Shown one piece after another: positions 1 through 53,351 of a DNA stretch of 53,351 nt. Source of the DNA: a virus; UHGV virus genome UHGV-0304279; one strand, written 5' to 3'. The translations under genes were made by a program, and so were the position numbers. The notes below the pieces were generated by a model. The model saw only the letters and a program-made list of their open reading frames with translations. It searched no databases and was not told the DNA's origin. Within the stretch, counting starts at the first letter, position 1. Each line of letters starts with the position of its first letter.

Positions 1-56
1 AATCCATTTTGGTATGATTTAGCGTGATGCAGATCACAAAATTACAAGGTGAGAAA

Positions 57-761
57 ATGCGCAATATACCTACAGAAATGATTATTGATTCCGTCGATGC
101 CGGAGTTGGCGCGGTCATTGACTTGTTCGAACTGGACCTATCGCCACTTGGTGGCGAGGTTATCCGCTTCCATTCCGGTGCAAACGGCTATTACGGCCCT
201 GTTATCTGGAAGGACGTGGCTTACAACAGCTACCCGATCGAGGCTACTGGCTTCGAAATGAAAAACGAAGGCGTTTATTCACGTCCTCAAATGGTTGTAG
301 CCAACATCGGCGGCCTCATTACAGGGATGAATAACGATTTCAACGACCTCAGAGGCATGAAGGTAACGCGCCGCCAGGTGGAGGTAAAATATCTTGACGC
401 CGTTAACTTCCCTAACGGAAACCCCGACGCAGATCCATCTATTGAGGCTGTGTCTTTTTACGTAGTGGAGTCCATGAGCGAAGAAACAGCGGATCAGGTT
501 CAGTATGAACTGTCAACGCCAATTGATGCTGATAAAGCCGTTATCCCTGGTCGCACCATCCTTGCTGACGTTTGCCAGTGGCAATACAGGGGCGATGGTT
601 GCATGTATTCTGGCGGCCCGGTAGCAACGGATAAAGATGTACCGACAAGCGATCCAACGTTAGACAAATGCAGCCACAGATTGAGTGGTTGCCGTTTACG
701 TTTCCCGCGCCCGGCAGCACTGCCTATCTCCTGTTTCCCTGGTTCCAGCAAGGTAGGTTAA
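57..761 (+). CDS. minor tail protein L (lambda gpL-like)
   Basis: Translation aligns by eye with lambda gpL over its length (FLDAVNF, PGR..LA..C.W.YRG..C.YSG, SGC motifs); RBS AAGGTGAG before ATG at 57; the track ORF begins at 24 with a GTG. Confidence 0.85.
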   Translation: MRNIPTEMIIDSVDAGVGAVIDLFELDLSPLGGEVIRFHSGANGYYGPVIWKDVAYNSYPIEATGFEMKNEGVYSRPQMVVANIGGLITGMNNDFNDLRGMKVTRRQVEVKYLDAVNFPNGNPDADPSIEAVSFYVVESMSEETADQVQYELSTPIDADKAVIPGRTILADVCQWQYRGDGCMYSGGPVATDKDVPTSDPTLDKCSHRLSGCRLRFPRPAALPISCFPGSSKVG

Positions 762-763
762 TC

Positions 764-1495
764 ATGGGGATGGAAGACAAAATGTCGCGTTATGCCGCCG
801 CGCATCCGTTTGAGGAAGTTTGCGGGCTTGTAATAGATAACGAGTATTTTTACCCGTGCGCTAACGTATCTGAAACGCCTCACAACAGCTTCAAAATTTC
901 GCAGGACGATTACATCAAAGCGGACGAATTAGGCGTTATAACCGCCGTTTTTCACTCTCACGTTGATGATATTCCGGTATTGTCGGCACGGGATCGACAA
1001 CAGCAGGTTATTTCAGGGCTACCCTGGCTTTTGTATTCAGGCGGCAGGATCAGGAAATTCCGTCCGGTGGCGCACCTGTTAGGCCGTAAATTTGTACACG
1101 GAACGACAGATTGTTATGCGCTTTTTCGCGACGCCTATCACCTTTGCGGCGTGGACCTGCCGGACTTCGAGCGCCTTGATGGCTGGTGGCTTCGCGGTGA
1201 AAACCTGTATCTAAAAAACCTTCCATTGAACGGGTTTTATCAGGTTGATGCGCAAAGAATACAGCCTGGTGATGTGATCATTCGCCAGCCGTTTAAAGGT
1301 GCTGATCCATGTCACGCGATGGTTTACCTGGGCGATAACACAGTTTTACATCATGACCATGCCGGACTATTAAGCCGCCGCGAGCAAATGCGGCCCGCGT
1401 ATGTTCGACAGACTCATTCAATATGGAGATCTGATAAATGCTCAAATTTAGATTTACGGGCAATCTTCGAAGATATTACAGCAAAGTGTGTTTAA
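764..1495 (+). CDS. tail tip assembly protein K (lambda gpK-like, JAB/MPN plus NlpC/P60-type)
   Basis: Position after L and the HSH-containing segment typical of gpK; internal ATG at 764 directly follows the L stop, within track ORF 668-1495. Confidence 0.8.
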   Translation: MGMEDKMSRYAAAHPFEEVCGLVIDNEYFYPCANVSETPHNSFKISQDDYIKADELGVITAVFHSHVDDIPVLSARDRQQQVISGLPWLLYSGGRIRKFRPVAHLLGRKFVHGTTDCYALFRDAYHLCGVDLPDFERLDGWWLRGENLYLKNLPLNGFYQVDAQRIQPGDVIIRQPFKGADPCHAMVYLGDNTVLHHDHAGLLSRREQMRPAYVRQTHSIWRSDKCSNLDLRAIFEDITAKCV

Positions 1496-1968
1496 ACGTT
1501 GAAACGCCAGCGCAAGGACTTCGCTTATTGACCGCGCAGAATCAGGAATTCAAGAAGGCGTTTTTAAATACTCCTTTGCGTTTACGAATTGCCGGGAAAG
1601 ATTACAACGAAAAGACAGCGCCAGCGGCGGTTAATAGCAAATATCCAGATGGAACTACGGTAATTATTGCGCCAATAGTGGAAGGTGGTATTGCAGGGAT
1701 CGGTGTGGTCGGCTGGATTATGATTGGACTATCAGTTGTTAGTGTCGCTTTTTCTATTTTTATGTCTCGCAACATGAAAGTAAAAACATCATCAGAAAGC
1801 GCACAGGACAATACAATCACAAATAACACCTATACCAGCGTAGAAAACAAGGTAGGCCAGGGTAGACCAGTGCCGATTCTGCTTGGCGAAATGAAAGTAG
1901 GTTCAAACGTCGGATCGTTAGGCATAGACACGACAAATAATAAAGACGCCTTAGACGTTGTAAGTTAA
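1438..1968 (+). CDS. tail assembly protein I (lambda gpI-like)
   Basis: Position between K and J, overlaps the K 3' end as in lambda; hydrophobic glycine-rich central segment; start uncertain. Confidence 0.65.
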   Translation: MLKFRFTGNLRRYYSKVCLNVETPAQGLRLLTAQNQEFKKAFLNTPLRLRIAGKDYNEKTAPAAVNSKYPDGTTVIIAPIVEGGIAGIGVVGWIMIGLSVVSVAFSIFMSRNMKVKTSSESAQDNTITNNTYTSVENKVGQGRPVPILLGEMKVGSNVGSLGIDTTNNKDALDVVS

Positions 1969-1982
1969 CAGGAGAATTAACC

Positions 1983-4900
1983 ATGAGTAGCGGCGGCGGC
2001 AAAGCAAAAACACCGACTTTAATTAACGATAATCTATATCACAAACAGTTTTATCGTGTACTCGACATTATTTCAGAAGGTCCGATTTATGGTCCTGTTA
2101 ATACCAATGCGCCATTAAACAGCGTAATGCTTAATGACACTCCTGTAACTGACGCGAACGGTAATACCAGCATTCCAGGTGTTAGCGTTGCGTGGCGCAA
2201 TGGTACTGCCGACCAGTCACCGATCAACGGCTTTAATGCCATTGAATCCACGGTGATGGTTAACGCGCAGGTGAAACACGACACGCCACTGGTAAGGACG
2301 GTATCAGATCCGAACGTGACGCGAGTCCGGTTAAATATTGGTGTGGATTCACTGGTGGAAAGCGATAGCCAATCAAACCAGAAAGAAACATCTGTCATTA
2401 TGGCGATCGACGTTAAACCGTCCTCATCTTCCACATGGTCGTCTATCAAGGCCGTGCAAATAGGTCCAGGTAAAATCAGCGGAGAATACCTTGAAGCGCA
2501 TATTATCAATGCGCCAGATGAAAAGCCGTTTGATATTCGCGTTCGCCGTGTAACCGCTGATAGCACAAGCGATCTATTGCAGAATGATACGCGGTGGAAT
2601 AGCTACAGCGAAATAATCGACGATAATTTATCTTATCCTCACACCGCTGTAGCAGGCGCGGTTATTGACCACGATCAGTACACTGACACGCCTACCCGCA
2701 CCTATCACCTGCGTGGGCTTATTGTTGACGTGCCTGATAACTACGACCCGGAAACGCGCACTTATTCCGGTTTATGGCTTGGCGGGATGAAACAGGCGTA
2801 CACAAATAACCCTGCATGGATATTCCGCTACCTGGTTAAAAACGAGCGTTTCGGCCTTGCCCGTCATGCTGGCTACATTGACGTTGACGACGGCGCACTA
2901 TATACGCTATCCCAATACTGCGACCAGTTGGTCGATGATGGTTACGGTGGTCTTGAGCCGCGCGTTACGCTTAATGCTTACATTACGGAGCAAATGAGCG
3001 CACGCGACTTACTGGATAACATCGCCGGGATGTTCCGGGGGATCGCGTTATGGGACGGGCAACGCCTTACCGTGATGATTGATGCACCACAAGATCCAAT
3101 CGCCACCATTACGAATGCAAACGTTGTTGATGGCGCGTTTACTCGTTCAAGTATTTCCCGTGCGGAATGCTACAACGCCGTGATCGTATCCTGGACTGAC
3201 CCGGAAAACGGCTGGGAACAATCAAAAGAGTATGTAGCAGATGATGAATTAATCGCCCGTGACGGTTACAACGAAACCACGATGGAGGCGTTTGGCTGTA
3301 CGTCACGCGGGCAAGCGTACCGCGCTGGCAAATGGCTGATAGAAACAGCAAAACGCGAGCCGTCAAAATTCACATTTAAAATGGCCCGTGACGCGATTCA
3401 CTTTACGCCAGGGGATATTATCGAGATCCTCGACAATAACCGCGCAGGTGCGCGTTTAGGTGGTCGTATCGTGGCGAATAATGGGAACGTGATAACAGTT
3501 GATAAGGTTGACAGCGAGTACATCACGGCAGGCGACACTATCAGCCTGCTTGATAGCGATGGCAAATTTAAAAAACATCAGATCACTGGTATCAGCGGGA
3601 ACAAAATCACACTGGCTGCGGCCCCTGCATGGATTAGAAACGGTACTGTTTTTGCTGTATCAACCGAAGCAGCAAAACCCGTTTTATGCAGAATCACCAG
3701 TGTAGCCGAAACCGAAAATAATAGCGTGTATACCATCGAAGCCGCGCAACATGACCCTAACAAACAAGCAGTAGTCGATGAAGGCGCGATATTTGAAATC
3801 AACAACGACACGCTTAATCACTTCCGTGTACCGAATATTGAAAATCTGAAAGTGGTAAACATCGGATCTGAAACGGTTCAATGCCGCGCAACATGGGAAA
3901 CACAGACAACTACGCATCGCATGACATTCGAGATCCGCATATACAATACCGATGGTGCGGTGGTTAAAAGCTACGAAACAACGAAATACAGTTATGATTT
4001 TTACGGCATTGACGCTGGCGCGTATTCGTTAGGCGTTCGTGGAAGAAACGATACTGGCATGAAAGGTGCTGAAAGTATTGTCGATCTTGTTATTGGTGCT
4101 CCAGCCGCGCCAGTTGGCGTAAATTGGGTTCCCGGCGTATTCCAGGCGACCGTGTACCCGATAAGCAAAACCACGCTTACTACCGATACGTCATATGAAT
4201 TCTACTATGCTGGGGAAAACCAGATCACAGATCCTGCAATAATAACCACATCGGCACAGTTTACCGGGCGCGGGTATCAATGGACGTTCGGCGGCATGAA
4301 TACGGGCCATACTTATTACGTTTATGTGCGCACTCGCAATGCTTTTGGTGTGTCTGATTTCGTCGAGGCATCAGGTAAGCCGACAGAGGATTTTGACGAA
4401 ATTACTGATTACGTTACAAAGGATGTAATGGAGTCAGAGCAATTTAAGGAGATGATTAGCGACATTAAAGATCTTGGCGATCGCACTGACATTGTAGAAG
4501 GAGCTACCGAAGACCTTAAAATAGCTACAGAGGATCTTAAAGCTGACACAGATACACTTAAAAAAGACACCGAAGACCTTTATAAGAAAGTCGAAGAAAA
4601 CGCCGATGAAATAGGCAAACATGAGGTAAGAATAGACTCATTAGAGGTATCAAGCGAAAACGTTAATAACGAACTGGCACAGACAAAAGCAAGTTTACAA
4701 AACGCTTCGCTTGCTCTGATCAACAACTCGCTTGCTCAAACTAACACGCGGGTTACTCTTACCGCTCAATATAAGAAAGGTCGCAACGAAACAAAGGCAC
4801 AGATTGACCGCATTGACAACGTTATCGCAGAGGAGAAAAAAGCGACAGCGGAATCACTGGAAACCATCACAGCCGAAATAAGCACGATGGACTCAAACAT

Positions 4901-6035
4901 CAAAGGAGAGATAGCACGCGTAGACAAAGCAATAGCAACAGAAACGCAGGCAAGAAGCGACGCAATAACAGAAGTTAAAGCTGATCTTACAACGCTTGAA
5001 AGTAATACAAATGCCAGTGTTAGCCGTCTCGATCAGGCCATCGCTGATGAGTCAAGCGCCCGCGCCCAGGCAATATCAGGAATCAGTGCGGAGCTTGGTC
5101 TTGTTGAAAATGAGGTTGATAAAAACAGCGACGAAATAGATCAGGCGAAAGCAAGTCTACAAAACGCTTCACTTGCTCTGATCAACAACTCAATAGCGCA
5201 AAGCAAAATGAGCACTGTTATTGAGGCAAAATACAGGAAAGGCCAGACAAAAACAAAAGCGGAAATAGCAAGGATCGACACCGCAATAGCAGACGAAACC
5301 CAGGCCCGCGCGGAGGCTATAGCATCGCTTGAGGCAAATATTAATGAAAACATTTCAGCAAAAATAACAGATATATCAACGGCGCTTGCAACTCACGAGG
5401 AATCAAGTGCTGAAAAATTTGTTCAAATATCGGCATCTTTCGACGATGTAAACTCAAGCATCACGGAATGGTCACAGGCTATGGCAACGGCAGACGAGGC
5501 ATTATCAACCAAAATTGATCAGCTAACAGTTACCGTTAACGGGAACACAACAGCTATCGAGACGACATCGAAAGCATTAACTGATTTCAAAGGTGACGTT
5601 AACGCATCATATTCAATCAAGATTGCCACTGATAACAACGGCATGAAATATGCCACTGGCATGTCGCTTGGCCTGACTGGTAGCGGGACTAACGTTCAAT
5701 CGCAGTGCATTTTCCTCGTTGACCGCTTCGTGTTAATGACCGCCGCAAACGGCACATATACAACGCCTTTCTATGTCACTGGCGGCGCAATGTATGTACG
5801 TGAAGCGTTTATTAAGGACGCATCAATCACTAACGCGAAAATAGGTTCTTACATCCAATCAAATAACTATGTTTCCGGCAGCACAGGCTGGAAACTTGAT
5901 AAATCCGGTACATTCGAAAACTACGGATCAGTAAGCGGTGAAGGGGCGATGAAGTGGACGAATACAACGATCTCTGTCAGAGATGGAAATAGCGTGTTAC
6001 GCGTCCAGATTGGGCGAATTACCGGATCATGGTAG
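1983..6035 (+). CDS. tail tip / host specificity protein J (central tail fibre), with long C-terminal coiled-coil extension
   Basis: N-terminal two thirds resemble lambda gpJ throughout (N-terminus, NPAW, YCDQ.V.DG.GG.EPR.T.NAY, FGCTSRGQA.RAG.WL motifs); 1350 aa; C-terminal part is heptad-rich with an internal duplication. Confidence 0.9.
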   Translation: MSSGGGKAKTPTLINDNLYHKQFYRVLDIISEGPIYGPVNTNAPLNSVMLNDTPVTDANGNTSIPGVSVAWRNGTADQSPINGFNAIESTVMVNAQVKHDTPLVRTVSDPNVTRVRLNIGVDSLVESDSQSNQKETSVIMAIDVKPSSSSTWSSIKAVQIGPGKISGEYLEAHIINAPDEKPFDIRVRRVTADSTSDLLQNDTRWNSYSEIIDDNLSYPHTAVAGAVIDHDQYTDTPTRTYHLRGLIVDVPDNYDPETRTYSGLWLGGMKQAYTNNPAWIFRYLVKNERFGLARHAGYIDVDDGALYTLSQYCDQLVDDGYGGLEPRVTLNAYITEQMSARDLLDNIAGMFRGIALWDGQRLTVMIDAPQDPIATITNANVVDGAFTRSSISRAECYNAVIVSWTDPENGWEQSKEYVADDELIARDGYNETTMEAFGCTSRGQAYRAGKWLIETAKREPSKFTFKMARDAIHFTPGDIIEILDNNRAGARLGGRIVANNGNVITVDKVDSEYITAGDTISLLDSDGKFKKHQITGISGNKITLAAAPAWIRNGTVFAVSTEAAKPVLCRITSVAETENNSVYTIEAAQHDPNKQAVVDEGAIFEINNDTLNHFRVPNIENLKVVNIGSETVQCRATWETQTTTHRMTFEIRIYNTDGAVVKSYETTKYSYDFYGIDAGAYSLGVRGRNDTGMKGAESIVDLVIGAPAAPVGVNWVPGVFQATVYPISKTTLTTDTSYEFYYAGENQITDPAIITTSAQFTGRGYQWTFGGMNTGHTYYVYVRTRNAFGVSDFVEASGKPTEDFDEITDYVTKDVMESEQFKEMISDIKDLGDRTDIVEGATEDLKIATEDLKADTDTLKKDTEDLYKKVEENADEIGKHEVRIDSLEVSSENVNNELAQTKASLQNASLALINNSLAQTNTRVTLTAQYKKGRNETKAQIDRIDNVIAEEKKATAESLETITAEISTMDSNIKGEIARVDKAIATETQARSDAITEVKADLTTLESNTNASVSRLDQAIADESSARAQAISGISAELGLVENEVDKNSDEIDQAKASLQNASLALINNSIAQSKMSTVIEAKYRKGQTKTKAEIARIDTAIADETQARAEAIASLEANINENISAKITDISTALATHEESSAEKFVQISASFDDVNSSITEWSQAMATADEALSTKIDQLTVTVNGNTTAIETTSKALTDFKGDVNASYSIKIATDNNGMKYATGMSLGLTGSGTNVQSQCIFLVDRFVLMTAANGTYTTPFYVTGGAMYVREAFIKDASITNAKIGSYIQSNNYVSGSTGWKLDKSGTFENYGSVSGEGAMKWTNTTISVRDGNSVLRVQIGRITGSW
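4686..5213 (+). repeat. internal direct duplication inside J coiled-coil region (copies about 4686-4729 and 5170-5213)
   Basis: Near-identical about 44 nt segments encoding KASLQNASLALINNS(L/I)AQ, each followed by a similar about 50 aa block. Confidence 0.7.
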
Positions 6036-6085
6036 AATTAAGGGGCCGACTTGTTCGGCCTCAGTTTTATTATGGAGGTGTAATA

Positions 6086-6397
6086 ATGGCTACTTTCGGC
6101 GTAGCGACCTGGGACGCCAATGGCAATCCTAATAACTACGGTATCAAACCTTCCGTCGTAGTTGGCTATATTTCCTTGTCTTCCGGGCAAGTATCCGGAA
6201 CATATTCTTTTACCGTTCCAACCGGGTGCAAATTATCTTATGGCGTGGCGCTTGATTATGGTACAACATCGTCAACGCGCAGAAAGATCAGCATTTCCGG
6301 CGGCACTGTTTCCATTTCCTCCGCAGGGGATACGGTAGGGGCTGATATATGGCCTGCGTCACAATGTGACCTGATTATTTTTACGGAGATTGCATAA
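6086..6397 (+). CDS. hypothetical protein, MATFG paralogue 1
   Basis: ATG at 6086 with RBS GGAGGT; shares the N-terminal MATFG..(L/W)..NGN motif with the next gene. Confidence 0.5.
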   Translation: MATFGVATWDANGNPNNYGIKPSVVVGYISLSSGQVSGTYSFTVPTGCKLSYGVALDYGTTSSTRRKISISGGTVSISSAGDTVGADIWPASQCDLIIFTEIA

Positions 6398-6996
6398 TGG
6401 CTACTTTTGGCGCTTATTTACGCCTAGATAATGGCAATATTTTTGTAACGCCGGATTCTACCCCGATGTGCTTATATTCGCGGGTGGCATTAAATTCCAG
6501 CCAACAACAAACGATCGCTGTACCCAACGGTAAGCCTGTAATGGTATTCATCAAAAACACCGACGACACCGCTACTGGGCTTGCCTATCGCGCATCATCA
6601 TCTACGGTAGTGATCCCGCCTGGCAACGGGTATGCGTATATATTCAGCATCTTCCCGCCATCGCTGCCGAAATGGGGGATGGCTATCTGGAACGCTTCCG
6701 GGGAACTGGTACTGACCAACGAATCAAAAATATTAACCGACCTTGTTACAGTAGGCACGGCGGGATCGAGCGGGGGGATTTATATCGATCAAACATTATC
6801 AGGATCTTATGCGGTAGTGCCTCAGATATTGGGGGCCGCTGTAGGTATGGGTTCCGCAACAATATATACAGAATCATACTACAACGGCAGCAATACACGA
6901 ATTCGCGGGAAGATGGTTGGTAGCTTGCAACAGATTTACGGTTACATTAATCACGGGAACGCTATCACCGCCATTAAAACCGACGCCTATGATTAA
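6397..6996 (+). CDS. hypothetical protein, MATFG paralogue 2
   Basis: Start overlaps the stop of the previous gene (TAATG); N-terminal paralogy; glycine/serine-rich. Confidence 0.5.
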   Translation: MATFGAYLRLDNGNIFVTPDSTPMCLYSRVALNSSQQQTIAVPNGKPVMVFIKNTDDTATGLAYRASSSTVVIPPGNGYAYIFSIFPPSLPKWGMAIWNASGELVLTNESKILTDLVTVGTAGSSGGIYIDQTLSGSYAVVPQILGAAVGMGSATIYTESYYNGSNTRIRGKMVGSLQQIYGYINHGNAITAIKTDAYD

Positions 6997-7232
6997 TTCA
7001 GTTCCGGGCAATCCGTTTTCTTGAAGTGGTCAACGCTTACCCATTGGAAGTTAAACGGATACCCGGCCTTAACCATTTTATGACCGCCAACATCCGCGAC
7101 ACCGAAGACTGCAACCGCATATTCATTACCTCCAGCCTGATAAGTTGCCGTGCATTCACGTTTCGGCATATCAGCGCAACCAACCATACCAGCGACCATT
7201 GCAGCTATAGCGATATTTTTAAAGCCTTTCAT
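6993..7232 (-). CDS. small lipoprotein (moron), candidate superinfection-exclusion factor
   Basis: Minus-strand ORF inside the tail operon; signal peptide with lipobox-like VGC (MKGFKNIAIAAMVAGMVGCAD); RBS GGAGG upstream. Confidence 0.5.
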   Translation of the reverse strand: MKGFKNIAIAAMVAGMVGCADMPKRECTATYQAGGNEYAVAVFGVADVGGHKMVKAGYPFNFQWVSVDHFKKTDCPELN

Positions 7233-7307
7233 TGTCTTATCCTCCATTGTTCCGTCGGTTGTAGTATCCATAAACATCGTTTTCTCAACATTGATATAAA
7301 TCAATAA

Positions 7308-7362
7308 ATACATTTTGTATAAGCCAGAAATGTAACGCAGATCACAAAATGGTAAAATTACC
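7308..7362 (+). promoter_or_regulatory. restart promoter-like region upstream of the tail fibre gene
   Basis: Contains ATACATTTTGTATA and GATCACAAAATGG motif copies plus extended -10-like TGgTAAAAT at 7350-7358. Confidence 0.4.
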
Positions 7363-7391
7363 AGGTTAATTAACATAATGGAGTCATTGCG

Positions 7392-9170
7392 ATGATTTAC
7401 ACAACAGGCACGATAGCCGTTAGCGGAAACACAGTTACCGGAAAGGGGACTGAATTCAACGCCGCATTATCTCTGATCAGAGTTGGTTGCACTCTTATTG
7501 CCATTAGCGATCCGGTGCAAATTTTTTCAATCACAGAGGTAAAAAGCGCAACAAGTTTGTCGGTAACTCCGGCGGCAAGCCCGTCTATTCCGGCTGGGAC
7601 TAAATTTAGCATCCTGCTTTCAGATTCGATCTCTGTGGATGGTCTTGCTCAGGATGTCGCCGAAACACTACGTTACTATCAGGGCAAGGAATCAGAAATA
7701 GCTGACGCCGTAGAATTTTTTAGCGACAACAAGGATGTAATTTCAGCCTCAAAATTAGCGTCAGAATCGGCTACCACTGCAACTAACGCAGCAACAACAG
7801 CGACAACCGCCGCCAATTCAGCAAAGACATACAGAGACGAGGCCCACGAATACGCCAATCAGACGGCGCAGCCTTACGCGTATGTTTTGCAGCCGCTGCC
7901 GGACGTATGGATACCGTTTAATGATTCACTTGATATGCTCACTGGCTACGGCCCTGGCACTAAAAAAGTAACCATTGATGGTGAAGAAAAAACAATATCA
8001 TCAGATAAGGTTGTTTCTTTCTCACGCGCAAGCACTGCGACCTATATCAATAAATCCGGTGTACTCACCACTGCTGATATTGACGAGCCACGTTTCGAAC
8101 GCGAAGGATTATTAATCGAAGGTACGCGCACGAATTACCTGCGCAATTCTAACAATCCAGCATCGTGGCCTATTCATAGCCAATTAACTAAAGAAACGGG
8201 CGCAGACGAAAACGGGTTTAACTATGCGACAGTAACAGTAAGCGACGATCTTGTAGGGACGACAGGCGGTTACACTGTGCATGGCGTAGTTACAGCTGAT
8301 AGATTTGCATTAGCCGCTGGCGAGAGCCTCACACTTTCCGCTCTTTGCCGTGGTACTAATGCACGCTGCCGGGCGCGTATATCAATTATTGTTGATGGAA
8401 CTGATACATTTTCTGCTGACTCTTATTTAAATTTAAATACAGGTGAAGCGTTAGTGTCTGGTGATACTACGCTAATCACTACGAAATCAGAGCAACGTGG
8501 CGATTGGTATTACTTTGAAACAACATACACAGCAAAGGTTGATATAGATGCTGTTAATTGTTCTTTTTATATATCTAACCTGGTAAATGATAGCTTTTAT
8601 TCCGATTCTTCTATGGCATTAGCAACTCCGCAAATCGAGTTAGGTTCTTGCGCATCATCGTTTATTGTATCAGGTGACACTCCAACCACACGAGCAAGCG
8701 ACATGGTAAGCATACCTACTAAGAATAACCTGTTTAAGCCACCATTCAGTTTTTTACTTGAATTACACAAGGAATGGACAACAGCACCAAACGCAGCGCC
8801 TAGAGTATTTGACATTGCAAACGCAAACACAGGGCAAAGTGTTATAGCTGCTATTAACAGAGGTAGCAGTAAATTTTACGTTTCCTTGTCTAACAGTTCT
8901 GGTACTTACATCAATTCTGCCGCTGATTCCGTATTGCCAAGTAAAGCCATTGTTGGTGCGGTAGTTAAAGGTGATGATACTTTTCACGCGATCATGGATG
9001 GTGTGGCGGTTGCAGATACAACATGTTCCTACGGTGGAGTAACTCAAGACAAAAACATCAGATTCGGCGGCCAGGTAGCAGACGGAGCGCGTCACTTGTT
9101 CGGACATATAAGAAATTTTCGTATCTGGCACAAAGCATTAACTGATTCTCAATTAAGCGAAATTGTTTAA
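7392..9170 (+). CDS. side tail fibre protein with C-terminal lectin-like (LamG/ConA-like) domain
   Basis: 592 aa; Ala/Thr-rich fibre-like segment (SESATTATNAATTATTAANSAKTY); C-terminal domain resembles a concanavalin-like lectin fold. Confidence 0.7.
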   Translation: MIYTTGTIAVSGNTVTGKGTEFNAALSLIRVGCTLIAISDPVQIFSITEVKSATSLSVTPAASPSIPAGTKFSILLSDSISVDGLAQDVAETLRYYQGKESEIADAVEFFSDNKDVISASKLASESATTATNAATTATTAANSAKTYRDEAHEYANQTAQPYAYVLQPLPDVWIPFNDSLDMLTGYGPGTKKVTIDGEEKTISSDKVVSFSRASTATYINKSGVLTTADIDEPRFEREGLLIEGTRTNYLRNSNNPASWPIHSQLTKETGADENGFNYATVTVSDDLVGTTGGYTVHGVVTADRFALAAGESLTLSALCRGTNARCRARISIIVDGTDTFSADSYLNLNTGEALVSGDTTLITTKSEQRGDWYYFETTYTAKVDIDAVNCSFYISNLVNDSFYSDSSMALATPQIELGSCASSFIVSGDTPTTRASDMVSIPTKNNLFKPPFSFLLELHKEWTTAPNAAPRVFDIANANTGQSVIAAINRGSSKFYVSLSNSSGTYINSAADSVLPSKAIVGAVVKGDDTFHAIMDGVAVADTTCSYGGVTQDKNIRFGGQVADGARHLFGHIRNFRIWHKALTDSQLSEIV

Positions 9171-9180
9171 GGTGGTTAGC

Positions 9181-9447
9181 ATGAAAGACGTTAGCTTGCA
9201 ATTTACTGATAAACAGCAATACAACGACATTGTGATTAACAGCGGCTGGCTGGACGAAAATCAGCAAACCGTGTTTATTGATGATATTGGTTTTGTTCTT
9301 GTATTCGATGATCCAGAAAGCGAGACGCCTGTACTGATTGAGAAAAAAGGCTATTACGTCAACATGCGCATTACTGGTGACGATATTGATTTGTCGCCGC
9401 TGGAAAAATTCACCATTCCAGATCCCGGCGTCCGCGCATGGGCTTGA
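9181..9447 (+). CDS. hypothetical protein (possible fibre-associated)
   Basis: ORF coupled to the tail fibre gene; start and function uncertain. Confidence 0.35.
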   Translation: MKDVSLQFTDKQQYNDIVINSGWLDENQQTVFIDDIGFVLVFDDPESETPVLIEKKGYYVNMRITGDDIDLSPLEKFTIPDPGVRAWA

Positions 9448-9490
9448 TGGTGCAATAGTAACAGCATGGTGATGTTAAAGACATCGCCGC

Positions 9491-9520
9491 GAAACGAGGC
9501 TAACGCCTCGTTTCTTTTTG
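9491..9520 (+). terminator. rho-independent terminator ending the tail operon
   Basis: Hairpin GAAACGAGGC-taac-GCCTCGTTTC followed by TTTTTG. Confidence 0.7.
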
Positions 9521-9781
9521 TGTACCAAATAGTGACCAAATATCAAAAACCAAAATCAAAAACAACATAACATTCTGTTTTATAAATGATTATTCGTTAC
9601 GCTAACCATTCCAGACAGGACCAGTGCGCTCTGTTTAAAGGTGTTTAACTCCGTTCAATCACGTCAATAAAATCACTTAAAAATCATACAGTTGCAACCA
9701 AAACCAGGCATCACGTTTCTAATTCAGTACAATACTGTTAATATCCGTACAACAAAAACTGTGTACCAAAACGTGACCAAA
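9519..9781 (+). other. putative attP region flanked by direct repeats (candidate integrase arm-type sites)
   Basis: TGTGTACCAAATAGTGACCAAA at 9519-9540 and TGTGTACCAAAACGTGACCAAA at 9760-9781 bracket an AT-rich stretch immediately upstream of int. Confidence 0.4.
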
Positions 9782-9797
9782 AATGGGGGGGTGCAAC

Positions 9798-10988
9798 ATG
9801 CTTACGGACACCAGGTTAAGGACCATCGCCAACAAGCCATACGACGGCCCAGGCGAGATAGCTGATCGTGATGGCCTGTCAGCCAGGATAAGCCCAAAAG
9901 GGAAAATTACTTTCCAGTACCGTTACAGATTCAACGGTAAGCCAGTGCGAATGAAGATCGGCGAGTACGGGAAAATGAGTCTGAAAGACGCCCGCTACGC
10001 GGTGGCTGAATACAGGGAGTTGCTTACGAAAGGGAAGAATCCGGCACTGTGCGTAAAGCAGGCCATAGCCTTTGAGCAGGGCAAGCGATCTATATCCGAC
10101 GTAGTGGAAGACTATCTATCCCTGCCGAACGTCATTAAGCTGGTGGCATATAAAGAAGTCAAAAGCGCATTGATGCGCCACGTAGTCAACAAGTACGGCG
10201 ACTACATAGCTGACGACGTAACGACAAAACAGTGGATGGATATATTTGGCGAGATCACGAAGGCGGGGCACGCCGTTACGGCAGGTTTGATATTGAAGCG
10301 AATGAAAATCATCGTTAACAGCGCAATCAGGCGCGGGATAATGACTAACACAGCGATAAACAATATCCGTGTAGCTGACGTTGGCGAGCATTATGCTGTG
10401 GGTGAACGTTACCTATCATGCGAGGAAATAGGCCACTTCTGGCGTACTGTAGACAGTTCGCAGATCTATCCGCAGAACAAAATAGCCTTAAAGCTATTGT
10501 TGCTCACCGGGTGCAGGGTGGGAGAATTACAGAAAATGAGAAGGGAACACCTGGACCTGGACAACGGTGTGTGGACCGTTCCGGCGGCGGTGGCGAAGAC
10601 AAGAAGTGAAATCAGGCGGGGATTATCTGACTTGTCGATAAAAATGCTCAGGGAGGTGTTAGCCTCCCATGAGTATGATTATGTGTTCCCGCCAGTGATT
10701 AACGGCGGCAACAGGCCAGTAAACGCATCGGTGATAAAGGTTGCTGCAATCTTCGTGCGTAAAAGGATGGGCGGTAAATCATGGTCCTGTCACGACCTCC
10801 GCAGGACGTGCCGGACACACCTTTCGGCTATAGGTGTCCCAGTACATATTGCAGAAAAGATCTTAGGCCATTCATTAAGGGGAATACTGGCGGTGTACGA
10901 CAAATACGATTATCTTGACGAACAAAAGGAGGCACTAAATAAGTTTGCTGATTATGTATTATCTTTAGCTGACGTTAAACCAATCTGA
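9798..10988 (+). CDS. int: tyrosine integrase (P4-like)
   Basis: Catalytic motifs TGCRVGEL (Arg), HDLRRT (His-x-x-Arg), LGHS (His), AVYDKY (Tyr); N-terminal arm-binding-like domain; RBS GGGGG before ATG 9798. Confidence 0.9.
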   Translation: MLTDTRLRTIANKPYDGPGEIADRDGLSARISPKGKITFQYRYRFNGKPVRMKIGEYGKMSLKDARYAVAEYRELLTKGKNPALCVKQAIAFEQGKRSISDVVEDYLSLPNVIKLVAYKEVKSALMRHVVNKYGDYIADDVTTKQWMDIFGEITKAGHAVTAGLILKRMKIIVNSAIRRGIMTNTAINNIRVADVGEHYAVGERYLSCEEIGHFWRTVDSSQIYPQNKIALKLLLLTGCRVGELQKMRREHLDLDNGVWTVPAAVAKTRSEIRRGLSDLSIKMLREVLASHEYDYVFPPVINGGNRPVNASVIKVAAIFVRKRMGGKSWSCHDLRRTCRTHLSAIGVPVHIAEKILGHSLRGILAVYDKYDYLDEQKEALNKFADYVLSLADVKPI

Positions 10989-11182
10989 TCAAAGAACTGC
11001 ATCACGTCCTGATAGCGGTACATAACGCCACGCCCGGTCCCAAGTGCATCAACAGGGGCCGGAAATGGAGTGCCGTTCCGTTCCCACTTTTTACGCCATA
11101 AGTAAAATGTCCCCCTGCTAATTCCACCAAGCATCCGGCAGATGGCAGGGCGACTAAGAAGTATTGTTCCGGTTTTATCCAT
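10952..11182 (-). CDS. xis: excisionase / AlpA-like DNA-binding protein
   Basis: 76 aa, convergent with and overlapping the int 3' end; HTH-like segment ICRMLGGISRGTFYLWRKK; RBS GGGAGGT. Confidence 0.65.
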   Translation of the reverse strand: MDKTGTILLSRPAICRMLGGISRGTFYLWRKKWERNGTPFPAPVDALGTGRGVMYRYQDVMQFFDQIGLTSAKDNT

Positions 11183-11838
11183 TATTTACCTCCCGTGTAT
11201 TCAACGTGTCCGATACATCCATCAATAATAGCTTGCGCCATATTGCGATAATCGCACGAAAACTCATTGTCGCGGTCAAAGCAAATCTCTTTCGCTGCGT
11301 CTTCACCGATAACCTTAGTAGCCAGTGCGAACGCAATTTCAGCCAGTGCTTTTTCTTTCGGATCAACGTATAAAAAATAATTATAAAAACCCCATTCAAT
11401 AGCATTTTCTTTCAGTATGCTGCCTTTTTCAGTGTATACCCCGTATTTATCACCGATAAATTTAAACATTACAATCCCAATGAGATAGCCATCAGGATAA
11501 TAACACTCCAACCACACGCCGCACGGCGGCTTTTCTCCTGGTTTCCATTCCGTTACTTCCGGTTTATCGCAATCATGCCGCTCATCTTCGATTAATTCAT
11601 CAATGATTTCACTTTCTTTATTCATGCCATCATCATCTTTATTAGATAAATTAGCATATTTATCAAACTTCCAGCTTGCCGCCATAACAGAATAAGTGCC
11701 GCCAGTATCAGCGCGAACGCCAAAAAGGAAAGATGATCCATATTGGTATTCGCTGCGGTATGTAGCAACCTCAAAAGAAGGGTAAATTTCTGGATTTGTA
11801 CGATGGCGAATTATGCCAATTGCTTTAAGTTTGTTCAT
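11182..11838 (-). CDS. hypothetical protein (accessory, unknown function)
   Basis: 218 aa, RBS GAGGT; coupled to xis. Confidence 0.5.
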   Translation of the reverse strand: MNKLKAIGIIRHRTNPEIYPSFEVATYRSEYQYGSSFLFGVRADTGGTYSVMAASWKFDKYANLSNKDDDGMNKESEIIDELIEDERHDCDKPEVTEWKPGEKPPCGVWLECYYPDGYLIGIVMFKFIGDKYGVYTEKGSILKENAIEWGFYNYFLYVDPKEKALAEIAFALATKVIGEDAAKEICFDRDNEFSCDYRNMAQAIIDGCIGHVEYTGGK

Positions 11839-12045
11839 TTATTTTACCTCAATAATATTTCCGTTTTTGGTTGGAATAACTTTCCATTCATTAACAGGAA
11901 TAAAATATTCAGGATTATTTTCAATCTCATGTTTTAAATGTGCGTAACATATTCGCCATTCCATAGCCTTGTCGTTCAGGTAATAAACATCGTCACCATC
12001 AATCTGATACAAAATACCAGTAGGTTTTGCTTTATAAAATTTCAT
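11839..12045 (-). CDS. hypothetical protein
   Basis: 68 aa; start overlaps the ninB stop (TAATG). Confidence 0.4.
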   Translation of the reverse strand: MKFYKAKPTGILYQIDGDDVYYLNDKAMEWRICYAHLKHEIENNPEYFIPVNEWKVIPTKNGNIIEVK

Positions 12046-12476
12046 TATTGACCCCAGCGTTTTATGAATTCATCGTTTAATTTCGTGTCACCAGACCACT
12101 GAACACCATGTTCAGCGCCGAACGAATATATCAATTCGATTAGTTCGCTGAATTCTGATTTACTCATTCGACTGGTGGATGTTCCCAATACAACGAAGCC
12201 TGATTTATCCAGGTTGGGGACGACGCCATATTTCTTAAGCCCGGCAGTAAATACCGCTTTCCAGTCTTCCGGCGACAGCTTCTTGCCGTACCAATTAACC
12301 TGATCGCTAACGTCTGTTAGCAGCGCCCAAAACAATGCATTTTGGCTTAGCGAGCGGGTTTTCTCCTGAATGGTAATTATCAGCGGGCTTTTGCTATCAG
12401 GCTGGATCTCCCTTATCTGCCTGATAGCGTTTTCTTTTACTGCGTCGTTTACTATTTCAAATCTTATTTGCCTCAT
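12045..12476 (-). CDS. ninB: recombination protein NinB
   Basis: Resembles lambda NinB throughout (ITIQE..RSL.QN...WA.L.DVS.QV.W.G..L..E.WK.VFTA.LK...VVPNL...GFVV.G.STSRM). Confidence 0.8.
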   Translation of the reverse strand: MRQIRFEIVNDAVKENAIRQIREIQPDSKSPLIITIQEKTRSLSQNALFWALLTDVSDQVNWYGKKLSPEDWKAVFTAGLKKYGVVPNLDKSGFVVLGTSTSRMSKSEFSELIELIYSFGAEHGVQWSGDTKLNDEFIKRWGQ

Positions 12477-12670
12477 GATACACCATTACTATTTTTCCAT
12501 TGCGCCCGCGCATACATGATCGCCCATAAAGAAATTAGTCTTGAACTAGACATAAAATCGTTTTTAAGTTTTTTCATATCAATGACGACAGGGCGATCAG
12601 GATCATCTCCGCGCATGTATTCCGCAATCGTGCTCAGGTCTTCAACAGTTAAATCAAGTTCTTTATCCAT
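12473..12670 (-). CDS. hypothetical protein
   Basis: 65 aa; RBS GAGGTGAG; stop overlaps the ninB start. Confidence 0.4.
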   Translation of the reverse strand: MDKELDLTVEDLSTIAEYMRGDDPDRPVVIDMKKLKNDFMSSSRLISLWAIMYARAQWKNSNGVS

Positions 12671-12678
12671 AACTCACC

Positions 12679-12885
12679 TCACACAATGCGCATTGTGTTT
12701 CGTAATTCACCGCGCAGCGCCTGTAACGCTTCACGAATTGGAACAAAAACCCGTTTAAATTTTACGTGTCTGTACTTGCGCATAAGTGGAGGTGTATAAA
12801 CCATCGCGCCGCGAGAATCGCACGGGAAACGGAAATGTGATTCATCAATGAATGTTTCAACTGAATAAAAGATTACCCGTCTCAT
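12679..12885 (-). CDS. hypothetical protein
   Basis: 68 aa; coupled to the upstream gene. Confidence 0.35.
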   Translation of the reverse strand: MRRVIFYSVETFIDESHFRFPCDSRGAMVYTPPLMRKYRHVKFKRVFVPIREALQALRGELRNTMRIV

Positions 12886-13439
12886 AATTCTAACCCCGTT
12901 TCGCTGTTAAGTTTTTCGATTTCAAATACTGGTTTATCCGGCAGCAGGCCGTTTTTTCTCCGGTATTCGTTAAGGCGGCTGTCAAAATCAAACGCAAGAT
13001 CATTAGCGTGACCGAAGCGCCCAGGCTTAAACAGTGAGTAAAAATTAAGTCCGTGTTTATTGGTATCAATGCAAAGCGTTTCATCAAGGACCATTAAACG
13101 CAGAGTGCGAGAAAGATAATTCCACGGGATACCAGTTTCAGCGCTAATGTCACGCATACGTTTTTTGACGCTGTAGTCACTAAATAACGCCGCCACACGA
13201 TCACGACGTTGTGCATACAAATATTTAATCCGATACCCAAGCAAGCGGCGGCGCGGTCCGAAATATGTATAGACGCGCTCTACAATACCGCTATCTATTA
13301 AGTGTTTAATTGTCTCAGGCAAGCATCCTGCTTCGTCATATTCCGCTGATAATCCTGTTTTCTGGCGTAACTGCTGCATTGTGTCGATGCCATCCAGTTC
13401 AAGGATGTTGATAATTTTTGTTTCAAGTTCAATGCTCAT
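12882..13439 (-). CDS. hypothetical protein
   Basis: 185 aa from ATG 13439 with RBS GAGG; the track ORF extends to a GTG at 13475. Confidence 0.45.
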   Translation of the reverse strand: MSIELETKIINILELDGIDTMQQLRQKTGLSAEYDEAGCLPETIKHLIDSGIVERVYTYFGPRRRLLGYRIKYLYAQRRDRVAALFSDYSVKKRMRDISAETGIPWNYLSRTLRLMVLDETLCIDTNKHGLNFYSLFKPGRFGHANDLAFDFDSRLNEYRRKNGLLPDKPVFEIEKLNSETGLEL

Positions 13440-13518
13440 TGTTTTTAGCCTCAATTTAAGCGCGAAAACAGCCACCAGAAAGCGGTAAACTTTCCGGTAA
13501 GCCGTTTGCTCAAGTTAA

Positions 13519-14940
13519 TTAAAAAGATGCTTTATTCTGGTTGTTTCGTGGCGAGAATCGGCTTACCGCCGGACGTTGTTGCATTGACTGGATGCAAGCT
13601 GACGCCGCGCGGGCCTGGTCACACGGTAATATGTTGCCGTTGTCGTCAAAACGCTGGTAAACAGTCCCGGTTTTTCCGTGACGGTTTTTTGAAACGATAA
13701 TCTCCATGTATTCGCGTGCAACAGATTGTTCGTTGTAGTAGCCGTCGCGGTATACCATGATGATCCGGTCTGCGTCCTGTTCAAGATTGCCGGAATCGCG
13801 CAGATCAGAATTGTTCGGTCGCTTGTTCGGTCGTTCCTCGACGCGGCGGGATAATTGCGCCAGCGCCGCCACTGGTACGCGCAATTCTTTCGCCATCATT
13901 TTCAACGACCATGATAATTGCCCTACAGCGAGATCATGACGTTCGGCCTTAGCCAGCTTCATTAACCCGATGTAGTCAATCATTACCATACCCAGGTTAG
14001 GGTGATCCTGTTTCATTCGTTCGGCGGTGGCGCGTATTTCCTCGACCGTTAACTGTGATGCGTCAACAATCCATACTTCAAGATCAGCAAGTGCGCTCAT
14101 ACCCTGGGCTACGTGCGCCCATCCTTCATCATCAAGTTTTACCGGGTTACGCAGGCAATCAGTTGATAAGTTCCCAGCGCCAGCTATAGCGCGTTCGGTC
14201 ATTTGATCAAGCGACATTTCAAGCGTAAAGAGCAAAACACCGACCCGCTGGCCTTCGCCGCCAGGGTAGGGGCGTTCAGCCGCCGAGCGGGCTATTGCTA
14301 ACGCTAACGCTGATTTGCCAGACCCAGGACGTCCGGCGATAAGCACAAGATCAGTGGCGTTAATGCCGCCTAACATTTCGTCGAGTGGTTCTATCCCTGT
14401 TTTTATGTTGTCAGAATTGACACCGCATTCCATGCGCTTACTTAAAACTTCCGTGTACTCCTGTACTGCGTCGCGCAACAGTACCGGAAGGATCTTGTCT
14501 TTCGTTACCTTTAATTTTGAATACCGGGAATCAAAATCCTTCATCGTCTCCTTGACAACCTCAAGCGTCCCCGTTTCCAGCTTGTAGCGAACGTCTTCCA
14601 TTAGCTCCAGCATTTGCCGCCGCTGGTGTTCTTCCTGTAGTAGCTGCGCGTACCCTTTCAGGTTGGCAGCAGAAGGACACGATCGCGCCGTTTGCATTAG
14701 CGGTATGAAATTTTCGTTACCGATTTCATCACCAACCAATAACGCGTCGATAAGATTTCTGTTTCTGGCTTGCGCCCTGATGATTTCGAACGCGCGCCTG
14801 TACAGAGGAATAGTGAATACATCAGGATCGAGTGTAGCAAGAACATCTTGCGCGTTAGGAGTAAGCCCGCCTAACAGGAGGCCACCTATAACAGCCGCTT
14901 CGCGCTCCTGCCGCAATGAGTTTACTTGCTCAGTTATCAT
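13519..14940 (-). CDS. replicative DNA helicase (DnaB family)
   Basis: Walker A GRPGSGKS, DnaB-like N-terminal domain, RecA-like core; RBS GAGGT. Confidence 0.9.
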   Translation of the reverse strand: MITEQVNSLRQEREAAVIGGLLLGGLTPNAQDVLATLDPDVFTIPLYRRAFEIIRAQARNRNLIDALLVGDEIGNENFIPLMQTARSCPSAANLKGYAQLLQEEHQRRQMLELMEDVRYKLETGTLEVVKETMKDFDSRYSKLKVTKDKILPVLLRDAVQEYTEVLSKRMECGVNSDNIKTGIEPLDEMLGGINATDLVLIAGRPGSGKSALALAIARSAAERPYPGGEGQRVGVLLFTLEMSLDQMTERAIAGAGNLSTDCLRNPVKLDDEGWAHVAQGMSALADLEVWIVDASQLTVEEIRATAERMKQDHPNLGMVMIDYIGLMKLAKAERHDLAVGQLSWSLKMMAKELRVPVAALAQLSRRVEERPNKRPNNSDLRDSGNLEQDADRIIMVYRDGYYNEQSVAREYMEIIVSKNRHGKTGTVYQRFDDNGNILPCDQARAASACIQSMQQRPAVSRFSPRNNQNKASF

Positions 14941-14958
14941 TATGGCATTACCTCATGT

Positions 14959-16077
14959 TTACAAAATGGAATATTCAGGGTAATAAACAAAGCGCCCAAT
15001 TTCTCCATGAGCCGGGCTGTAAATAATCACCGCCGCCAGCCGCCGTGAACGCCAGCCGCCATTCGTCGAGTAAGCATCTTTGCCAGCTAACGTTCCGTGA
15101 TACTCGACAACGCCTAACGATGATTCAATCAGCCGCTGGTGATGCCAGTGTCCGCAATGAGCGTAAACCGACGACGATTTACCGAAATCCTCCCGCCAGT
15201 CAGAAACACAGGCAGCAAGTAAGGTTTCTGGTTTTTTGATGGTGTGTCCGTGGTGGTAAGCAAGGAATGTTTTTCCGTATTGTGTGTGGTGGACGATAGC
15301 AGGGGACACATCAACCGTTACGCGCGGTTCATCTTCGTAAAAAGCCGCCAGCGCCGCACGTAGCCAAATCATCCCCGACTGATCGTGATTGCCGGATAAC
15401 ACCTGGATCTCGACGCCCTTATGGTTTAACAACATTTTCCCCACCGCACGCCGGACCGACCGGATCGCCACATAAACAAGTTTTGCGTAGCGTGAATCGC
15501 AATCTAAGACGTGATTACTTGATGGCGTCACTGGTAATAGCCCGTCCGTGTGAAGCACATCACCGCCGAGAAGCAATACAGCTTTTTCAGACGTTGGTGC
15601 AGCGCCTACAGCGTAGTCAAAGAAGTCATTTAACACGCGTTCAGCGATCCCGGTGTCGTAGCTTTCTCCGCATTCAGCTTTATGCGCAAGCGCCCCGATA
15701 TGCAGATCGAATACCGGATAAAGGGCCAGGCTTTTCTGAAAATCAATTTCCGGCACTGGCACGGCTTCCGCGCGCGGCATTTCTTCCGTAAATGCGTCAC
15801 AAGCTGCCTGCATTAGCCTTTCCATTTCCTCACGGTCACGGGCCGTTTTAATCCAGCGCATGATTACATTGCCATCTTTATCAACGAGCAATGATTCACC
15901 ATTGACACCAAAACCCGGCGCGCGGCGCGTGGATATTAAACCGCGTTTCGCCAGCCGTGCGCCCAGGCGCTCGACGTTGCGTTTTGCCATGCCGTACTTC
16001 TCAGCGATCTGTTTATACGTCAGGCCGCTGTTATGTTCAGCGATTAATTCCTCATCGCTGATCTTTCTTTGTGACAT
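14959..16077 (-). CDS. HTH domain fused to calcineurin-like metallophosphoesterase (SbcD/Mre11-type motifs)
   Basis: N-terminal LTYKQIAEKYGMAKRNVERL HTH; phosphoesterase motifs DLHIG, GGDVLH, GNHD, GHWHH; ATG at 16077 with RBS GAGGA. Confidence 0.6.
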   Translation of the reverse strand: MSQRKISDEELIAEHNSGLTYKQIAEKYGMAKRNVERLGARLAKRGLISTRRAPGFGVNGESLLVDKDGNVIMRWIKTARDREEMERLMQAACDAFTEEMPRAEAVPVPEIDFQKSLALYPVFDLHIGALAHKAECGESYDTGIAERVLNDFFDYAVGAAPTSEKAVLLLGGDVLHTDGLLPVTPSSNHVLDCDSRYAKLVYVAIRSVRRAVGKMLLNHKGVEIQVLSGNHDQSGMIWLRAALAAFYEDEPRVTVDVSPAIVHHTQYGKTFLAYHHGHTIKKPETLLAACVSDWREDFGKSSSVYAHCGHWHHQRLIESSLGVVEYHGTLAGKDAYSTNGGWRSRRLAAVIIYSPAHGEIGRFVYYPEYSIL

Positions 16078-16206
16078 AACGTTATTCCTCATGTTTACAG
16101 AATGTATATTTATTTTCCGTAAAACGCGCTACAACGCAAAATCCCACCGCGTAACCCACTTGTAAGAGTGCAGTGTCTTTCTTGCGTCAGAGGCGCTATC
16201 AGGTGG

Positions 16207-16440
16207 CTATTTTTTGATTTTTAAGATGACATAAACGTTAGCTTGTTGGCGTCCATGCAATTTACTCCTGCAAATGGCTATTACTCCGGCCTGTTCCAGA
16301 GATCGGATCGCTAGCTTAACACTTTGCCGACTCACTCCCAACCTGTCAGCAAGCATGATAAGTGATATTTGATAACCTCCCGTCCGGCAATGCACAGCCA
16401 GCAGATCGTAAACTTTACGCTCAGTTTTGGTTAATTTCAT
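16207..16440 (-). CDS. small winged-helix DNA-binding protein
   Basis: 77 aa with HTH-like segment LADRLGVSRQSVKLAIRSLEQAGVI. Confidence 0.45.
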   Translation of the reverse strand: MKLTKTERKVYDLLAVHCRTGGYQISLIMLADRLGVSRQSVKLAIRSLEQAGVIAICRSKLHGRQQANVYVILKIKK

Positions 16441-16567
16441 GAAAAGCCCTTAAACGCTCTATAACGAAGAAAACGCATTAAGCCAAGCAAGTCTAGCACT
16501 TGATATGTTTTATCGCGTTAGTGGCGCGTTTAAGTGGGTTATTTGGGGTTTTTGTGAAGCTTGGTAG

Positions 16568-17560
16568 TCAAAGAGCGCCAGCGCGGGTGTCGCGTAGCGT
16601 TTTTGGTTTTAGTAAGAAATCTAGTGTCGCAGTGAAGCCATTGCCGAAGTAAAAATCTGAGGCCGTATTTTTGAACGCTTCGAAGTAGCTGATAAAGCCT
16701 TTGATGCTTTTATCTTTCAGGTAGTCAGAGAACGCATAAATTTTACGTTCCAGATCCCGATCAAGTTCAGCAGGTGGTAACAGGCCATCAAACGTGCTGT
16801 TAAATGCTTCCACTACGTCGGCGGCGTTTACAGTAGCTGATAGCTTGCGCCATTGTTCAGCATCAGCCAGATACCCATCGAATTTAGTTACCCGGCAAAT
16901 GTTAATAGGCTTAGGCACTCCACCACGACTACGCCATTGAGTCAAAGCCCATTCAATTACTAATGTGATCTCATCCTCCGTATATGCCTTACGTGTTTTT
17001 GTTTCTGTCAGTAGTTCGATAAATGGTTTTGCGTCACGACATTTGCATCCTGCCTTGTCGTTGTAGAAGGCTAGGCAACGCAATGCTGCCAAATTAGCCG
17101 CCTGATCTTCTTCGCTAATAGGCCCGTCTTTTTCCAATACACGGAGTGTATTGTTTTTAATGTTCTCTTTACTGGTTATATATGACTGATTAGGGTGTCT
17201 CTCTGACACTACCCCCGGTGTCACAGTGACACTACCCTGGTGTCTCTCTGACACTACCCCCGGTGTCTCTCTGACACTACCCTGTAATGATGGTAAGACG
17301 ATTACATAGAAGTTACTTGTTTGCTCTTTTCCTCCTATTAGATATCGAGGTTGCTTAATCAATAACCCTTTCTCACAAAGAGCATCAATAGCCCGCATAG
17401 CTGTGCTTTTGCCTATTTCGCATTGCTTTGCTATGTGCTGGTAAGAAGGGTAACATTCGCCGTTATCGTTAGCGTTATCAGCCAACTTTAACAGCACAAG
17501 TTTGTGCATTGGGTTGCCGACTTCAGTATGAAAGACTTCAACCATTAGCCGCATACTCAT
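16568..17560 (-). CDS. replication initiator (lambda O-like) with internal origin
   Basis: N-terminal winged-helix segment (YPSYQHIAKQCEIGKSTAMRAIDALCEKGLL); iterons embedded in the coding sequence as in lambda ori; ATG 17560 with RBS GGAGG. Confidence 0.7.
   Translation of the reverse strand: MSMRLMVEVFHTEVGNPMHKLVLLKLADNANDNGECYPSYQHIAKQCEIGKSTAMRAIDALCEKGLLIKQPRYLIGGKEQTSNFYVIVLPSLQGSVRETPGVVSERHQGSVTVTPGVVSERHPNQSYITSKENIKNNTLRVLEKDGPISEEDQAANLAALRCLAFYNDKAGCKCRDAKPFIELLTETKTRKAYTEDEITLVIEWALTQWRSRGGVPKPINICRVTKFDGYLADAEQWRKLSATVNAADVVEAFNSTFDGLLPPAELDRDLERKIYAFSDYLKDKSIKGFISYFEAFKNTASDFYFGNGFTATLDFLLKPKTLRDTRAGAL
17194..17283 (+). repeat. origin of replication iterons (four copies of about 22 bp)
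   Basis: Four tandem copies of GGTGTC(TCTCT/ACAGT)GACACTACCC(C/T), each with inverted repeat GTGTC..GACAC, inside the initiator gene. Confidence 0.75.
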
Positions 17561-17782
17561 AAACATTGGCCTCCTATGGTTAAAATGAACGCGCGGGCGG
17601 GTATCCAATTAGCATTAGATAGCGGTGAGTGACCGCTTAACAGATCCCGCCGTTGCGTGATATTTGTCTTTCGCTTCGCAGCGACACCGGATTTTTAAAG
17701 AGCATGAGGTATGCGCCTTTTTGTGCTATTCCGTTATCTTTTTTCTTGCGTCTTTGCAACTATGGCCTTACCTTGTCTGCAA

Positions 17783-17840
17783 GTTTACAGAATGGAGTTT
17801 TTAGATCAAGACTTGAAAAATACATTTTGTGACTTGTATC
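17783..17840 (+). promoter_or_regulatory. candidate promoter/operator region upstream of the repressor gene
   Basis: Motif copies GTTTACAGAATGG (17783) and TACATTTTGTGAC (17821); -35-like TTGAAA (17811-17816) and -10-like TATCAA (17835-17840). Confidence 0.35.
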
Positions 17841-17868
17841 AAACTTTTTGAGGTTATAGGGTAGCGAC

Positions 17869-18516
17869 ATGAAAACAAAATGGTATGACTTAGCAAAGCA
17901 GCTCATGCGAGCGCAAGGCATGAGCCAGGATTCACTCGCGGATCTCATGGGGATAACTAAAGGCGGCCTGTCACACTGGCTTAACGGTCGCCGCGAGCCA
18001 AATCTTGAAGATATTGCGCGGATTATGCGGGCACTTGGTCGTCGGCAGTTCACTGTTACCCATGATGGAATGGTCATTGATGATTCTGTTTCTAACACGT
18101 TACCGGGAGCGCCGCAGCGTGATTTAGGCAGTTACCCGGTTGTTGACTGGAAGGACACAGTAAACAATATGGAAGATACAAGGCGATCAACATTACCACA
18201 CGTTACGACTAGCGTTATTTGTTCAGATGATAGTTACTGGCTGGTTGCTAAAGGTGAATCAATGAACGCGCCGCAGGGGTTGAGCATCCCTGCCGGGACG
18301 ATGATACTTGTTGACCCACACGCGCCAGCTATCGATGGAAAGCTGGTTATAGCACAGCTTGAGGAAGGGCAAATACCGACGTTTAAACAGTTGATTATTG
18401 ATGGAGGTCAAAGGCTTTTACGTTCGCTTAACCCGCTGTATCCACCAATCCCCATGAATCCTGAATCGAAAATCATAGGCGTGGTGGTGGACGCGAAGAT
18501 CGTAAACCTGCCATAA
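17869..18516 (+). CDS. CI-like repressor (HTH XRE plus S24 LexA-like peptidase domain)
   Basis: N-terminal HTH (SQDSLADLMGITKGGLSHWLNGRR); C-terminal S24-like segment with GESM and a later Lys; 215 aa. Confidence 0.8.
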   Translation: MKTKWYDLAKQLMRAQGMSQDSLADLMGITKGGLSHWLNGRREPNLEDIARIMRALGRRQFTVTHDGMVIDDSVSNTLPGAPQRDLGSYPVVDWKDTVNNMEDTRRSTLPHVTTSVICSDDSYWLVAKGESMNAPQGLSIPAGTMILVDPHAPAIDGKLVIAQLEEGQIPTFKQLIIDGGQRLLRSLNPLYPPIPMNPESKIIGVVVDAKIVNLP

Positions 18517-18522
18517 AAAATT

Positions 18523-18547
18523 AGCCGCCGAATGGCGGCTTTTCTTT
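18523..18547 (+). terminator. rho-independent terminator after the repressor gene
   Basis: AGCCGCC-gaat-GGCGGCT followed by TTTCTTT. Confidence 0.7.
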
Positions 18548-18626
18548 GCCCTGAAAACACCAAAACGTAAACATAAAACGTGTTTTATTATTTAAATATC
18601 AATGACATATAAAATATTTTAAAAAA

Positions 18627-18669
18627 GTATACAAAATGGATTGACTCGGTGTATCACGGGGCGTATATT
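18627..18669 (+). promoter_or_regulatory. candidate sigma70 promoter of the rightward operon with upstream motif copy
   Basis: -35 TTGACT (18641-18646), 17 bp spacer, -10 TATATT (18664-18669); motif GTATACAAAATGG immediately upstream. Confidence 0.5.
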
Positions 18670-18804
18670 TCGAGGCAAAGGAGGTAGCAAGGCAGGGGAA
18701 AGAAGGTTACTTGCTCTTTAACAATCTGGTCAGCCGCTGGAAGTGCGGCAATTAATGAAGATGATTTTTATTAAGTATCATCATGGATATAAGGAGATCA
18801 GATT

Positions 18805-19095
18805 ATGACCGTAACAATTATGTATGGCAAATGTGATAGCAAAATAAATGCCAGGGAACGCAGAAGAATAAAAAGAGAAAACGAAAGAAAATCATCACCT
18901 GCAATCAATAAAACTGACAATGTTGATAAAGCTATTCGTTTTGCAAACGTAGAAAGATGCAAACCGAATGGCATTAAAGAGCATCGCAAAGGTGCGGCAA
19001 AATGGTATGCGGAAAACGAAAGCGGCAATTACTACCACGCAACACAACCGCGTAGTCTAGGGGAAAAACCCCTGGATAAAGTACGCTACAGATAA
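18805..19095 (+). CDS. hypothetical basic protein
   Basis: RBS AAGGAG 8 nt before ATG; first gene of the rightward operon. Confidence 0.45.
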   Translation: MTVTIMYGKCDSKINARERRRIKRENERKSSPAINKTDNVDKAIRFANVERCKPNGIKEHRKGAAKWYAENESGNYYHATQPRSLGEKPLDKVRYR

Positions 19096-19244
19096 TACAA
19101 AATGTAAACTTTCAAAGGTGACATTATGGTTGTTCAGGCGCTTCAATTCAAACTGGCTGTAGCGGAAATGCTTCACGATGCCGAAATGTGGAGCACCGCG
19201 AATAAAGCTTTATATGTAGTGTTAACAGCGAGGGAGATTAAAGG

Positions 19245-19886
19245 GTGAAAACAGAATTACATAAAAAGCTGTGGACTATTCAGCAGACGCTGAATGCGCC
19301 GAAAAGTCAGCGCAATAATTTTGGCGGTTATAATTATCGTTCGGCCGAAGATATTTTAGAGGCAGTTAAACCACTGCTTCAAAATATCACTCTGACGGTA
19401 AGTGATGAAATCGTCTTAATTGGCGAACGCTATTACGTGAAAGCTACGGCGACACTAAGTGACGGTGAGGACGCGATAGCGGTAACTGCTTACGCAAGGG
19501 AGGAAGAGAATAAGAAGGGAATGGATGCAAGCCAGCTAACAGGAGCAACATCAAGTTACGCGCGGAAATATGCTTTGAACGGTTTATTCTGCATAGACGA
19601 TGCAAAAGACGCGGATACTGATGCTTACAGTAAGCAGACAGGCCAGCAGCCTAGACAGCAGAAAAACCAGCCAAAACAACAACAGCAGAAGCAGAAAGCG
19701 CCGCCAAATCCTGATGAAGTGTTAGCGCGTTTCTGTGATGCAGCAGCGAAAGCGCCGGACGCTAACAAGTTGCGTGAAATATTCGGTAAATGCTGGAAAT
19801 TACTGCCGGAAGGATCGGAGCATCGAGTTAAAGCAAAAGATGTTTATGACATCCGGATCGCAGAGCTTAATGGGGAGATGAGCTAA
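19245..19886 (+). CDS. erf: single-strand annealing recombinase Erf (P22 Erf-like)
   Basis: Strong resemblance to P22 Erf (NAPK, Y.YRS.EDILE.VKPLL, ISDEIVLIG.RYYVKATAT, AREEENKKGMDA.Q.TGATSSYARKY.LNGLF.IDDAKDAD); GTG start with RBS GAGGGAG. Confidence 0.85.
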   Translation: MKTELHKKLWTIQQTLNAPKSQRNNFGGYNYRSAEDILEAVKPLLQNITLTVSDEIVLIGERYYVKATATLSDGEDAIAVTAYAREEENKKGMDASQLTGATSSYARKYALNGLFCIDDAKDADTDAYSKQTGQQPRQQKNQPKQQQQKQKAPPNPDEVLARFCDAAAKAPDANKLREIFGKCWKLLPEGSEHRVKAKDVYDIRIAELNGEMS

Positions 19887-20290
19887 TGAGTTTAAATTCA
19901 ATCACGCTTGGCGGGAATATCGGAAACGACATGGAAGTACGCTATACGCAAAACGGGAAGTCGATTGGTAGTTTTCCGTTAGCTGTAACGAATGGCTACG
20001 GCGATAATAAGCGGACGATGTGGATCACTTGCCTGGTATTCGGTGAGCGAGCGGAAAAATTAGCGCCGCATATCCGCAAGGGTGGAAAGATAGTGGTAAG
20101 CGGTCGCCTGGATGTTCGGCAATATGACCGGAACGATGGCACGAAGGGTACGGCGGTAGAAGTGGCGGTTAACGAATTCGAATTCATGAACGTTAACCAG
20201 CAAGGCCAGCAGCAGAAAGCGCCACCGCCGCAGCAGAATAACAACGGGAATAATCCTCCGATGGACTTTGACGACGACATCCCGTTTTGA
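19886..20290 (+). CDS. ssb: single-stranded DNA-binding protein
   Basis: OB-fold-like N-terminus, Gln/Gly-rich linker, acidic C-terminal tail DFDDDIPF. Confidence 0.9.
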   Translation: MSLNSITLGGNIGNDMEVRYTQNGKSIGSFPLAVTNGYGDNKRTMWITCLVFGERAEKLAPHIRKGGKIVVSGRLDVRQYDRNDGTKGTAVEVAVNEFEFMNVNQQGQQQKAPPPQQNNNGNNPPMDFDDDIPF

Positions 20291-20305
20291 ATCAATAGGT
20301 TAGTA

Positions 20306-20584
20306 ATGGGCGATTATTTAAAAGCGCCGCCGCCACCACGAACAAAAGAGCAAGTATTAAAAGAAGCCCGCGATCAAATCGATCGGGGGCTTTTTTTATG
20401 CGGCACGGCAGCGGAACGAATGACGAAAAGATTTAGTGACCTGTACGCGAAGCAAATCTGGTTTGACAACTGGCGAGCGAGTTCTTACCCGCTACAGAAA
20501 ACTGATGATATGCAGTGGCCTGAATATGTTGATCCACGAATGCGCAAATATCGCGGGCGTATGGGCCAGGTTATTAACGATTAA
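20306..20584 (+). CDS. hypothetical protein
   Basis: ORF in operon context. Confidence 0.4.
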   Translation: MGDYLKAPPPPRTKEQVLKEARDQIDRGLFLCGTAAERMTKRFSDLYAKQIWFDNWRASSYPLQKTDDMQWPEYVDPRMRKYRGRMGQVIND

Positions 20585-20596
20585 TGAGGTATTACC

Positions 20597-20848
20597 ATGA
20601 CAGCTACAACATTAAGCGAAAATAACGGGCGCGGTTTTCAGGGGACTGCGGAAACCTCAGACGATGGTGATGTATTTGTCGAATTCGGTGGCGGTAACTA
20701 TGAATTCGAAACGTCGGCGGGCTGGCACGATAAATGGCCTTTCCCGACGCGCAAGGAATTAAGCGATCGAAAAACATTTGGCGAAGATGCCGAACGCCTG
20801 GCGAATAATAAATGGATGGATAAATTTATTGCGGAGGCTGAAAAATGA
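20597..20848 (+). CDS. hypothetical protein
   Basis: ORF in operon context. Confidence 0.4.
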   Translation: MTATTLSENNGRGFQGTAETSDDGDVFVEFGGGNYEFETSAGWHDKWPFPTRKELSDRKTFGEDAERLANNKWMDKFIAEAEK

Positions 20849-20958
20849 GTTTTGCAAAAATTGCAGCATTGGCTGCGGCGGTGGCGATCGCGGCGCTATA
20901 TCTTAGCTTATCGCTTTATATTACGGTGGCGATCATCAAGCTGATTACAACTATGTGA
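20845..20958 (+). CDS. small hydrophobic peptide (37 aa)
   Basis: ATGA overlap with the upstream stop; MSFAKIAALAAAVAIAALYLSLSLYITVAIIKLITTM; below the ORF track size cutoff. Confidence 0.35.
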   Translation: MSFAKIAALAAAVAIAALYLSLSLYITVAIIKLITTM

Positions 20959-20965
20959 GGCAATC

Positions 20966-21088
20966 ATGAGAGTCAGTAAGGATATTGTGACGGTCGCGTT
21001 TTGCGTTATTTGTTTCCTGTTTGCGGTTGTGTTTTGTGGCGCACTTGCGGCGGTGATTAGCTTTATTGGTAAGGGGGTGATGTTATGA
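20966..21088 (+). CDS. small hydrophobic peptide (40 aa)
   Basis: MRVSKDIVTVAFCVICFLFAVVFCGALAAVISFIGKGVML; stop overlaps the next start. Confidence 0.35.
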   Translation: MRVSKDIVTVAFCVICFLFAVVFCGALAAVISFIGKGVML

Positions 21089-21357
21089 CTCTGTGGGATG
21101 CAAAAGAAGGTGATCTCGTTGTCTTGCCAGCATATCGTAGTGATCTCGGGCTGGTCGTACTGAATAAAACATGTAGCGACATTCAACGCCCGATCCTGGT
21201 TAGATACTTAGACGGCACGATGATCGAACCGCGTTTCTTCGACAAAGTTGAACTGAAGGCCCGCAATGTTCGCGTTAAGCCTTTCCGGGCTTATGTTGAA
21301 AATCACTGGCGTAAATTGTTCGCCGGACTGAATGGGATGTTTGGCGTATGGCTATAA
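21085..21357 (+). CDS. hypothetical protein
   Basis: ORF in operon context. Confidence 0.4.
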   Translation: MTLWDAKEGDLVVLPAYRSDLGLVVLNKTCSDIQRPILVRYLDGTMIEPRFFDKVELKARNVRVKPFRAYVENHWRKLFAGLNGMFGVWL

Positions 21358-21539
21358 AATTAGTGAAGGTTAAACACCTGAAAGGCGGTGAAAAATTAAT
21401 GTCATGGTGGGGACATGAATTTATTGCTACTGCCTTTCATTTCGGCCCGGGTGGTCAAGTAACAATATTTGATGAAGATTACGACGAGGTGGGGCAATGG
21501 CATCTTGAGCAATATGTCGAGGTGTTAAATGAAAATTAA
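21348..21539 (+). CDS. hypothetical protein
   Basis: ORF in operon context. Confidence 0.35.
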   Translation: MAIKLVKVKHLKGGEKLMSWWGHEFIATAFHFGPGGQVTIFDEDYDEVGQWHLEQYVEVLNEN

Positions 21540-21861
21540 ATTCCACAAAGCGTATGACGCTAATACAAACAAGCTATCACTATTTATCGAATTCGAACGC
21601 CGGATCGTGGTAGCGCCCTGGTCGCGCCGCTTCAATGACGCTGGCGGGCGGCGAAAATTCGCAGTTGATATGCTGTTACGCGGCTGCGGCCTTATGCGCC
21701 CGCTATCTGACTTAAAACGAATGATGCCGGGGTCATTCGGTCAGATTGATGAAATAGAAATAAGCCCGGAAGAACTGAAACGGGAGCGTGATTTATTCCT
21801 TTCAAGCGAAGGAAACCCGTTTAATTCAGAAACTGAAATGAAATGGCATCATCCACTATAA
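21529..21861 (+). CDS. hypothetical protein
   Basis: ORF in operon context. Confidence 0.4.
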   Translation: MKIKFHKAYDANTNKLSLFIEFERRIVVAPWSRRFNDAGGRRKFAVDMLLRGCGLMRPLSDLKRMMPGSFGQIDEIEISPEELKRERDLFLSSEGNPFNSETEMKWHHPL

Positions 21862-21872
21862 GGGTAAATATT

Positions 21873-22493
21873 ATGAACAATATCAAAACGGCTTATTCAC
21901 TCGGCAGCGAAGGCATGTTAATTACTCGCTACACAGAAGACGCGAGCTTTCACGAAGTGGTAACTAAGGACTATCACGAAGTATTAAAAGATATGAACGC
22001 AGGCGCGTATGACGGTGATTTAAACCTGGCGCTACAGGTTGTTGACATTGTGATGGATGCGTCAATCCGCGATTACGTGTCTCTAAATATGGAAGAAAAA
22101 ACATCGGTAGCGCGTTATGTGTTCTGCCTCACTTTCGTAAGACGCATGGAGGAGGAATTCGGACGTGTACCAGTGCCGGAAGAACTGGACCCGCTTGCGT
22201 ATGGTAGTGCGGTAATGGTCCCGCTGGGCGACGGGGTGATGGGTAGTGCTTCATTGCATACAATCCGTGAACTGATGCGAGATAGCCTTGAAGCTGGAGT
22301 GCTTAAGAAAGCGGTAGAAGAAGGGCGCGACGCGGAAGAAGTGAAAAAATTCATGCCTGTTATTTATGGTGATATGGTCGGCGATAATATGCGGGCTAAT
22401 GATTTTGGCGTCCAGTGTTTTCTGGCGATGCTGAATGATGCCAGAAAACGTGCACAGCCAATGCCGAAACAGGAAAAACGTGTACTACATTAA
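21873..22493 (+). CDS. hypothetical protein
   Basis: ATG 21873 with RBS AAGGG; the track ORF starts at 21843. Confidence 0.45.
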   Translation: MNNIKTAYSLGSEGMLITRYTEDASFHEVVTKDYHEVLKDMNAGAYDGDLNLALQVVDIVMDASIRDYVSLNMEEKTSVARYVFCLTFVRRMEEEFGRVPVPEELDPLAYGSAVMVPLGDGVMGSASLHTIRELMRDSLEAGVLKKAVEEGRDAEEVKKFMPVIYGDMVGDNMRANDFGVQCFLAMLNDARKRAQPMPKQEKRVLH

Positions 22494-22515
22494 CAGGGTG
22501 ATCGCGAACACATAA

Positions 22516-22555
22516 ATATACATTTTGTATTGTGGTCGCATATCCGTTTTGTAAG
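22516..22555 (+). promoter_or_regulatory. intergenic motif pair
   Basis: ATATACATTTTGTAT (22516-22530) and CCGTTTTGTAAG (22544-22555). Confidence 0.35.
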
Positions 22556-22591
22556 AAGAAATCGAAAGGTTTACGGCGCGGAGAAAACAAG

Positions 22592-22810
22592 ATGGAGCGC
22601 GAATTGATGCTCTACTGTGTAGAAGGTGGTGTAGGTCACGATGCCTACGTCGCCGGGAAAAGCTATCCAGCCGATGAAGTGCTTTTTAATATGCACTTGA
22701 GAGAAAACGAATACCAGATATCCGTGTGGAAGCGATGCGTTGATGGTGTTGAAGTTGTTAGCCTTGAAAGATATTTAGGTAAATTCGACTACGGATTAAT
22801 TGAGGCTTAA
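22592..22810 (+). CDS. hypothetical protein
   Basis: ATG 22592 with RBS GGAG. Confidence 0.4.
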   Translation: MERELMLYCVEGGVGHDAYVAGKSYPADEVLFNMHLRENEYQISVWKRCVDGVEVVSLERYLGKFDYGLIEA

Positions 22811-22812
22811 CT

Positions 22813-22905
22813 ATGGACTACACATTGCTATTTATGTGTATTTGCTGGGGGGTTATTGCTTTATGTTTATTTGTCAGATGGTTTATTGAATACCATATGA
22901 GGTGA
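22813..22905 (+). CDS. small hydrophobic peptide (30 aa)
   Basis: MDYTLLFMCICWGVIALCLFVRWFIEYHMR. Confidence 0.3.
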   Translation: MDYTLLFMCICWGVIALCLFVRWFIEYHMR

Positions 22906-22908
22906 TAT

Positions 22909-23103
22909 ATGAAACAAGTTGGAGGGTACAAGTTACCGGATAACGCAAAACTTGCAGGTATAGGTTTTAGTGGTTGTTTTTATTATAACAACATTGGTGA
23001 TATTTATATCGTTAGATATATAGATGGCGAACAACATTTTCGCAAACTGCCAGATGTTGAATTAAACAAACTTATAAGAGAGGTATCATTACATGCGGTT
23101 TAA
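22909..23103 (+). CDS. hypothetical protein
   Basis: ORF in operon context. Confidence 0.4.
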   Translation: MKQVGGYKLPDNAKLAGIGFSGCFYYNNIGDIYIVRYIDGEQHFRKLPDVELNKLIREVSLHAV

Positions 23104-23296
23104 AAATTACAGAGAATGGAAAATTCCAGCAGAAGCAACAAAGGCGGCACCTGGTGATTTTTCTGGTGTTTACTTCTATATGGATGGCAAATGGTATTTC
23201 GGCAGCAGGCCTGAACACTATTACCAGGAAATATGCAAGCCTCACGTGTGGGATATTAAGGAGCGCGTGAGAGACGGAGTAATTGAGGACGTTTAA
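23093..23296 (+). CDS. hypothetical protein
   Basis: ORF in operon context. Confidence 0.4.
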   Translation: MRFKNYREWKIPAEATKAAPGDFSGVYFYMDGKWYFGSRPEHYYQEICKPHVWDIKERVRDGVIEDV

Positions 23297-23297
23297 A

Positions 23298-23534
23298 ATG
23301 TTCAAGAGCTTTTTAAACTGGTTGGGAGCGTGGCTTTTAGCCACGCTTTTTGTTTTCCTGGCGGCAGCGGCTGTTATCGTCGTTATTATGCTGGGGGCGA
23401 TTTTTATTACGTGGTCGCTGCCTGAATTTAACGACATTGGGAATATTCTTTTTGTCGCCCGCGCTTTATTGGCGGTTAGCGCATTTGTCGGGTTTTGCTG
23501 GACTGCCGCGCCAGATTGGGATGATCCGTTTTAG
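23298..23534 (+). CDS. small membrane protein (two predicted TM helices)
   Basis: Hydrophobic segments LGAWLLATLFVFLAAAAVIVVIMLGAIFI and ARALLAVSAFVGF. Confidence 0.4.
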   Translation: MFKSFLNWLGAWLLATLFVFLAAAAVIVVIMLGAIFITWSLPEFNDIGNILFVARALLAVSAFVGFCWTAAPDWDDPF

Positions 23535-23536
23535 TT

Positions 23537-23770
23537 ATGGCTTTATTCAACCTGTCAGAGCCGCAATTTAATGCCGTTAAAACTGCCGCGCGGGCGGCGC
23601 TTTCTGCCTGCAAGACAGAGGTGGAAAGAAACGGATATAGCGATAAAGCCACGCGGCTGATACTCGACAAGCATTATCGCAAGGTCGCCCCGCTAATCAG
23701 CATTGAGCGGTTTGTGTGGTTGGTGGGGTATCTGAATAACCGCTGGGGGACGGAGCAGGATTATTTCTAA
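23537..23770 (+). CDS. hypothetical protein
   Basis: ORF in operon context. Confidence 0.4.
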   Translation: MALFNLSEPQFNAVKTAARAALSACKTEVERNGYSDKATRLILDKHYRKVAPLISIERFVWLVGYLNNRWGTEQDYF

Positions 23771-23779
23771 GGGGGCGCA

Positions 23780-24313
23780 ATGAAAAATGATTACGGCGGC
23801 AGTCATACGCCGAAAGAAATAAAAGACCTATGGCAGACGCCGAAACCTGTTTTTAGAGGAATGGATCGGGAATTCGAATTCGTCGCGGACGTGGCGGCAA
23901 ACAAGGCAAATGCATTAGTTCCGCGATATATAACCGAAGAAATGAACACGCTCCATTATCCGTGGGGAGCGGTGGCGATGCCTGGTGATTATGTCTGGAT
24001 GAATCCACCATATTCTAATCCGGGGCCATTCGTTGATAAGGCGGCGCTTGAACACCACCGAAATCATATTGGCTGTGTAATGTTATTACCCGCCGACACT
24101 TCTGTTAGCTGGTTTATGAATGGCGTGGAAACGGCAAACGAATGTCGTTTAATCACGCGCGGGCGACTGGCGTTTATCAATGCTGCGACTGGTAAGCCAG
24201 TGAGCGGGAATAACAAGGGGAGCTTGTTTCTGATCTGGCATCCACGATGCAGACATGAATGTATTTTCACGCAAATAACACGTAAAGAGCTATATGCAAG
24301 AGGTGCGGAATAA
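23780..24313 (+). CDS. phage-type DNA N6-adenine methyltransferase (Dam-like)
   Basis: Catalytic NPPY motif (VWMNPPYSN) and overall resemblance to small phage N6A methyltransferases. Confidence 0.75.
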   Translation: MKNDYGGSHTPKEIKDLWQTPKPVFRGMDREFEFVADVAANKANALVPRYITEEMNTLHYPWGAVAMPGDYVWMNPPYSNPGPFVDKAALEHHRNHIGCVMLLPADTSVSWFMNGVETANECRLITRGRLAFINAATGKPVSGNNKGSLFLIWHPRCRHECIFTQITRKELYARGAE

Positions 24314-24804
24314 TGACTAAGGCAGCAGATTTATTAAGACTTGCAGCGGAAACCATAGAACAAAGAGGTAAGCAAAACGGCTACGATAAAAAAGAGGAAA
24401 AATCAGCGCCAAAAATAGCCACTATTTACAACGCTAAGAAGGGGGCCGATTTAACCCCGCTTGATGTATGGGATCTGCTAATTTGTCTCAAGGAGGCGCG
24501 TTTAGAGGCCATTTTGAGCAATGGGACAGATCCTACTGACACGCTAGTTGATTTGATTAGCTACAGCGCACTAAAAGCGGAGCAAATACTAACGGAGCGG
24601 GAGGGAGAACAAAGAAAGAAAAAGGCTGTTTTTGATATGCCGTTAAATTGCGGCTGTAAGAATGCCTCAATACCAGGCGACTTGATCGCCAGCAGCAAGG
24701 TGACGCTAAATGGTGTCCTTTCAAAAAGGCTTGATGTGAAGTGCGATAACGAATCACTACTACGCGCGGCGGGGTATCATAAAAATGAAAAGGGTGACGA
24801 TTGA
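24313..24804 (+). CDS. hypothetical protein
   Basis: Translationally coupled (ATG overlaps the upstream stop). Confidence 0.45.
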   Translation: MTKAADLLRLAAETIEQRGKQNGYDKKEEKSAPKIATIYNAKKGADLTPLDVWDLLICLKEARLEAILSNGTDPTDTLVDLISYSALKAEQILTEREGEQRKKKAVFDMPLNCGCKNASIPGDLIASSKVTLNGVLSKRLDVKCDNESLLRAAGYHKNEKGDD

Positions 24805-25288
24805 CAGGTTATTGGCCTGCGTTTATGTCGCCGTTTTCGTGATCATTAATCTTATTGTTAGCCACTGCGGCCCGTGGGTAATTCCAGTCACCACGGTAGC
24901 CGCCGTGTGCGTCAATATGATGATCCGTGACTTCCTGTTATATGACGGCGGCCTGAAATGGTCTGCTACAACATGCGCCGCCGCTGGCGCAATCACGGTG
25001 CTGATAAACTACGATGCCGGGATGGTAGCAATCGCGTCATTCGTCGCGGTTGTTTCCGGTGCGCTTATTTCTGGCGGTGTTTACCGGATTTTACCGGGTG
25101 ATTTCGATTCAAAACGCTGGCCTGCAAATATAGCATCCGCTATTGGCGATGCGTTAATTTTCCCAACGCTATCGTTTATGGCATTCATGCCGGAAATATC
25201 AGCTATGCAATTCATCTCAAAAATGGCGGCGGTAACGGTGATCACTATCATCATGCGCCGCTACTTTACGTTCGAGGGTAGGAAATGA
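24785..25288 (+). CDS. integral membrane protein (multi-pass)
   Basis: Several hydrophobic helices; overlaps neighbours on both sides. Confidence 0.5.
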   Translation: MKRVTIDRLLACVYVAVFVIINLIVSHCGPWVIPVTTVAAVCVNMMIRDFLLYDGGLKWSATTCAAAGAITVLINYDAGMVAIASFVAVVSGALISGGVYRILPGDFDSKRWPANIASAIGDALIFPTLSFMAFMPEISAMQFISKMAAVTVITIIMRRYFTFEGRK

Positions 25289-26049
25289 GTGGGCTTAGAA
25301 ATTGGGTGGTGTGGTCGCTGTACGACGGCAGCGGATACGCCGTTAAAGATTGGGCCGACGCTGGTTATAAATGCTATTGCTTCAACTATGATGGCGCTAA
25401 TCACGGCGATTATGAAGGCGTCAAAATCATTCATCCGAACATTGAGTATGTCAACGTATGGATTGACAGCCATTTCCTGGCAATGTTCTCCCCTGAATTG
25501 TCTGTTTATCCAGATCCTGACATTATCCTGGGCTTTCCTCCGTGCGACGATCTTGCGGTGTCCGGCGCTCGCTGGTTTGCTGATAAGCGGAAAAAAGATC
25601 CTTACTTCCAGCAGAAGGCGGCATACAACGCAAAACTGGTAGAAACGCTTGCTGATATGTACCACGTCCCGTGGATGGTGGAAAATCCGGTGGGCGCACT
25701 GTCAACGTTATGGCGTAAACCGGATTTTATCTTTAATCCGTGCGCTTACGGTGGCTACCTGCCGGAAGATGATAAGCATCCAGCTTTCCCGGAATACATC
25801 GCCGACCGCGACGCCTACACGAAGAAAACTTGTATCTGGTGCGGGAATGGATTTAAGCAGCCGCTATTCCGGCCTGTACCTATGCCGGATGAATGGGAAG
25901 ACAGTAAACAGCACGCGAAGTTAGGCGGAAAGTCGAAGCGCACTAAGATGATCCGCTCACTAACGCCGCGTGGCTTCGCGCGTGCTGTATTCCTGGCTAA
26001 CGACCGGGCAATCACACGAACTACGCTTAACCGCGTTTTGCCGGACTGA
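25285..26049 (+). CDS. C5-methyltransferase-like protein (short, non-canonical PCD motif)
   Basis: Motif I-like LYDGSG, motif IV-like GFPPCDD (PCD in place of PCQ), motif VI ENV (MVENPVG). Confidence 0.5.
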   Translation: MSGLRNWVVWSLYDGSGYAVKDWADAGYKCYCFNYDGANHGDYEGVKIIHPNIEYVNVWIDSHFLAMFSPELSVYPDPDIILGFPPCDDLAVSGARWFADKRKKDPYFQQKAAYNAKLVETLADMYHVPWMVENPVGALSTLWRKPDFIFNPCAYGGYLPEDDKHPAFPEYIADRDAYTKKTCIWCGNGFKQPLFRPVPMPDEWEDSKQHAKLGGKSKRTKMIRSLTPRGFARAVFLANDRAITRTTLNRVLPD

Positions 26050-26050
26050 A

Positions 26051-26131
26051 GTTTACAAAATGGCGTCATTGTGTGATGAGGATCACATAATGGCGCTTTG
26101 CACCTTGTTTGCGTGTATCCGTTTTGTATAC
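26051..26131 (+). promoter_or_regulatory. intergenic regulatory region with motif copies and a CRP-like palindrome
   Basis: GTTTACAAAATGGC (26051-26064); TGTGA-N6-TCACA (26072-26087); CCGTTTTGTATAC (26119-26131) with -35-like TTGTTT and -10-like TATACT. Confidence 0.4.
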
Positions 26132-26208
26132 TTCAAACAAACAAAATGCTCTTTAAAAATCCGGTAACGCTGAAATGCGTAGAAATCACCTGAAAAGGAG
26201 AGAGCATT

Positions 26209-26385
26209 ATGTCTTTTGATAATTACCAATGGCATGACGACTACGAACGGGAAAGCGTCATGCGCGCAATGTGCAATGTATGCAGCACGAAGAAAGGAGA
26301 ATGTAACGAGTGCAACGAATGCGTAGATCGCTTGCTAAGGGCCGGACACGCCGAAAGGCTGAACGAAACAGAGAATCAAAAATAA
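26209..26385 (+). CDS. ninF: NinF-like small cysteine-rich protein
   Basis: 58 aa with CxxC pairs; position just upstream of ninG as in lambda; RBS AAAGGAGAG. Confidence 0.5.
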   Translation: MSFDNYQWHDDYERESVMRAMCNVCSTKKGECNECNECVDRLLRAGHAERLNETENQK

Positions 26386-26399
26386 TCGGGGTGGTTTTT

Positions 26400-27005
26400 A
26401 TGCAAAACCCTAAGAAACCAATAAGACGCCGTTGCAAATGCTGCGGCGTTTTTTTTGAGCCTAAATATCACAATCAGACGTGGTGCAGCGACGAATGTCT
26501 GGAAGAACTGAAATTTGACCAGCTATGCCGCGACCGTGAAAAGGCTATGAAGGCGATGGAACGGAAGAAACGCCGTGACAGCCAGCGTGAGGAACGCAAC
26601 CGGAAACGGAAGCAGTTAAATCCGCGTAGCTACTGGCTGAAACAGGCGCAAGCGGTATTCAATGCCTATATCCGCGAACGTGACGCGCGGTTGCCGTGTA
26701 TATCCTGCGGTACTTACTACGGTGAGCAATGCGGGTGGGATGCGGGCCACTATAGAACGGTTGCCGCCGCCGGACACCTTCGCTTCAACGAGGATAATTG
26801 TCACAAACAATGCAGGCACTGCAACCAGACACTAGACGGCAACATCGGAGGGTACCGCCCGGCGCTGATTCGAAAAATTGGCCTCGCCAGGGTGGTAGCG
26901 CTGGAGAACAACAACGATACACATAAATGGACGATTGCAGAATGTAAGGAGCTAATAGACATCTATCAGGCGAAATTGGACGCCTTAAGGAGAAAGGCAG
27001 CATGA
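26400..27005 (+). CDS. ninG: NinG (Rap) recombination endonuclease
   Basis: Strong resemblance to lambda NinG (RRRCK, W.SDEC, PRSYW.KQAQ.A.NA.IRERD..LPCISCGT, WDAGHYRT.AAA..LRFNE.N.HKQC..CNQ, RWTI.ECK). Confidence 0.8.
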   Translation: MQNPKKPIRRRCKCCGVFFEPKYHNQTWCSDECLEELKFDQLCRDREKAMKAMERKKRRDSQREERNRKRKQLNPRSYWLKQAQAVFNAYIRERDARLPCISCGTYYGEQCGWDAGHYRTVAAAGHLRFNEDNCHKQCRHCNQTLDGNIGGYRPALIRKIGLARVVALENNNDTHKWTIAECKELIDIYQAKLDALRRKAA

Positions 27006-27421
27006 ATGAATATACTTTTAGCCTGCCTTACCCGCCATCGAATAATAGATATTACCGACATTCTCGCGGTTTTCACTATATCAGCAAGGTTGGGAAAGAA
27101 TACCGGGAACAGGTAAGAGACATCATCGAGCTATTAAATTTAAACATCAATCTATCTTGCCGACTGGCAATCATCATTTGTGCTGCGCCGCCTGATAACC
27201 GAACCAGAGATCTTGATAATATCCCGAAATGCCTTTTTGACAGCCTTACTTATGCCGAATTCTGGAATGACGACGGGCAAATCGACTCAATAAAAATTGT
27301 TCGCTGCCGGAAGGTAAAAGGCGGGAGACTATTTATCAAGGTACGCGAACGCGGCGACCTGTTACCAGATATTGATGAATACTCGACTAATATGTGGGGT
27401 GACAATGAAAAACGAAATTAA
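27002..27421 (+). CDS. rusA: Holliday junction resolvase RusA
   Basis: N-terminal LPYPPSNNRYYR motif and size typical of RusA. Confidence 0.8.
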   Translation: MNEYTFSLPYPPSNNRYYRHSRGFHYISKVGKEYREQVRDIIELLNLNINLSCRLAIIICAAPPDNRTRDLDNIPKCLFDSLTYAEFWNDDGQIDSIKIVRCRKVKGGRLFIKVRERGDLLPDIDEYSTNMWGDNEKRN

Positions 27422-27587
27422 AGATCTGCAAATAGATATTCAGCGCGCCGAGCGTGATTTAGAGACAGTCAGACAAATCCAGGCTTTTCACATGCGAGAA
27501 TTACTTGCGCTGAAAGAGCTTGAAAGAAAACTGGTGCAATCAATTTCTGATCGTAAACGACTGGCGGCGCGTTACTGGAGCAAATAA
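27405..27587 (+). CDS. hypothetical coiled-coil protein
   Basis: ATG 27405 with RBS GGGGTGA. Confidence 0.4.
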   Translation: MKNEIKDLQIDIQRAERDLETVRQIQAFHMRELLALKELERKLVQSISDRKRLAARYWSK

Positions 27588-28309
27588 TGAATTTAGAATC
27601 AATTCTAAAATTCCACTTTCCCAAATCACCGCGATTATCAGACGAAAGCCGGGGAACATCACCTGACGCACTTAATACTACGGATGCGCTTACCGCCGCT
27701 GGTATGGCGCAATCGCGCGTAGCGCTTGGTTACAGCGCTTTTTTGGGGAAGATGGAGCTATCGCAAGCAGAAAAACACAGGGCCGTAGTTTTGCTTACAG
27801 AGCGTTTAAGAGCTATGGCAAAAGATTACGAATACGTCATGGAACTGGAGGAGAGCCAGCGCAATGATTTTATTATTCTTGTTGCCGTTTTCGCGTTTCG
27901 GGATTATTGCCAAAGCGCCGCGACGGAAAAAACTTGTATGGAGTGCGGCGGATATAAATTTACGTTTGACGAATACGGAGAAAAACACCTTTGCAAAAAA
28001 TGCAAGGGGCACGGGAAAGTTCGCAATCATTGTAAACAATGCAAGGGGCGCGGCGAGATACCGGATAAAACAGCCAGCAATGCGGCAGAAATGCCAGTCT
28101 TCAAAACGTGCCGGCACTGTGGCGGGCGCGGGTACTCGCGTTTCCCGGTAGATCTCGTCCGGCAGGCTGTTAACCAGCTTGTTTTCCCGGTAAGCCGATC
28201 AACATGGTGGAAGAAATACAGGGTTTTCTATGAGGACGCCATAGCGGAGCTATTCAAAGAAGAAGCCCGCGCAGAAAGCGAAATCAAGCGAGTGACACGG
28301 GGTGAATAA
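27587..28309 (+). CDS. putative antitermination protein Q-like / DnaJ-type zinc-finger protein
   Basis: Four CxxCxGxG repeats (CMECGGYK, CKKCKGHG, CKQCKGRG, CRHCGGRG); follows the nin/rusA genes where lambdoid Q lies. Confidence 0.45.
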   Translation: MNLESILKFHFPKSPRLSDESRGTSPDALNTTDALTAAGMAQSRVALGYSAFLGKMELSQAEKHRAVVLLTERLRAMAKDYEYVMELEESQRNDFIILVAVFAFRDYCQSAATEKTCMECGGYKFTFDEYGEKHLCKKCKGHGKVRNHCKQCKGRGEIPDKTASNAAEMPVFKTCRHCGGRGYSRFPVDLVRQAVNQLVFPVSRSTWWKKYRVFYEDAIAELFKEEARAESEIKRVTRGE

Positions 28310-28509
28310 TGGATAAGCTGGAAATAAACGATCAGTTCGCTGTTATCTTATTTGAAGACAAAACAGGCGGCGCATGGTGTAAGAAAGTTACTGGTGCGGA
28401 AGCGCGTTTAATATTAGGTATGGCAAGCGCGTTAAATGAAGGCGAATTGCCTGCCATTCCTGTTAAGCCAGTGCATATCTATAAGCGGGGCGATGATGAA
28501 AATAATTAA
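28309..28509 (+). CDS. hypothetical protein
   Basis: Coupled ORF. Confidence 0.4.
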   Translation: MDKLEINDQFAVILFEDKTGGAWCKKVTGAEARLILGMASALNEGELPAIPVKPVHIYKRGDDENN

Positions 28510-28843
28510 TATCGGGTGGTTATATTGCGAAAACTGCTACGAAGACGGCATGGTCGTTAAGACTGAAAAAGGTTGTGGCCTCTTTCTGTATCAAGGCGAT
28601 AAGTTTGTTTGTCCGCGATGCGGTGGTAGTGGTGAGATAGAAATTATTGAAGATAACGCCGCCGCGCCAGAACCAGAGCGCATTGTCCTTGACGAAAAAA
28701 TAAAAATTCATCCTGATTTATTACAGCAAATTATCGATCACGTATCGGCAGCAGCAATCTACAGCAATAACAATTATCAGCGTGAAATTAACGTCAAACG
28801 TGCGATTGAGCAGTATTTCGAGGGTGATGATAATGAAGCCTAA
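28493..28843 (+). CDS. hypothetical protein with zinc-ribbon-like CxxC pairs
   Basis: CENC...CPRC. Confidence 0.4.
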   Translation: MMKIINIGWLYCENCYEDGMVVKTEKGCGLFLYQGDKFVCPRCGGSGEIEIIEDNAAAPEPERIVLDEKIKIHPDLLQQIIDHVSAAAIYSNNNYQREINVKRAIEQYFEGDDNEA

Positions 28844-29105
28844 ATTAAAAGAACATATTTACCGCCAGTTGGTTAACGAGCTTGCGGATATAGCACGATA
28901 TTACGCCGGGACACAACAGCTACGCGGGCGGCTATCTTCGGTTGTTAACCGCTATATTGATGCCGGATGCCATCGCAAAGGTGAAATTACGATGGATGAA
29001 GCCATCAAGCGCCGGACGGCTGAATGGTCAGTTAGTAACACCGGATTGACCGGATACATTGAAGGCTATAACGACTGTTTACAGGATCATAGCGATGGCA
29101 AGTAA
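28833..29105 (+). CDS. hypothetical protein
   Basis: RBS GAGGGTG. Confidence 0.4.
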   Translation: MKPKLKEHIYRQLVNELADIARYYAGTQQLRGRLSSVVNRYIDAGCHRKGEITMDEAIKRRTAEWSVSNTGLTGYIEGYNDCLQDHSDGK

Positions 29106-29403
29106 AGATCTACATTTAAACCTGAAAGGAGAATACTTTTACGCTATCCGGGCGGGAAAGAAGGTGGAGGAATACCGACTTTATAATGACTACTGGCGTA
29201 AACGCCTGGAAGGGCGGGAATATGAACGCCTGATCATTAAGCTGGGCTATCCAGCCAGCCACGAAACACACCGGATCATAAACCTGCCTTATTTCGGGTA
29301 TGAAGTGAAAACTATCACACATCCATTGTTCGGCCCTGATCCTGTAAAGGTATTCGCAATTAAGTGTGATGTGAATTGGATGTTAAGGTGGGGTGAGCAA
29401 TGA
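29095..29403 (+). CDS. hypothetical protein (possible ASCH/PUA-like)
   Basis: ORF; weak resemblance only. Confidence 0.35.
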   Translation: MASKDLHLNLKGEYFYAIRAGKKVEEYRLYNDYWRKRLEGREYERLIIKLGYPASHETHRIINLPYFGYEVKTITHPLFGPDPVKVFAIKCDVNWMLRWGEQ

Positions 29404-29615
29404 AAAAAGCTGGCCTGTCAATTAACCGCGTATTGTGCGGCGACGAAAACGAGATCCGCATAGAAATTAAATTTAGCACAGGTAAAGAGATAATCCTTTA
29501 CACGACACCTGAAAACCTGACGCTGGCACTTACTGGTAAATCTGAAACGCCGTGCGACGTCAGGTTACGCAATATTGAAATCAAGGAATTAAGGAAGGGT
29601 AAAAATGAAAAGTAA
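29400..29615 (+). CDS. hypothetical protein
   Basis: RBS GGTGAG. Confidence 0.4.
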   Translation: MKKAGLSINRVLCGDENEIRIEIKFSTGKEIILYTTPENLTLALTGKSETPCDVRLRNIEIKELRKGKNEK

Positions 29616-29823
29616 CCGTAAACGCCTGGTAAGGGCGTACGATAAAGCATTAAAGGCTTTTGACGACCTGCGACACAATAAGCGACAGCGCCGTAAATGG
29701 GCGCGAATGCTTGTTCATGAATGGCATTATCCTGATGCTGCCTTGATAGAAGGCGCACCGCCATTTACACAGGAACAAGCCGACGAAGTAGCTAACGATA
29801 ACGTTTATTACATGATGTGGTGA
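29605..29823 (+). CDS. hypothetical protein
   Basis: RBS AAGGAAGGG. Confidence 0.4.
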   Translation: MKSNRKRLVRAYDKALKAFDDLRHNKRQRRKWARMLVHEWHYPDAALIEGAPPFTQEQADEVANDNVYYMMW

Positions 29824-29827
29824 CAAT

Positions 29828-30193
29828 ATGCAAATTATCATTGATTACCTTTGCCATATATTCAATACGATTTTCGGCTTTTATCAACAACCATTCCTTA
29901 AAGAGTGGGATGATATGCTAAACGACATCCTCGACAGAGGATTAATAATGGAGGTTGACGATCTTACAATCAAATTTAATTACGAAGGTGAAATTTATCT
30001 AATTTGGGTAGGTAATAGATGGTATTCATACGCGAATCTTTATTCGCTAAATGGAAAACTTATCCCTAGCAGACAAGAATTCCGACCGCGCTTCCGCACA
30101 ATGCGCCGACTACATGACCTGCATATGAATCTATTTGAAGACCAGGAAGCACGGGAACTATTCAAGATCTACGGAGATAAATCATGGAGCTAA
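29828..30193 (+). CDS. hypothetical protein
   Basis: ORF in operon context. Confidence 0.4.
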   Translation: MQIIIDYLCHIFNTIFGFYQQPFLKEWDDMLNDILDRGLIMEVDDLTIKFNYEGEIYLIWVGNRWYSYANLYSLNGKLIPSRQEFRPRFRTMRRLHDLHMNLFEDQEARELFKIYGDKSWS

Positions 30194-30414
30194 AGATCTG
30201 GCAGGCTATCGACGTAGTTGATAATGAATTAACAATGTTTGCCACTGATGGAAAGCGCGTGGTGATCGCTACATGGACGCATAACCATGATGATATTGTT
30301 TTTCGTCGTGAAGCTGCGGAGTGGCTTTTCTCTGATGAAGGCTACACGATGAACATCGCCCAGCTTGCCAGAATGAAGGATGAAAAGCTGGTAGATAGTT
30401 ACACGACTGCATAG
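30184..30414 (+). CDS. hypothetical protein
   Basis: RBS GGAG. Confidence 0.4.
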   Translation: MELKIWQAIDVVDNELTMFATDGKRVVIATWTHNHDDIVFRREAAEWLFSDEGYTMNIAQLARMKDEKLVDSYTTA

Positions 30415-30424
30415 CGGGGTAAAT

Positions 30425-30655
30425 ATGCGTATCTATGAACACAAGCGGGATAAAACCCGCTTTTTTGTTCGTGCTGGCGTAGCGTACCAGTATCACGAAT
30501 GCGGATATATTGAGGCGCTTGCTTACGACCTGGATTTCGAACAAGAAAAGGAATGGTTTGACTTTAAGATTTACCGTAAGCGCAAACCGACGCGCGACGA
30601 GCGCCACGCTATACGTGACTTTCTAATCAGCATTGACCGCTGGGAGGCAGAATAA
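30425..30655 (+). CDS. hypothetical protein
   Basis: ORF in operon context. Confidence 0.4.
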   Translation: MRIYEHKRDKTRFFVRAGVAYQYHECGYIEALAYDLDFEQEKEWFDFKIYRKRKPTRDERHAIRDFLISIDRWEAE

Positions 30656-30948
30656 TGAAAGCGAAGAAAAAGGCAGATCAGAAAGCGTTAGTTATCGCCA
30701 CAACGGACGTATCGTTATTCACGAAGGGCGAAGAAATAGATCTTAAATTGCTTTTCGGTATGTTTGAGCCACACGAAAAGCCGTGGTTTGTTCATGAAGA
30801 CAAACAAGGCAATATGCGCGTTGTAGTGCCGGACAAAAACAGCGACATATTTTTTGCTATTCCAGACCCGTTACATGACGGGGAAATGCTGGCGGTATTG
30901 TTGATTGCTGACGCTGTTACTTACAAGGGAAAGAAATATGAAAGTTAA
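30655..30948 (+). CDS. hypothetical protein
   Basis: RBS GGGAGG. Confidence 0.4.
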   Translation: MKAKKKADQKALVIATTDVSLFTKGEEIDLKLLFGMFEPHEKPWFVHEDKQGNMRVVVPDKNSDIFFAIPDPLHDGEMLAVLLIADAVTYKGKKYES

Positions 30949-31165
30949 ATTCTTGCACGATCACGGCTACCCGTCATTAAAACGCGTAGTAGGGGAAGTG
31001 GTAGACGTTGTTCACTCTGATGATGTGACCTGCGTCATTATGGGTAAAGACCTCATTACTCACGGTGCTGACGATCACTACATTAACCCTGCCTGGTCGT
31101 ATACGTTTAGCCTGGGCGATTTTGTAGGGGATAAGGGGCGCGGACTGCAAGTAGTCGAGGGTTAA
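30938..31165 (+). CDS. hypothetical protein
   Basis: RBS AAGGGAAAG. Confidence 0.4.
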   Translation: MKVKFLHDHGYPSLKRVVGEVVDVVHSDDVTCVIMGKDLITHGADDHYINPAWSYTFSLGDFVGDKGRGLQVVEG

Positions 31166-31169
31166 TATC

Positions 31170-31385
31170 ATGGACGTTTACGAGGATTTATACCTCCAGA
31201 CAAATAGCCGCACTTTTTATTTTCTGAAAAACGGCGTCGTATATCGCAGCGACGACGGGGTGATAATGAAGGAGTGGCTATTTAAGCGTAAAGACCTGCT
31301 TGATGATCTGGTTTTCGCCGGGATATTCCGTAAACATCCGGCTAACCTGGAAGAAGAAATGCTGATCGACGAGGTATTGAAATGA
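31170..31385 (+). CDS. hypothetical protein
   Basis: RBS GAGGG. Confidence 0.4.
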   Translation: MDVYEDLYLQTNSRTFYFLKNGVVYRSDDGVIMKEWLFKRKDLLDDLVFAGIFRKHPANLEEEMLIDEVLK

Positions 31386-31633
31386 AAATGAAAGTTAATT
31401 ATTTCAGGGCGAAAGATAAGGTGACAGGAAAGCGTGTGGCTATCCTGGTTAACGATGCGCAATATATGTTTGTCCTCCAGCCGTGGTGCATGGCTGACTA
31501 TAACGATGATTATCGCCGTCACGCTGCGCGGCGGGCGGTTGGGATGAAAGGTTGGCAACCGCGCGACATGCTTAATTATTGCGACTGGAATCTGATAGCA
31601 AAATACACGGTCGATTATAAAGGGGTTTTCTGA
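31382..31633 (+). CDS. hypothetical protein
   Basis: RBS GAGGT. Confidence 0.4.
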   Translation: MKMKVNYFRAKDKVTGKRVAILVNDAQYMFVLQPWCMADYNDDYRRHAARRAVGMKGWQPRDMLNYCDWNLIAKYTVDYKGVF

Positions 31634-31845
31634 TGCAAGTTAAATGTTCATACTCAAGCAACGACAGCGTTTTCACGATTGGACGTATTTATGACATTCA
31701 CATCGTTTATGGCAACGAAAATCACACAATGAATAACTGCCTTGCCTTGATTGACAATCAAGATGAGATCTGGATATTCAGGCCGAGCTACAGTGGCGGT
31801 GAAATATCCGGCGTGGGTTTTGCTGCCAGCTTTGAACGTTATTAA
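31633..31845 (+). CDS. hypothetical protein
   Basis: RBS AAAGGGG. Confidence 0.4.
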   Translation: MQVKCSYSSNDSVFTIGRIYDIHIVYGNENHTMNNCLALIDNQDEIWIFRPSYSGGEISGVGFAASFERY

Positions 31846-31855
31846 AGGGGTAAGC

Positions 31856-32107
31856 ATGAAACATTTATATTTTGAGGTAGTGCAGACGCGTGACCGCGAT
31901 ATATTCGATGAGGGGAAAGTTTATTGCGGCGTTCAACTCCACGGCGCACCGGGCGGTGAGGCGATGGCGATAACTGGTGATGATGATAAGGTTTATTTTG
32001 CTTATGTCACACGCTTTCCACACACTGACGAGGTTTATTATCGCATCGTGTATGACTTCCAGGGCGTAGCTGTATTTTGTGAACGTGAAGGCAGTAAACC
32101 GGAATAG
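31856..32107 (+). CDS. hypothetical protein
   Basis: RBS AAAGGGG. Confidence 0.4.
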   Translation: MKHLYFEVVQTRDRDIFDEGKVYCGVQLHGAPGGEAMAITGDDDKVYFAYVTRFPHTDEVYYRIVYDFQGVAVFCEREGSKPE

Positions 32108-32116
32108 GTGATGGTT

Positions 32117-32356
32117 ATGAGTCGGAAACATAGATACCAGTGCACATACTCACGATGCAGCGCGTTTTTTAAGAATGGCAAGATCTACGAGGTTGGCGCG
32201 GCACTGGTTGACGCAAAGGATCAGGAATATATTCACGCCATTACTGACGACCAGGGCCAGCTATGGCGATTTTATAAGATGGGGTGTGGCACGGCGCTTG
32301 TTTATGCGCGTGCTGGTGGTGGTGCTTTTGCTGCATTTTCGTATGTGGGGGCGTAA
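32117..32356 (+). CDS. hypothetical protein
   Basis: Start uncertain (GTG 32108, ATG 32111 or ATG 32117). Confidence 0.35.
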   Translation: MSRKHRYQCTYSRCSAFFKNGKIYEVGAALVDAKDQEYIHAITDDQGQLWRFYKMGCGTALVYARAGGGAFAAFSYVGA

Positions 32357-32358
32357 AA

Positions 32359-32577
32359 ATGATTTTAACGTGTAACGAGTCGGAATTAGGTTGTTTTGAG
32401 GAAGGCGCACAGTATACGGCTGAAAAACCGATGGGATTGTCGCCTAAGTTTCCGTTTATCGTCGTGACTGACACTTACGGTCACTTATGGTATGCAGAGC
32501 CGCTATGCGGTATTGGTCGTTATGTTATCCGTAGTTCTGACGGGGCGAAGAAGGTAACTCTTACGGAAGAAACATAA
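32359..32577 (+). CDS. hypothetical protein
   Basis: RBS GGGGG. Confidence 0.4.
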   Translation: MILTCNESELGCFEEGAQYTAEKPMGLSPKFPFIVVTDTYGHLWYAEPLCGIGRYVIRSSDGAKKVTLTEET

Positions 32578-32596
32578 ATGTGATCTACTTCTCAAA

Positions 32597-32640
32597 GTAT
32601 ACAAAATGGCATTGTTCCTGCAGTGCCGTTTTGTTATATA
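32597..32640 (+). promoter_or_regulatory. intergenic motif pair with promoter-like hexamers
   Basis: GTATACAAAATGGC (32597-32610), -35-like TTGTTC, CCGTTTTGTTATATA (32626-32640). Confidence 0.4.
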
Positions 32641-32674
32641 TAAGTCGAGGAAAGACGGAAGGGGAGACAAGAAA

Positions 32675-32950
32675 ATGAAACGCTGGATTAAAAAAGAAGT
32701 TGAATCTCGCTTAAACGCATTTTGGGATATGGTGGAAAAAGAAGACCCCGCGCACGCAGCAAGCCCTTATCTGAACAACATTGAATATCACTACATTGCA
32801 GCAAACAACGCGGAGTTCGAGGAAGAAGGTGGAGCAGACAAGTTCGCCCAAAGCAACGCATTCGATAACGCAAACGAAATGATGATGGCAGTAATCGCAC
32901 AGGCAGAGGAAGACTGGAGCGAAAAAACATTGGAATGGGCGCGCAAATAA
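32675..32950 (+). CDS. hypothetical protein
   Basis: RBS AAGGGGAG; an in-frame upstream ATG at 32606 lies in the motif region. Confidence 0.4.
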   Translation: MKRWIKKEVESRLNAFWDMVEKEDPAHAASPYLNNIEYHYIAANNAEFEEEGGADKFAQSNAFDNANEMMMAVIAQAEEDWSEKTLEWARK

Positions 32951-32961
32951 GAGGTGGATTT

Positions 32962-33102
32962 ATGAACGCTAACGCCAAATATCCTGCATGGGTTTTCGAA
33001 CTGTATGCACGCTACTTCGAATTACTGGCACCAGGTGAAGAAGCATTGAGCATTGACGAATACGCGGAGTGTTTAGGATTTAAAGGAGACGAAGAAGAAT
33101 AA
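32962..33102 (+). CDS. hypothetical small protein (46 aa)
   Basis: RBS GAGGTGG; below the ORF track cutoff. Confidence 0.35.
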   Translation: MNANAKYPAWVFELYARYFELLAPGEEALSIDEYAECLGFKGDEEE

Positions 33103-33145
33103 AACATGGGGCCGGATGGCCCCATTAAATCAGAAGGGTTTAATT

Positions 33146-33430
33146 ATGAAAAGTGCTAAATTTATTGCTTGCTGTTTTGTTGAAGTACCTAACGATGATG
33201 TTTTCTGTAACTACGAATTTAAAGACAGTGCCGGAACTGTTCATACCATAGTAGGCAAGCGTGGTGACTGGTTATATATCACTGATAGAGACAGAATATT
33301 GACGGTTAACCAACTTATTTACATTAAACGTGGTTACGATGATTATGATCTTTTAAACAAAATAGCAAATGATGTTTTTAATAGCAGTTGCGTAGAAACG
33401 GCAAGATCTCTACCTGGTGCGGAGTTTTAA
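33146..33430 (+). CDS. hypothetical protein
   Basis: RBS GAAGGG. Confidence 0.4.
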   Translation: MKSAKFIACCFVEVPNDDVFCNYEFKDSAGTVHTIVGKRGDWLYITDRDRILTVNQLIYIKRGYDDYDLLNKIANDVFNSSCVETARSLPGAEF

Positions 33431-33432
33431 TT

Positions 33433-33687
33433 ATGGAAATAATCAAAATATGGCGCGGCAATAGTAAGGCTGATGGTGAGTTTTGCCGCGTCGTTCAATT
33501 CGTCAATTATGGTAGGTTTTATGAGCTACCTTATGACAAAAGGAAGGATGATTTTTATTTAAGCGAATCAATCCCGGTGCACAGAAAAATGAAGGCGCTT
33601 AGAGGATTATTGCGAAGTGGTTTTTATTCTTGCCCTAACCCATTAAACAATCCTGAACTGGTAGCTGTTTTTTACGAAGGAAAATAA
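33433..33687 (+). CDS. hypothetical protein
   Basis: RBS GGAG. Confidence 0.4.
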   Translation: MEIIKIWRGNSKADGEFCRVVQFVNYGRFYELPYDKRKDDFYLSESIPVHRKMKALRGLLRSGFYSCPNPLNNPELVAVFYEGK

Positions 33688-33690
33688 ACA

Positions 33691-34014
33691 ATGTCTAAAT
33701 TTATCAGCGTTAAAGTTTTCCGTGGCACTATTCCAGAAGGTGAGAAATACGGCCAATTCGGTGGAATGCCAGGTGCATGTTTCCGTGTAGCCACGGAAGA
33801 CGACGACCATGTTAAATGCTTCCATGTATCGGAGCCGCCTTTTAATCCAGAGCATCTTGAAAACCCGAATAAAATTAAAATGTTCGTTTTCGCTTTACTG
33901 ATGCTTAATCCTTTCCCTGATGTTGAAATGGAATTAGTTGGCGCGGAAGTGGTCGCGGAATACAAAATAACCCCGGCAGAAAACGGAGATTCTAAAATTG
34001 AGCGCATCAAATAA
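33691..34014 (+). CDS. hypothetical protein
   Basis: ORF in operon context. Confidence 0.4.
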   Translation: MSKFISVKVFRGTIPEGEKYGQFGGMPGACFRVATEDDDHVKCFHVSEPPFNPEHLENPNKIKMFVFALLMLNPFPDVEMELVGAEVVAEYKITPAENGDSKIERIK

Positions 34015-34252
34015 ACCTTACAAGATCCGGTGCAAAGGTGAATACCCTGGATTCACTACTGGACTCGAATACCTGGGCCATATGGGGTATGGCCCGTTCG
34101 GCGAGTTAGGAATGAATACGATTGACGACGACGGCGACAACAGGACGCTTGATCTTGATAGCGATGATTTCGAATACATCCCGCCAGTCACTTACCGCGC
34201 CGTCGATGAATTCCTGGCAGAACAAGAAGACGAGGAAGATGAAGATGATTGA
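33998..34252 (+). CDS. hypothetical acidic protein
   Basis: Probable TTG start with RBS GGAG; acidic C-terminus. Confidence 0.3.
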   Translation: MSASNKPYKIRCKGEYPGFTTGLEYLGHMGYGPFGELGMNTIDDDGDNRTLDLDSDDFEYIPPVTYRAVDEFLAEQEDEEDEDD

Positions 34253-34448
34253 ATTACTTATCCTTGCGGTAGTTCTCCTTTATCTGGCTGGCGTCATTTT
34301 AATGGGCGCTTTCCAACAAGCGGTAGATAGTGACGGCATTGTTTGGTTTGAGCTAGTTTTCTGGCCTTTCATTACAATATACGCTTTCGCTGATGCTATG
34401 CGTATTAACATCATGCGAGCTATCAAGGAGCACAAAAATGGGAAATAG
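34239..34448 (+). CDS. small membrane protein
   Basis: Two hydrophobic helices; RBS GAGGAAG. Confidence 0.4.
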   Translation: MKMIELLILAVVLLYLAGVILMGAFQQAVDSDGIVWFELVFWPFITIYAFADAMRINIMRAIKEHKNGK

Positions 34449-34602
34449 CGACCATGAATATGACGGCGTTTATCAGTCACTGGCTACACGCGCTTATTAC
34501 CGCCTTGAGGGTGAAAACGTTTTGATGCGCCTGGGTAGTCTTGATAAATGGCATGAGCCGTTTTTTACCCATGACAGCAAAAGAGATTATTACGATGGTT
34601 AA
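34438..34602 (+). CDS. hypothetical protein
   Basis: RBS AAGGAG. Confidence 0.4.
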   Translation: MGNSDHEYDGVYQSLATRAYYRLEGENVLMRLGSLDKWHEPFFTHDSKRDYYDG

Positions 34603-34699
34603 CCACGGATACTGGCGCAAGGTTGGTGATTTGTAACCATAATCGCACATAAAAAACAAATAGATTAAAATATTTCCTAACAATGCGAAATTGTAATTA

Positions 34700-34721
34700 C
34701 CCGGCCACGTGCCGGGTTTTT
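34700..34721 (+). terminator. terminator-like hairpin immediately upstream of the lysis cassette (candidate tR'-like element)
   Basis: CCCGGC-cacgt-GCCGGG followed by TTTTT. Confidence 0.55.
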
Positions 34722-34740
34722 GCTTGTTGGAGGTAAATCT

Positions 34741-34941
34741 ATGTTCGACAAAATACGGGAGGCGTGCGCGTATGCAGTAGGGGCCGTAACGGCCTTTTTC
34801 GGTGCGATAACCATCAATGATGTTGCTGTCTTTGTGGGTATCTTATCAACCGCAGGTACATTTGCCGTTAACTATTACTTCAAATCACAGGAGAACAAGC
34901 GAGCGCAAGAGGAACACGACGCGCGAATGGGGAATAAGTAA
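34741..34941 (+). CDS. holin (small, two TM helices; likely pinholin partner of the SAR endolysin)
   Basis: 66 aa with two hydrophobic helices and a charged C-terminus; RBS GGAGGT; directly upstream of the endolysin. Confidence 0.65.
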   Translation: MFDKIREACAYAVGAVTAFFGAITINDVAVFVGILSTAGTFAVNYYFKSQENKRAQEEHDARMGNK

Positions 34942-35433
34942 ATGATTAGCCAATCGCTGAAGAACAAGATTATTGCTGCGGCGGCTGGTGGGGCGATCGC
35001 TATTGCGGCTGTGATGGTTAAACCATTAGAAGGCGTGGAGTACGATCCGTATCGTGATGTTATCGGTGTATGGACTGTATGTTATGGTCATACCGGAAAA
35101 GACATCATGCTTGGTAAGACTTACACGCAATCAGAATGCGATGCTTTGTTAAATAAAGATCTCCACAAAACCGCAAAAGCGATCGACCCCTATATTAAAG
35201 TCGAAATATCAGATTTTACCCGCGCGGCGCTTTATTCATTCGCCTATAACGTAGGCGCTACCAACTTTAAAACATCAACATTATTGAAGCTACTCAATGA
35301 CGGCAAGAAATCGGAAGCGTGCGCACAGCTTAAACGCTGGATCTATGCTGGTGGTAAGCAGTGGCAAGGGTTAATTAACCGTCGTGATATTGAATATGCC
35401 GTTTGCGAATGGGGTGAAACATGGACAAGGTAA
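34942..35433 (+). CDS. SAR endolysin (T4-lysozyme-like, GH24) with N-terminal signal-anchor-release domain
   Basis: Catalytic-region motifs (EG..YDPY.D..G.WT.CYGHTG) preceded by a Gly/Ala-rich weakly hydrophobic N-terminal helix ([18 protein letters not shown]). Confidence 0.8.
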
Positions 35434-36005
35434 AGGCGTTAGTTATTGCCGTTGTTGTTTGCATTATTGCCGGACTAACTGCCGTTACATGTTATTACCA
35501 GGGTGAGGCGGCAAGGTTACAGGAAGAAGTCACGGTGACGCAAGGCGCACTAAAAACAGCAAGTAACACCATTCAGCAGATGAAGGAGCGAAACGCCGAA
35601 CTGTCAAAACTTGATAAGAGGTATCACGATGAGATTAAAGCTATCAGATCTGACATTGCCGATCTGCGCACTGGCATTGATAGCGGCGCTATCAGGTTGC
35701 ACGTCAACGCCGAGCCAGTGCGATTGCTCGACAATACCGGAGCCGCCAGCCGCATTGATGGAGCCACCTGTAGACTCACTCCCGACGCTGAATCGGCTTA
35801 TCTATCCCTCAGAGAACAACTAAAAGAGAAAGACGCGAAGATCACCGGATTGCAGGACTACATCAAAACGCAGTGCTTACGCAAAGAACAACAGCGCGTG
35901 GACGTGTCGCCGTTTCCGCCAGCCAGCCATAACCGGGCCAATCCTTCCCGCGAGCGACGGCGGAATAGTCAAAAACACGTAATGCCGGAACATCCATCCC
36001 ATTAA
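35421..36005 (+). CDS. i-spanin Rz (with unusually long C-terminal extension)
   Basis: N-terminal TM helix followed by coiled coil; contains the embedded Rz1 frame. Confidence 0.65.
35629..35823 (+). CDS. o-spanin Rz1 (lipoprotein, embedded in Rz in the +1 frame)
   Basis: Lipobox LSGC within a signal peptide, Pro-rich mature part; RBS AAGAGG. Confidence 0.65.
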   Translation: MRLKLSDLTLPICALALIAALSGCTSTPSQCDCSTIPEPPAALMEPPVDSLPTLNRLIYPSENN

Positions 36006-36169
36006 CAGGTCCGGCGCTACCTGGGCAGAAGAAAGCGCCATTCTCAAGTTTATAAAATTCTGGAAACGGTACTGATGAAGCGCCGTTCTCAGTGTTTTAT
36101 AGCTGTTTTCACTCCCTGCGGTGTCGAGTTTTGCGGGGGTTATATTTTTCAGGATAGAGGAATATTCTG

Positions 36170-36712
36170 ATGGCTAAGGCTAAAGGCATTAAGTTGCCTC
36201 ACTTCAAGATCCCGCTCTTTGAGCATACCACTGTTTTCTTTTGCCCGACCCGCGAGATGTTCTATGAATTTTGCGAAAAGGCAGGAATTCCAATTGAACC
36301 TGATTTCGAACTGGCAGGCGGCCTGACACTCACTTGCACTGGTGAGAAAGGCGGTAACTTCTACGTGATCGCAGTGTTCGACAATGAGTTAGGAACGCTG
36401 GTGCATGAAGCGGCGCACACTACGTTTCACGTATTAAGTGATGTAGGTGTCGTGGCTACCACGGATCCTACCCATCCGGCGAATGAGACTTACGCTTACA
36501 TGGTAGGCCGTATCTTCGATGTATTTTTCCCTATCCTGACAGAATCAAACGAAGCACAGGTTGCAGAAATGCAGGCAGCAGAAGTCGTCGATCAGGCACT
36601 GGAGCAAACAGAACAGCCGAAGGAAGAAGAAAAACCCGCGAAGAAAGGCAAACGTAAGCCGAAGTCAAAAGAGGCATATGTACCGCGTGTAATGAGCTTT
36701 AAGCGAGGCTGA
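36170..36712 (+). CDS. hypothetical protein with HExxH zinc-metallopeptidase-like motif
   Basis: LVHEAAHTTFH with a downstream Glu (NETYAYM); Lys-rich C-terminal tail. Confidence 0.45.
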   Translation: MAKAKGIKLPHFKIPLFEHTTVFFCPTREMFYEFCEKAGIPIEPDFELAGGLTLTCTGEKGGNFYVIAVFDNELGTLVHEAAHTTFHVLSDVGVVATTDPTHPANETYAYMVGRIFDVFFPILTESNEAQVAEMQAAEVVDQALEQTEQPKEEEKPAKKGKRKPKSKEAYVPRVMSFKRG

Positions 36713-36714
36713 TT

Positions 36715-36810
36715 ATGGATGAATGCATCATCGCCGGATTAATTGGTATTTCTGTATTTCTGGTGAGTTTTATTATTGCCGTGCTGATAACCGTAAAGAG
36801 TAAATTATGA
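36715..36810 (+). CDS. mini-gene 1 of tandem array: hydrophobic peptide (31 aa)
   Basis: MDECIIAGLIGISVFLVSFIIAVLITVKSKL; RBS GAGG. Confidence 0.45.
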   Translation: MDECIIAGLIGISVFLVSFIIAVLITVKSKL

Positions 36811-36881
36811 ACACATACGATCTCATCTGGTTATTGGTGCTCATCGTAGGTATTTGTGTGAACATTTACAGGCTATGGTGA
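36807..36881 (+). CDS. mini-gene 2: hydrophobic peptide (24 aa)
   Basis: MNTYDLIWLLVLIVGICVNIYRLW; ATGA overlap with the upstream stop. Confidence 0.45.
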   Translation: MNTYDLIWLLVLIVGICVNIYRLW

Positions 36882-36885
36882 AAAT

Positions 36886-36960
36886 ATGATTGACCCGCTT
36901 ATTATCCTTTCTGCCTGCGTCGCTGTATGGCTGGCGATCATGATATTCATTGAAAGCTAA
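36886..36960 (+). CDS. mini-gene 3: hydrophobic peptide (24 aa)
   Basis: MIDPLIILSACVAVWLAIMIFIES; RBS GGTGA. Confidence 0.45.
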   Translation: MIDPLIILSACVAVWLAIMIFIES

Positions 36961-36970
36961 AGGCATCAAC

Positions 36971-37045
36971 ATGAATATTTACGATCTCATCTGGTGGTCA
37001 TTGGTCGCCGTCATTATCTATTTCTGGTGGAAGAATGTTGTATAG
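36971..37045 (+). CDS. mini-gene 4: hydrophobic peptide (24 aa)
   Basis: MNIYDLIWWSLVAVIIYFWWKNVV; RBS AAGG. Confidence 0.45.
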   Translation: MNIYDLIWWSLVAVIIYFWWKNVV

Positions 37046-37053
37046 GTGAAAGC

Positions 37054-37134
37054 ATGAACGCATACGAAATGCTATTGCTGGTGGCTGTAGTTGTAGTTAT
37101 TGCCGTGGATGTATACCGGGAGATTAAAAAATGA
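37054..37134 (+). CDS. mini-gene 5: hydrophobic peptide (26 aa)
   Basis: MNAYEMLLLVAVVVVIAVDVYREIKK; RBS GGTGA. Confidence 0.45.
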   Translation: MNAYEMLLLVAVVVVIAVDVYREIKK

Positions 37135-37199
37135 AATGGCTTGATTTCTTTTTCCTGATCGTTGCGATTGTTATTACCATGACTGCGCTAACTCAATAG
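37131..37199 (+). CDS. mini-gene 6: hydrophobic peptide (22 aa)
   Basis: MKWLDFFFLIVAIVITMTALTQ; ATGA overlap. Confidence 0.45.
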   Translation: MKWLDFFFLIVAIVITMTALTQ

Positions 37200-37207
37200 G
37201 TGAGCGA

Positions 37208-37282
37208 ATGAACGCTATTGATATTATGTTGATCGTGTGTACCGTTGCGTTATTTATTGTCGGAGTGATTATCAATGTCTGA
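37208..37282 (+). CDS. mini-gene 7: hydrophobic peptide (24 aa)
   Basis: MNAIDIMLIVCTVALFIVGVIINV; RBS GGTGAG. Confidence 0.45.
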   Translation: MNAIDIMLIVCTVALFIVGVIINV

Positions 37283-37343
37283 CAGCGATTTTTTAATCAT
37301 GGCTACATGCACGTTGTTAGTAGTTATCGTTTTCTTCGCATAA
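37275..37343 (+). CDS. mini-gene 8: hydrophobic peptide (22 aa)
   Basis: MSDSDFLIMATCTLLVVIVFFA; RBS GGAG. Confidence 0.45.
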   Translation: MSDSDFLIMATCTLLVVIVFFA

Positions 37344-37353
37344 AGGTTAAGCA

Positions 37354-37437
37354 ATGAAAGAGCTATTTGACTGGTTGGAAGTATTAACATACTGCGCAAG
37401 TTTTGTTGCTTGCGTATATATCATCAATAAATATTGA
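37354..37437 (+). CDS. mini-gene 9: hydrophobic peptide (27 aa)
   Basis: MKELFDWLEVLTYCASFVACVYIINKY; RBS AAGG. Confidence 0.45.
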   Translation: MKELFDWLEVLTYCASFVACVYIINKY

Positions 37438-37447
37438 GAGGTGAATT

Positions 37448-37933
37448 ATGGCCCGCACTAAAAATGCAAAAGCTGACGACAAAAAGCCAGCCGCTAAAAA
37501 GGTGGGCCGTCCGCATGGTTATACCGAAGAAAAAGCGTTAGAGATCTGCGAACTGGTAGCGGACGGTCAGAGCGTTAATAAAATATCGAAAATGCCCGGT
37601 ATGCCTACCCGCACCACGATCTTAAAATGGTTTCGTGATGTGCCTGAATTTTCTGTCATGTACGCGCGCGCGAAAGAAATCGGCTTTGAGGTATTGGCTG
37701 ATGAAATCATCGACATAGCTGATGATGCTAAAAACGCTGATAAAGACCAATTGCGCCGACACCAACTGATGATTGAAACCCGCAAGTGGCTACTGGCAAA
37801 ACTCCAGCCGCGCAAATACGGCGAACGCGTTACACAGGAGATTGTAGGTAACAAGGAAGAAGCACCAGTACAGGTTGCAGTCACAAAAGAGGAGATTGCT
37901 CGCATCGTCCAGGAAGTAGAAGACGAGGTGTGA
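37448..37933 (+). CDS. terminase small subunit
   Basis: HTH-containing N-terminus (GRPHGYTEEKALEICELVADGQSVNKI), position directly upstream of the large terminase; RBS GAGAGGTG. Confidence 0.75.
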   Translation: MARTKNAKADDKKPAAKKVGRPHGYTEEKALEICELVADGQSVNKISKMPGMPTRTTILKWFRDVPEFSVMYARAKEIGFEVLADEIIDIADDAKNADKDQLRRHQLMIETRKWLLAKLQPRKYGERVTQEIVGNKEEAPVQVAVTKEEIARIVQEVEDEV

Positions 37934-37935
37934 TT

Positions 37936-39414
37936 ATGTTGTCAATCAAAGAAAGGGTTATTCAATCCAAATGCGAAAACGATGGCCTGTTCTTCAACCG
38001 TTATTTCTATAAGCAGGCAAACGGCACGAAGATGCTGATATCGGGCCATCACATAGCCATACGCGATGCGCTACAACGCGTTATCAATGGTGAGATTACC
38101 CGCCTCATCATTAACATTCCCCCAGGGTACGGTAAAACCATGATCGCAACCATCAACATGATGGCCCGGTCCCTCGCAATAAATCCCCGCACACGCTTCC
38201 TTCATGTTTCCTATTCCGACAATCTTGCGTTACTCAATTCCTCGACAGTCAGAAGCATGGTTTGTTCGCAGGAATACCAGAAGCTATGGCCCATGAAGAT
38301 CCGCAACGATGCCAACTCTAAATCAATGTGGTGGACGGAACAGGGCGGCGGGATATATGCCGCGTCGTCACACGGTCAGATTACGGGTTTTCGTGCTGGT
38401 TACATGGAGCCGGGCTTCAACGGCGCGATGATTATCGACGACCCATTAAAGCCCGCTGACGCTTACTCTGATGTGATGCGGGATAAGGTAAAGAACAACT
38501 ACAACGACACGCTTGCTTCACGTCTGGCAGTGCAAACAACGCCAGTGATCGTCATTATGCAGCGTATCCACTACGATGATTTGTCCGGCTATCTGCTACG
38601 CGGTGGCAGTGGTGAGAAATGGTATCACCTTAACCTGCCAGTGAAGATTGATAACAGCATCGACTATTGGGATCTGTACCCGGAAAACGAATTCGCTATC
38701 CCTATTGCTCACAACCTGCCGGACGGCTGGCTATGGCCTAAGAAGCACAATGACAGCCATGAAGCTGGACTAAAGGCACACCGCAGGTCATTTGAAGCCC
38801 AATATATGCAGCGCCCGCGTAAATTCGACGAAGAAGGCGCATTGTGGACGGAAGCGATGATTACCGCCGCGCACCGGATGCAGATAACTCAGGATAAGGT
38901 CCGCACGGTAATAGCCATCGACCCGGCGACAACATCATCTGATGAATCTGACGAAACCGGGATCATGGCATGTTCCGCTTATGGTGGCGGCAAGTACGCA
39001 CAGTATTCAGTAGATGGTGACTACTCAGGCCGAATGTCTCCTAACGATTGGGCGCAAGCCTCAATTAACGCTTACAACATCCATGAAGCTGACGCGATAG
39101 TTATCGAAACCAACCAGGGCGGCGAAATGGCAGAGGCCACGTTGCGTAATGCCGGATTCAAAGGCCGCATTGTTAAGGTGCACGCAAGCAAAGGTAAATT
39201 CGCCCGCGCCGAGCCAATATCGGCACTGTATGCACAGGGAAGAGTAGCCCACACTGGCAGCCTGTACACGCTGGAAAATCAAATGATGGAATACGTGCCA
39301 GCTACCGCTAAAAAATCACCTGACCGCCTCGACGCGATGGTATGGGGTATCACTGAATTAAGCCAGCCACAGGCTGTGGGCCTCATGTTACCTAAGCGCC
39401 TGCGCGGATTTTAA
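37936..39414 (+). CDS. terminase large subunit
   Basis: Walker A-like PPGYGKT, ATPase plus RNaseH-like nuclease architecture; size and position. Confidence 0.85.
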   Translation: MLSIKERVIQSKCENDGLFFNRYFYKQANGTKMLISGHHIAIRDALQRVINGEITRLIINIPPGYGKTMIATINMMARSLAINPRTRFLHVSYSDNLALLNSSTVRSMVCSQEYQKLWPMKIRNDANSKSMWWTEQGGGIYAASSHGQITGFRAGYMEPGFNGAMIIDDPLKPADAYSDVMRDKVKNNYNDTLASRLAVQTTPVIVIMQRIHYDDLSGYLLRGGSGEKWYHLNLPVKIDNSIDYWDLYPENEFAIPIAHNLPDGWLWPKKHNDSHEAGLKAHRRSFEAQYMQRPRKFDEEGALWTEAMITAAHRMQITQDKVRTVIAIDPATTSSDESDETGIMACSAYGGGKYAQYSVDGDYSGRMSPNDWAQASINAYNIHEADAIVIETNQGGEMAEATLRNAGFKGRIVKVHASKGKFARAEPISALYAQGRVAHTGSLYTLENQMMEYVPATAKKSPDRLDAMVWGITELSQPQAVGLMLPKRLRGF

Positions 39415-39492
39415 AAACCATCTCACAATCCCCCATAAGTTTTTCCATTTTTCGCGTAGCAACGCGTAAACATGTATTCAGGAGTAAACATT

Positions 39493-40866
39493 ATGCCATC
39501 CAATTTAGAATTGGCGGTTAATGCTGCCTTGTCACAACGCCAGGCGGCCTTTGCCCGCTATGCAGCCGCTAACCCATTCTCAATGGGTATTGATGCAAAA
39601 CGTGATGCTGCGTGGAGTGAATACGGATTCAAAGAAGAAATCACCTATGACGATTTATACAAACTGTATCGTCGCGGTGGTATCGCTCACGGTGCTATTG
39701 AGAAGATCATCACTACGTGCTGGCGCACCAGGCCAACGCTGATCGAAGGTACGGAAGACGAGAAAGCAGAAAAGGAAACGCCGTGGGAAAGAGAAATCAA
39801 AAAACGATTTGATAATCGTTTCTGGCGCGTCATAGCTGAATGCGATCGCCGCCGCCTCATTGGTCGTTATGCTGGCCTGTTAATTCACGTCAGGGATAAC
39901 CAGTCGTGGGATCAGCCAGTGACGAAAGGTGTAGGCATTGCCAAATTTACCCCTGTATGGGCTGGTGCTCTTACACCGAAGGACTTCGAAGAAAACCCGG
40001 ATAATGAAAACTATGGCCTGCCGACATGGTGGGAATACAAGGAGCGCATTAACAGTAAGACCATAGCAAGAAAGATACATCCCGATCGCATATTTATCTT
40101 CGGTGATTATTCTGATGATGCCATCGCTTTCCTTGAGCCGTCCTATAACGCATTCGTTTCGCTGGAGAAAGTGGAAGGCGGTAGCGGTGAGTCATTCCTG
40201 AAAAACGCCGCGCGTCAACTGGCTATCTCGTTCGATAAAGAAATTGATTTCCGTTCCCTGGCTGCAACATACGGTTGCGACGTTACAGAGCTACGCGAAA
40301 AATTCAATGAGGCGGCAGAGGATATAAACAAGGGCAATGATGTGATGATGGCATTGCAGGGAGCTACCGTTAGCCCGCTGGTCACTGCCGTAGCCGATCC
40401 GTCCGCTACCTATGACGTCAACCTGCAAACCGCCGCCGCTGGCATCGACATTCCAACGCGTATCCTAGTTGGGAATCAGCAGGGTGAGCGTGCATCAACC
40501 GAAGACCTCCGCTACTTCAACAACCGCTGTATGACCCGCCGGGAGGAAATCGGAGGCGAGCTTGAGGAGTTATTCCGCAAGATGGCAGACCTTCGCCTTA
40601 TCAGTATGCCAGTCGATGTGTCGGTACTGTGGGACGACCTTAACGCCATGACGAAAGCCGAGCTACTCGACGCGGCATACAAAATGGCACAAATCAATCA
40701 GGCATGTCTCGCTACTGGTGAACAGGTATTTGACGGTGACGAGATCCGCGAAGCTGCCGGATATGAAGGGCCAACGCAGGAAGTAGAACTGGACGACGAG
40801 GAAAACGATAATGAAGGTGAAGAAAATAATCAGGCGAATACCTCCAGCCGCGATAATGCCATCTAA
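39493..40866 (+). CDS. portal protein
   Basis: About 458 aa directly after the large terminase, acidic C-terminus; RBS AGGAG. Confidence 0.75.
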   Translation: MPSNLELAVNAALSQRQAAFARYAAANPFSMGIDAKRDAAWSEYGFKEEITYDDLYKLYRRGGIAHGAIEKIITTCWRTRPTLIEGTEDEKAEKETPWEREIKKRFDNRFWRVIAECDRRRLIGRYAGLLIHVRDNQSWDQPVTKGVGIAKFTPVWAGALTPKDFEENPDNENYGLPTWWEYKERINSKTIARKIHPDRIFIFGDYSDDAIAFLEPSYNAFVSLEKVEGGSGESFLKNAARQLAISFDKEIDFRSLAATYGCDVTELREKFNEAAEDINKGNDVMMALQGATVSPLVTAVADPSATYDVNLQTAAAGIDIPTRILVGNQQGERASTEDLRYFNNRCMTRREEIGGELEELFRKMADLRLISMPVDVSVLWDDLNAMTKAELLDAAYKMAQINQACLATGEQVFDGDEIREAAGYEGPTQEVELDDEENDNEGEENNQANTSSRDNAI

Positions 40867-41752
40867 CACCGAAGATCCGACCATGACAGGGAAGTTACGA
40901 TCGGGGGCTATTAAGCGTTTCAAATCCTGCCTGAATAAAATAGCCGATCCATATCTCGCCATACTTGACAGAATACAATATAGCCTGGCTGTTAATAAGA
41001 AATACACCTTTCAGATTTACATGGATGAACTGCATGACATGCTGGAGGACGCCAGCGACATGATTGATGAGATATTCGAACTGACAGACCCGGAAAACTT
41101 CTGGTTTTGGCAGAATTACGTGAAGGTGGCTTATCAGCGCGGCACGGCACAGGAATATGCCAACCTCGCTAACCAGTCTGTCACGTACTCAAGCGCCTAT
41201 CCTGATGTGTCTGCCGTGCTATCCAGCACAACTTACCGCACACGCCTTGCCCTTGTCCGTACCCGTGTATTTGAGGAAATGCGCGGGCTGACCGCACAGA
41301 TCAAAAAGGATATGGCCCGGCGATTAACCGAAGGTATGGCCCGTGGTTTAAATCCACTGGAAATAGCGCGCACATTGAATCAGGAAACGCAATTACCTCT
41401 ATACAGATGCAAACGTATTGCCCGAACTGAAATATGCACAGCGTTACGCACAGCGCGTATGGATGAGGCAGAAGCGGCGACAGAGGAATTTAATCTCCGC
41501 ACTATGCAAATGCACATTTCGGCATTATCACCGACTACCAGGCTGTCACACGCTCAGAGGCACGGGAAAACATACACCATAGATGAGCAGCGAGAATGGT
41601 GGAGTAGATCCCCTAATTCTATTAACTGCAAATGCACCACGATTACCGTATTAGTTGACGAAGACGGTAATATATTAAACGAACGAATATTAGATCGGGC
41701 GCAAGAAAACTATAAGGTTGCGCACTCTAAATATGGCGAAGATTGGGAGTAA
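40811..41752 (+). CDS. head morphogenesis protein (Mu F / SPP1 gp7-like minor head protein)
   Basis: Conserved central region typical of the family; start uncertain (40811 with RBS GAGGAA, overlapping the portal 3' end). Confidence 0.65.
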   Translation: MKVKKIIRRIPPAAIMPSNTEDPTMTGKLRSGAIKRFKSCLNKIADPYLAILDRIQYSLAVNKKYTFQIYMDELHDMLEDASDMIDEIFELTDPENFWFWQNYVKVAYQRGTAQEYANLANQSVTYSSAYPDVSAVLSSTTYRTRLALVRTRVFEEMRGLTAQIKKDMARRLTEGMARGLNPLEIARTLNQETQLPLYRCKRIARTEICTALRTARMDEAEAATEEFNLRTMQMHISALSPTTRLSHAQRHGKTYTIDEQREWWSRSPNSINCKCTTITVLVDEDGNILNERILDRAQENYKVAHSKYGEDWE

Positions 41753-41757
41753 AAACC

Positions 41758-43026
41758 GTGAGTAAAGAATTAATTCAGGTTAATACCAAATTAACCGCTA
41801 ATACCATACGCCGGGAAACTTATAACGGACGCGAGCACATTGTTGTGCCATCATATACGCTGCCATTCAATATCGTTATGAATCGTGAGTATTACCCGGA
41901 AGCTGAAATTATTGCTAATTATCAGTCGCTGGAGGGTACACTTGCCCCGCTGGGCCATCCAACCGTAGACGGTAAGTTTGTTTCCGCATTTAGCCCGGAA
42001 GGATTGAACACCGGGTTTTGTGGAGCGTGGAACAGAAACGTTGAATTACGCGGCAATCGTGTTTATGTGGAAAAATGGGTGGATATTGAAACAGCCAGCC
42101 ATTCAGAACAGGGGCGCGAATTATTAACCCGACTGGAAGCACTGGAGAAAGGAGAAAGCAAAGATCCTATCTGGTCGTCCGTCGCTGTATATCGCCAGCG
42201 TATGCCAGCCACCGAAGAAATGAAAGCCCAGGGCGCTGACCATGTAGTGAAAATCATGTCGATCGACCATGATGCTATTTTGCTGCATGAGCCACCAGCC
42301 GCATCACCGGAACAAGGTGTAGGCCTGATGGTTAATACTGATCAGGCCAAGCCGTTAATGGCGGTGGCAATGAAAGAAAACAGCTACCGCACGCTTGAGA
42401 AACAATTAACCGACGCGGCGCGGGAATTATTCCCTGACGCTGATTATGTGTATGTGGTGGACTTCACTGATAAAGAAGTGACGATCGCCACTAATACCGA
42501 AAGTGCTCAAGTTTGCGCATATGAAAAACAGGCTGATAAAATTATTCTCAATAATGGCGAGCTTACAACCAACGAGGAAAGTAAATCCTGGTTTACTCAG
42601 TTCGCTGAACACCTTTCTAATCTTTTCTCACTGAATGAAAAAATTAAGGCCAATAAATCGGAGGACGATCCCATGCCTTTGACCAAAGAAGAACGCGCCG
42701 AACTGGTAAAAGAAATTAACGAAGGCTTATCCGCCAATATCGCTAATGCAGTAGCAGAGGCATTAAAACCAGTGCAGGCAAGCGTGGAAGAATTACAGAC
42801 CAACCAGAAAGCAATTAAAGAAGAAATTGCAGCAAACGCAAATAAAGAAGAAGCAGAAAAACGCGCCGCAGTTGCGAAAGTACACGGCGAAATTGTTGCT
42901 AACGCATTAAGCGGTGATGCGCTCGATGCAATGTTTAAATCCCTGGGCAAAGCAGCGCCGATGGCTACCAACGCAGCAAACGAAGGTAAAAAAGGCGAAG
43001 TCCCGGACTTTAACACCTATTTCTAA
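41758..43026 (+). CDS. putative capsid scaffolding/maturation protein
   Basis: Between morphogenesis and capsid genes; Ala/Glu/Lys-rich helical C-terminal half; GTG start with RBS GGGAG. Confidence 0.5.
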   Translation: MSKELIQVNTKLTANTIRRETYNGREHIVVPSYTLPFNIVMNREYYPEAEIIANYQSLEGTLAPLGHPTVDGKFVSAFSPEGLNTGFCGAWNRNVELRGNRVYVEKWVDIETASHSEQGRELLTRLEALEKGESKDPIWSSVAVYRQRMPATEEMKAQGADHVVKIMSIDHDAILLHEPPAASPEQGVGLMVNTDQAKPLMAVAMKENSYRTLEKQLTDAARELFPDADYVYVVDFTDKEVTIATNTESAQVCAYEKQADKIILNNGELTTNEESKSWFTQFAEHLSNLFSLNEKIKANKSEDDPMPLTKEERAELVKEINEGLSANIANAVAEALKPVQASVEELQTNQKAIKEEIAANANKEEAEKRAAVAKVHGEIVANALSGDALDAMFKSLGKAAPMATNAANEGKKGEVPDFNTYF

Positions 43027-43042
43027 TTAAAAGGGGATCACA

Positions 43043-43423
43043 ATGTTTCGTTTTCGTCGTGTAAATATTGATGGTAAATCCATTACCGAAACCCGCCTCG
43101 CTGGTGCTGAATTAAAACCCGGCGAACTGGTGAAACTGGAAGGTGGCAAGTTTGTGAAGGCGGTGGATGGTGATGCTGGGGTTGCTCGCTTGTATATCGT
43201 TAACCCTGCATTCCATGAAGGCAAAACCATTGCCGATGCAATCGCGCAAGGTGAAACCGTTGTTGCTGACTACGTGGAAGAAGGTCGCGAGTTTGCTTAT
43301 CGCGCGGCGGCGGCTACCTACACCAAAGACCAGGCCATCAAGCTGGGTGAAGTAACCGTTGCATACTGCCAGGAAGATGTAACCCTGGACGCAGAAGACT
43401 TTATTCGCGTTCGCGTCGCTTAA
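43043..43423 (+). CDS. putative head decoration / structural protein
   Basis: 126 aa directly upstream of the major capsid gene; RBS AAAGGGG. Confidence 0.5.
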   Translation: MFRFRRVNIDGKSITETRLAGAELKPGELVKLEGGKFVKAVDGDAGVARLYIVNPAFHEGKTIADAIAQGETVVADYVEEGREFAYRAAAATYTKDQAIKLGEVTVAYCQEDVTLDAEDFIRVRVA

Positions 43424-43440
43424 TTTAAAAGGGGAATAAC

Positions 43441-44493
43441 ATGTACTTTACAAAACAAAATTTAGCCACAAACAGCCGGATGCAGGCGCACTGGAACGAA
43501 CTGTGGGCGCAACGCAACATCTTCAACGATCAGCATGACGCTATGATTGCAGCAAACAAGGCAAACATGACCGCTGAAATGTTGGCCTGTAACGCCGTTG
43601 GCGGCTTCGCAAAAGAATTCTGGAAAGAAATTGATAACCAGATCATCGAACTGAACACCGAAGAAATCGGTATCGAGATCGTAAACGACCTGATGGGTGT
43701 GCAGACCGTATTACCAATCGGTAAAACGCTGAAAATGTACAACGTATCTGGCGACATCAACGATGAGGTCGTAATGTCTATGGATGGTCAAGCGCCACAC
43801 GGCTTTGATCACACCGAATACGGCAGCGATGGCGACCCGATCCCGATGTTCGCGGCTGGTTATGGTGTGAACTGGCGTTTAGCTCAAGGCCTGAACACTG
43901 TAGGCATCGACCTTGCCCTGGATAGCCAGCGCCTGAAACTGAAACAATTCAACAAGGCGCGCGTTAAATTCTATCTGAACGGTAATGAAAACATCGTGGT
44001 AGATGGTCACAAAGCTATGGGTATTAAAAACCATAAAAACACTCAGCAGCTTACCCTCACCACCGACCTGACTACCGCAAAATTTGATGCGCTTATCGAC
44101 TTCTTTACCATTGGTGAGTTCGGCGTACTGGCCCGCAATAACTTCGTTGCAAAATATGATGTTATGTGGGTGTCTCCTGAAATTATGGCTAACCTGGCAC
44201 GTCCGCACATCGTTAACGGTGCTGTGGTTGGTAGCGTACTGCAAACTGTTATGCCGTTCGCCCCGGTTGGTGAAATTCGTCAGACCTTCGCACTGAAAGG
44301 TAATGAAATTATTGCTTATCAGCGCCGCCGTGACGTAATTTCCCCTCTGGTTGGTATGACTACTGGTGTAGTACCTCTGCCGCGCTTCATGCCGACTGAC
44401 AACTACAACTTCCGTATCATGTCCGCAGAAGGTTTACAGATCACCTGCGACATGTTAGGCCGTTCCGGTGTCGTTTACGGTAAAAAATCTTAA
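43441..44493 (+). CDS. major capsid protein
   Basis: 350 aa, position and composition; strong terminator downstream; RBS AAAGGGG. Confidence 0.75.
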   Translation: MYFTKQNLATNSRMQAHWNELWAQRNIFNDQHDAMIAANKANMTAEMLACNAVGGFAKEFWKEIDNQIIELNTEEIGIEIVNDLMGVQTVLPIGKTLKMYNVSGDINDEVVMSMDGQAPHGFDHTEYGSDGDPIPMFAAGYGVNWRLAQGLNTVGIDLALDSQRLKLKQFNKARVKFYLNGNENIVVDGHKAMGIKNHKNTQQLTLTTDLTTAKFDALIDFFTIGEFGVLARNNFVAKYDVMWVSPEIMANLARPHIVNGAVVGSVLQTVMPFAPVGEIRQTFALKGNEIIAYQRRRDVISPLVGMTTGVVPLPRFMPTDNYNFRIMSAEGLQITCDMLGRSGVVYGKKS

Positions 44494-44513
44494 TTAGAAA
44501 ATTTCCTGTAACT

Positions 44514-44541
44514 CCCCGGCGCAATGCCGGGGATTTTTTTT
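44514..44541 (+). terminator. rho-independent terminator after the capsid gene
   Basis: CCCCGGC-gcaat-GCCGGGG followed by a T-run. Confidence 0.8.
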
Positions 44542-44559
44542 GTATGTGGAGCAAACAAA

Positions 44560-44946
44560 ATGGTCACTACAGAACAGGCGCGGGAATATCTTGAAAGCCA
44601 GGGTATTGACCTGCCAGACATTATCTTATCTTTGCTGGTGGAGCAGGCAAACAGCGTTAATGAATGCCTTGATGCCAATTATCCGGCCTCCACTGCAACA
44701 TTAATTCAGCTTTATCTCATTGGCCTGTTAGGGCTAACCCAGGCTGATAAATACATTTCCTCACAGACAGGGCCGAACGGCGCAAGCCAGTCTTACCGCT
44801 ATGTCGATTTTAATAAAAGATGGAAGGCAGCTTGTTCTCTGCTTCGCTCAATTGATAAACATAATTGCACAGCCGAACTAATCCCGGCGGATCCCGAAGC
44901 CACCGCGCACGTCGGGCTGTGGATTGGTAAGAGCAGGAGGATGTAA
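44560..44946 (+). CDS. putative head-tail connector/adaptor protein
   Basis: Position only; RBS GTGGAG. Confidence 0.45.
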   Translation: MVTTEQAREYLESQGIDLPDIILSLLVEQANSVNECLDANYPASTATLIQLYLIGLLGLTQADKYISSQTGPNGASQSYRYVDFNKRWKAACSLLRSIDKHNCTAELIPADPEATAHVGLWIGKSRRM

Positions 44947-44948
44947 CA

Positions 44949-45134
44949 ATGTGGAACGACCTGACACTACCAAATCCAGTATTGCCGAAACTGTTTACCC
45001 GTGTGTGGGTAAAAACGGATACCGGACGCCAGGTGGCGGCCTACCTCAATGATGCTGGTGAATGGGTAATTCTTTGCCCGCGCGTGGCGAAAACACATCC
45101 CAAAATCATTAGCTGGAGTTACGGCTATGAGTAA
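44949..45134 (+). CDS. hypothetical structural protein
   Basis: RBS AGGAGG. Confidence 0.4.
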   Translation: MWNDLTLPNPVLPKLFTRVWVKTDTGRQVAAYLNDAGEWVILCPRVAKTHPKIISWSYGYE

Positions 45135-45495
45135 GATTACGCGATTCAGTTACAAGGCATTAGCCACCATCTACCCCGTAACGCATGACGACTGGACAAA
45201 CGCCGACGTATACGGTGCGCCATACCTGATTAATTGTGCGTGGGAGCGCACCGACGGCACGGCAACAGACACAAACGGCAATGAGGTTAGCAATACAATA
45301 ACCGTATTTACCGAACTGCTTCATAATATGCAGCCAGTGCAGCGCCCGGAAAAAGGTTGGATGATTGCCACTGGCGACACTACTGATATTTCCGACCCGC
45401 TGGCGGCTGGGGCCAACGTTATTATCGGGATCGTTGAATGGGATATGAGCATGTTTAACGACACGCCGGATTATAAGATCGTGACAGGGGGTTAA
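45127..45495 (+). CDS. putative head-tail joining protein
   Basis: Position only. Confidence 0.4.
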   Translation: MSKITRFSYKALATIYPVTHDDWTNADVYGAPYLINCAWERTDGTATDTNGNEVSNTITVFTELLHNMQPVQRPEKGWMIATGDTTDISDPLAAGANVIIGIVEWDMSMFNDTPDYKIVTGG

Positions 45496-45497
45496 TC

Positions 45498-45962
45498 ATG
45501 CCTATCAGGGGAGTTAAACGCGTCCGTGAGAGATTAAAGCAGGAGCTAAAGGAAATCACCGATAAAAAGACGCACGAAGTTTTATGGCGCGTCGGTATGC
45601 TGGCTGGTGGCTTTGCGGCGAACATGACCCCGGTCGATACGGGTTTTTTAATTAACAGTCAATTCCAGTACATAGGAAAGACGGCAGATGGCTTACAATT
45701 ACGCCTGGGATATACGGCCCGCTATGCTGAATGGGTGCACAATATGCCAGGTACATTAAAGGGCCAGCCTCGCGAACATTTCGGCAAAACTAATAACCTG
45801 TCTGAATTCGGCCCTAAACAGGTAATTGAATTCGGCGGCGGTACTGGTAAGGGTAAATATTGGGACCCAAACGCGGAGCCGGAATTCTTGCGCAAGGCAT
45901 TCGAAGACCCTAACCACGCAGATGATATTTACAAAGAAATTGTAGAAGGTTACAAGGTATGA
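45498..45962 (+). CDS. HK97 gp10-like head-tail joining protein
   Basis: Position and weak family resemblance. Confidence 0.5.
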   Translation: MPIRGVKRVRERLKQELKEITDKKTHEVLWRVGMLAGGFAANMTPVDTGFLINSQFQYIGKTADGLQLRLGYTARYAEWVHNMPGTLKGQPREHFGKTNNLSEFGPKQVIEFGGGTGKGKYWDPNAEPEFLRKAFEDPNHADDIYKEIVEGYKV

Positions 45963-46345
45963 AACGCAGCGAAGTTTACGACGAAATAAGGGATTGGATT
46001 CAATCCCACGGATACGATGAAGGCTATATTTTGCAGGCCCGTTTCTGGAATGAGCGAAGCAATTCGAATAATGACAGATACATCGTGATCCAGCAAAACG
46101 GCGGCGCGGCTGGTGAGGAAGCAATAACCCGTGATTATTTCCGCATCCTGGTTATTTCAGCGCGTAATGATGCAAATATCAGTGAGGTGGAAGACCTTGC
46201 CGACGCCATCCGCCAAAGTATGTTAACAGAATATAAAACTGATAAAATTACACACATGAAGCCAGTTGGCGCTATTCCTGCAATGCAAACAAGAGAAGGG
46301 CGCTTTATTTTTACCGTAGCCTTTCAAACCATCATATCAAGATAA
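45959..46345 (+). CDS. tail terminator/completion protein
   Basis: Position immediately upstream of the major tail protein. Confidence 0.5.
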   Translation: MKRSEVYDEIRDWIQSHGYDEGYILQARFWNERSNSNNDRYIVIQQNGGAAGEEAITRDYFRILVISARNDANISEVEDLADAIRQSMLTEYKTDKITHMKPVGAIPAMQTREGRFIFTVAFQTIISR

Positions 46346-46358
46346 GAGGTAAATTAAC

Positions 46359-46835
46359 ATGTCTCAGACTTGCGAAAAGGGCACGTTTACAGGCCGTGAC
46401 GTTGCTGTATTCTTCGCTATCGCTTGTCCAAATGCGAAGCCGGAAGCTGAAGTGTACAAAGCGTTAGGCATGATGCGTGGTAAAACACTTTCCGTTGAAT
46501 GGGAAACCGCTGACGCCACCGCCGATAAATCAGCCGATTACACGAAAGAATCAATGGTTACTTACAAATCCGTTTCTTTCTCCGGCGACGGTGTGTCCCG
46601 CACTGAAGAAATCCATAATCAGAAAGCGCTGAAACGCCACGTAATTACACCAGGTGAAACCACTGGATCACAACCTTATGTATGGCTAAAGATCGTTTCT
46701 CCTGTAGACGTAACCGAAGGCCCATTCCTTTGCACTTCCTTTAAAGAAGAAGATCCGCACGATGATGTTTCTACCTGGTCTATTGAGTGCGAAAGCGCTG
46801 GACAGGTAACGGTAGGCGATATCCCATCGGAATAA
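46359..46835 (+). CDS. major tail protein
   Basis: 158 aa, position upstream of chaperone and tape measure; terminator downstream; RBS AAGAGG. Confidence 0.7.
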   Translation: MSQTCEKGTFTGRDVAVFFAIACPNAKPEAEVYKALGMMRGKTLSVEWETADATADKSADYTKESMVTYKSVSFSGDGVSRTEEIHNQKALKRHVITPGETTGSQPYVWLKIVSPVDVTEGPFLCTSFKEEDPHDDVSTWSIECESAGQVTVGDIPSE

Positions 46836-46853
46836 CAACTCAGATTAACAATC

Positions 46854-46877
46854 GGGGCCATTTGGCCCCTTTCTTTT
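46854..46877 (+). terminator. rho-independent terminator after the major tail gene
   Basis: GGGGCC-attt-GGCCCC followed by TTTCTTTT. Confidence 0.75.
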
Positions 46878-46889
46878 AGGGTGATAACT

Positions 46890-47567
46890 ATGATTCATGT
46901 TCGGACCGGGCAATTTGCGGCGGTGGTAGACGGTAGGCGGTATGTGTTTAATCCCTGCTTCGCCGCGATGGCAAAAATAGGCAGTGACAGAGAACTGGTC
47001 GAATATTTCGCAACAATCCACGGCGGCAAATATCCATCACGCTTGCCAGCAGACCCAGACTTACGCAATCGCATTCTGGCGCGGTGTTATGGTGAAATAG
47101 TGCAGACATCAATGCACATCCTGAAATGTTGCTCAGACGATGAAATAGGCCCGTTATTGGGCGAGTGTAGGTTTACTCCTTCGGGCAAGTTGCGACTAAA
47201 ACCAGGCTTGATGCCTACTGACGACGTTATCACGCTGGCGCAGCATTGCGTGTACCACGGCTTAATCGGTGATGGGCCGGAAGAAGATGCCGGAGAAATC
47301 CCGGAAGGGGAATATAAACCGACTTTTAACGTCCTTGAATTCGTCTATTCTGCCGTTGCTCACCTGGGCTTGTCAGAATCGGAAGCATGGAATATGACAA
47401 TGACCGGATATAGGGCCACTGTACGCGCTAAAACGCCGCCAGACGAAAGAAGCGAAAGAAGTAAGCCAAACGTTCACATAAATAAACGTGCTTATGACGA
47501 GCAAATGGAGGCCGCTAAAAAGGCGCTAAAAAGAATGGAAAATCGCAAGCAAGAAAAAGCCCGGTAG
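46890..47567 (+). CDS. tail assembly chaperone (gpG-like)
   Basis: Position immediately upstream of the tape measure region; acidic segment; Lys-rich C-terminus; no frameshift partner found. Confidence 0.55.
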   Translation: MIHVRTGQFAAVVDGRRYVFNPCFAAMAKIGSDRELVEYFATIHGGKYPSRLPADPDLRNRILARCYGEIVQTSMHILKCCSDDEIGPLLGECRFTPSGKLRLKPGLMPTDDVITLAQHCVYHGLIGDGPEEDAGEIPEGEYKPTFNVLEFVYSAVAHLGLSESEAWNMTMTGYRATVRAKTPPDERSERSKPNVHINKRAYDEQMEAAKKALKRMENRKQEKAR

Positions 47568-47582
47568 ATCCGGGCGTTTGTC

Positions 47583-47996
47583 TTATTTGATTCTAACAAT
47601 ATCAATAAAACCGTTACCTAAATCGACAATTGCGTGATTTTTTGCGCCAGCGCCGCCTTCATTAAAAATTCTTTCAGCGAAAGCAACTTTATTTGCTTTA
47701 CACTCGTTAGCTATCCTGTTTTTTATTTCGCTATTGTTTTCAAAGACTACGCTTACAGCAGCCTCGTTTACAAGGCCATAATTAAACCAACGAGCATAAA
47801 CTGGTTTACCTTCAAAATTTTTATCAATTGCCTTAAAAAGAATTGTGGGTGCGACTGGTTCTTTTTTGATCATGTCGTGATATGCGGCTACATGGTTTGC
47901 CACTTCTTCACAGTTAATGTTTATGGCCTCGTTAGCGTTCGCGTTAAATGCCAGTGCAGCAATCACAGCAAGTACCATTTTTGCTAACCGTTTCAT
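47583..47996 (-). CDS. secreted protein (moron) with N-terminal signal peptide
   Basis: MKRLAKMVLAVIAALAFNANA signal peptide; antisense to the tail operon; bidirectional hairpin at 47555-47582. Confidence 0.55.
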   Translation of the reverse strand: MKRLAKMVLAVIAALAFNANANEAININCEEVANHVAAYHDMIKKEPVAPTILFKAIDKNFEGKPVYARWFNYGLVNEAAVSVVFENNSEIKNRIANECKANKVAFAERIFNEGGAGAKNHAIVDLGNGFIDIVRIK

Positions 47997-48247
47997 AATT
48001 AACCCCTGTAATTATTCTGATTTGCTAAATGCTTCCTTTAACTTAGTTATACACGCATATTGTTTATTTTTTAAGTGCTTTTAACATTTCTTCGATAAGG
48101 TCCGCATAGCGTTCATATTCGTTGGGACGGTAGTTTACGTTTCTCATTTTCTTATCCTCTTTCACTTCCTCCGGGACATCCGGCCTTCCTGCATCTCTTC
48201 TATCTTTCTCTACATCATCTATACAAAACGGTATCGTTAAAATAAAG

Positions 48248-48288
48248 ACATTTTGTATAAAATAGATACATAGATCACATTTTGCATG
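48248..48288 (+). promoter_or_regulatory. restart promoter-like region upstream of the tape measure gene
   Basis: ACATTTTGTATAA with -10-like TATAAA, then GATCACATTTTGCATG; RBS GAGG before ATG 48299. Confidence 0.4.
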
Positions 48289-48298
48289 AGGTTAAATC

Positions 48299-50638
48299 AT
48301 GGCTACCAGTGTAGGTACAATTTATTACGAAGTTGACGCAAAAACAGGACAACTTCTTGTAGCACAACGACAGGCAGACCAAGCCTTTGACCGTATAGAG
48401 CGCGGTGCTAAACAGGCCGATCGCCAGGTAAACACACTGAAAACATCAATCAAAGCACTGACCAGGGTTATCCATCTGCTAATTGCTGCCGAGGCCGTTA
48501 GACAGTTTATGGAAATGGCAGAGCAGGCCAAAATGCTACGCGTCAAAATCAAAATGCTGACAGGCAACGCGGAATCTGCCGGGCGGGTTTTTGATGGTCT
48601 GAAAGAAATATCCAGGGAGACGGGGCAGAGCCTGAAAGATACTGGCGAATTATGGCAAGGCCTGGCTATCTCACTAAAAAACACCTCCGCTACGGAAGGG
48701 CAATTGCTTAACCTGGTTGGCACCATTCAGAAGATGGGCGCGTTAGGGGGCGCGTCAGCAGAGCAAATGTCAAACTCTATGCGCCAGTTCCGACAGTCTA
48801 TTGACGGCGGCGTACTTCGCGCAGAAGAATTCAACAGCTTGCTTGAAAATACGCCGACCATCGTACAAACAATGGCCCGCAAGATGGGATTATCAATGGG
48901 CCAGTTCCGCGCCGAAATGCTGGACGGCAAGATCACGGCAGAGAGGATGGTTAACGCAATCCAGGCGGCTACGCAGGAAACAAACGAGCAGTTCGCACAG
49001 TTGCCGCGCACATCCGGCATGGCTATCAATGAACTAAAAGTCGAGGTAATGGGTCTGGTGGAACAACTGGACGATCTTTTCGGTGTATCAGATGGCGTAG
49101 TCTCAGCTATCGACTTGATCACAAAAGGAGTTAATGGGCTAGGTGAGGGCGCTAAATTCGCTAAAACCTGCTTTGATACGCTCAAAACGGCTGGTAGCGA
49201 ATTCATCGACATGTTTGATGATGTGGCTGTGAAGGCTGGCGAGGTGGCAGAGAAGATCATCGCAATGGTGACGCCAATCAAGGCGCTAATGGATGGCTAT
49301 AAATGGATGAAAGAGATTGTCGATGAACGCAAGGAAGAACTAAACAGCAACAACGAGAAAAAATTTGGCCCTACCATCGGTAAATTCATGACGTTTAAAA
49401 ACGACATTGAAAAGGCGACCGCCGCTTATGACGAGCTTATGCAGAAACAGGCAGAAGCCAACGACGGAGCTATTACCGGATTCGATAAGCCAGTTGATAA
49501 GCCGAAAAAACAGAAAAAAGAGAAGAAATCGGAAGCTGATCGGCTTGGAGACAAGGGCATAAGCGTTTCTGATCAGTACAACAAAGACGCCGCCGCCATG
49601 CGCAAAGCGTTAGAGAACGGCAAGGCCATTGATGCTGCGTTCGCCCAGGGTAAAATCACACTCCTTGAGTACCGCGCCGCGCAAAAAGGGATCGGCAAGG
49701 AACTGAAAGAAGAATTAGCGCAGATCCCGGTAGATGAATTGCGTGATAAATGGTCGCAAATAGTTAGCCCAATGGACCAGCTAAAAGGCGAAGTTGACCC
49801 TATCCAGCAGGCGCAAAATGAATGGGCCGTCCGTAAGCAAATGCTTATCGACCTGGGCGCTACAGAAGCACAACAGAAACAGGAATTATTAGCCTATGAG
49901 CAGCAGATCCGCGATCTGAAGTGGGAACAGTGGCAGGCGCAAAGCCAGACAAACGGCCTGATCGGTGATTGCGTTAATGGCCTTAAAGGTGGCATGAGCA
50001 ATGCGCTTGTTGGCCTGCTTAACGGTACTCAATCATTGAGCGATGTTTTTGCTAACTTAGGCAGCAATATACTTGGGAATATCGGTAACAGACTTTCGGA
50101 CATAGCTGCCAACTGGATAGCAGATCAAATCATGATGGAGACACAAAGCAAAGCCACGCAGGCCAGCACAACGGCAAGCGCGGTTGCCGCTCAGGGAAGC
50201 ATTGCGGCGGCGGCGGCCCCGGCGGCGGCAGCGACAGCGGCATCAACTGGCGGTAGCTGGGCGGCGGCTGGCTCGGCGGCGCTTACTGCGATCATGTCGC
50301 TGGCAACATCCATTTTCGGCGGCGGGCGCTTTAATGGTGGTAGCGTAATTGGTGGCAATATGTACCGCGTCGGGGAACATAACAGGCCGGAGCTATTCCA
50401 GACGTCTAACGGCAACCAATACATGATCCCCGGCGAGAATGGCAGGGTTATCCCGGGGCGTGATATTGGCGGCGGCGGCGGTATCAGTATGCCTGTTTAC
50501 ATCGACATTCAAACCACAAACGGATTTAGTGACGAAGACAGCCGCAGACTTGAACAGACAATGGAACGTGTAGCCATGAAAATGATAACAAGGGAATCGC
50601 AAAGACCTGGCGGGATGTTGCAACCGCGCCGCAAATAA
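48299..50638 (+). CDS. tail tape measure protein
   Basis: 779 aa, helical N-terminal two thirds, Gly/Ala-rich C-terminal region; position. Confidence 0.85.
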   Translation: MATSVGTIYYEVDAKTGQLLVAQRQADQAFDRIERGAKQADRQVNTLKTSIKALTRVIHLLIAAEAVRQFMEMAEQAKMLRVKIKMLTGNAESAGRVFDGLKEISRETGQSLKDTGELWQGLAISLKNTSATEGQLLNLVGTIQKMGALGGASAEQMSNSMRQFRQSIDGGVLRAEEFNSLLENTPTIVQTMARKMGLSMGQFRAEMLDGKITAERMVNAIQAATQETNEQFAQLPRTSGMAINELKVEVMGLVEQLDDLFGVSDGVVSAIDLITKGVNGLGEGAKFAKTCFDTLKTAGSEFIDMFDDVAVKAGEVAEKIIAMVTPIKALMDGYKWMKEIVDERKEELNSNNEKKFGPTIGKFMTFKNDIEKATAAYDELMQKQAEANDGAITGFDKPVDKPKKQKKEKKSEADRLGDKGISVSDQYNKDAAAMRKALENGKAIDAAFAQGKITLLEYRAAQKGIGKELKEELAQIPVDELRDKWSQIVSPMDQLKGEVDPIQQAQNEWAVRKQMLIDLGATEAQQKQELLAYEQQIRDLKWEQWQAQSQTNGLIGDCVNGLKGGMSNALVGLLNGTQSLSDVFANLGSNILGNIGNRLSDIAANWIADQIMMETQSKATQASTTASAVAAQGSIAAAAAPAAAATAASTGGSWAAAGSAALTAIMSLATSIFGGGRFNGGSVIGGNMYRVGEHNRPELFQTSNGNQYMIPGENGRVIPGRDIGGGGGISMPVYIDIQTTNGFSDEDSRRLEQTMERVAMKMITRESQRPGGMLQPRRK

Positions 50639-50644
50639 CACTAA

Positions 50645-50670
50645 GGCCGCTATAAGCGGCCTTTATTTTA
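50645..50670 (+). terminator. bidirectional terminator between the tape measure gene and the antisense cassette
   Basis: GGCCGC-tataa-GCGGCC followed by TTTATTTT. Confidence 0.65.
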
Positions 50671-50955
50671 CATGGTAAGGATATAAATTAAACAGCACAG
50701 GAATGCGGGCGCGGCGAAGTCGCAAACGCTAGCCATATTCCATGCTTTTGGTAAAAAACCACCATACCACGGCATTCTTTCTCGTTTCCCTCCGCAAAAT
50801 TCCGCTATGTAACGATATTCAGCCTGTGTGTGTTCCCGTGCAAAAAAGAATGTACATCCAATCAGGCCGCCAGTGAGATAATCACCAGTAAGCAGGCCGA
50901 TAACAACCTGTATAGTCGCCGCAGCCAGTGCGTGACCAATAACGGTTAAATCCAT
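50668..50955 (-). CDS. small membrane protein (moron)
   Basis: Two or three hydrophobic segments; RBS GGGAGG. Confidence 0.5.
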   Translation of the reverse strand: MDLTVIGHALAAATIQVVIGLLTGDYLTGGLIGCTFFFAREHTQAEYRYIAEFCGGKRERMPWYGGFLPKAWNMASVCDFAAPAFLCCLIYILTM

Positions 50956-50957
50956 CG

Positions 50958-51143
50958 TTAATCCTCCCGATCGTTCTCAAATGTGCCATCTACAAATTTT
51001 TGCAGCCCGGCGATAAGTTGTGTTGCCTGCGATTTTTCAATTACTATGGTTTCAGTCCCCATAAGTTCGGTTATCCACAGCCGACCATCCTCATCAAGAT
51101 CTAACCTAACTCCGTAACATAACTCTGTTTCGTCAATAATCAT
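50958..51143 (-). CDS. hypothetical acidic protein (moron)
   Basis: 61 aa ORF coupled to the downstream membrane protein gene. Confidence 0.4.
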   Translation of the reverse strand: MIIDETELCYGVRLDLDEDGRLWITELMGTETIVIEKSQATQLIAGLQKFVDGTFENDRED

Positions 51144-51253
51144 TTTTCATCCTATAATCTTCCGTTACGTGCGACGTAACCCCCTGCCGAACATCACTAA
51201 CCAGATGTTCCAGATCTCCCGCTAGGTATATTTCTCCTCCTCCATATTCCACC

Positions 51254-51508
51254 TCACTTATGAGCGCCTTTCACTCCGCAATGACGGTTGTATTCCAGGT
51301 GATCGATAATTAACCAAATATTCAAATCTTCACTGAACAGCCGCCAGTCAGGATTGATATCGAATTTAAAGCCATAACCATCACGTAATTTTTTGGGGCG
51401 GGCTTCTTTTTTCAGGAAGGCGTTAAGCAACTTCTTGCCTTTCTTGATTACCCGTTCCTGTGCATTCTTTTGTGCTTTCAGGTTTTTTTCGATAGTTACC
51501 AGTTTCAT
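51254..51508 (-). CDS. hypothetical basic protein (moron), possible toxin-like partner
   Basis: 84 aa, Lys-rich N-terminus; RBS GGGGTGAG; lies 17 nt downstream of a 51 aa ORF. Confidence 0.45.
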   Translation of the reverse strand: MKLVTIEKNLKAQKNAQERVIKKGKKLLNAFLKKEARPKKLRDGYGFKFDINPDWRLFSEDLNIWLIIDHLEYNRHCGVKGAHK

Positions 51509-51525
51509 AACTCACCCCATCGTCC

Positions 51526-51681
51526 TTAGTTAAGCGCCCTCAGGAAGAAATCCCGGTATTCATCATCCTTCGCGTTCATCATGAATTGACCGTATTTGAA
51601 TGCGTCGTCGAAACCCTTAACAATTGCTACTTCCACTTGCTCGAATGCGTTGTTTAGCATCACTACTACATAGCTACTCAT
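51526..51681 (-). CDS. hypothetical small protein (51 aa), first gene of the antisense cassette
   Basis: MSSYVVVMLNNAFEQVEVAIVKGFDDAFKYGQFMMNAKDDEYRDFFLRALN; RBS GTGAGG. Confidence 0.4.
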   Translation of the reverse strand: MSSYVVVMLNNAFEQVEVAIVKGFDDAFKYGQFMMNAKDDEYRDFFLRALN

Positions 51682-51754
51682 TTTTGGGCCTCACTTGCTG
51701 GTACCGCTTTTCTTCTTGCTTCCTGTATACGGCTTGTTGCTTCATGTGTGAATA

Positions 51755-51837
51755 CATATTGTAAACTAGCTATAATTCTTGTGACGAATATCTCATTTTT
51801 CGCGTAGAAGCGCGTAAAGATATATACAAAATGTAAC
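51755..51837 (+). promoter_or_regulatory. restart promoter-like region upstream of the gpM-like gene
   Basis: ATACATATTGTAAAC (51755-51769), perfect -10 TATAAT (51771-51776), ATATACAAAATGTAAC (51822-51837). Confidence 0.45.
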
Positions 51838-51851
51838 TTACAGGAGGGGGT

Positions 51852-52205
51852 ATGCCGGAAGTGTTCAGATGGACACCACAGAGAAGCTACAGCGTAAACA
51901 GTGAGCCTAACGTGTCCGTTATCAAGCTGGGCGATGGCTATGAACAGCGCCAGACAAAAGGGATTAATCCACTACTTGACAGCTATACGCTGGTCTTTAA
52001 AGGTACGAGCGCCGGATGCGGTGACGCCGGAAACGTGGCGCTCCAGGTTGACGCATTTTTAAGAGCACGTTGCGCGGTCGAGGCGTTTTACTGGACGCCA
52101 TCTACAGACGGAGTGAAAAGGCTTTTTGTATGCCGAAAGTGGAGCATGGCGAAAGACGGCCCGGTATGCACTCTGAATGCAACGTTTGAACAAGTTATCA
52201 ATTAA
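51852..52205 (+). CDS. minor tail protein M (lambda gpM-like)
   Basis: Resembles lambda gpM end to end (FRW.P, GDGY.QR, FLWTP, C.KWS, F.AEFEQV.N); RBS AGGAGGGGG. Confidence 0.8.
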   Translation: MPEVFRWTPQRSYSVNSEPNVSVIKLGDGYEQRQTKGINPLLDSYTLVFKGTSAGCGDAGNVALQVDAFLRARCAVEAFYWTPSTDGVKRLFVCRKWSMAKDGPVCTLNATFEQVIN

Positions 52206-52218
52206 TGGAGAAGTCAAT

Positions 52219-52404
52219 ATGTATGCTATTTGTGTAGTTGACCGCACGGGCGCTTTTACATTATTTGACGACTATGAAATCAAAGATCTTACCGTAAAGG
52301 CTGACAATGGCGAGATCTGGTATCTTCATGACGTTGGTGACGGGTATGTTGGGTGCAGGTCGAGAGAGGGAAGGGAAGTTTTATTTTTGGTTGATAGCGT
52401 ATAA
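52219..52404 (+). CDS. hypothetical protein
   Basis: RBS GGAGAAG. Confidence 0.4.
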   Translation: MYAICVVDRTGAFTLFDDYEIKDLTVKADNGEIWYLHDVGDGYVGCRSREGREVLFLVDSV

Positions 52405-52504
52405 ACACGACCCCGCGCGAAGCGGGGTTTATAGTGTCGATAGCAGAATGCATAACAATCCAATAATGATAATAATCATCTCCAGAACGTAATGTTCGCA
52501 CATC

Positions 52505-52753
52505 TCATAACGCCCCCTTCAAATATGTCAATCCCTTATCAGTGACGAATGAATGGTTTACCTGGTTTTCATCCGTCATGATGATGAATAACTTTTCCTG
52601 TAGGTATTTCGCTTTTGGGTACAGCGTTAAACAGACCTGGTACAAAACCCCGCGCTCAATCAGCAAATCAATAAATTCGTGCTCATGATAACCGATAAGG
52701 CGGGCGGCCTGTTTCAACGTGTACACATAGCCACCGTGATTGCGCCGCGTCAT
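52505..52753 (-). CDS. hypothetical protein (moron; possible HTH)
   Basis: RBS AAGGTGG. Confidence 0.45.
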   Translation of the reverse strand: MTRRNHGGYVYTLKQAARLIGYHEHEFIDLLIERGVLYQVCLTLYPKAKYLQEKLFIIMTDENQVNHSFVTDKGLTYLKGAL

Positions 52754-52762
52754 ATTGCCACC

Positions 52763-53113
52763 TTATTTGCCGAACGCTCCCAGGTTGTCGATACAGAAAT
52801 CTTTTGCCGCTTTTTCGTATTCACGTTTTGCTTGCGGATCATCTGCCGGGAAACCTTTTGCGTGTATTTCACCAGGACAAGCCTGATCCATAGAGTTGGC
52901 AAAATTAACATTGAAGTTAACATTAATATCTTTCGGGTTCATATCTTCCACCTCATCTGGTATTTGCACCGGAACAACCACAAAATCACGCGCACTAGAC
53001 CAACAACGCAGCAATTCACGACCATCATCACGCGCGGCGTTGTATGTATCGAATAACCCTATGCGCTCCCATTCGCATTTATCAGTGAACACCTCTAATC
53101 TGTATTTTTGCAT
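52763..53113 (-). CDS. hypothetical protein (moron)
   Basis: ATG 53113 with RBS AAGGGTAG. Confidence 0.4.
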   Translation of the reverse strand: MQKYRLEVFTDKCEWERIGLFDTYNAARDDGRELLRCWSSARDFVVVPVQIPDEVEDMNPKDINVNFNVNFANSMDQACPGEIHAKGFPADDPQAKREYEKAAKDFCIDNLGAFGK

Positions 53114-53117
53114 AATG

Positions 53118-53297
53118 CTACCCTTCATTTATTGGCCTGATCCGGTAGCCGATAATGCGGCTATCTTTCTCCATAAGTTCAAAAGCCGTATCTATAGCAT
53201 CATCAGGATTATCGAAATCAGACGTTATGTTTTCATTTCCAGTCATGAAAACCGTAAGCCTCCATAACTTACCGCCGCCATTGCTGCATCGCGCCAT
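53118..53297 (-). CDS. hypothetical protein (moron)
   Basis: ATG 53297 with RBS GGAGGT. Confidence 0.4.
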   Translation of the reverse strand: MARCSNGGGKLWRLTVFMTGNENITSDFDNPDDAIDTAFELMEKDSRIIGYRIRPINEG

Positions 53298-53351
53298 TTT
53301 GTTTACCTCCATTCGTTTGAGTAAAATATACATATTGTAAAAACCGCGATC
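53293..53351 (+). promoter_or_regulatory. motif-containing region at the window end, continuous with positions 1-56 upstream of the gpL-like gene
   Basis: GCCATTTTGTTTAC and ATATACATATTGTAAAA here; CCATTTTGGTATG and GATCACAAAATT at 4-43. Confidence 0.35.

Follow-up and report, generated by a model that had tools for sequence, protein, structure and literature searches.

A conserved gene block between the helicase and xis genes of an mEpimmI-type coliphage as a probable core module of its leftward early operon

The stretch of viral DNA analysed here (the window: UHGV virus genome UHGV-0304279, 53,351 bp) carries a cluster of genes that is probably the promoter-distal half of a leftward early operon and a fixed core module of its phage group, not cargo. 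The window belongs to the mEpimmI (mEp021-like) group of temperate coliphages, whose genomes measure 53-55 kb. Its first 25 kb are 82-88% identical to mEp021, mEp515, mEp010 and MagusPhagus over 48-57% of that length, and three more group members match a smaller share of it. In the cluster region, DNA identity is 82-86% to mEp021, mEp554, mEp010 and related phages and 94% to the prophage of E. coli MS 21-1, with the annotated gene order being the same. The locus is an ordinary one, and its genes have already been deposited as hypothetical proteins. Phages of this group are reported to equal lambdoid phages in frequency in one human gut coliphage collection (PMC11893012). The genes and sites of the locus are as follows:

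9783-10988, plus strand: tyrosine integrase, 401 aa (ORF; annotated as integrase in relatives)
10952-11182, minus strand: xis-like small HTH protein, 76 aa (Pfam HTH_23, E = 2e-6; phrog_4745 DNA-binding protein, E = 7e-11)
11182-11838, minus strand: p218, a modular orphan protein, 218 aa
11839-12045, minus strand: p68a, 68 aa (ORF listing)
12045-12476, minus strand: NinB/Orf recombination mediator, 143 aa (Pfam PF05772)
12473-12670, minus strand: p65, small acidic protein, 65 aa (phrog_21123, function unknown)
12679-12885, minus strand: p68b, small basic protein, 68 aa, pI 10.9
12882-13439, minus strand: p185, predicted tandem winged-helix protein, 185 aa from ATG
13440-13518, minus strand: conserved 79-nt DnaB/p185 spacer that includes a stable hairpin with its core at 13472-13500, as well as the ribosome-binding site of p185
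13519-14940, minus strand: DnaB-type replicative helicase, 473 aa (Pfam DnaB_C, E = 4e-76; DnaB N-terminal domain, E = 8e-12; phrog_19, E = 4e-109)
17869-18516, divergent: candidate CI-like repressor, 215-aa ORF (in the position of the annotated cI repressor of relatives)

The open reading frames and the sequence agree with the preliminary description, which had placed six minus-strand genes between helicase and xis; the DnaB gene forms the upstream boundary of this cluster. The xis-like gene is the final gene of the leftward operon, and the integrase gene, whose product shares 98% identity with its MS 21-1 prophage counterpart, converges on it, the two genes sharing 37 nt at the 3' end of xis. 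The operon runs in the order p346 (initiator), p377, DnaB, p185, p68b, p65, NinB, p68a, p218 and xis. The homologue of p346 is annotated as "DNA replication protein O" in mEp554 and as "putative replication protein" in mEp021, and four iterons are located within the p346 gene, at 17194-17283. Transcription would begin beside the CI-like repressor gene, cross the O-like initiator gene with its origin iterons, and then pass through p377, DnaB and each of the following genes down to xis. From gene order and coupling only, we infer a single transcript for the whole operon, which would link replication, recombination and excision through a single message under repressor control. By analogy with published mEp021 work, antitermination of this transcript may be N-like (Gp17). 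In the mEpimmI group, nutL adjoins the repressor gene, and the region has been assigned to a cluster of replication/recombination genes (Negrete-Mendez et al. 2025, PMC11893012); the supplements of that paper cover none of the cluster genes.

As read from the sequence, p185 and p68b overlap by 4 nt in an ATGA, a gap of 8 nt that includes GAGGTGAG separates p68b from p65, and p65 and NinB again share an ATGA. NinB and p68a overlap in a TAATG, the TAA of p68a is followed at once by the ATG of p218, and p218 and xis overlap in another TAATG. Stop/start overlaps of this kind indicate that the proteins are produced by translational coupling, and the ATGA and TAATG junctions support the earlier statement that several of the genes are coupled by overlapping stop and start codons. 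This layout is retained with minor differences across 44 related loci. The p185/p68b overlap is kept in 41 of them, and the -1 overlap of p218 and xis in 37 of the 42 that include xis, while the least constant spacing is that between p68a and p218 (0 to +15 nt in most).

In the preliminary description, the cluster was read as an integrase-proximal region of the kind that holds accessory, exclusion or anti-defence genes. It does adjoin the integrase gene, but it forms the distal end of a leftward replication operon, and the suggested hypervariability of gene content is contradicted by the relatives: the order dnaB-p185-p68b-p65-ninB-p68a-p218-xis is found in all 44 related loci, with near-identical junctions. 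Only four of these loci carry an inserted gene, three at the p65|ninB junction and one at the ninB|p68a junction. The genes inserted at these NinB-flanking sites encode a methyltransferase, a BRO-N protein, an HNH endonuclease and a Rha-like protein, and both hot spots are empty in the window. In one further locus (L048), a Rha-like gene stands in the place of p68a. Every gene compared across relatives has a pN/pS between 0.07 and 0.43, with a ratio of mean pN to mean pS of 0.42 for p185 and p218. Being a fixed and selected core, the five genes other than ninB are candidates for essential or near-essential early functions.

These five genes are AT-rich relative to dnaB and ninB (GC3 0.25-0.42 versus 0.53 for dnaB), which fits lineage-specific genes and is not evidence for an anti-defence function. 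No paralogy was found among the operon's own proteins; a match between p65 and DnaB (E = 0.003) was taken as chance, as it covers 24 residues and the search space was tiny. Both p218 and p68a occur as several alleles among relatives. AT-richness and a large number of alleles, as in p218, are traits also found in host-interaction and accessory genes.

The same integrase-to-helicase order and the same coupling junctions are shared by genes mEp021_02 to mEp021_09 of mEp021 (MH706966) and by other mEpimmI phages and prophages. The cluster proteins are 60-95% identical to their orthologues in mEp021 and other mEpimmI members, all of which are annotated as hypothetical except NinB, helicase and integrase. 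A methyltransferase gene lies between p65 and NinB in mEp021, whereas the window is without it.

In phage λ, the nin region separates the replication genes from the late regulator Q, and its terminators are removed by the nin deletion. Similar to the λ ren-nin region (ren, ninA to ninI) and the P22 nin region, the window cluster consists of short genes that overlap and are for the most part uncharacterised, placed immediately after the replication genes and, as in a nin-type block, these small genes include ninB, the only gene homologous between the cluster and λ nin. The λ-type nin region belongs to an early operon reliant on an N-type antiterminator, and the window cluster would do so as well. 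In contrast to λ nin, which ends in Q, the window cluster is transcribed in the direction of xis and int, with xis as its last gene. Moreover, the single candidate for a λ-type terminator in the window cluster is one terminator-like hairpin. The layout corresponds to a λ ren-nin region joined straight to xis.

The hairpin in the dnaB/p185 spacer has an RNA MFE of -28.6 kcal/mol (z = -3.87) and was terminator-like in a consensus scan. In 17 distinct relatives, its stem is near-invariant and its loop variable, with no compensatory changes. Such a structure could end or attenuate transcription; as a proven terminator it is not established, given the lack of covariation and the annotation of mEp554, in which the terminators are ARNold predictions and none is placed at this position. 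A search of the cluster against Rfam gave no match.

Among the cluster proteins, NinB is the one with a clear identity. It matches Pfam PF05772 (E = 7e-47; bit score 158.9, cut-off 23.8; alignment to positions 4-131 of the 131-position model), phrog_72 (E = 1e-44) and the solved λ Orf, PDB 1PC6 (E = 5e-45), and it is 53% identical to λ NinB over its full length (142 aligned aa). These matches establish, at the level of sequence, its homology to the Orf-type mediator; by analogy with λ Orf, it may aid recombinase loading onto SSB-coated single-stranded DNA. For the five other proteins, no significant match was obtained in Pfam, NCBIfam or PADLOC (the best PADLOC E-values on the cluster genes, 0.029 and 0.047, are noise), and the only PHROG matches below 1e-6 were phrog_1687 (p185) and phrog_21123 (p65), neither of them informative. 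In this respect, the view that five of the six genes have no recognisable function is confirmed, and the alternative named alongside it, that they are ordinary replication or recombination accessory proteins, found no homology in its favour; nor was homology to Ren or, in these four libraries, to defence or anti-defence proteins found for any of the five. When each was compared by tblastn with 50,697 phage records, matches came from seven mEpimmI phages only, plus Serratia phage Eta in the case of p65.

The most elaborate of these proteins is p218. Its AF2 model (pTM 0.45), built like that of p185 on a shallow alignment (19-22 sequences), predicts a beta domain (residues 1-64), an SH3-like beta barrel that occurs in many allelic types (residues 97-156) and a conserved helical domain (residues 160-205). 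Residues 65-91 form an acidic, disordered and invariant linker, DDDGMNKESEIIDELIEDER, with a pN of 0.018 and a pS of 0.37 at residues 69-83. The middle domain exists in at least nine types at the 80% identity level, which recombine freely with N-terminal and C-terminal types; 17 domain combinations were counted among 34 alleles, the window pairing an N-terminal domain of type A with a middle domain of type F. Both the linker and the middle barrel are missing from a natural form of 127 aa. Phage L043 is near-identical to the window and differs from it mainly in p68a and the p218 middle domain. The middle type is weakly associated with the types of p185, p65, p68a, p68b, xis and the DnaB tail (AMI at most 0.19). 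Of the whole locus, only this cassette polymorphism is mildly novel. Within the core module, p218 would be a modular adaptor, its invariant acidic peptide probably touching a conserved target and its exchangeable middle barrel probably setting specificity.

An exhaustive HMMER profile search of 1.84 billion representatives returned nine matches to p218, all of them the family itself or its fragments. The 22 members of its alignment gave only noise against PHROGs and Pfam, and Foldseek comparison of the model with BFVD gave TM-scores of at most 0.28 and no whole-protein match. SH3-like small barrels, such as those of Sm/Hfq, KOW and Tudor proteins and the WYL domains of BrxR/CapW/PafBC, scored weakly and have no sequence similarity to p218, whose architecture (barrel, acidic linker, barrel, helical domain) is unlike that of any of these proteins.

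It could be proposed that p218, perhaps with p68a, is a counter-defence or host-interaction protein whose barrel tracks a variable target, the rest of the cluster serving as backbone. The free recombination of the middle types and the place of the L043 differences fit this proposal, as do the restriction of the p218 family to the mEpimmI group, the GC3 of p218 and p68a (0.25-0.35) and the insertion of moron-type genes (methyltransferase, BRO-N, Rha-like, HNH) right beside them in relatives. We nevertheless consider it unlikely, as all related loci examined contain p218, neither protein has a PADLOC, Pfam or PHROG link to defence or anti-defence families, and no promoter within the cluster was detected that would drive expression in the lysogen. 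Selection points the same way: the middle domain is under purifying selection within types (dN/dS 0.21), and between types pS is saturated (0.73), so the alleles are old, and ongoing positive selection on this domain is unsupported. A bolder version, to which we give even less credence, is that p218 is a new modular effector, in which DDDGMNKESEIIDELIEDER would bind a conserved machine of the host or the phage and the swappable barrel would pick a variable target, e.g., a host defence or exclusion factor.

The fixed core module also contains p185, for which two winged-helix domains in tandem are predicted (WH1, residues 1-71; WH2, residues ~72-136), followed by a near-invariant C-terminal tail of 30 aa, LNEYRKNNGLLPDKPVFEIEKLNxETGLEL. 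An alternative GTG start at 13475 would give a protein of 197 aa. It matches phrog_1687, "MarR family" (E = 9e-8), while no MarR model was matched in Pfam or NCBIfam and no Pfam MarR, ArsR or SelB model reached threshold; the best Pfam matches, AbiEi_4 (E = 0.02) and HTH_24 (E = 0.09), are both under cut-off. Profiles of p185 and p218 found nothing below E = 0.2 among PDB sequences, and a scan of GTDB species-representative genomes with p185 yielded no confirmed locus. Its likeness to SelB WH3-WH4 (PDB 1WSU) and to MarR/ArsR regulators lies in the fold only (identity 11-15%), and its conserved tail is absent from SelB, MarR and ArsR proteins. The predicted fold suggests that p185 binds nucleic acid, and the invariant tail probably docks a conserved partner.

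The small λ protein Ren is encoded just after the replication genes and guards against Rex-type exclusion. The gene for p185 occupies the matching position, directly after the helicase/loader gene, and a weak match to phrog_142, "Ren-like exclusion protein" (E = 5e-4), occurs in 8 of the 19 members of its family. That p185 is the counterpart of Ren is, however, very improbable: no single stretch of the phrog_142 match is significant by itself, the alignment spans no more than a generic stretch of winged helix, and p185 is twice the length of Ren, with two winged-helix domains and a tail. Homology was rejected on an hhalign probability of 3% and the absence of any BLASTP alignment.

The products of the three smallest genes, all conserved, may act as subunits or regulators. 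Within the cluster, p68a diverges most; it is very AT-rich (GC 0.30) and is confined to mEpimmI phages among the 50,697 phage records; its product has 68 aa in the window and the MS 21-1 prophage and 58 aa in most relatives. For p65, which matches phrog_21123 with E = 8e-11, the sole homologue outside the group is that of Serratia phage Eta (48% identical). No family match was found for p68b in Pfam, NCBIfam, PHROGs or PADLOC, and in its 29 clusters, every one with a source name comes from E. coli or an E. coli phage. All these small ORFs are under purifying selection, with mean pN/mean pS across relatives of 0.23 (p68a), 0.25 (p68b) and 0.26 (p65) at a substantial synonymous divergence (pS 0.38-0.53), and such low ratios mark them as real genes, not chance. 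The idea that these frames (65, 68 and 68 aa) arose by chance or are spacer without coding function, which their shortness and a sole family match to one PHROG of unknown function might suggest, is scarcely tenable, as they retain their reading frame, length and junctions across some 40 loci and are annotated as CDS in independent records.

Half of the mEpimmI early operon consists of genes of no assigned function. Position beside the integrase gene alone does not mark an accessory island; the insertion hot spots here are the ninB-flanking junctions. The invariant tail of p185, as well as the invariant acidic peptide and swappable barrel of p218, provide experimental handles. If the effector role tentatively considered for p218 were true, the last gene before xis would be a specificity-switching determinant of counter-defence or host takeover in mEpimmI phages.

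Six minus-strand genes lie between xis and the DnaB helicase gene, exactly as the preliminary description had them when compared with the ORF table and the sequence (p names give product length in amino acids):

10952-11182, minus strand, xis-like gene
11182-11838, minus strand, p218
11839-12045, minus strand, p68a
12045-12476, minus strand, NinB
12473-12670, minus strand, p65
12679-12885, minus strand, p68b
12882-13439, minus strand, p185
13519-14940, minus strand, DnaB helicase

Five of the six were said to have no recognisable function, and p185, p68b, p65, p68a and p218 indeed received no assignment from Pfam, NCBIfam or PADLOC. The 143-aa gene is, on homology, unambiguously NinB, with a match to Pfam PF05772 (E = 7e-47), 53% identity to lambda NinB and a match to PDB 1PC6. 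The proposed coupling through stop/start overlaps is borne out at four junctions, with ATGA at p185/p68b and p65/NinB and TAATG at NinB/p68a and p218/xis. At p68a/p218, TAA is followed by ATG without a gap, and the 8-nt gap between p68b and p65 contains a GAGGTGAG ribosome-binding site.

An accessory or anti-defence role, suggested for the whole cluster, found no support. The cluster is the distal end of an early replication/recombination operon, as judged from the gene string that begins at the repressor and from the published nutL position and Gp17 antiterminator of the phage group. The leftward string starts beside the divergent CI-like repressor gene (17869-18516) and comprises p346, p77, p377, DnaB, the six cluster genes and xis. 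In this string, p77 is a small winged-helix protein, p377 belongs to phrog_704, and p346 is an O-like initiator whose own gene holds four iterons of ~22 nt at 17194-17283. That region is built from a 45-nt repeat in two tandem copies. The resulting four units follow the pattern GGTGTCTCTCTGACACTACCC and contain an internal inverted repeat each; by analogy with lambda O, the region is probably a replication origin inside the initiator gene. In mEpimmI phages, which a 2025 publication presents as Nus-dependent temperate coliphages outside the lambdoid group, nutL adjoins the repressor gene and Gp17 is the N-like antiterminator (PMC11893012). A 19-mer related to CATGTTTACAAAATGGAAT occurs five times in the window (14954-14972, 16090-16108, 17780-17798, 17868-17886 and 18624-18642; 79-100% identity), three times around the repressor gene and twice at the p377 and dnaB starts; with at most 3 mismatches, 2 copies were counted versus 0.03 expected. 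These may be operator-like sites.

The positional counterpart in lambda is the ren-nin region; however, ren-nin runs to Q, whereas the cluster runs into xis. Nor does the cluster form an island of the lambda b-region kind. The int (plus) and xis (minus) genes converge, their 3' ends overlapping by 37 nt at 10952-10988, and therefore leftward early transcription would enter int antisense. Annotation of mEp554 puts the first minus-strand terminator past the 5' end of int.

The mEpimmI genomes agree with the 53,351-bp window in gene order and size. DNA identity of the region is 82-86% to mEp021, mEp554, mEp044, mEp010, mEp515, mEp013 and MagusPhagus and 94% to a prophage of E. coli MS 21-1, and it has matches in 35 complete E. 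coli genomes out of 5,426. It is these phages that make up the mEpimmI group. The cluster genes are already in public records, where they carry no functional annotation.

Relatives were compared using 41 IMG/VR loci, obtained via p218 alignment, and three annotated records. The order dnaB-p185-p68b-p65-ninB-p68a-p218-xis is constant in 44/44 loci, so the hypervariability proposed as a check was not found in gene content, and the cluster is an ordinary conserved module. Spacing is -4 at p185/p68b in 41/44 loci, +8 to +15 at p68b/p65 with two exceptions, -1 or +2 at ninB/p68a, and -1 at p218/xis in 37 of 42 xis-containing loci; p65 and ninB, where no gene is inserted, overlap by -4 to -20 with one exception (+11). 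Inserted genes among the 44 loci are limited to the two junctions flanking ninB, which are insertion hot spots in relatives and are both empty in the window. The p65|ninB junction holds a DNA methyltransferase in mEp021 and locus L007, as two alleles, and a BRO-N gene in MS 21-1; ninB|p68a holds an HNH-AP2 homing-type endonuclease in L027. In a further contig, L048, a 68-aa product with a Phage_pRha match lies upstream of NinB, and p68a is replaced by a gene for a 246-aa protein whose N-terminus is Rha-like.

Mean pN/mean pS (Nei-Gojobori, 26-41 distinct alleles per gene) was 0.07 for dnaB, 0.09 for ninB, 0.25 for p68b, 0.26 for p65, 0.23 for p68a, about 0.43 for p185, and 0.42 for both p218 and xis. 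Because of these low ratios, the small ORFs are taken as real genes. The genes of unassigned function are rich in AT (GC3 0.25-0.42 vs 0.53 for dnaB); p68a has a GC of 30% and a GC3 of 0.25 against a window mean GC of 46%. Both p68a and p68b (pI 10.9) are confined to the mEpimmI group. The 68-aa form of p68a occurs in the window and MS 21-1 and a 58-aa form in most relatives, the two diverging after residue 52. p65 belongs to phrog_21123, labelled as function unknown; its one homologue outside the group, in Serratia phage Eta, closes the early region, directly before terS.

The 79-nt dnaB-p185 spacer (13440-13518, minus) folds into a stable hairpin (core 13472-13500; MFE -28.6 kcal/mol, z = -3.87), which is terminator-like in a consensus scan. 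A comparison of 17 distinct relatives showed an almost invariant stem, a variable loop and no covariation. No terminator is annotated at this position in mEp554, and Rfam gave no family match. The hairpin may attenuate transcription or act on RNA. Beside it, the last ~15-25 residues of DnaB (13519-13570) exist as two types, found in 18 and 26 loci and independent of p185 type and p218 middle type.

p185 is limited to mEpimmI phages among 50,697 phage records and was not found in GTDB species-representative genomes. A weak PHROG hit to Ren was rejected (hhalign probability 3%, no BLASTP alignment). The two allelic types of p185 share only ~35% identity, and their last 30 residues are almost identical. 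Since pS in this tail is low (~0.20) as well as pN (0.024-0.027), its conservation may partly be DNA-level or mark a recombination boundary.

The p218 family is strikingly mosaic. The AF2 model (pLDDT 73.5, pTM 0.45) predicts a beta domain (residues 1-64), an acidic disordered linker (65-91), a second beta barrel (97-156) and a helical domain (160-205). At 80% identity, there are 4 N-terminal, 1 linker, 9 middle-barrel and 4 C-terminal types, in 17 combinations among 34 alleles, and middle type is weakly associated with neighbouring variable segments (AMI <=0.19). Linker residues 69-83 (pN 0.018, pS 0.37) are under strong protein-level constraint. Barrel pN reaches 0.33-0.45; current positive selection is not supported, given purifying selection within types (dN/dS 0.21) and saturated synonymous sites between them (pS 0.73). 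The barrel types are old alleles that recombination has shuffled. Locus L043 (IMG/VR contig 3300045988_046788) has at least 97% identity to the window from 18852 to ~12254, then ~55% in p68a, 47-56% in the p218 barrel and 91-94% in xis-int, a pattern pointing to a recombination breakpoint at ~12254, within the 3' portion of ninB. L048, otherwise a typical mEpimmI-like 53-kb contig, encodes a natural 127-aa variant (5254-5637, protein P0151) in which the N-terminal beta domain joins the C-terminal helical domain directly; because it omits both linker and barrel, these form an optional module. That p218 alone has an accessory or anti-defence role is unlikely.

The order of the genes, how their junctions couple, their conservation in relatives, the homology of NinB and the predicted folds are established. 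Beyond these, the cluster would be co-transcribed from a repressor-controlled leftward promoter under Gp17 antitermination, and its proteins translated in a coupled, stoichiometric manner. p185 may bind nucleic acid and dock a partner through its tail, and p218 may serve as an adaptor that joins a conserved acidic contact peptide to an exchangeable specificity barrel.

Follow-up and report, generated by a model that had tools for sequence, protein, structure and literature searches.

A phage HTH-metallophosphoesterase of family PHROG 704, coupled to DnaB in one temperate lineage, is a candidate DNA-directed nuclease

Enzymes of the Mre11/SbcD type, among them E. coli SbcD, P. furiosus and M. 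jannaschii Mre11, and T4 gp47, have a capping domain and a Rad50/SbcC partner; enzymes of the MJ0936/YfcE type, CpdA, Rv0805, and GpdQ are small, single-domain proteins that act on small molecules and have no DNA-binding domain. In phages, the metallophosphoesterase (MPE) of Cluster A mycobacteriophages, represented by Bxb1 gp47 and A10ZJ24 Gp48, is a stand-alone protein encoded among replication genes. A10ZJ24 Gp48 has both phosphodiesterase and DNase activity and degrades host DNA (PMC12287305), and mycobacteriophage D29 Gp66 is reported to be a 2',3'-cyclic nucleotide phosphodiesterase (a study cited in PMC9038960). Another family, the phage-specific PHROG 704, is reported to be persistent (core) in 508 of 522 Drexlerviridae (PMC13164509). 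The name of this family, 'DNA repair exonuclease', is an automated family label, and our search of the literature for PHROG 704 members found no biochemical or genetic study of any member.

Here we analyse a PHROG 704 gene in virus genome UHGV-0304279; all coordinates refer to this 53,351-nt stretch of DNA (the window). The original prediction placed an ORF at 14959-16077, inside the replication operon, and read it as an HTH domain fused to a calcineurin-like phosphoesterase of Mre11/SbcD-like type. The ORF is a real gene, to which we add the strand (minus) that the prediction lacked, and its product has the following parts:

14959..16077, minus strand: HTH-metallophosphoesterase gene, PHROG 704 member, 372 aa (ORF, translation, phrog_704 match, AlphaFold2 model, MPE-fold matches)
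15946..16056, minus strand: N-terminal HTH of GerE/LuxR/sigma-70 region-4 type, residues ~8-44 (model helices 8-16, 21-28, and 32-44; profile matches)
15787..15912, minus strand: family-specific beta-hairpin (residues 56-80) and helix (residues 82-97), N-terminal to the catalytic core (model secondary structure, conservation)
14983..15738, minus strand: metallophosphoesterase core, residues ~114-365 (motifs I-V)

The gene starts with the ATG at 16077, which has a GAGGAA Shine-Dalgarno sequence just 5' of it. A second in-frame ATG further upstream, at 16092, would yield a 377-aa product, and is the less likely start because close homologues are 372 aa long.

An AlphaFold2 model of the protein, built on 57 homologues (pLDDT 80.1, pTM 0.72), shows helices within residues 8-44, a beta-hairpin at 56-80, a helix at 82-97, and an alpha/beta core at 114-365 that has the beta-alpha-beta-alpha-beta sandwich of the MPE superfamily. 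The predicted fusion of an HTH to a calcineurin-like phosphoesterase is borne out by the model, by the motifs, and by HTH matches in relatives, and the fold is that of an MPE. The translation contains DLHIG, GGDVLH, GNHD, HHGH, and GHWHH, so that the four strings singled out in the original prediction (DLHIG, GDVLH, GNHD, and GHWHH) are present and intact; all ligand motifs of a two-metal centre (DxH, GD, GNH[D/E], H, and GHxH) are represented, as motif I (D124-x-H126), motif II (G172-D173-x-x-H176), motif III (G229-N230-H231-D232), motif IV (H276, in HHGH), and motif V (G309-H310-x-H312). In an alignment of 57 cluster representatives, each 30-57% identical to the protein, D124, H126, G172, D173, N230, H231, H276, G309, and H312 are invariant, and H176, D178, D232, H278, and H310 are at least 90% conserved; in the ligand motifs themselves, D124/H126, G172/D173, N230/H231/D232, H276, and G309/H310/H312 are each invariant or at least 96% conserved. 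Conservation across 57 such divergent representatives indicates that the motif strings are not chance matches. A loop at residues 179-197 is conserved too (T184, P185, D192, D194, and R196). The Pfam Metallophos models (PF00149 and PF12850) do not match the protein even at E<=1, and match 15 of the 57 relatives, in every case under the gathering threshold (best 2.7e-5). The MPE assignment is thus carried by fold and motifs, the family being too divergent for the Pfam models.

In this protein the HTH is matched sub-threshold in Pfam (IclR/Rrf2 HTH, E 2e-3 to 4e-3); matches are stronger in relatives (Sigma70_r4_2, 1.5e-9; GerE, 2.4e-8), and the family profile matches GerE in the PDB (1fse, E 0.008). 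An N-terminal extension is present in nearly all members, with a family median of 141 aa ahead of motif I, and DNA-binding HTH profiles match it in subsets of members; in certain members the N-terminus is too short for an HTH. The hairpin/helix region is kept in members that have no HTH, for example one that aligns from query residue 69 (P0246), and W75 of the hairpin is nearly invariant across the family. The HTH is less conserved than the enzyme domain (22% vs 39% identity).

The likeness to Mre11/SbcD in particular holds up weakly. SbcD, Mre11, MJ0936, PolD DP1, and LpxH score alike against the protein, with SbcD/Mre11 among the best structural matches, and the MPE entries reached by sequence profile in the PDB are nucleases only, all at non-significant values (SbcD, E 0.58; Mre11, E 1.6; P. 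putida 'Nuclease MPE', E 1.7). A canonical Mre11/SbcD orthologue, working with a Rad50/SbcC ATPase of the host or with an unrecognised phage one, would account for SbcD/Mre11 ranking among the best structural matches and for sequence profiles reaching no other kind of MPE. However, the protein has neither a capping domain after its phosphoesterase domain nor a Rad50-binding region at the C-terminus: in the model no further domain follows the core, the chain ends ~60 aa past motif V (~65 aa in the family median), and an HTH at the N-terminus stands in place of the capping domain and partner of SbcD, Mre11, and T4 gp47. No SbcC/Rad50-like ORF is present in the window, where every ORF of >500 aa aligns with a MagusPhagus gene for tail fibre, tape measure, or tail, and where early-region ORFs match Erf, SSB, methyltransferases, NinG, and Q in PHROGs. 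A bona fide phage SbcD is only rank 49 among viral structure matches to the protein. The missing capping domain, the missing partner gene, and the non-significant profiles led us to reject a canonical SbcD/Mre11 identity, which we consider scarcely credible. H176 of GDxxH, conserved in at least 96% of the alignment, presumably corresponds to the histidine of Mre11 GDLFH; we treat this correspondence as a lead only.

Comparisons with other phosphoesterases do not assign the protein to a subfamily. Alignment of the family profile to E. coli K-12 proteins with hhalign gave non-significant probabilities for SbcD (3.7%, over 15 columns), CpdA (3.5%), and LpxH (0.2%), and assignment by this route was abandoned. 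The lambda phosphatase family, proposed in the original prediction as a second comparison, is distinguished by a PPP signature (GDxHG, GDxVDRG, and GNHE) to which the protein does not conform. The protein resembles the Cluster A mycobacteriophage MPEs in being a stand-alone, phage-encoded MPE located among replication genes. However, Bxb1 gp47, which we used as a stand-in for the A10ZJ24 Gp48 family, belongs to phrog_221 rather than PHROG 704, has no HTH, and has motif I at residue 10. A hint of specific homology to Bxb1 gp47/A10ZJ24 Gp48 in a single-sequence hhalign comparison (E 0.0014) was lost when the 57-representative alignment was compared with a 30-sequence gp47 profile (probability 3.8%, E 0.011), and the proposal was dropped. 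Because the profile comparisons are non-significant, the DNase precedent of A10ZJ24 Gp48 is an analogy within the superfamily and not a closer homology.

The protein is a further member of a family that the PHROG catalogue already lists, under number 704, and that has been annotated in some 2,000 deposited phage genomes. It matches the PHROG 704 profile with E 8.9e-137 (residues 4-368 against profile positions 2-387 of 390), and distant homologues from Vibrio, Rhodobacter, and Thermus map to the same PHROG. Searches with tblastn find the family in 2,042 deposited phage genomes, including T1-like Drexlerviridae of Escherichia, Klebsiella, Shigella, and Citrobacter, Salmonella Jerseyvirus, and phages of Vibrio, Rhodobacter, Ruegeria, Yersinia, and Thermus; an exhaustive HMMER search over 1.84 billion cluster representatives (50% identity) finds 4,287 clusters at E<=1e-3 and 912 at E<=1e-30. 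Deposited names include hypothetical protein, phosphoesterase, putative phosphoesterase, DNA polymerase II small subunit, oxidoreductase, winged-HTH protein, and HTH-type regulator/nuclease SbcD. The proteins of Citrobacter phage Stevie (gp37), Klebsiella Webervirus, and Salmonella Jerseyvirus are full-length homologues (45-67% identity) that share its domain order (HTH, hairpin, MPE) and its invariant residues. Their genes have lysis or nucleotide-kinase genes as neighbours, or lie in an islet of the tail region, whereas the gene in the window lies in a replication operon, directly upstream of DnaB. The gene is in this sense an ordinary one, carried by thousands of phages and already labelled by annotation pipelines. 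What matters is the function behind the label, for a gene that is core in T1-like phages and is carried also by Jersey-like, Vibrio, Rhodobacter, Ruegeria, and Thermus phages and by E. coli prophages. Many phages that carry it are in therapeutic use or proposed for therapy, and to learn whether the protein breaks down host DNA, acts on replication intermediates, removes immune signals, or controls late genes would fill a hole in the biology of these phages. Biochemical work on the family at large would be worthwhile, and the temperate lineage described here, with an inducible prophage and a gene hard-wired to DnaB, is a convenient genetic system.

The phage is a temperate siphophage near Escherichia phage MagusPhagus (96.8% protein identity for the PHROG 704 product). 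On the minus strand the order of genes is O-like initiator, a 77-aa MarR-type ORF, the PHROG 704 gene, DnaB, a 197-aa MarR-like protein, small ORFs, and NinB; the opposite strand carries an S24/LexA-type repressor, Erf, SSB, two DNA methyltransferases, NinG/Rap, and a Q-like antiterminator. The features that bear on the argument are:

16568..17608, minus strand: O-like replication initiator (HTH_36, 4.8e-15; phrog_428)
16207..16440, minus strand: MarR-type winged-helix ORF of 77 aa, in the gap between the initiator and the PHROG 704 gene (Pfam MarR_2, 6e-7)
16083..16099, minus strand: upstream copy of direct repeat TGTAAACATGAGG (exact 13-mer at 16087-16099), carrying the Shine-Dalgarno sequence of the PHROG 704 gene
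14947..14963, minus strand: downstream copy of direct repeat TGTAAACATGAGG (exact 13-mer at 14951-14963), overlapping the TAA of the PHROG 704 gene and carrying the Shine-Dalgarno sequence of DnaB
13519..14940, minus strand: DnaB-family replicative helicase (PF03796, 3.9e-76; TIGR00665), starting 18 nt past the stop of the PHROG 704 gene
27587-28309, opposite strand: Q-like antiterminator

The location in the replication operon given by the original prediction, between the O-like initiator and the DnaB-type helicase, stands; the gene is not directly beside the initiator, since the 77-aa MarR-type ORF intervenes. That ORF is cargo that varies between loci: only the window and one near-identical locus have it. 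The initiator is a mosaic, with a variable N-terminal half and a C-terminal ~190 aa that is conserved in most loci of the lineage. On the minus strand no promoter-like or terminator-like site is predicted in the initiator-to-DnaB interval, and a terminator-like hairpin is predicted after DnaB; the absence of predicted promoters and terminators between initiator and DnaB makes co-transcription likely, and the PHROG 704 gene is probably co-transcribed with DnaB. The two genes form a block with a GC content of 51-52%, vs 43-45% in the flanking genes. The exact 13-mer occurs twice, flanking the PHROG 704 ORF, and the element (TGTAAAC..GAGG) is paired in most loci of the lineage.

To describe gene neighbourhoods across the family we took 192 loci, drawn from IMG/VR and from annotated phages, sorted the MPE proteins that they encode into 46 lineages (70% identity), and clustered all neighbours within six genes without use of annotation:

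Endolysin family (phrog_7) within six genes: 17/46 lineages, in most cases on the same strand and 3-4 genes downstream
Any lysis family (endolysin, holin, spanin-like) within six genes: 20/46 lineages
Nucleotide metabolism (dATP/dGTP pyrophosphohydrolase-like, HAD hydrolase, dNMP kinase) within six genes: 8/46 lineages
DnaB-family helicase as direct neighbour: 1/46 lineages (the window's own)
DnaB-family helicase 7-12 genes upstream: 4/46 lineages

Individual neighbourhoods include a PNK-like gene and a dNMP kinase in Yersinia vB_YenM_646, a nucleotidase and a dNMP kinase in Thermus Lalka27a, a dNMP phosphatase in Ruegeria V11, and a HAD hydrolase and a dNMP kinase in Webervirus. Genes for a VRR-NUC protein, a helicase, a DNA methyltransferase, and a HAD nucleotidase or PNK-like protein are also recurrent near PHROG 704 genes (our own loci and PMC13164509).

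Within the temperate lineage the linkage to DnaB is complete. Besides the window, 30 of 30 loci of the lineage that we compared contain both the PHROG 704 gene and DnaB, and among 5,426 complete E. coli genomes the same 35 hold both genes, adjacent in 35/35, at 84-99% nucleotide identity, while the upstream initiator has been swapped between prophages. The original prediction pointed out that the gene occupies the position in which lambdoid phages carry a helicase loader. No loader domain (lambda P, DnaC/IstB AAA+, or DnaD) is detected in the protein in Pfam, PHROGs, NCBIfam, or fold searches, and the protein shares with lambda P, DnaC, and DnaD-type loaders a gene position only, with no sequence or fold similarity detected. 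Phages that encode their own DnaB-type helicase need not have a lambda-P-type loader, as in the P22 gene 18/12 replicon. The argument from the loader slot is not supported in a phage with its own DnaB, nor by the co-occurrence of homologues with DnaB, which the original prediction had put forward as a check: DnaB is a direct neighbour only in the window's own lineage, no DnaB is found within 10 kb at ~50 T1-like loci that carry 55-67% identical orthologues, none is found in T1-like phages whose orthologues are 61-67% identical, and the complete genome of a Webervirus whose orthologue is 61% identical contains no homologue of DnaB (best tblastn E 4.4). With no loader domain and with DnaB adjacency confined to one lineage, we rejected a helicase loader as the identity of the protein.

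A broader role beside DnaB, as an accessory in the lambda P slot that aids loading, remodels the origin, or processes primers or ends, would fit the 18-nt gap, the translation-initiation repeat common to the two genes, the shared GC-richer block, and the unbroken linkage despite initiator swaps; the Bxb1 gp47 MPE, which is required for Bxb1 DNA replication, would offer a parallel. We nevertheless consider such a role improbable. In addition to the absence of a loader-type domain and the scarcity of DnaB beside or near PHROG 704 genes in other lineages and in T1-like phages, the invariant catalytic centre suggests an enzyme rather than an adaptor, and the conserved C-terminal half of the initiator would be the more conventional contact for the helicase. 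We read the linkage as that of a cassette fixed upstream of DnaB in one lineage, and not as evidence that PHROG 704 serves DnaB; the one unusual trait of this member is that, in a single temperate lineage, it is invariably coupled to DnaB.

The prominence of lysis genes among the neighbours raises a different explanation, in which the protein is mainly a transcription factor for late genes or lysis timing, with the HTH on phage promoters and the MPE as sensor or effector. An HTH of GerE/sigma-70 region-4 type would suit this role, as would its fast divergence, which is expected of a domain that follows lineage-specific operators, and a lysis-cassette gene within six genes in 20 of 46 lineages, with the endolysin usually 3-4 genes downstream on the same strand, recalls the position of lambdoid Q (our own loci and PMC13164509). 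However, the invariance of every metal ligand speaks for catalysis as the function under selection; the phage has its own Q-like antiterminator and the PHROG 704 gene is far from its lysis genes; members exist that are too short at the N-terminus to have an HTH; and the gene may lie at an operon boundary by coincidence. We regard this explanation as very unlikely.

The reading that we prefer, with a probability of roughly 0.45, is that the protein is a DNA-directed nuclease that acts in replication, recombination, or breakdown of host DNA. The location of most PHROG 704 genes beside lysis or nucleotide-salvage genes favours such a nuclease over a stand-in helicase loader. We infer DNA as the substrate from five observations: the near-universal N-terminal extension, with an HTH predicted where it can be scored; the nucleic-acid enzymes among the best structural neighbours; neighbouring genes for enzymes whose substrates are DNA or 5'-dNMPs, which Mre11-type exonucleases release; the location in DNA-metabolism operons; and, by analogy only, the A10ZJ24 Gp48 DNase (PMC12287305). 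The HTH would keep the enzyme on DNA, and the two-metal centre would cleave DNA phosphodiester bonds. The nuclease would be autonomous, that is, it would need neither Rad50/SbcC nor ATP. It may process DNA ends or structures for recombination-linked replication, may degrade DNA to 5'-dNMPs that are recycled into phage DNA, or may do both. In the temperate E. coli lineage the gene has become a fixed module with the phage's own DnaB without being the helicase loader.

Some observations count against the DNA-directed nuclease. The lysis genes that are the commonest neighbours (20/46) are unexplained by it except as an operon-boundary effect. The predicted HTH diverges faster than the enzyme domain. 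A recombination exonuclease would be redundant in T1-like phages, which carry exonuclease VIII, Erf, and SSB besides the PHROG 704 gene. This last observation also bears on a more specific proposal. No lambda Exo or RecE is found among the window ORFs tested, although Erf, SSB, NinB, and NinG are present, and the PHROG 704 product might be the missing exonuclease for Erf; the proposal is weakened because T1-like phages have exonuclease VIII, Erf, and SSB as well as the orthologue.

The same active site could act on other phosphodiesters. The protein could be a phosphodiesterase for small molecules or RNA ends, serving counter-defence by destroying CBASS, Pycsar, type III CRISPR, or Thoeris-type signals, or serving RNA repair at 2',3'-cyclic phosphate ends, with the HTH regulatory or auxiliary. 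Class III cNMP phosphodiesterases also have GNHD and GHxH motifs. In several phages the next gene downstream encodes a PNK-like protein or a HAD 3'-phosphatase (our own loci and PMC13164509), and D29 Gp66 would be a precedent. We consider a phosphodiesterase of this kind possible but rather unlikely, in view of the fused N-terminal region, with its predicted DNA-binding HTH, in nearly all members. To our knowledge no signal-degrading anti-defence enzyme has a fused DNA-binding HTH, and CpdA and the other single-domain small-molecule enzymes differ from the protein in this respect. The gene is, moreover, core in Drexlerviridae (508/522; PMC13164509) rather than variable accessory cargo, and the hhalign probability for CpdA is 3.5%. 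PADLOC returned weak matches to the HTH region only (E 0.04) and none to the MPE domain, and a defence or anti-defence relationship by this route was set aside.

A bolder form of the DNA-directed nuclease, which we think improbable in the form stated, is that PHROG 704 comprises a distinct class of self-targeting, Rad50-independent nucleases, in which the fast-diverging HTH would direct an Mre11-like site to specific DNA, performing an essential step in very different phages and having DnaB as an obligate partner here. Candidates for a common step would be demolition of the host chromosome to feed dNMP salvage, or a timed processing of the genome just before lysis. In the temperate lineage, the self-targeting enzyme and the phage DnaB would form a helicase-nuclease replication module.

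The GC content of the metallophosphoesterase gene and of the adjacent DnaB-family helicase gene (window 13519-16077) is 51.7% and 50.9%, respectively; outside this block GC content is lower, at 43-45% in the flanking genes and 46.4% in the window as a whole. Because the two genes are GC-richer than their surroundings, the results suggest that they form a single module, acquired or maintained together. The metallophosphoesterase ORF is, moreover, flanked on both sides by copies of a direct repeat having the exact core TGTAAACATGAGG and, with its flanks, about 19 of 21 positions identical:

Window 16083-16099, (-) strand: upstream copy, containing the Shine-Dalgarno sequence of the metallophosphoesterase gene.
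Window 14947-14963, (-) strand: downstream copy, containing the Shine-Dalgarno sequence of DnaB and overlapping the metallophosphoesterase stop codon.

A variant of the repeat, TGTAAACCGGAGG, is likewise paired in most of 28 related loci. The repeat could be the scar of a cassette insertion or, alternatively, a translational control element common to both genes.

Comparison with related loci (L009-L031) reveals a mosaic structure in the O-like initiator (window 16568-17608). Conservation (84-92%) is restricted to the C-terminal ~190 aa in most of the related prophages; the N-terminal DNA-binding half is swapped, as are the genes separating the initiator from the metallophosphoesterase gene. 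The 77-aa MarR-type ORF (16207-16440) is confined to the window and a single near-identical contig. On the other side of the pair lies the following gene:

Window 12882-13475, (-) strand: 197-aa MarR-like or Ren-like protein (phrog_1687), directly downstream of DnaB.

Among related prophages the phrog_1687 protein occurs in two allelic forms at an unchanged position, with identity >82% in one form and only ~34% in the other.

The gene order of the window is atypical among lambdoid phages. The (+) strand of window 17869-28309 carries genes for an S24/LexA-type repressor, Erf, SSB, methyltransferases, NinG, and a Q-like antiterminator, followed on the same strand by lysis and structural genes; the replication operon (window 10952-17608, (-) strand) runs in the opposite direction, converging on the tail-fibre genes.

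Of 35 E. coli RefSeq genomes with the metallophosphoesterase gene (hits H86-H120), 33 have it annotated by the NCBI pipeline as 'hypothetical protein' and two as 'metallophosphoesterase family protein'. The protein has no match to Pfam Metallophos, and its relatives match the models only at sub-threshold E-values. Standard domain annotation is effectively blind to the PHROG 704 family.

Across unrelated phages, the commonest placement of a PHROG 704 gene is within six genes of a lysis cassette (20 of 46 lineages; examples include L002, L004, L005, L006, L192, and many IMG/VR loci), usually upstream and on the same strand, a place equivalent to that occupied by Q in lambdoid phages. This placement may be functional, or it may reflect no more than the edge of an operon. 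HNH homing endonuclease genes lie directly 3' of the metallophosphoesterase gene in 7/46 lineages (e.g. L004:6181-6690 and L065), and this flank appears to be a repeated landing site for homing elements.

One further ORF carries a questionable label:

Window 24313-24804, (+) strand: 163-aa ORF matching PHROGs named 'phosphofructokinase' (phrog_474).

The name has probably spread through databases by mistake, the true product being an unknown protein of DNA metabolism. In mycobacteriophage Bxb1, 'phosphofructokinase' is also the label of the second gene away from that for the metallophosphoesterase gp47 (L193:1961-2515).

Follow-up and report, generated by a model that had tools for sequence, protein, structure and literature searches.

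A tandem repeat array located within the coding sequence of a phage replication initiator raises the question of whether the repeats mark the site where replication of the phage DNA starts, or whether they serve the encoded protein, the control of the gene or no function at all. The array considered here was found in a virus sequence (UHGV-0304279) that was analysed as one stretch of 53,351 bp, hereafter the window. Over this region, the mEp021/mEpimmI coliphages share 84-91% identity with the window, while prophages in E. coli PAR and KKa019 reach 99.7%, and an identical initiator is carried by a 53,036-bp IMG/VR contig. Judged from comparison of these and more distant relatives, the segment from 17135 or 17154 to 17283, situated in the linker-coding part of the initiator gene, is in all likelihood the theta-replication origin of a temperate mEp021-like coliphage of the mEpimmI group. 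While the lambda/P22-type layout as such is already known, it has not previously been pointed out for this phage group, and neither an origin nor iterons are referred to in the 2025 article in which the mEpimmI group was defined (PMC11893012).

The iteron array and the gene that contains it

The array at positions 17194-17283 consists of four head-to-tail units of 23, 22, 23 and 22 bp, whereby the four tandem 22-23 bp repeats with GTGTC..GACAC reported in the initial annotation are recovered both by reading of the sequence and by Tandem Repeats Finder. The program delivers the array with a period of 23 (17194-17282/4, 3.9 copies, score 143) and the same array with a period of 45 (2.0 copies, 93% identity, score 161), which are the two highest scores among the 27 rows for the 53-kb window. 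On the plus strand, the units read GGTGTCTCTCTGACACTACCCCC from 17194, GGTGTCACAGTGACACTACCCT from 17217, again GGTGTCTCTCTGACACTACCCCC from 17239 and GGTGTCTCTCTGACACTACCCT from 17262 to the end of the array at 17283. In the order of the gene, which is encoded on the minus strand, iteron 1 (17262-17283; sense strand AGGGTAGTGTCAGAGAGACACC) contains the dyad GTGTC-AGAGA-GACAC, iteron 2 (17239-17261) reads GGGGGTAGTGTCAGAGAGACACC, iteron 3 (17217-17238) possesses the variant spacer GTGTC-ACTGT-GACAC, which creates a palindrome with 7-bp arms, and iteron 4 (17194-17216) adjoins an AT-rich stretch. The exact dyad GTGTC-N5-GACAC is present in each of the four iterons. With up to one mismatch allowed, this motif has four matches in the 53,351 bp, all inside the array, compared with a mean of 0.88 in shuffled sequence and none out of 100 shuffles that reaches four.

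No plus-strand open reading frame of at least 50 aa overlaps the iteron array and, as an Rfam scan of the whole window gave no family match, no known RNA accounts for the repeats or for the palindrome described below. A DnaA-dependent origin is not supported, since DnaA boxes are not enriched in the window (13 matches versus 13.7 expected) and are absent from the array, and a promoter scan showed no excess of promoters. GC skew was left out as evidence because it is confounded by the divergent transcription switch at around 17.6-17.9 kb. A repeat search also flagged a fifth, inverted iteron at 17673-17690. This candidate was rejected as it is invariant across the iteron classes introduced below; the iteron-like half-site, the same in all classes, probably is the nutL boxB hairpin described for the mEpimmI phage group.

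The gene that harbours the array (16568-17566, minus strand) codes for 332 aa from the ATG at 17566 and is part of a minus-strand open reading frame of 346 aa (16568-17608). The second candidate start, the ATG at 17560, shows a better spacing to the AGGAGG ribosome-binding site and yields a protein of 330 aa, the length of most database homologues. The Pfam domain HTH_36 (PF13730) is recognized at aa 32-83 of the 346-aa frame with 55.5 bits (cut-off 25, E 4.8e-15) and is present in all 120 listed initiator homologues. The protein furthermore matches the PHROG families 'replication initiation O-like' and 'replication initiation protein', with its N- and C-terminal halves as separate families. 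In an AlphaFold2 model, the confidence of which is low to moderate overall (mean pLDDT 58.5), residues 5-90 fold into a winged helix whose helix 53-65 takes the recognition position; a segment of very low confidence follows at aa 92-150 (pLDDT 22-30), which presumably is a disordered linker, and aa 152-332 make up a helical C-terminal domain. Codons 52-65, predicted to cover the start and body of the recognition helix (G52-K-S54-TAMRAIDALCE65), are located at 17372-17413 on the minus strand. As the iterons code for aa 95-125, they fall within the linker between the winged helix and the C-terminal domain; the entire linker corresponds to the coding of the iterons, the AT-rich stretch and the palindrome.

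A sequence search of the PDB with the initiator gave no match at E <= 1, while Foldseek with the AlphaFold2 model against the PDB retrieved weak generic winged-helix matches only, all with E > 0.06, those to RepA_N (4pql, 5kbj) being weak at E > 0.09. No Pfam or NCBIfam match to the plasmid Rep_3/RepA-RepE-Pi type was found for the initiator, the model of which displays one winged helix and one helical domain, in contrast to the tandem WH1-WH2 of the Rep_3 type. The repeats had initially been placed in an O-like gene. The gene is indeed of the replication initiator type, but membership in the lambda O family (TIGR01610 phage_O_Nterm, Pfam Phage_rep_O) was rejected, as BLASTP of the initiator against lambda O gave nothing meaningful and the model TIGR01610, which recognizes lambda O with 132.6 bits (E 5.4e-39), does not match the initiator of the window at E <= 0.01. 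The better reference is P22 gene 18/gene 12.

Constraint on the repeats and their pairing with the recognition helix

As the iterons are translated, their conservation can in principle be the consequence of selection on the protein or on the DNA. The initial annotation had noted that the repeats encode a repeated peptide segment; a peptide repeat exists, but it comprises two 15-aa repeats, QGSVRETPGVVSERH and QGSVTVTPGVVSERH, with a period of 45 nt, and not four. The alternation of 23 and 22 nt places neighbouring units in different frames, so that four DNA repeats give two peptide repeats, and one 22/23-nt unit is translated as GSVRETP in one frame and as GVVSERH in the other. When the codons of 14 relatives are aligned, diversity at third codon positions amounts to 0.02-0.10 across the iterons and the AT-rich stretch, at an amino-acid diversity of around 0.2, whereas the flanking N-domain codons display the normal coding pattern with a third-position diversity of 0.26-0.30 and an amino-acid diversity of 0-0.02. 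The reading in two frames and the unusual third-position conservation indicate that the repeats are selected as DNA and not as peptide. These observations also bear on the explanation that the array merely provides a flexible repetitive peptide linker between two domains and has no function as DNA. Such a role would be in line with the location of the array in the coding sequence for the low-confidence, presumably disordered segment and with the tolerance for expansion or contraction by 15, 30 or 45 aa; it is nevertheless highly improbable, as neighbouring units give unrelated heptapeptides, amino-acid diversity exceeds third-position diversity, which is the reverse of protein-level constraint, every unit has kept a perfect DNA dyad and the repeat class follows the recognition-helix residues, as detailed below.

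The array is found at the same place in 16/16 type-1 relatives, mEp021/mEpimmI phages and E. coli prophages, with two, four or six copies. Among the 115 homologue protein clusters with a parsable linker, four copies are present in 102, two in 9 and six in 4. Copy number changes in 45-nt steps, which preserves the reading frame, and the existence of natural 2-iteron variants suggests that four sites may not be required. Variation in copy number, together with module junctions that fall right past the AT-rich stretch, could equally be expected if recombination at the boundary of mosaic modules, acting as a hot spot of tandem duplication, had left the array behind as a by-product without a selected function. 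The units are, however, 84-100% conserved with perfect dyads, four copies are strongly preferred and distinct repeat classes are maintained and matched to the N-terminal domain, which makes such a by-product very unlikely.

Three iteron classes can be distinguished by their half-sites. Class A, to which the window and mEp554 belong, has the half-sites GTGTC/GACAC and the helix region CEI(G/S)KSTAMRA(I/V)DALCEKGLLI; class B, represented by mEp021, has GTGGC/GCAAC and the helix region CEINKSTAMRAIEALCKKGLLL; and class C, represented by mEp010, mEp013 and mEp044, has GTGAC/GTCAC, with some A-type arms, and the helix region CEISKRTAMRAVDSLCEKGLLI. The corresponding helix variants are (G/S)KS..DA..E for class A, NKS..EA..K for class B and SKR..DS..E for class C. 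Residues 52, 54, 61, 62 and 65, as well as residues 70 and 18 outside of the helix span, switch with the iteron class in the relatives, while the N-terminal domains are otherwise almost identical across the classes. Since the iterons are translated, the iteron class can be read from the protein sequence, and it was found to be concordant with the helix variant in 114/114 clusters (38 of class A, 24 of class B and 52 of class C), these being the clusters scorable for both features out of 120 cluster representatives. An upstream 81-aa wHTH gene with its two variants, variants of the linker past the AT-rich stretch and a variant in the middle of the C-terminal domain, on the other hand, assort freely among the classes. 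Recombination has thus shuffled both sides, while helix and iteron stayed paired. The association of helix and iteron is a correlation to which physical linkage in part contributes, as the two elements are separated by no more than 70-220 bp, and the iteron classes may represent nothing more than three old lineages.

The presence of two small wHTH genes near the initiator genes of this phage group allows for the explanation that a small wHTH protein, and not the initiator, binds the repeats, either the upstream 81-aa MarR-like protein as in mEp021 or the 77-aa MarR-like protein encoded at 16207-16440. The 81-aa protein was rejected as the iteron binder, because its gene is absent from the window and from the loci L008, L015 and L018, all of which possess the array, and because it does not covary with the iteron class, its HTH being the same in all three classes and its single variant being found alongside class A as well as class B. 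The 77-aa protein of the window is unrelated to the 81-aa protein, and in relatives other genes stand in its place. Binding of the repeats by either of these proteins is therefore scarcely credible, and the initiator itself is the preferred candidate.

Replacement of the entire DNA-binding domain is observed in a second group of initiators. These type-2 proteins, which include most IMG/VR relatives as well as mEp515 and MagusPhagus, share the C-terminal domain but carry an unrelated N-terminal domain (Lin1244/Lin1753, RefSeq). At the equivalent position, the type-2 genes contain four 11-bp repeats, GGTCATGAnnG in one sub-type and CCATGGCACAA in a second sub-type, the N-terminal domain of which also differs, and in both sub-types a purine/AT-rich run follows the 11-bp repeats. 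A swapped DNA-binding domain that comes with swapped repeats, at the same place and next to an AT-rich neighbour, is what would be expected of an initiator/origin module.

The AT-rich stretch and the adjacent palindrome

Directly gene-downstream of iteron 4 lies an AT-rich stretch of 40 bp (17154-17193, minus strand; 25% GC) with an A-rich sense strand, which is a candidate DNA-unwinding element. Nearest-neighbour calculations rank it first among around 960 segments of the initiator gene for low duplex stability, at lengths of 30 and 40 bp alike, and within the top 0.42% of segments across the 53 kb, averaging -1.108 kcal/mol per step. For lambda, taken as the positive control, the same calculation puts the start of the least stable 40-bp duplex in gene O three bases past iteron 4, with a value of -1.110. 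The first approximately 31 nt of the stretch (…ACCCTAA(T/C)CAGTCATATATAACCAGTAAAGAGAA…) are nearly invariant in 16/16 type-1 relatives, even in those with differing iterons, while the distal end diverges in some variants. The array proposed initially as the origin is included in the present coordinates, but the functional unit is predicted to extend to at least 17154 and perhaps to 17135.

The stretch at 17154-17193 is not the local AT maximum, as the intergenic sequence at 17800-17860 is equally AT-rich with 25-30% GC. This intergenic region is of relevance for the explanation that the repeats are sites of control only, involved in autoregulation, a transcription roadblock or copy-number 'handcuffing', while replication starts elsewhere, for example in the intergenic region 17780-17860, 17800-17859 of which has the low GC content just mentioned. 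That plasmid iterons serve initiation and control alike speaks for such a role. Yet the stability minimum abuts the last iteron exactly as in lambda, P22 gene 18 and the unrelated N-domain module of type 2 likewise combine iterons with an AT-rich run, no more copies of the iteron occur in the window, the promoter region included, and the sole iteron-like half-site, at 17673-17690, is class-invariant and looks like a nut boxB hairpin. Control without initiation is therefore improbable, though less so than the other alternatives considered here, and an origin composed of the iterons and the AT-rich stretch is the favoured reading.

Just past the AT-rich stretch, a palindrome, CAATACAC-GGA-GTGTATTG, occupies positions 17135-17153. 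Its core ATACAC-N3-GTGTAT is kept in 47/56 related loci, although it is read in phase 1 in the type-1 genes (NTLRVL) and in phase 2 in the type-2 genes (IYTSCI), and it forms an island of identity with flanks that are non-homologous between the initiator types. The palindrome also scores as a terminator-like site on the plus strand, antisense to the initiator gene. It is a possible accessory origin element. A bolder proposal, which we consider speculative and rather doubtful, holds that the 15-19-bp palindrome ATACAC-N3-GTGTAT(T) is a distinct origin component and, separately, that the three iteron/helix classes are mutually orthogonal replicon specificities. The palindrome may, for example, act as a helicase-loading or priming signal for the shared C-terminal domain and the gp12-type helicase, while orthogonal iteron/helix classes would, if this is true, let related prophages coexist.

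As a side observation, some variants contain GATATACCCCCTTATATCCCCC in place of the palindrome, which resembles TACCCCCTTACCCCCT, found just past the A-rich run in P22 gene 18.

A mosaic replication module and its putative mode of action

Downstream of the initiator gene, a gene for a DnaB-type replicative helicase (13519-14940, minus strand) with DnaB_C and DnaB N-terminal domains encodes a protein 57% identical to P22 gp12 over 444 aa, which is the predicted partner loaded at the origin. The gene for the 77-aa MarR-like protein (16207-16440) and a conserved 377-aa phrog_704 gene (14959-16092), both on the minus strand, are located between initiator and helicase. A CI/LexA-type repressor gene, followed by Erf and SSB genes, is found upstream of and divergent from the initiator gene.

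The initiator genes of lambda (O), P22 (gene 18) and L (gene 18) have all been described as containing iterons of their own, with four repeats of around 20 bp in P22 gene 18 and with gp12 as a DnaB-type helicase (PMC8022706). The P22 system resembles the module of the window in several respects. The last 87 aa of the initiator (codons 246-332, 16571-16831, minus strand) are 35% identical to the C-terminus of gp18 (E 7e-14) and may constitute the docking surface for the phage helicase, a phage-encoded gp12-type helicase and not a lambda-P-type loader is located downstream, and gene 18 also possesses direct repeats followed by an A-rich run (P22 locus L057, 529-633). Neither the DNA-binding domain at the N-terminus nor the repeats, however, have a related counterpart in P22, with only the C-terminal 87 aa aligning in a full-length comparison with gp18; two genes intervene between initiator and helicase, whereas the P22 gene 18 frame ends where gene 12 begins; and the backbone is that of the non-lambdoid mEpimmI group.

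The N-terminal domain has its counterpart in the replication proteins of SfV (orf39), ST64B (sb42) and Stx2a_WGPS2 (gp15), which are 48% identical over aa 3-129 (E 1e-32). The genes of these phages contain related repeats, GGTAGTGCA-N5-T(T/G)CACC, at the same position, and the frame GGTAGTG...CACC is shared with the iterons of the window. Their C-terminal domain is, however, different and there is no adjacent gp12-like helicase; their repeats show less regularity, and behind them a second repeat, a 12-mer (GAACCAGTCAAA), takes the place of a clear AT-rich run. An SfV-type N-terminal domain with matching iterons combined with a P22-type C-terminal tail with a matching helicase characterizes the replication module as a mosaic. 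The closest relatives, mEp021/mEpimmI phages (MH706966, PP180001-5, PP925836) and matching E. coli prophages, are of the same phage group and carry the array in the same place of the orthologous gene, though with iteron classes B and C in mEp021 and in mEp010/013/044, respectively, and with another N-terminal domain and the 11-bp repeats in mEp515 and MagusPhagus.

The lambda origin (39034-39160, within O) combines four 18-bp iterons with an AT-rich sequence of 38 bp (PMC3349717). Likewise, the segment described here contains four dyad-symmetric repeats spaced by around two helical turns in the linker-coding middle of the initiator gene (aa 95-125 of 332 compared with aa 117-145 of 299 in lambda O), has a gene-downstream AT stretch that is A-rich on the sense strand and of the same calculated stability (-1.11 kcal/mol per step) and is of a similar overall size of around 130 bp. 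The iteron sequence, on the other hand, is unrelated, and the partner is a phage DnaB-type helicase, whereas the lambda P protein hijacks the host DnaB. Since the initiator and lambda O are not detectably related in sequence, the mechanism known from lambda is applied here as an analogy. The ori-in-initiator arrangement suggested in the initial annotation is nevertheless supported by position, selection at the DNA level, the AT minimum, covariation with the recognition helix and the downstream helicase, and all the sequence-level features predicted for such a layout that were checked here were found.

Based on these comparisons, initiation would proceed as follows. Dimers of the winged-helix N-terminal domain would bind the four dyad iterons, 22-23 bp or around two helical turns apart, for which the symmetry of the dyads, the winged helix and the covariation speak. 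The nucleoprotein complex would then destabilize the adjoining 40-bp AT-rich stretch, a step that is proposed from the stability profile and the analogy to lambda (PMC3349717; PMC12663957), for which bending of the iterons by O and unwinding of the AT-rich sequence have been summarized (PMC12663957). Subsequently, the C-terminal domain of the initiator with its P22-gp18-like tail would recruit the phage DnaB-type, P22-gp12-like helicase, for which the homologies to gp18 and gp12 argue, and upon helicase loading the host primase and polymerase would take over. Early transcripts from the immunity region are expected to run across the initiator gene and hence across the origin. Each of these steps, from binding and unwinding to the recruitment of the helicase and the firing of the origin, is predicted from sequence.

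With respect to the biology of this phage group, the probable replication origin of the mEpimmI coliphages is narrowed to around 130-150 bp, a concrete fragment for origin cloning and footprinting. The three classes provide a natural initiator/iteron specificity series, in which a single base in each half-site and a small number of residues in the recognition helix differ, and which can be used for studying DNA recognition by winged helices and replicon incompatibility. As the defence system Lamassu has been reported to be enriched at the O-gene iterons of lambda during infection (PMC12663957), phage origins of the iteron-in-initiator type are also of relevance for defence biology. Conceptually, the arrangement is ordinary, as the lambda/P22 design appears to be reused in a non-lambdoid backbone through shuffling of domains and modules.

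Palindrome beyond the AT-rich stretch and its variants

Directly beyond the AT-rich stretch lies the palindrome CAATACAC-GGA-GTGTATTG (17135-17153), the core of which, ATACAC-N3-GTGTAT, is retained in 47 of the 56 related loci. The palindrome represents an island of identity between flanks that are non-homologous on either side, and its reading frame differs between the two initiator types, such that it codes for NTLRVL or IYTSCI. On the plus strand, antisense to the initiator gene, the element scores as a terminator-like hairpin.

Variants without the palindrome (L004, which is mEp554, L009-L012 and L018 among the related loci) possess GATATACCCCCTT(A/G)TATCCCCC immediately beyond the AT-rich stretch, while P22 gene 18 (locus L057, 634-649) contains TACCCCCTTACCCCCT at the corresponding relative place. 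These sequences could constitute a common element or could be a coincidence. Among the prophages, the initiator gene of Escherichia coli strain 190 (L011) is split or truncated directly past the AT-rich stretch and annotated as two open reading frames, and the third iteron of E. coli Ecol_244 (L008) is degenerate (GGTGGTGTCACTGTGACACAGG), features which may be signs of prophage decay.

Genes and hairpin around the initiator

In all relatives examined, a gene for a conserved 377 amino acid protein (14959-16092 of the window, minus strand) lies between initiator and helicase. The protein matches phrog_704 ('DNA repair exonuclease') at E 9e-137 and has a weak helix-turn-helix at its N-terminus. 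In the P22 locus examined, on the other hand, the end of the gene 18 reading frame is the start of gene 12.

Downstream of the initiator, the window encodes a 77 amino acid MarR-like protein (16207-16440, minus strand), which is unrelated to the 81 amino acid winged helix-turn-helix protein that mEp021 (L001, 5135-5380) and most relatives, but not the window, possess between repressor and initiator. The slot is variable in content, with Rha-family regulators found there in other prophages.

The repressor/initiator intergenic region harbours a small conserved hairpin, TCGCT-GCGA-AGCGA (17673-17690; minus strand CCGGTGTCGCTGCGAAGCGAAAG). Although it looks like half an iteron, it was rejected as such because it does not differ between the three iteron classes. 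The hairpin is probably the nutL boxB, which is located upstream of the repressor gene according to PMC11893012.

Repeats in other replication genes

The alternative initiator combines a Lin1244/Lin1753-like N-terminal domain with the same C-terminal domain (MagusPhagus, L003; mEp515, L006; and the related loci L013 and L020-L056). A small MarR-like gene precedes its gene, which at the corresponding place contains four 11 bp repeats, GGTCATGAnnG or, in one sub-type, CCATGGCACAA, together with a run rich in GAA/TTAGAA.

The N-terminal domain of the window initiator, in turn, is shared at 48% identity with SfV orf39 (L058), ST64B sb42 (L059) and Stx2a_WGPS2 gp15 (L060). These genes contain related repeats, GGTAGTGCA-N5-T(T/G)CACC, at approximately 2270-2420 of each locus, followed by 2.5 copies of GAACCAGTCAAA. 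The repeats are probably the origins of these phages.

Follow-up and report, generated by a model that had tools for sequence, protein, structure and literature searches.

Immunity and early-control region of a probable mEpimmI-group temperate coliphage: a lambda-type arrangement in mirror image without cro

Results

Genes of the region

The window, i.e. the whole stretch of DNA that was analysed (53,351 nucleotides, UHGV virus genome UHGV-0304279), contains at 17561-18804 a CI-like repressor gene flanked by two divergent operons. The genes and associated elements are the following.

17869-18516, plus strand: CI-like repressor (HTH_3 + S24), from Pfam and homology to Rep021
18523-18548, plus strand: intrinsic terminator after the repressor gene, bidirectional form, stem and T-run
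16568-17566, minus strand: replication initiator (O-like, N-terminal HTH_36 winged helix), first leftward gene here
17194-17284, no strand assigned: origin iterons, 23-bp unit x3.9, inside the rep gene
16207-16440, minus strand: 77-aa stand-alone winged-helix (MarR_2-like) ORF, downstream of rep
18805-19095, plus strand: N-like antiterminator, Gp17 homologue, first ORF after the rightward promoter
19126-19248, plus strand: Kil-like 40-aa gene, Pfam Lambda_Kil E 1.7e-4, below the family cutoff
19245-19886, plus strand: erf, by annotation, 3' of kil
19886-20290, plus strand: ssb, by annotation, 3' of erf

The repressor contains HTH_3 (E 4.9e-13) and Peptidase_S24 (E 3.6e-19) domains according to Pfam, and the solved structure closest to it is lambda CI (3BDN, E 3e-19), with an alignment that spans both domains. 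It is identical to Rep021, the product of mEp021 gp15, at 211/215 residues (98%) and throughout the N-terminal 60 residues. Rep021 has been shown to block mEpimmI infection, and the repressors of immunity group I are about 96% similar within the group (PMC11893012). The catalytic serine (GESM) and lysine (TFKQL) are retained and the lambda Ala-Gly position is occupied by Thr-Val; the missing Ala-Gly cleavage site agrees with PMC11893012. The terminator consists of a 7-bp G+C-rich stem (18523-18540) and a T-run, is flagged on both strands, and has an annotated equivalent, TERM_1/T2, in mEp021 and mEp010. Domains and terminator together bear out the first-pass annotation, which had described the repressor as a single rightward gene with its own terminator.

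Some non-cleavable prophage repressors are countered by antirepressors, as in Gifsy-type and P22 Ant-type control. Similar to those systems, the window repressor keeps the S24 fold without the cleavage site, the leftward operon of relatives contains genes with Rha/ANT domains, and a KilAC antirepressor fragment is present in the E. coli PAR prophage. In contrast to them, neither an antirepressor gene nor a LexA box has been linked to this repressor, and the leftward operon of the window lacks a Rha/ANT gene.

The replication genes run leftward, as had been proposed: the initiator matches Pfam HTH_36 (E 4e-15) as well as phrog_428, phrog_8540 and other replication-initiation families, and is followed by an exonuclease-like gene, DnaB helicase and NinB. 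The initiator start at 17566 corresponds to the RefSeq start in the PAR prophage, which is near-identical, and the iterons were found by Tandem Repeats Finder with a score of 143. Rightward, the order is cI, terminator, promoter, nut site, N-like gene, kil, erf and ssb. The gene calls and orientations of the first-pass annotation proved right and its coordinates essentially so.

Relationship to the mEpimmI phages

Across the region the window is about 88% identical in nucleotide sequence to mEp021, the type phage of mEpimmI, and to mEp010, with the annotations of which its gene order agrees genome-wide; among GenBank phages, only the seven mEpimmI phages match the window. The repressor, the N-like protein and the three nut sites described below all match the group. 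A related prophage, with 99.8% identity to the window in the immunity region, is integrated beside dgcM (ydaM), which is the integration site of the published group (PMC11893012). An attP-type junction at about 9610-9621 indicates that the window is an excised or circular genome rather than a dead remnant; with respect to a plasmid or phage-plasmid origin, the plasmid collection gave no match.

The layout that had been called unusual is the topology of the lambda immunity region in mirror image, and PMC11893012 already reports it for mEp021 and the mEpimmI group. The same paper describes the mEp021 group as Nus-dependent non-lambdoid coliphages, reports that mEpimmI growth depends on host Nus factors, and shows repressor immunity for mEp021, which is not induced by UV. 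It cites Valencia-Toxqui 2023 for Gp17 antitermination and for the three nut sites of mEp021, and is the second-hand source of the published nut and terminator coordinates used here.

Promoters and candidate operators

The control elements assigned to the two intergenic segments are:

18641-18669, plus strand: rightward early promoter TTGACT-17-TATATT, 10/12 consensus match
17782-17809, minus strand: predicted leftward early promoter, -35 TTGATC (17804-17809), 16-nt spacer, -10 TAAACT (17782-17787)
17781-17795, plus strand: operator candidate AAGTTTACAGAATGG, overlapping the leftward -10
17821-17835, minus strand: operator candidate AAGTCACAAAATGTA, a weaker copy in inverted orientation, located at a possible repressor promoter or just upstream of it
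18625-18639, plus strand: operator candidate AAGTATACAAAATGG, exact match, abutting the rightward -35

A consensus match of this kind is at chance level by itself (4 found vs 3.3 expected). Both hexamers of the rightward promoter are nonetheless invariant in 12 genomes in which the spacer varies, which upholds the promoter at the position first proposed. The predicted leftward promoter, with a start near 17775, matches the consensus at only 8/12 positions, so that the case for it is one of conservation; it is kept as TTGAAC-16-TAAACT in a cro-bearing sister lineage.

The 15-mer AAGTWTACAAAATGG has 6 matches in the window with at most one mismatch, compared with 0.02 expected. The copy at 17781-17795 is nearly invariant in the 12 genomes and present in the sister lineage too, the weaker copy at 17821-17835 is kept in both lineages, and the copy at 18625-18639 sits inside a 36-bp block that is invariant in the 12 genomes. 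The motif copies of the first-pass annotation are thus real, with the copies given there at 17783 and 18627 starting here at 17781 and 18625, and with the 17821 copy being weaker and inverted. The recurrence of the 15-mer at both early promoters suggests that it is the repressor operator, and the leftward and repressor promoters are likewise predictions.

A different reading, which appears rather unlikely, is that the 15-mer is a shared promoter element or the site of another factor, the true operators lying elsewhere in the invariant intergenic DNA. Copies beyond the immunity region (14955, 26049, 26119 and 32595), together with a -10-like hexamer (TAAACT/TATACT) included in one orientation of the motif, point this way: the hexamer is present in the leftward-promoter orientation at 17781 and also at 26119, upstream of nutR2, and promoter-like hexamers and the TCGAGG of the rightward promoter follow the copy at 32595. 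In addition, related ATACAAAATGTAT palindromes occur near several intergenic junctions, the dyad symmetry of the 15-mer is weak in the mEpimmI group, and the rightward copy, centred near -44, fits activation as well as repression. On the other hand, the 15-mer is the only sequence common to both regions that the repressor must control, homoimmune genomes keep it unchanged but differ in the rightward promoter spacer, and it is kept in the sister lineage, the repressor of which has an identical recognition helix and in which two copies show a TAC-N6-GTA dyad. The extra sites could moreover be additional repressor-controlled promoters. The operator assignment is preferred.

Three other arrangements were considered and rejected. 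A second operator motif, TGTATCA, between the rightward -35 and -10 falls in the spacer that varies among homoimmune genomes. L5-style stoperators, asymmetric sites for the repressor that point in the direction of transcription along the whole genome, are not supported: here the rightward region has 8 plus-strand and 6 minus-strand copies and the single leftward-operon copy is anti-oriented. The motif copies of the sister lineage are co-oriented with transcription. Lastly, a leftward oop-like promoter that uses the motif at 18625-18639 would have its -35 in the variable spacer.

Antitermination protein and nut sites

The N-like protein is 93% identical to mEp021 gp17 and matches phrog_271 ('anti-termination protein N-like', E 1.9e-10). 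Its arginine-rich motif RERRRIKRENERK contains R17, R19, R20, R21 and R24, which are invariant in the alignment; the published conserved arginines of Gp17 are at positions 17, 19, 20 and 24 (PMC11893012, which cites Valencia-Toxqui 2023 for the antitermination function of Gp17). The RNA elements assigned to this system, and a further structure of the leftward leader, are:

18712-18724, plus strand: nutR1 boxA TGCTCTTTAACAA, perfect boxA
18733-18749, plus strand: nutR1 boxB GCCGC-UGGAAGU-GCGGC, hairpin with a 5-bp stem
17692-17704, minus strand: nutL boxA TGCTCTTTAAAAA, exact boxA match
17671-17684, minus strand: nutL boxB UCGCU-GCGA-AGCGA, hairpin
26147-26180, plus strand: nutR2 boxA TGCTCTTTAAAAA and boxB ACGC-UGAAAU-GCGU, same antitermination system
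17589-17658, minus strand: compound stem-loop that separates nutL from the first leftward gene, in the MFE and consensus structures

The rightward leader folds with a z-score of -3.0. The hairpin GCCGC-tggaagt-GCGGC, previously noted only as a small hairpin near 18735-18755, is present slightly to the left of that position, at 18733-18749, 8 nt downstream of the perfect boxA. It can be assigned as the boxB of nutR1 because of the boxA that precedes it and because changes in the stem are compensated in relatives with a variant N-like protein: in three relatives with a 68-69%-identical N variant, the boxB reads GCUAC-UGAAAU-GUAGC, with both sides of the stem altered and the hairpin kept. This correlation suggests that the N-like protein and its boxB are matched in specificity. 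The identity of boxB and boxA, the Gp17-type first rightward ORF and the leftward nutL had all been overlooked in the first-pass annotation.

Exactly three exact boxA matches occur in the window, at 17692-17703 (minus strand, nutL), 18713-18724 (plus strand, nutR1) and 26148-26159 (plus strand, nutR2), each followed by a hairpin, in line with the three published nut sites, namely nutL and nutR1, which lie upstream of the repressor gene and of gp17 respectively, and nutR2 (PMC11893012). The boxA sequences of nutL and nutR1 form a 19-nt inverted repeat. The nutL boxB does not vary among 11 genomes and is paired in the consensus structure; its location at 17671-17684 agrees with the published position 'upstream of gp15'; nutR2 follows the cytosine methyltransferase gene, as published (PMC11893012). 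A search for known RNA families found none that reached the gathering score, in either the window or mEp021, and at E<=1 only chance-level matches near the terminator.

The compound stem-loop is also invariant in 11 genomes, and hence displays no covariation. Its U-rich tail is UCAUUUU in the window and weaker in mEp021. The element may be a terminator or an RNA-processing site.

Absence of cro

That no Cro-sized HTH gene lies in either flank had been claimed from the sequence alone, and closer searches agree. The seven small ORFs that lie in or overlap one of the flanks have no Pfam match at E<=1. When 757 ORFs of 35 aa or more from all six frames were screened with three Cro proteins from relatives and the N-terminal domain of the repressor as queries, the repressor itself was returned and no other HTH_3 ORF in the window. 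The search for short HTH ORFs in both flanks found none, nor a cro/cII pair, and tblastn with the sister-lineage Cro detected no cro remnant in 17570-17780, the ORFs of which are without domain matches. All 7 GenBank mEpimmI phages have the same ~300-bp region, and the plaque-forming mEp phages are also without an HTH_3 cro. Thus cro is truly missing, which is the one unusual point of the region; its absence is not described in the group paper (PMC11893012).

The sister lineage (Logan contigs L016, L017 and L018, 46.6-53.7 kb) has a 75-aa HTH_3 cro (E 6.5e-12) with nutL immediately after it. It shares with the window DnaB, a 370-aa exonuclease-like gene and rep on the left; repressor, N-like gene, kil, ERF and SSB on the right; the leftward promoter and motif copies; and a repressor that is 55% identical with an identical recognition-helix segment. 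It differs in having its cro in a 124-bp divergent arrangement, boxB loops of the lambda-like GAAAA type, and a longer N-like protein of 115 aa. Alignment of the window with L016 extends from the start of the repressor gene through TTGAxC-16-TAAACT, beyond which the two sequences diverge. The leader of the sister lineage is likewise short. Among more distant repressor relatives, a divergent HTH_3 gene stands beside the repressor in 2/4 contexts (L019-L021 and L024); the remaining two (L022, L023) are degraded or at a contig end and uninformative.

Most mEpimmI relatives carry at the cro position a ~81-aa winged-helix gene that is absent from the window and resembles the N-terminal domain of replication initiators. 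Conceivably, this gene (gp14 in mEp021, 81 aa), at the head of the leftward operon, is a second repressor and a non-canonical analogue of Cro, its role being taken in the window by the 77-aa ORF or by the N-terminus of the initiator. Its position relative to the repressor is exactly that of cro; an 80-85-aa HTH gene comes first leftward in the 12 relatives other than the three nearest to the window (PAR, KKa019 and Ecol_244), where it uses the ribosome-binding site that serves rep in the window; and the leftward operon of the window still has a small winged-helix gene. Such a role is nevertheless distinctly unlikely, since the matches of both small-gene types (phrog_4617 positions 3-68 and 5-90) are to the DNA-binding N-terminal domain of replication initiators, and neither type has a match to Cro or HTH_3. 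Identity between the types is only 32%, their putative recognition helices differ, and they co-vary with the initiator type (HTH_36-type vs Lin1244-type), the operator region being the same in all. The cro-position gene is furthermore absent from the window and from three independent prophages (PAR, KKa019 and Ecol_244). The 77-aa ORF itself matches Pfam MarR_2 (E 6e-7) and, among phrogs, N-terminal parts of replication initiators; it is intact in PAR, truncated in KKa019, and its region is missing in Ecol_244. It is an accessory gene. No similarity is detectable between it and mEp021 gp14, which counts against gp14 as the missing second repressor and also led to rejection of the idea that the two are one relocated gene. 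The absence of any Cro-like function, and not of the cro gene only, is inferred from these comparisons.

Comparison with mEp021 likewise bears on whether the region is intact. The window shares with mEp021 the three nut sites, the terminator after the repressor and the gene order; it lacks the 81-aa gp14 between repressor and rep and a ~215-nt structured insert (annotated gp16) between the rightward promoter and nutR1, and has a different, 77-aa winged-helix ORF downstream of rep. A loss of 268 bp carrying gp14 and of ~215 nt of rightward leader could be taken to mean that the window is a defective deletion derivative, in which the cro-position gene and part of the leader are gone and the layout is functionally meaningless. 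This is highly improbable: the joints are clean module boundaries at a ribosome-binding site and a start codon, the same form without the cro-position gene occurs in the three prophages, which come from China, Japan and Argentina, and the excised or circular window has its attP junction and a full gene set. An HTH_3 cro is missing from the plaque-forming mEp phages as well, and the short leader is also found in the sister lineage.

Discussion

The region is probably, with a likelihood of roughly three in four, the immunity and early-control region of a mEpimmI-group temperate coliphage, arranged as the mirror image of the lambda type and having lost cro. The rightward arm is the counterpart of the lambda cI–pL–nutL–N arm: co-oriented and 3' of the repressor are an early promoter, boxA/boxB, an N-like arginine-rich first gene, kil and recombination genes. 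The divergent leftward replication operon, with its own promoter and a nut site in the leader, is the counterpart of the lambda pR arm, and Nus-factor dependence, as reported for the mEpimmI group, is common to both. Unlike lambda, the window has neither cro nor cII, nor an Ala-Gly bond for RecA-stimulated self-cleavage of the repressor; it has three nut sites instead of two, a repressor gene with its own terminator and without rex genes, and operators with no obvious triple dyad. Its Q-like, lysis and structural genes follow the N/recombination arm, and int/xis follow the replication arm.

A lambda-style control circuit can be proposed on this basis. The repressor would be made from its own weak promoter, with transcription stopping at its own terminator, and would silence both early promoters through the AAGTWTACAAAATGG copies at 17781 (leftward -10) and 18625 (rightward -35). 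Without repression, the rightward promoter would produce a 129-nt leader with nutR1 and then the N-like arginine-rich antiterminator, which together with host Nus factors would modify RNA polymerase at nutR1, nutL and nutR2. Rightward read-through would extend through the recombination, methylase, NinG/RusA and Q-like genes to those for lysis and structure; on the other side, transcription would pass the conserved stem-loop into the replication operon and eventually reach xis/int. The place of cro between promoter and nut site would be taken by ~70 nt of leader only, with no second repressor at the operators. With the repressor non-cleavable, lysis or lysogeny would presumably be decided by repressor accumulation against N-dependent read-through.

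Tentatively, and at somewhat less than even odds, the proposal may extend to the whole mEpimmI group, in which a lambda-style, N- and Nus-dependent circuit would operate with one repressor and no Cro-like function, cro having been replaced ancestrally by a short leader. The group has been published, and its repressor and N-like antiterminator have been studied experimentally; what the present analysis shows is the homology, the anatomy of the nut sites, the lack of cro, and how the region compares with that of the sister lineage.

If the proposal is correct, a nut site directly follows the leftward promoter, and the winged-helix genes at the cro position are accessories of the replication module. 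Lytic commitment would then be a matter of N-like antitermination gating the replication operon against a non-cleavable repressor, rather than of a two-repressor bistable switch. The two lineages offer a natural comparison, with a shared backbone, leftward promoter and recognition helix, and with cro followed by a nut site in one and a nut site alone in the other. As the lineage without Cro is common in E. coli of the human gut, and plaque-forming phages able to lysogenise are among its members, it may be a convenient system for the contribution of Cro to a CI-type switch, and the comparison would let one ask whether antitermination alone gives lytic commitment.

Organization of the immunity region

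The CI-like repressor has lambda CI as its best solved-structure match, with an alignment that spans both domains. The coordinates in the first-pass annotation proved good to within a few bases, and its observation of a repressor gene at 17869-18516 with its own terminator, flanked by leftward replication genes and a rightward promoter, is confirmed.

Genes and signals flanking the repressor
17869-18516, plus strand: CI-like repressor, 215 aa, HTH_3 and Peptidase_S24 domains
18523-18540: G+C-rich hairpin and T-run after the repressor stop codon
16568-17566, minus strand: O-like replication initiator gene rep, HTH_36
17194-17284: 23-bp iterons within rep
beyond rep in the leftward direction, minus strand: exonuclease-like gene, DnaB, NinB
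far end of the left side, adjoining the attP junction, plus strand: integrase
18641-18669, plus strand: rightward promoter, TTGACT-17-TATATT
after this promoter, plus strand, in order: 129-nt leader, 96-aa ORF, Kil-like ORF, erf, ssb
farther right: methylases, NinG, RusA, Q-like antiterminator, lysis genes, structural genes

In lambda, cI (with rex), pL, nutL, N, kil and the recombination genes lie on one strand, and pR diverges from cI toward cro, nutR and the replication genes. Likewise, the repressor, terminator, promoter, nutR1, N-like gene, kil, erf and ssb of the window follow one another, and a divergent leftward promoter leads to nutL and the replication genes; the layout is that of lambda in mirror image. 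The window departs from lambda in that its late genes belong to the N arm and its int gene to the replication arm, a third nut site is present, cleavage of its repressor at Ala-Gly is not possible, and it has no cro. The layout had been described as unusual, which is not supported, as the arrangement is lambda-like and already published; the N/nut system had been overlooked.

Relationship to the mEpimmI phages

GenBank phage matches of the region are seven, all mEpimmI coliphages with ~88-92% identity (mEp021, mEp010, mEp013, mEp044, mEp515, mEp554 and MagusPhagus). Of 5426 complete E. coli genomes, 35 contain a match to the region; the plasmid collection searched contains none. A prophage of strain PAR, integrated beside dgcM, has an immunity region 99.8% identical to that of the window. 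The right prophage end is fused to the left end at ~9610-9621, with ~12 bp of overlap, a short way upstream of the integrase gene. Thus, the window is a permuted phage genome, either excised or circular; its permuted start falls within tail genes.

The mEpimmI group was described in 2025 (PMC11893012). Cells that express Rep021, the repressor of the type phage mEp021, from a plasmid resist infection by each of the six mEp phages tested; mEpimmI lysogens are not UV-inducible, and the repressor is devoid of an Ala-Gly site (PMC11893012). That paper describes Gp17 as an N-like antiterminator acting at nutL, nutR1 and nutR2. The window repressor is 98% identical to Rep021; the 96-aa ORF is 93% identical to Gp17, keeps the published arginines and also matches the phrog "anti-termination protein N-like". 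The mEpimmI group gains a new member in the window, a minimal form with neither the gene gp14 nor the leader insert described below.

Antitermination sites

The pattern GCTCTTTAAMAA has exactly three mismatch-free occurrences in the window, at 17692-17703 (minus), 18713-18724 (plus) and 26148-26159 (plus), followed after 7-9 nt by the short hairpins UCGCU-GCGA-AGCGA, GCCGC-UGGAAGU-GCGGC and ACGC-UGAAAU-GCGU, respectively.

Elements of nutR1
18712-18724, plus strand: boxA, TGCTCTTTAACAA, identical to the boxA found in E. coli rRNA operons
18733-18749, plus strand: boxB hairpin, GCCGC-UGGAAGU-GCGGC, 8 nt past boxA

The three positions are those published for nutL, nutR1 and nutR2. In three relatives (RM9245, E21845 and STEC308), the N-like protein is just 68-69% identical and altered around its arginine-rich motif, and boxB reads GCUAC-UGAAAU-GUAGC, with both stem sides changed and the hairpin retained. 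The boxA spacing, the published positions and these paired changes identify the leader hairpin as a nut-site boxB rather than an anonymous leader structure; the first-pass annotation had placed a hairpin near 18735-18755, which exists, and had missed its function as boxB of nutR1. The variant protein and changed boxB of the three relatives form a natural specificity pair inside mEpimmI.

Nine of 12 aligned genomes, the window counted among the 12, carry an insert of ~215 nt between the rightward promoter and nutR1 (mEp021 6500-6744; columns ~190-406 of their alignment); the window lacks it between 18682 and 18713. The insert folds into several stems enclosed by the pairing GGCUUAACA/UGUUAAGCC, shows three compensatory pairs in one helix, has no Rfam family, and in the mEp021 annotation holds a 37-aa ORF (gp16).

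Candidate operators and promoters

With at most one mismatch, the 15-mer AAGTWTACAAAATGG occurs six times in the window against 0.02 expected.

Copies of the 15-mer and a possible promoter
17781-17795: operator candidate overlapping the -10 of the predicted leftward promoter
18625-18639: operator candidate stopping one base short of the rightward promoter -35
17821-17835: weaker, inverted copy
14955-14969, 26049-26063, 26119-26133 (minus), 32595-32609: extra strong copies outside the immunity region
17855-17860: TATAGG, possible repressor promoter, eight bases 5' of the ATG, kept in both lineages

The motif noted previously is real; its copy at 17821 is weaker and inverted, and four strong copies lie elsewhere. 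The 18625-18639 copy sits in a 36-bp block unchanged across 12 genomes; the sister lineage discussed below keeps the motif at the same places, two of its copies having a TAC-N6-GTA dyad. The 26049 and 26119 copies flank a CRP-like palindrome, TGTGA-N6-TCACA (26073-26088), upstream of and close to nutR2, an arrangement suggestive of another regulated promoter. The 32595 copy is followed by promoter-like hexamers and TCGAGG, as at the rightward promoter, and in one orientation the 15-mer itself holds a -10-like hexamer. The extra copies could belong to other promoters under repressor control; alternatively, the motif may serve a different purpose. If TATAGG is the repressor promoter, the mRNA would be nearly leaderless, like that of lambda cI.

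Near-palindromic ATACAAAATGTAT elements, often inverted pairs, occupy intergenic junctions of the tail region and of other parts of the window (7306-7352, 22516-22554, 48217-48258, 19091-19105 and 51820-51834), some near isolated leftward-transcribed genes.

Absence of cro

The reported lack of a cro gene holds. No Pfam match at E<=1 was obtained for any of the seven ORFs (26-59 aa) that lie within the two flanks or overlap them, so the check for short HTH ORFs under 60 aa found none. Three Cro proteins adjoining relatives of the repressor, together with the repressor N-terminal domain, were searched against the six-frame set of stop-to-stop ORFs of the whole window (757 ORFs, each 35 aa or longer), and recovered the repressor alone. 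Among ten more small early proteins, the sole DNA-binding match was a 76-aa HTH_23 protein adjoining the integrase, probably an excisionase. The main text and supplements examined of PMC11893012 do not mention the absence of cro.

Relative to mEp021, the window is missing 268 bp (mEp021 5121-5388) carrying gp14, an 81-aa HTH gene in the cro position whose ribosome-binding site is the one serving rep in the window. A gp14-like gene is present in all 12 fetched relatives outside the window's sub-lineage and absent from that sub-lineage, i.e. the window and the PAR, KKa019 and Ecol_244 prophages. The gene comes in two types, 32% identical. In both, the similarity is not to Cro but to the winged-helix domain at the N-terminus of replication initiators (phrog_4617, E 1.9e-9 and 1.2e-18), and each pairs with one initiator type (HTH_36-type or Lin1244/Lin1753-type), the operator region being identical in all. 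We read the gene, from these similarities, as part of the replication module. In its place the window has an ORF unrelated to gp14, downstream of rep:

16207-16440, minus strand: 77-aa MarR-like ORF

The ORF is complete in PAR; the KKa019 annotation gives it as a 49-aa fragment, and Ecol_244 lacks the region that would hold it. For these small proteins, a role like that of Cro is the less likely reading. The leftward operon is strongly mosaic, with Rha/ANT, HNH endonuclease and zinc-ribbon genes present or missing by relative.

A sister lineage with cro

A search with the repressor found a 55%-identical protein on three Logan contigs of 46.6-53.7 kb. These share the backbone of the window, with DnaB, a 370-aa exonuclease-like gene and rep on the left and the repressor, N-like gene, 39-aa kil, ERF and SSB on the right; the recognition-helix segment MGITKGGLSHWLNGRREPN is common to both repressors. 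They also carry a 75-aa HTH_3 gene (E 6.5e-12), divergent from the repressor across 124 bp, with nutL (CGCTCTTTAACAA + UUGCUGAAAAGCAA) directly past its stop, like the pR-cro-nutR arrangement of lambda. On the leftward strand, homology between the window and one of these contigs runs from the start codon of the repressor through a conserved TTGATC/TTGAAC, 16 nt, TAAACT and ends near the expected start site; past it, the contig continues into a Shine-Dalgarno sequence and cro, and the window has an unrelated leader of ~70 nt ahead of nutL. Among more distant relatives of the repressor, a divergent HTH_3 gene adjoins it in two of four contexts checked, the other two, degraded or at a contig end, being uninformative. 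These comparisons indicate that the mEpimmI arrangement is a derived cro-less form common to all members seen.

The sister lineage has lambda-like GAAAA boxB loops, a 115-aa N-like protein, and a cro whose matches among GenBank phages are only distant ones (at most 46% identical), in phages unrelated to it. It may represent a new immunity group within this family of phages.

Proposed mechanism

The anatomy and the cro comparison were observed directly here; the experimentally established steps are those reported for mEp021 in PMC11893012. We infer that the repressor, bound at the candidate operators, would keep both putative early promoters off. Without it, the N-like protein would be made from the rightward promoter and, together with Nus factors, engage all three nut sites, so that on the right transcription would read through terminators as far as the Q-like gene. 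On the left, it would cross a conserved compound stem-loop (17589-17658) before reaching the replication genes. At the operators, the repressor would act with no second repressor in competition.

Follow-up and report, generated by a model that had tools for sequence, protein, structure and literature searches.

Three short hydrophobic ORFs in the early operon of an mEp021-like coliphage as candidate genes for single-helix membrane proteins

Small hydrophobic accessory ORFs are common in the early regions of temperate phages, and the existence of three more would not surprise a specialist. The question raised by the three ORFs considered here (ORF1, ORF2 and ORF3), found in the early region of the virus genome UHGV-0304279, is whether they are genes at all and, if they are, what products that consist of little besides one hydrophobic helix would do in the infected cell. 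Throughout, the window is the whole stretch of DNA that was analysed, 53,351 nucleotides.

Position in an antiterminated early operon

Sequence comparison places the window among the phages of the mEpimmI (mEp021-like) group; its stretch 20300-23300 matches seven Escherichia phages (mEp010, mEp013, mEp044, mEp554, mEp021, mEp515 and MagusPhagus) at ~80-83% identity and 35 of 5,426 complete E. coli genomes, the closest of which carries the KKa019 prophage at 97%. The mEpimmI phages have been described as Nus-dependent and non-lambdoid, and in mEp021 Gp17 plays the role of an N-like antiterminator, with nutR1 upstream of gp17 and nutR2 downstream of gp32 (PMC11893012). The window encodes a Gp17 homologue, has a promoter-like site at 18641-18669 (promoter scan) and carries plus-strand genes that run unbroken from ~18.8 kb onward. 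The unbroken run, the Gp17 homologue and the published nut layout together point to an antiterminated rightward early operon, which reads gp17, erf, ssb, abc2 (PHROG 656), an 83-aa gene, ORF1, ORF2, a 90-aa gene and onward. The original prediction had assigned the small ORFs to an early operon, and they indeed begin ~1.75 kb downstream of the Gp17 homologue on the same strand; its three positions are likewise confirmed, each being an ATG-to-stop ORF at the coordinates below.

18805-19095, plus strand: Gp17 homologue, 96 aa (N-like antiterminator), the first long gene of the rightward early operon, 94% identical to mEp021 Gp17
20597-20848, plus strand: upstream 83-aa gene, homologue of mEp021 gp22, PHROG 28542 (function unknown); its stop overlaps the ORF1 start (ATGA)
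20833-20837, plus strand: Shine-Dalgarno GGAGG of ORF1, 7 nt before the ATG, inside the coding end of the upstream 83-aa gene
20845-20958, plus strand: ORF1, 37 aa (MSFAKIAALAAAVAIAALYLSLSLYITVAIIKLITTM), candidate gene for a small single-helix membrane protein
20957-20960, plus strand: Shine-Dalgarno GAGG of ORF2, 5 nt before the ATG, overlapping the ORF1 stop codon
20966-21088, plus strand: ORF2, 40 aa (MRVSKDIVTVAFCVICFLFAVVFCGALAAVISFIGKGVML), candidate gene for a small single-helix membrane protein
21085-21357, plus strand: downstream 90-aa gene, homologue of mEp021 gp23, PHROG 28396; its start overlaps the ORF2 stop
22592-22810, plus strand: 72-aa gene upstream of ORF3, homologue of mEp021 gp26, PHROG 28996; travels together with ORF3
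22802-22805, plus strand: Shine-Dalgarno GAGG of ORF3, 7 nt before the ATG
22813-22905, plus strand: ORF3, 30 aa (MDYTLLFMCICWGVIALCLFVRWFIEYHMR), candidate gene for a small single-helix membrane protein with an acidic N-terminus and a basic C-terminus

The small genes had also been described as coupled to their neighbours by ATGA overlaps. Such overlaps exist at 20845-20848, between the 83-aa gene and ORF1, and at 21085-21088, between ORF2 and the 90-aa gene, but ORF1 and ORF2 themselves are separated by a 7-nt gap; ORF3 is spaced from its neighbours by 2 nt and 3 nt. The translation signals are conserved. The GCGGAGG sequence before ORF1 is invariant in 33/33 distinct aligned sequences, third-codon positions included, a purine-rich run (GAGG, GGGG or GGGGTGAG) precedes the ORF2 ATG in every aligned relative, and GAGGCTT before ORF3 is kept in 26/26 distinct aligned sequences. 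Among the aligned relatives, the ORF2 stop always overlaps the next start, either as ATGA or as TGATG. Coupling as such is therefore borne out, by the conserved Shine-Dalgarno sites together with the conserved stop/start junctions. Elsewhere in the operon, a ~100-nt gap at 22494-22591, between the 206/216-aa gene and the 72-aa gene, is among the few non-overlapping junctions; in the equivalent gap, mEp010 has an annotated 33-aa ORF (mEp010_35).

The ORFs had been said to sit where P22-like phages carry kil or host-takeover genes, and the comparison with kil did not hold. The early left operon of P22 runs 24, ral, 17, c3, kil, arf, erf, abc1, abc2, orf56, eaE, orf45, eaF and onward, so that kil lies upstream of erf, whereas the ORFs lie downstream of abc2. 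The translations of P22 Kil, orf56 and orf45 are hydrophilic. With kil upstream of erf, and with Kil and the P22 post-abc2 products hydrophilic, the ORFs are best taken as the positional equivalent of the uncharacterised ea accessory genes, and they have no P22 counterpart. Kil, the septation inhibitor of P22 and lambda, does resemble the ORF products in being small and accessory and in coming from an N-antiterminated early operon in which erf and abc2 are also found, but P22 Kil is hydrophilic and encoded between c3 and arf/erf, while the ORFs are hydrophobic and follow erf-ssb-abc2-gp22. Family scans of the three ORFs returned no Kil match.

An assignment of function from the neighbours was considered and rejected: the 83-aa gene belongs to an unknown PHROG, and the RefSeq name of the 90-aa gene, 'toxin-antitoxin system toxin subunit', finds no support in Pfam, NCBIfam or PADLOC. 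All 44 homologue clusters of the 90-aa protein come from the same phage group, and it has no match among the GTDB representative genomes; its AlphaFold2 model (pLDDT 53) is too poor for a fold search. The 'toxin subunit' name thus appears unsupported.

Coding constraint and allele structure

The annotated records of mEp010, mEp021 and the KKa019 prophage were compared, together with 35 IMG/VR loci reached via the 90-aa neighbour and 46 reached via Abc2. Both ORF1 and ORF2 are kept in all 44 distinct loci that cover the region, 12 of them found through the independent Abc2 anchor, and among these loci the ORF1 peptide comes in 23 distinct versions and that of ORF2 in 31. An intact ORF3 is found in 36 of 37 relatives. 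ORF1 occurs as three diverged allele types of 37, 35 and 39 aa, with identity down to 49%, and ORF2 as three types of 40 or 39, 38 and 39 aa, with identity down to 47%. The differences in length are 6-nt and 3-nt indels, i.e., multiples of three. Damaged copies are rare: L010 has a 1-nt deletion in an A-run, P0059 an ORF2 frameshift that fuses it to the 90-aa gene, and L017, the one exception for ORF3, a truncation to 22 aa. Such copies could reflect errors of sequencing, or else indicate that the genes are dispensable.

Selection was measured as pooled Nei-Gojobori dN/dS with a codon bootstrap. The ratio is 0.19 for ORF1 (95% CI 0.11-0.28), 0.35 for ORF2 (95% CI 0.23-0.54) and 0.12 for ORF3 (95% CI 0.05-0.27), next to 0.14, 0.19 and 0.12 for the neighbouring 83-aa, 90-aa and 72-aa genes; the two other frames of each small ORF give 0.8-1.7. 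For the small ORFs read in frame, 0/1000 bootstraps reach a dN/dS of 1. As judged from these alignments, the small ORFs are under in-frame purifying selection, much as their annotated neighbours are. Invariant residues are K5, I6, A7, L9, A11, Y19, S23, Y25, L33 and I34 in ORF1; G25 and A29 (a GxxxA motif), F12 and F17 across the alleles of ORF2; and R22, W23 and E26 in ORF3. It is very probable that all three ORFs are protein-coding genes and not chance ORFs.

The opposite reading holds that the peptides are functionless, the frames being chance ORFs or spacers for translational coupling, or that the locus acts at the RNA level as a terminator, an sRNA or an antisense gene. The ORFs are very short and most RefSeq annotations omit them, the mEp021 record puts a terminator inside the ORF1 homologue, and the window has a terminator-like site on the minus strand at 20876-20863. 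Even so, this reading is hard to credit: the amino-acid constraint equals that of the neighbouring genes and is confined to the proposed frames, and several residues are invariant over three diverged alleles.

Candidate RNA elements, terminators and antisense genes were rejected one by one. Rfam has no match within 18-26 kb, the folding of 20830-21100 is not in excess on either strand (z = +0.67 and -1.16), and neither terminator-like sites (12 vs 9.6) nor promoter-like sites are commoner than in shuffled sequence. The promoter scan finds no promoter-like site before the small ORFs or antisense to them, and an antisense ORF of 92 aa (20908-21186, minus strand) is broken by stops in most relatives. 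The hairpin in the window's ORF1 has a GC-rich tail and no U-tract, and is thus not a terminator here. In mEp021 (L002), the annotated TERM_2 at 2035-2051, which corresponds to ~20862-20877 of the window and falls inside the ORF1 homologue, reads GCCGCA-UUGCU-UGCGGC followed by UUUGUCU; an intragenic terminator may be present only in some ORF1 alleles of the antiterminated operon.

Alleles of the two adjacent genes pair in four ways (ORF1-ORF2: a-a 16, a-c 14, b-b 8, c-a 6). Co-inheritance of ORF1 and ORF2 was considered as a sign of a heterodimer and set aside; the alleles reassort, and an obligate co-evolving pair is therefore not supported. In the alignments, the boundaries of the small ORFs are seen to behave as recombination junctions. 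ORF1 allele c has been swapped as a whole unit beside an a-type ORF2; in the STEC306-308 prophages, a 0.73-kb KilA-N gene lies exactly between ORF1 and ORF2, both of which are intact; and many pairwise alignments stop right after ORF3 while the downstream gene differs. In L087 (E. coli STEC308, 1672-2638), the KilA-N domain gene occupies the short ORF1-ORF2 spacer and resembles a moron inserted where two genes meet. The 3' end of ORF3 (CATATGAGGTGA, window 22895-22912) bears the Shine-Dalgarno site of the next gene and is a conserved mosaic junction, after which relatives carry at least three different downstream genes, with products starting MKQV/MKKV, MEQE/MEQK or MKCV.

Distribution and annotation

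None of the three ORFs matches a family in Pfam, PHROGs, NCBIfam or PADLOC at E<=0.05, the best E being about 0.08. Profile searches of the PDB with ORF1 and ORF2 gave nothing meaningful, and the PADLOC defence/exclusion profiles match neither the three peptides nor seven neighbouring proteins. Homologues are confined to the same phage group. An exhaustive phmmer search with ORF1 against 1.84 billion representatives returned only 2 matches, both clusters of 37-aa orthologues; searches with ORF2 returned 46 clusters from the single sequence and 72 from a profile, all of them 37-48 aa long and from E. coli or uncultured Caudoviricetes. When ORF1, ORF2 and ORF3 were used in profile-guided scans of 2.9 million viral contigs (IMG/VR), only the same ~45 mEpimmI contigs of ~50-57 kb came back. 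A tblastn search of the phage collection with ORF1 gave no match, probably as a result of low-complexity masking. Judged by these searches, ORF1-ORF3 would be orphan families that are core to the mEpimmI group and specific for it: new and narrowly distributed, yet of a familiar type.

The original prediction called the genes unannotated, which is true of some records and not of others. All three are called as hypothetical proteins in mEp010, where PHANOTATE was used (mEp010_29, mEp010_30 and mEp010_37), and the UMNK88 RefSeq record lists ORF2 only; none of the three is listed in the mEp021 record or in the KKa019 RefSeq record. The ORF1-ORF2 pair is carried by 32 E. coli genomes, in most of which only the flanking genes are annotated under the match, and the 72 gene-caller clusters of ORF2 are always named 'hypothetical', once 'putative membrane protein'. 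The paper that describes the mEpimmI phages, supplements included, does not discuss the three ORFs (PMC11893012), and the published mEp021 mass spectrometry covers virions only. In this way, the archetype mEp021 record and most RefSeq prophages lack three core genes of a coliphage family that has been defined recently and is prevalent in the gut, and the comparative evidence now justifies annotating ORF1-ORF3.

Membrane helices and candidate roles

The ORF products had been predicted to be single hydrophobic helices, and three lines of evidence agree. The GRAVY values are 1.84 for ORF1, 1.95 for ORF2 and 1.19 for ORF3, which rank 3rd, 1st and 9th in hydrophobicity among the 158 ATG-ORFs of 28-45 aa in the six frames of the window; each small ORF contains a 19-residue window with a negative predicted free energy of membrane insertion (Hessa sums); and AlphaFold2, given an alignment of homologues, models ORF2 as one continuous helix over residues 5-38, with a mean pLDDT of 87. 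Beyond the helix, the C-terminal flanks have only 2-9 residues, of which zero to two are basic. By the positive-inside rule, ORF3, with its acidic N-terminus and basic C-terminus, should adopt an N-out/C-in topology, while for ORF1 and ORF2 the b and c alleles lean towards N-in and the allele of the window gives no clear orientation. Inspection of the sequences finds no lipobox ([LVI][ASTVI][GAS]C, as defined in PMC11893012): ORF1 has no Cys, and the Cys of ORF2 and ORF3 is always preceded by F, I, M, C or L. The products are shorter than 50 aa and have a single transmembrane helix and no catalytic domain, features shared with the small membrane-protein regulators, which form a functional class and not a homologous family.

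What such products might do can be put as a working model, somewhat better than even in our estimate, in which each ORF encodes a small protein of the inner membrane whose helix packs against, and so binds, a partner in the membrane. ORF1-ORF3 would be translated from the Gp17-antiterminated early operon, so that their products would be made together with those of the recombination genes (erf, ssb and abc2) after infection or induction, and would be inserted into the inner membrane of the host. With no extramembrane domain, the peptides must act inside the bilayer, presumably by sequence-specific helix-helix packing against a larger host or phage membrane protein, or against each other, in the mode of known small membrane proteins that modulate transporters, kinases or the division machinery. 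The invariant small and polar residues within the helices (G25xxxA29, F12 and F17 in ORF2; A7xxxA11, Y19, S23 and Y25 in ORF1; R22, W23 and E26 in ORF3) favour specific packing over generic membrane damage as far as sequence conservation can indicate, and the status of the genes as a core part of the early operon also favours binding of a partner. The conserved positions do not cluster significantly on one face of the helix (conservation moment, p about 0.1), and a defined packing interface is thus not demonstrated.

Small membrane proteins that regulate larger ones, e.g., MgtS (31 aa) and MgtR (30 aa), have been reviewed (PMC12648545). The ORF products are like regulators of this type in having 30-40 aa, one transmembrane helix and virtually no soluble domain, and share with them conserved small in-helix residues suited to helix packing; they differ in being phage-encoded, within an antiterminated early operon, and have no sequence relationship to them. 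The nearest functional precedent for a part in host takeover, as the original prediction proposed, is Gp11 of the Staphylococcus phage PhiNM1, a small membrane protein made early, which blocks division and has MurG and DivIC as binding partners (PMC11237401). Gp11 acts in a Gram-positive host, and no homology to it is claimed. The broader idea of small membrane-active effectors is plausible.

Membrane activity could also mean membrane damage. On this reading, the ORFs would encode 'kil'-type peptides that oligomerise to make pores, or that disorder the bilayer; the proton-motive force would collapse and host physiology would stop, as with TisB, HokB, DinQ and IbsC. Type I toxins (TisB, HokB, DinQ, IbsC, ShoB and ZorO) are, like the ORF products, small hydrophobic single-helix peptides of the inner membrane of <60 aa; the size, the single helix and the very short flanks with few basic residues fit small membrane toxins (PMC12648545), as does the high hydrophobicity, and Ser, Thr and Tyr within the ORF1 helix could line a pore. 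The regulatory anatomy of a type I system is missing, however: no promoter serves the ORFs alone or runs antisense to them, antisense RNA, a structured 5' UTR and an excess of RNA structure are lacking too, and the ORFs are translationally coupled in a long operon. Scans of Pfam, NCBIfam, PHROGs and PADLOC assign them to no toxin family (E<=0.05), and their C-termini are without the charged tail that is typical of Hok and holins. To judge from holin biology, an early loss of the proton-motive force would starve replication and could trigger the holins prematurely, which is a poor fit with three early core genes under purifying selection. Membrane damage is therefore regarded as an unlikely role.

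Holins and pinholins are small phage membrane proteins too. Holins typically have 60 aa or more and a charged C-terminal tail, and are encoded in the late lysis cassette. The ORFs are early genes, 13-15 kb from the Rz/Rz1 pair (35421-36005), and their 30-40-aa products have few flanking residues and no charged, hydrophilic C-terminal domain.

A further alternative is that the products are inner-membrane factors of superinfection exclusion or anti-defence, which would block the DNA entry of other phages or a membrane-bound host defence. T4 Imm and HK97 gp15 block DNA entry by other phages. Placement in the inner membrane, early production and group specificity would fit such factors, and the several divergent alleles would fit an arms-race target. 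Overall dN/dS is nevertheless low, not elevated, neither PADLOC nor the known exclusion proteins provide a match, and genes of an antiterminated lytic early operon should be silent in lysogens, where exclusion matters most. Moreover, the characterised exclusion function of the group is a Cor-like lipoprotein encoded elsewhere (PMC11893012). This alternative is improbable, more so than membrane damage.

A bolder reading takes the ORF products for a set of phage micro-proteins not recognised before, directed at one particular machine of the host membrane that the cell cannot do without, be it the divisome, the lipid II pathway or the membrane protease FtsH (with a cIII-like control of lysogeny). 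This reading is speculative, and about as doubtful as membrane damage. If it were true, the mEpimmI phages would possess several core transmembrane effectors peculiar to the group, aimed at new targets and overlooked by standard annotation, and to these the ORFs at 36.7-37.1 kb and the ipe-adjacent 83-aa protein could be added. The ORF products are compact candidates (30-40 aa, one helix) for effectors acting inside the host inner membrane, and would suit effector screens; few such effectors have known targets, and the targets can point to antibacterial vulnerabilities.

The ipe-adjacent protein (23283-23534, plus strand) is an 83-aa multi-pass hydrophobic protein encoded directly upstream of a homologue of ipe ('inducer of pleiotropic effects', 23537-23770). 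Its RefSeq relatives are named 'cell division protein FtsK', but NCBIfam has no model that fits the protein. Three more tiny single-helix ORFs are found on the plus strand at 36715-36810, 36950-37045 and 36994-37134, e.g., MDECIIAGLIGISVFLVSFIIAVLITVKSKL, the second most hydrophobic small ORF of the window. The Rz/Rz1 spanin pair (35421-36005 / 35611-35823) precedes them and a terminase-small-like gene (37448-37933) follows, in a stretch that is conserved in the seven mEp phages and annotated there as hypothetical proteins.
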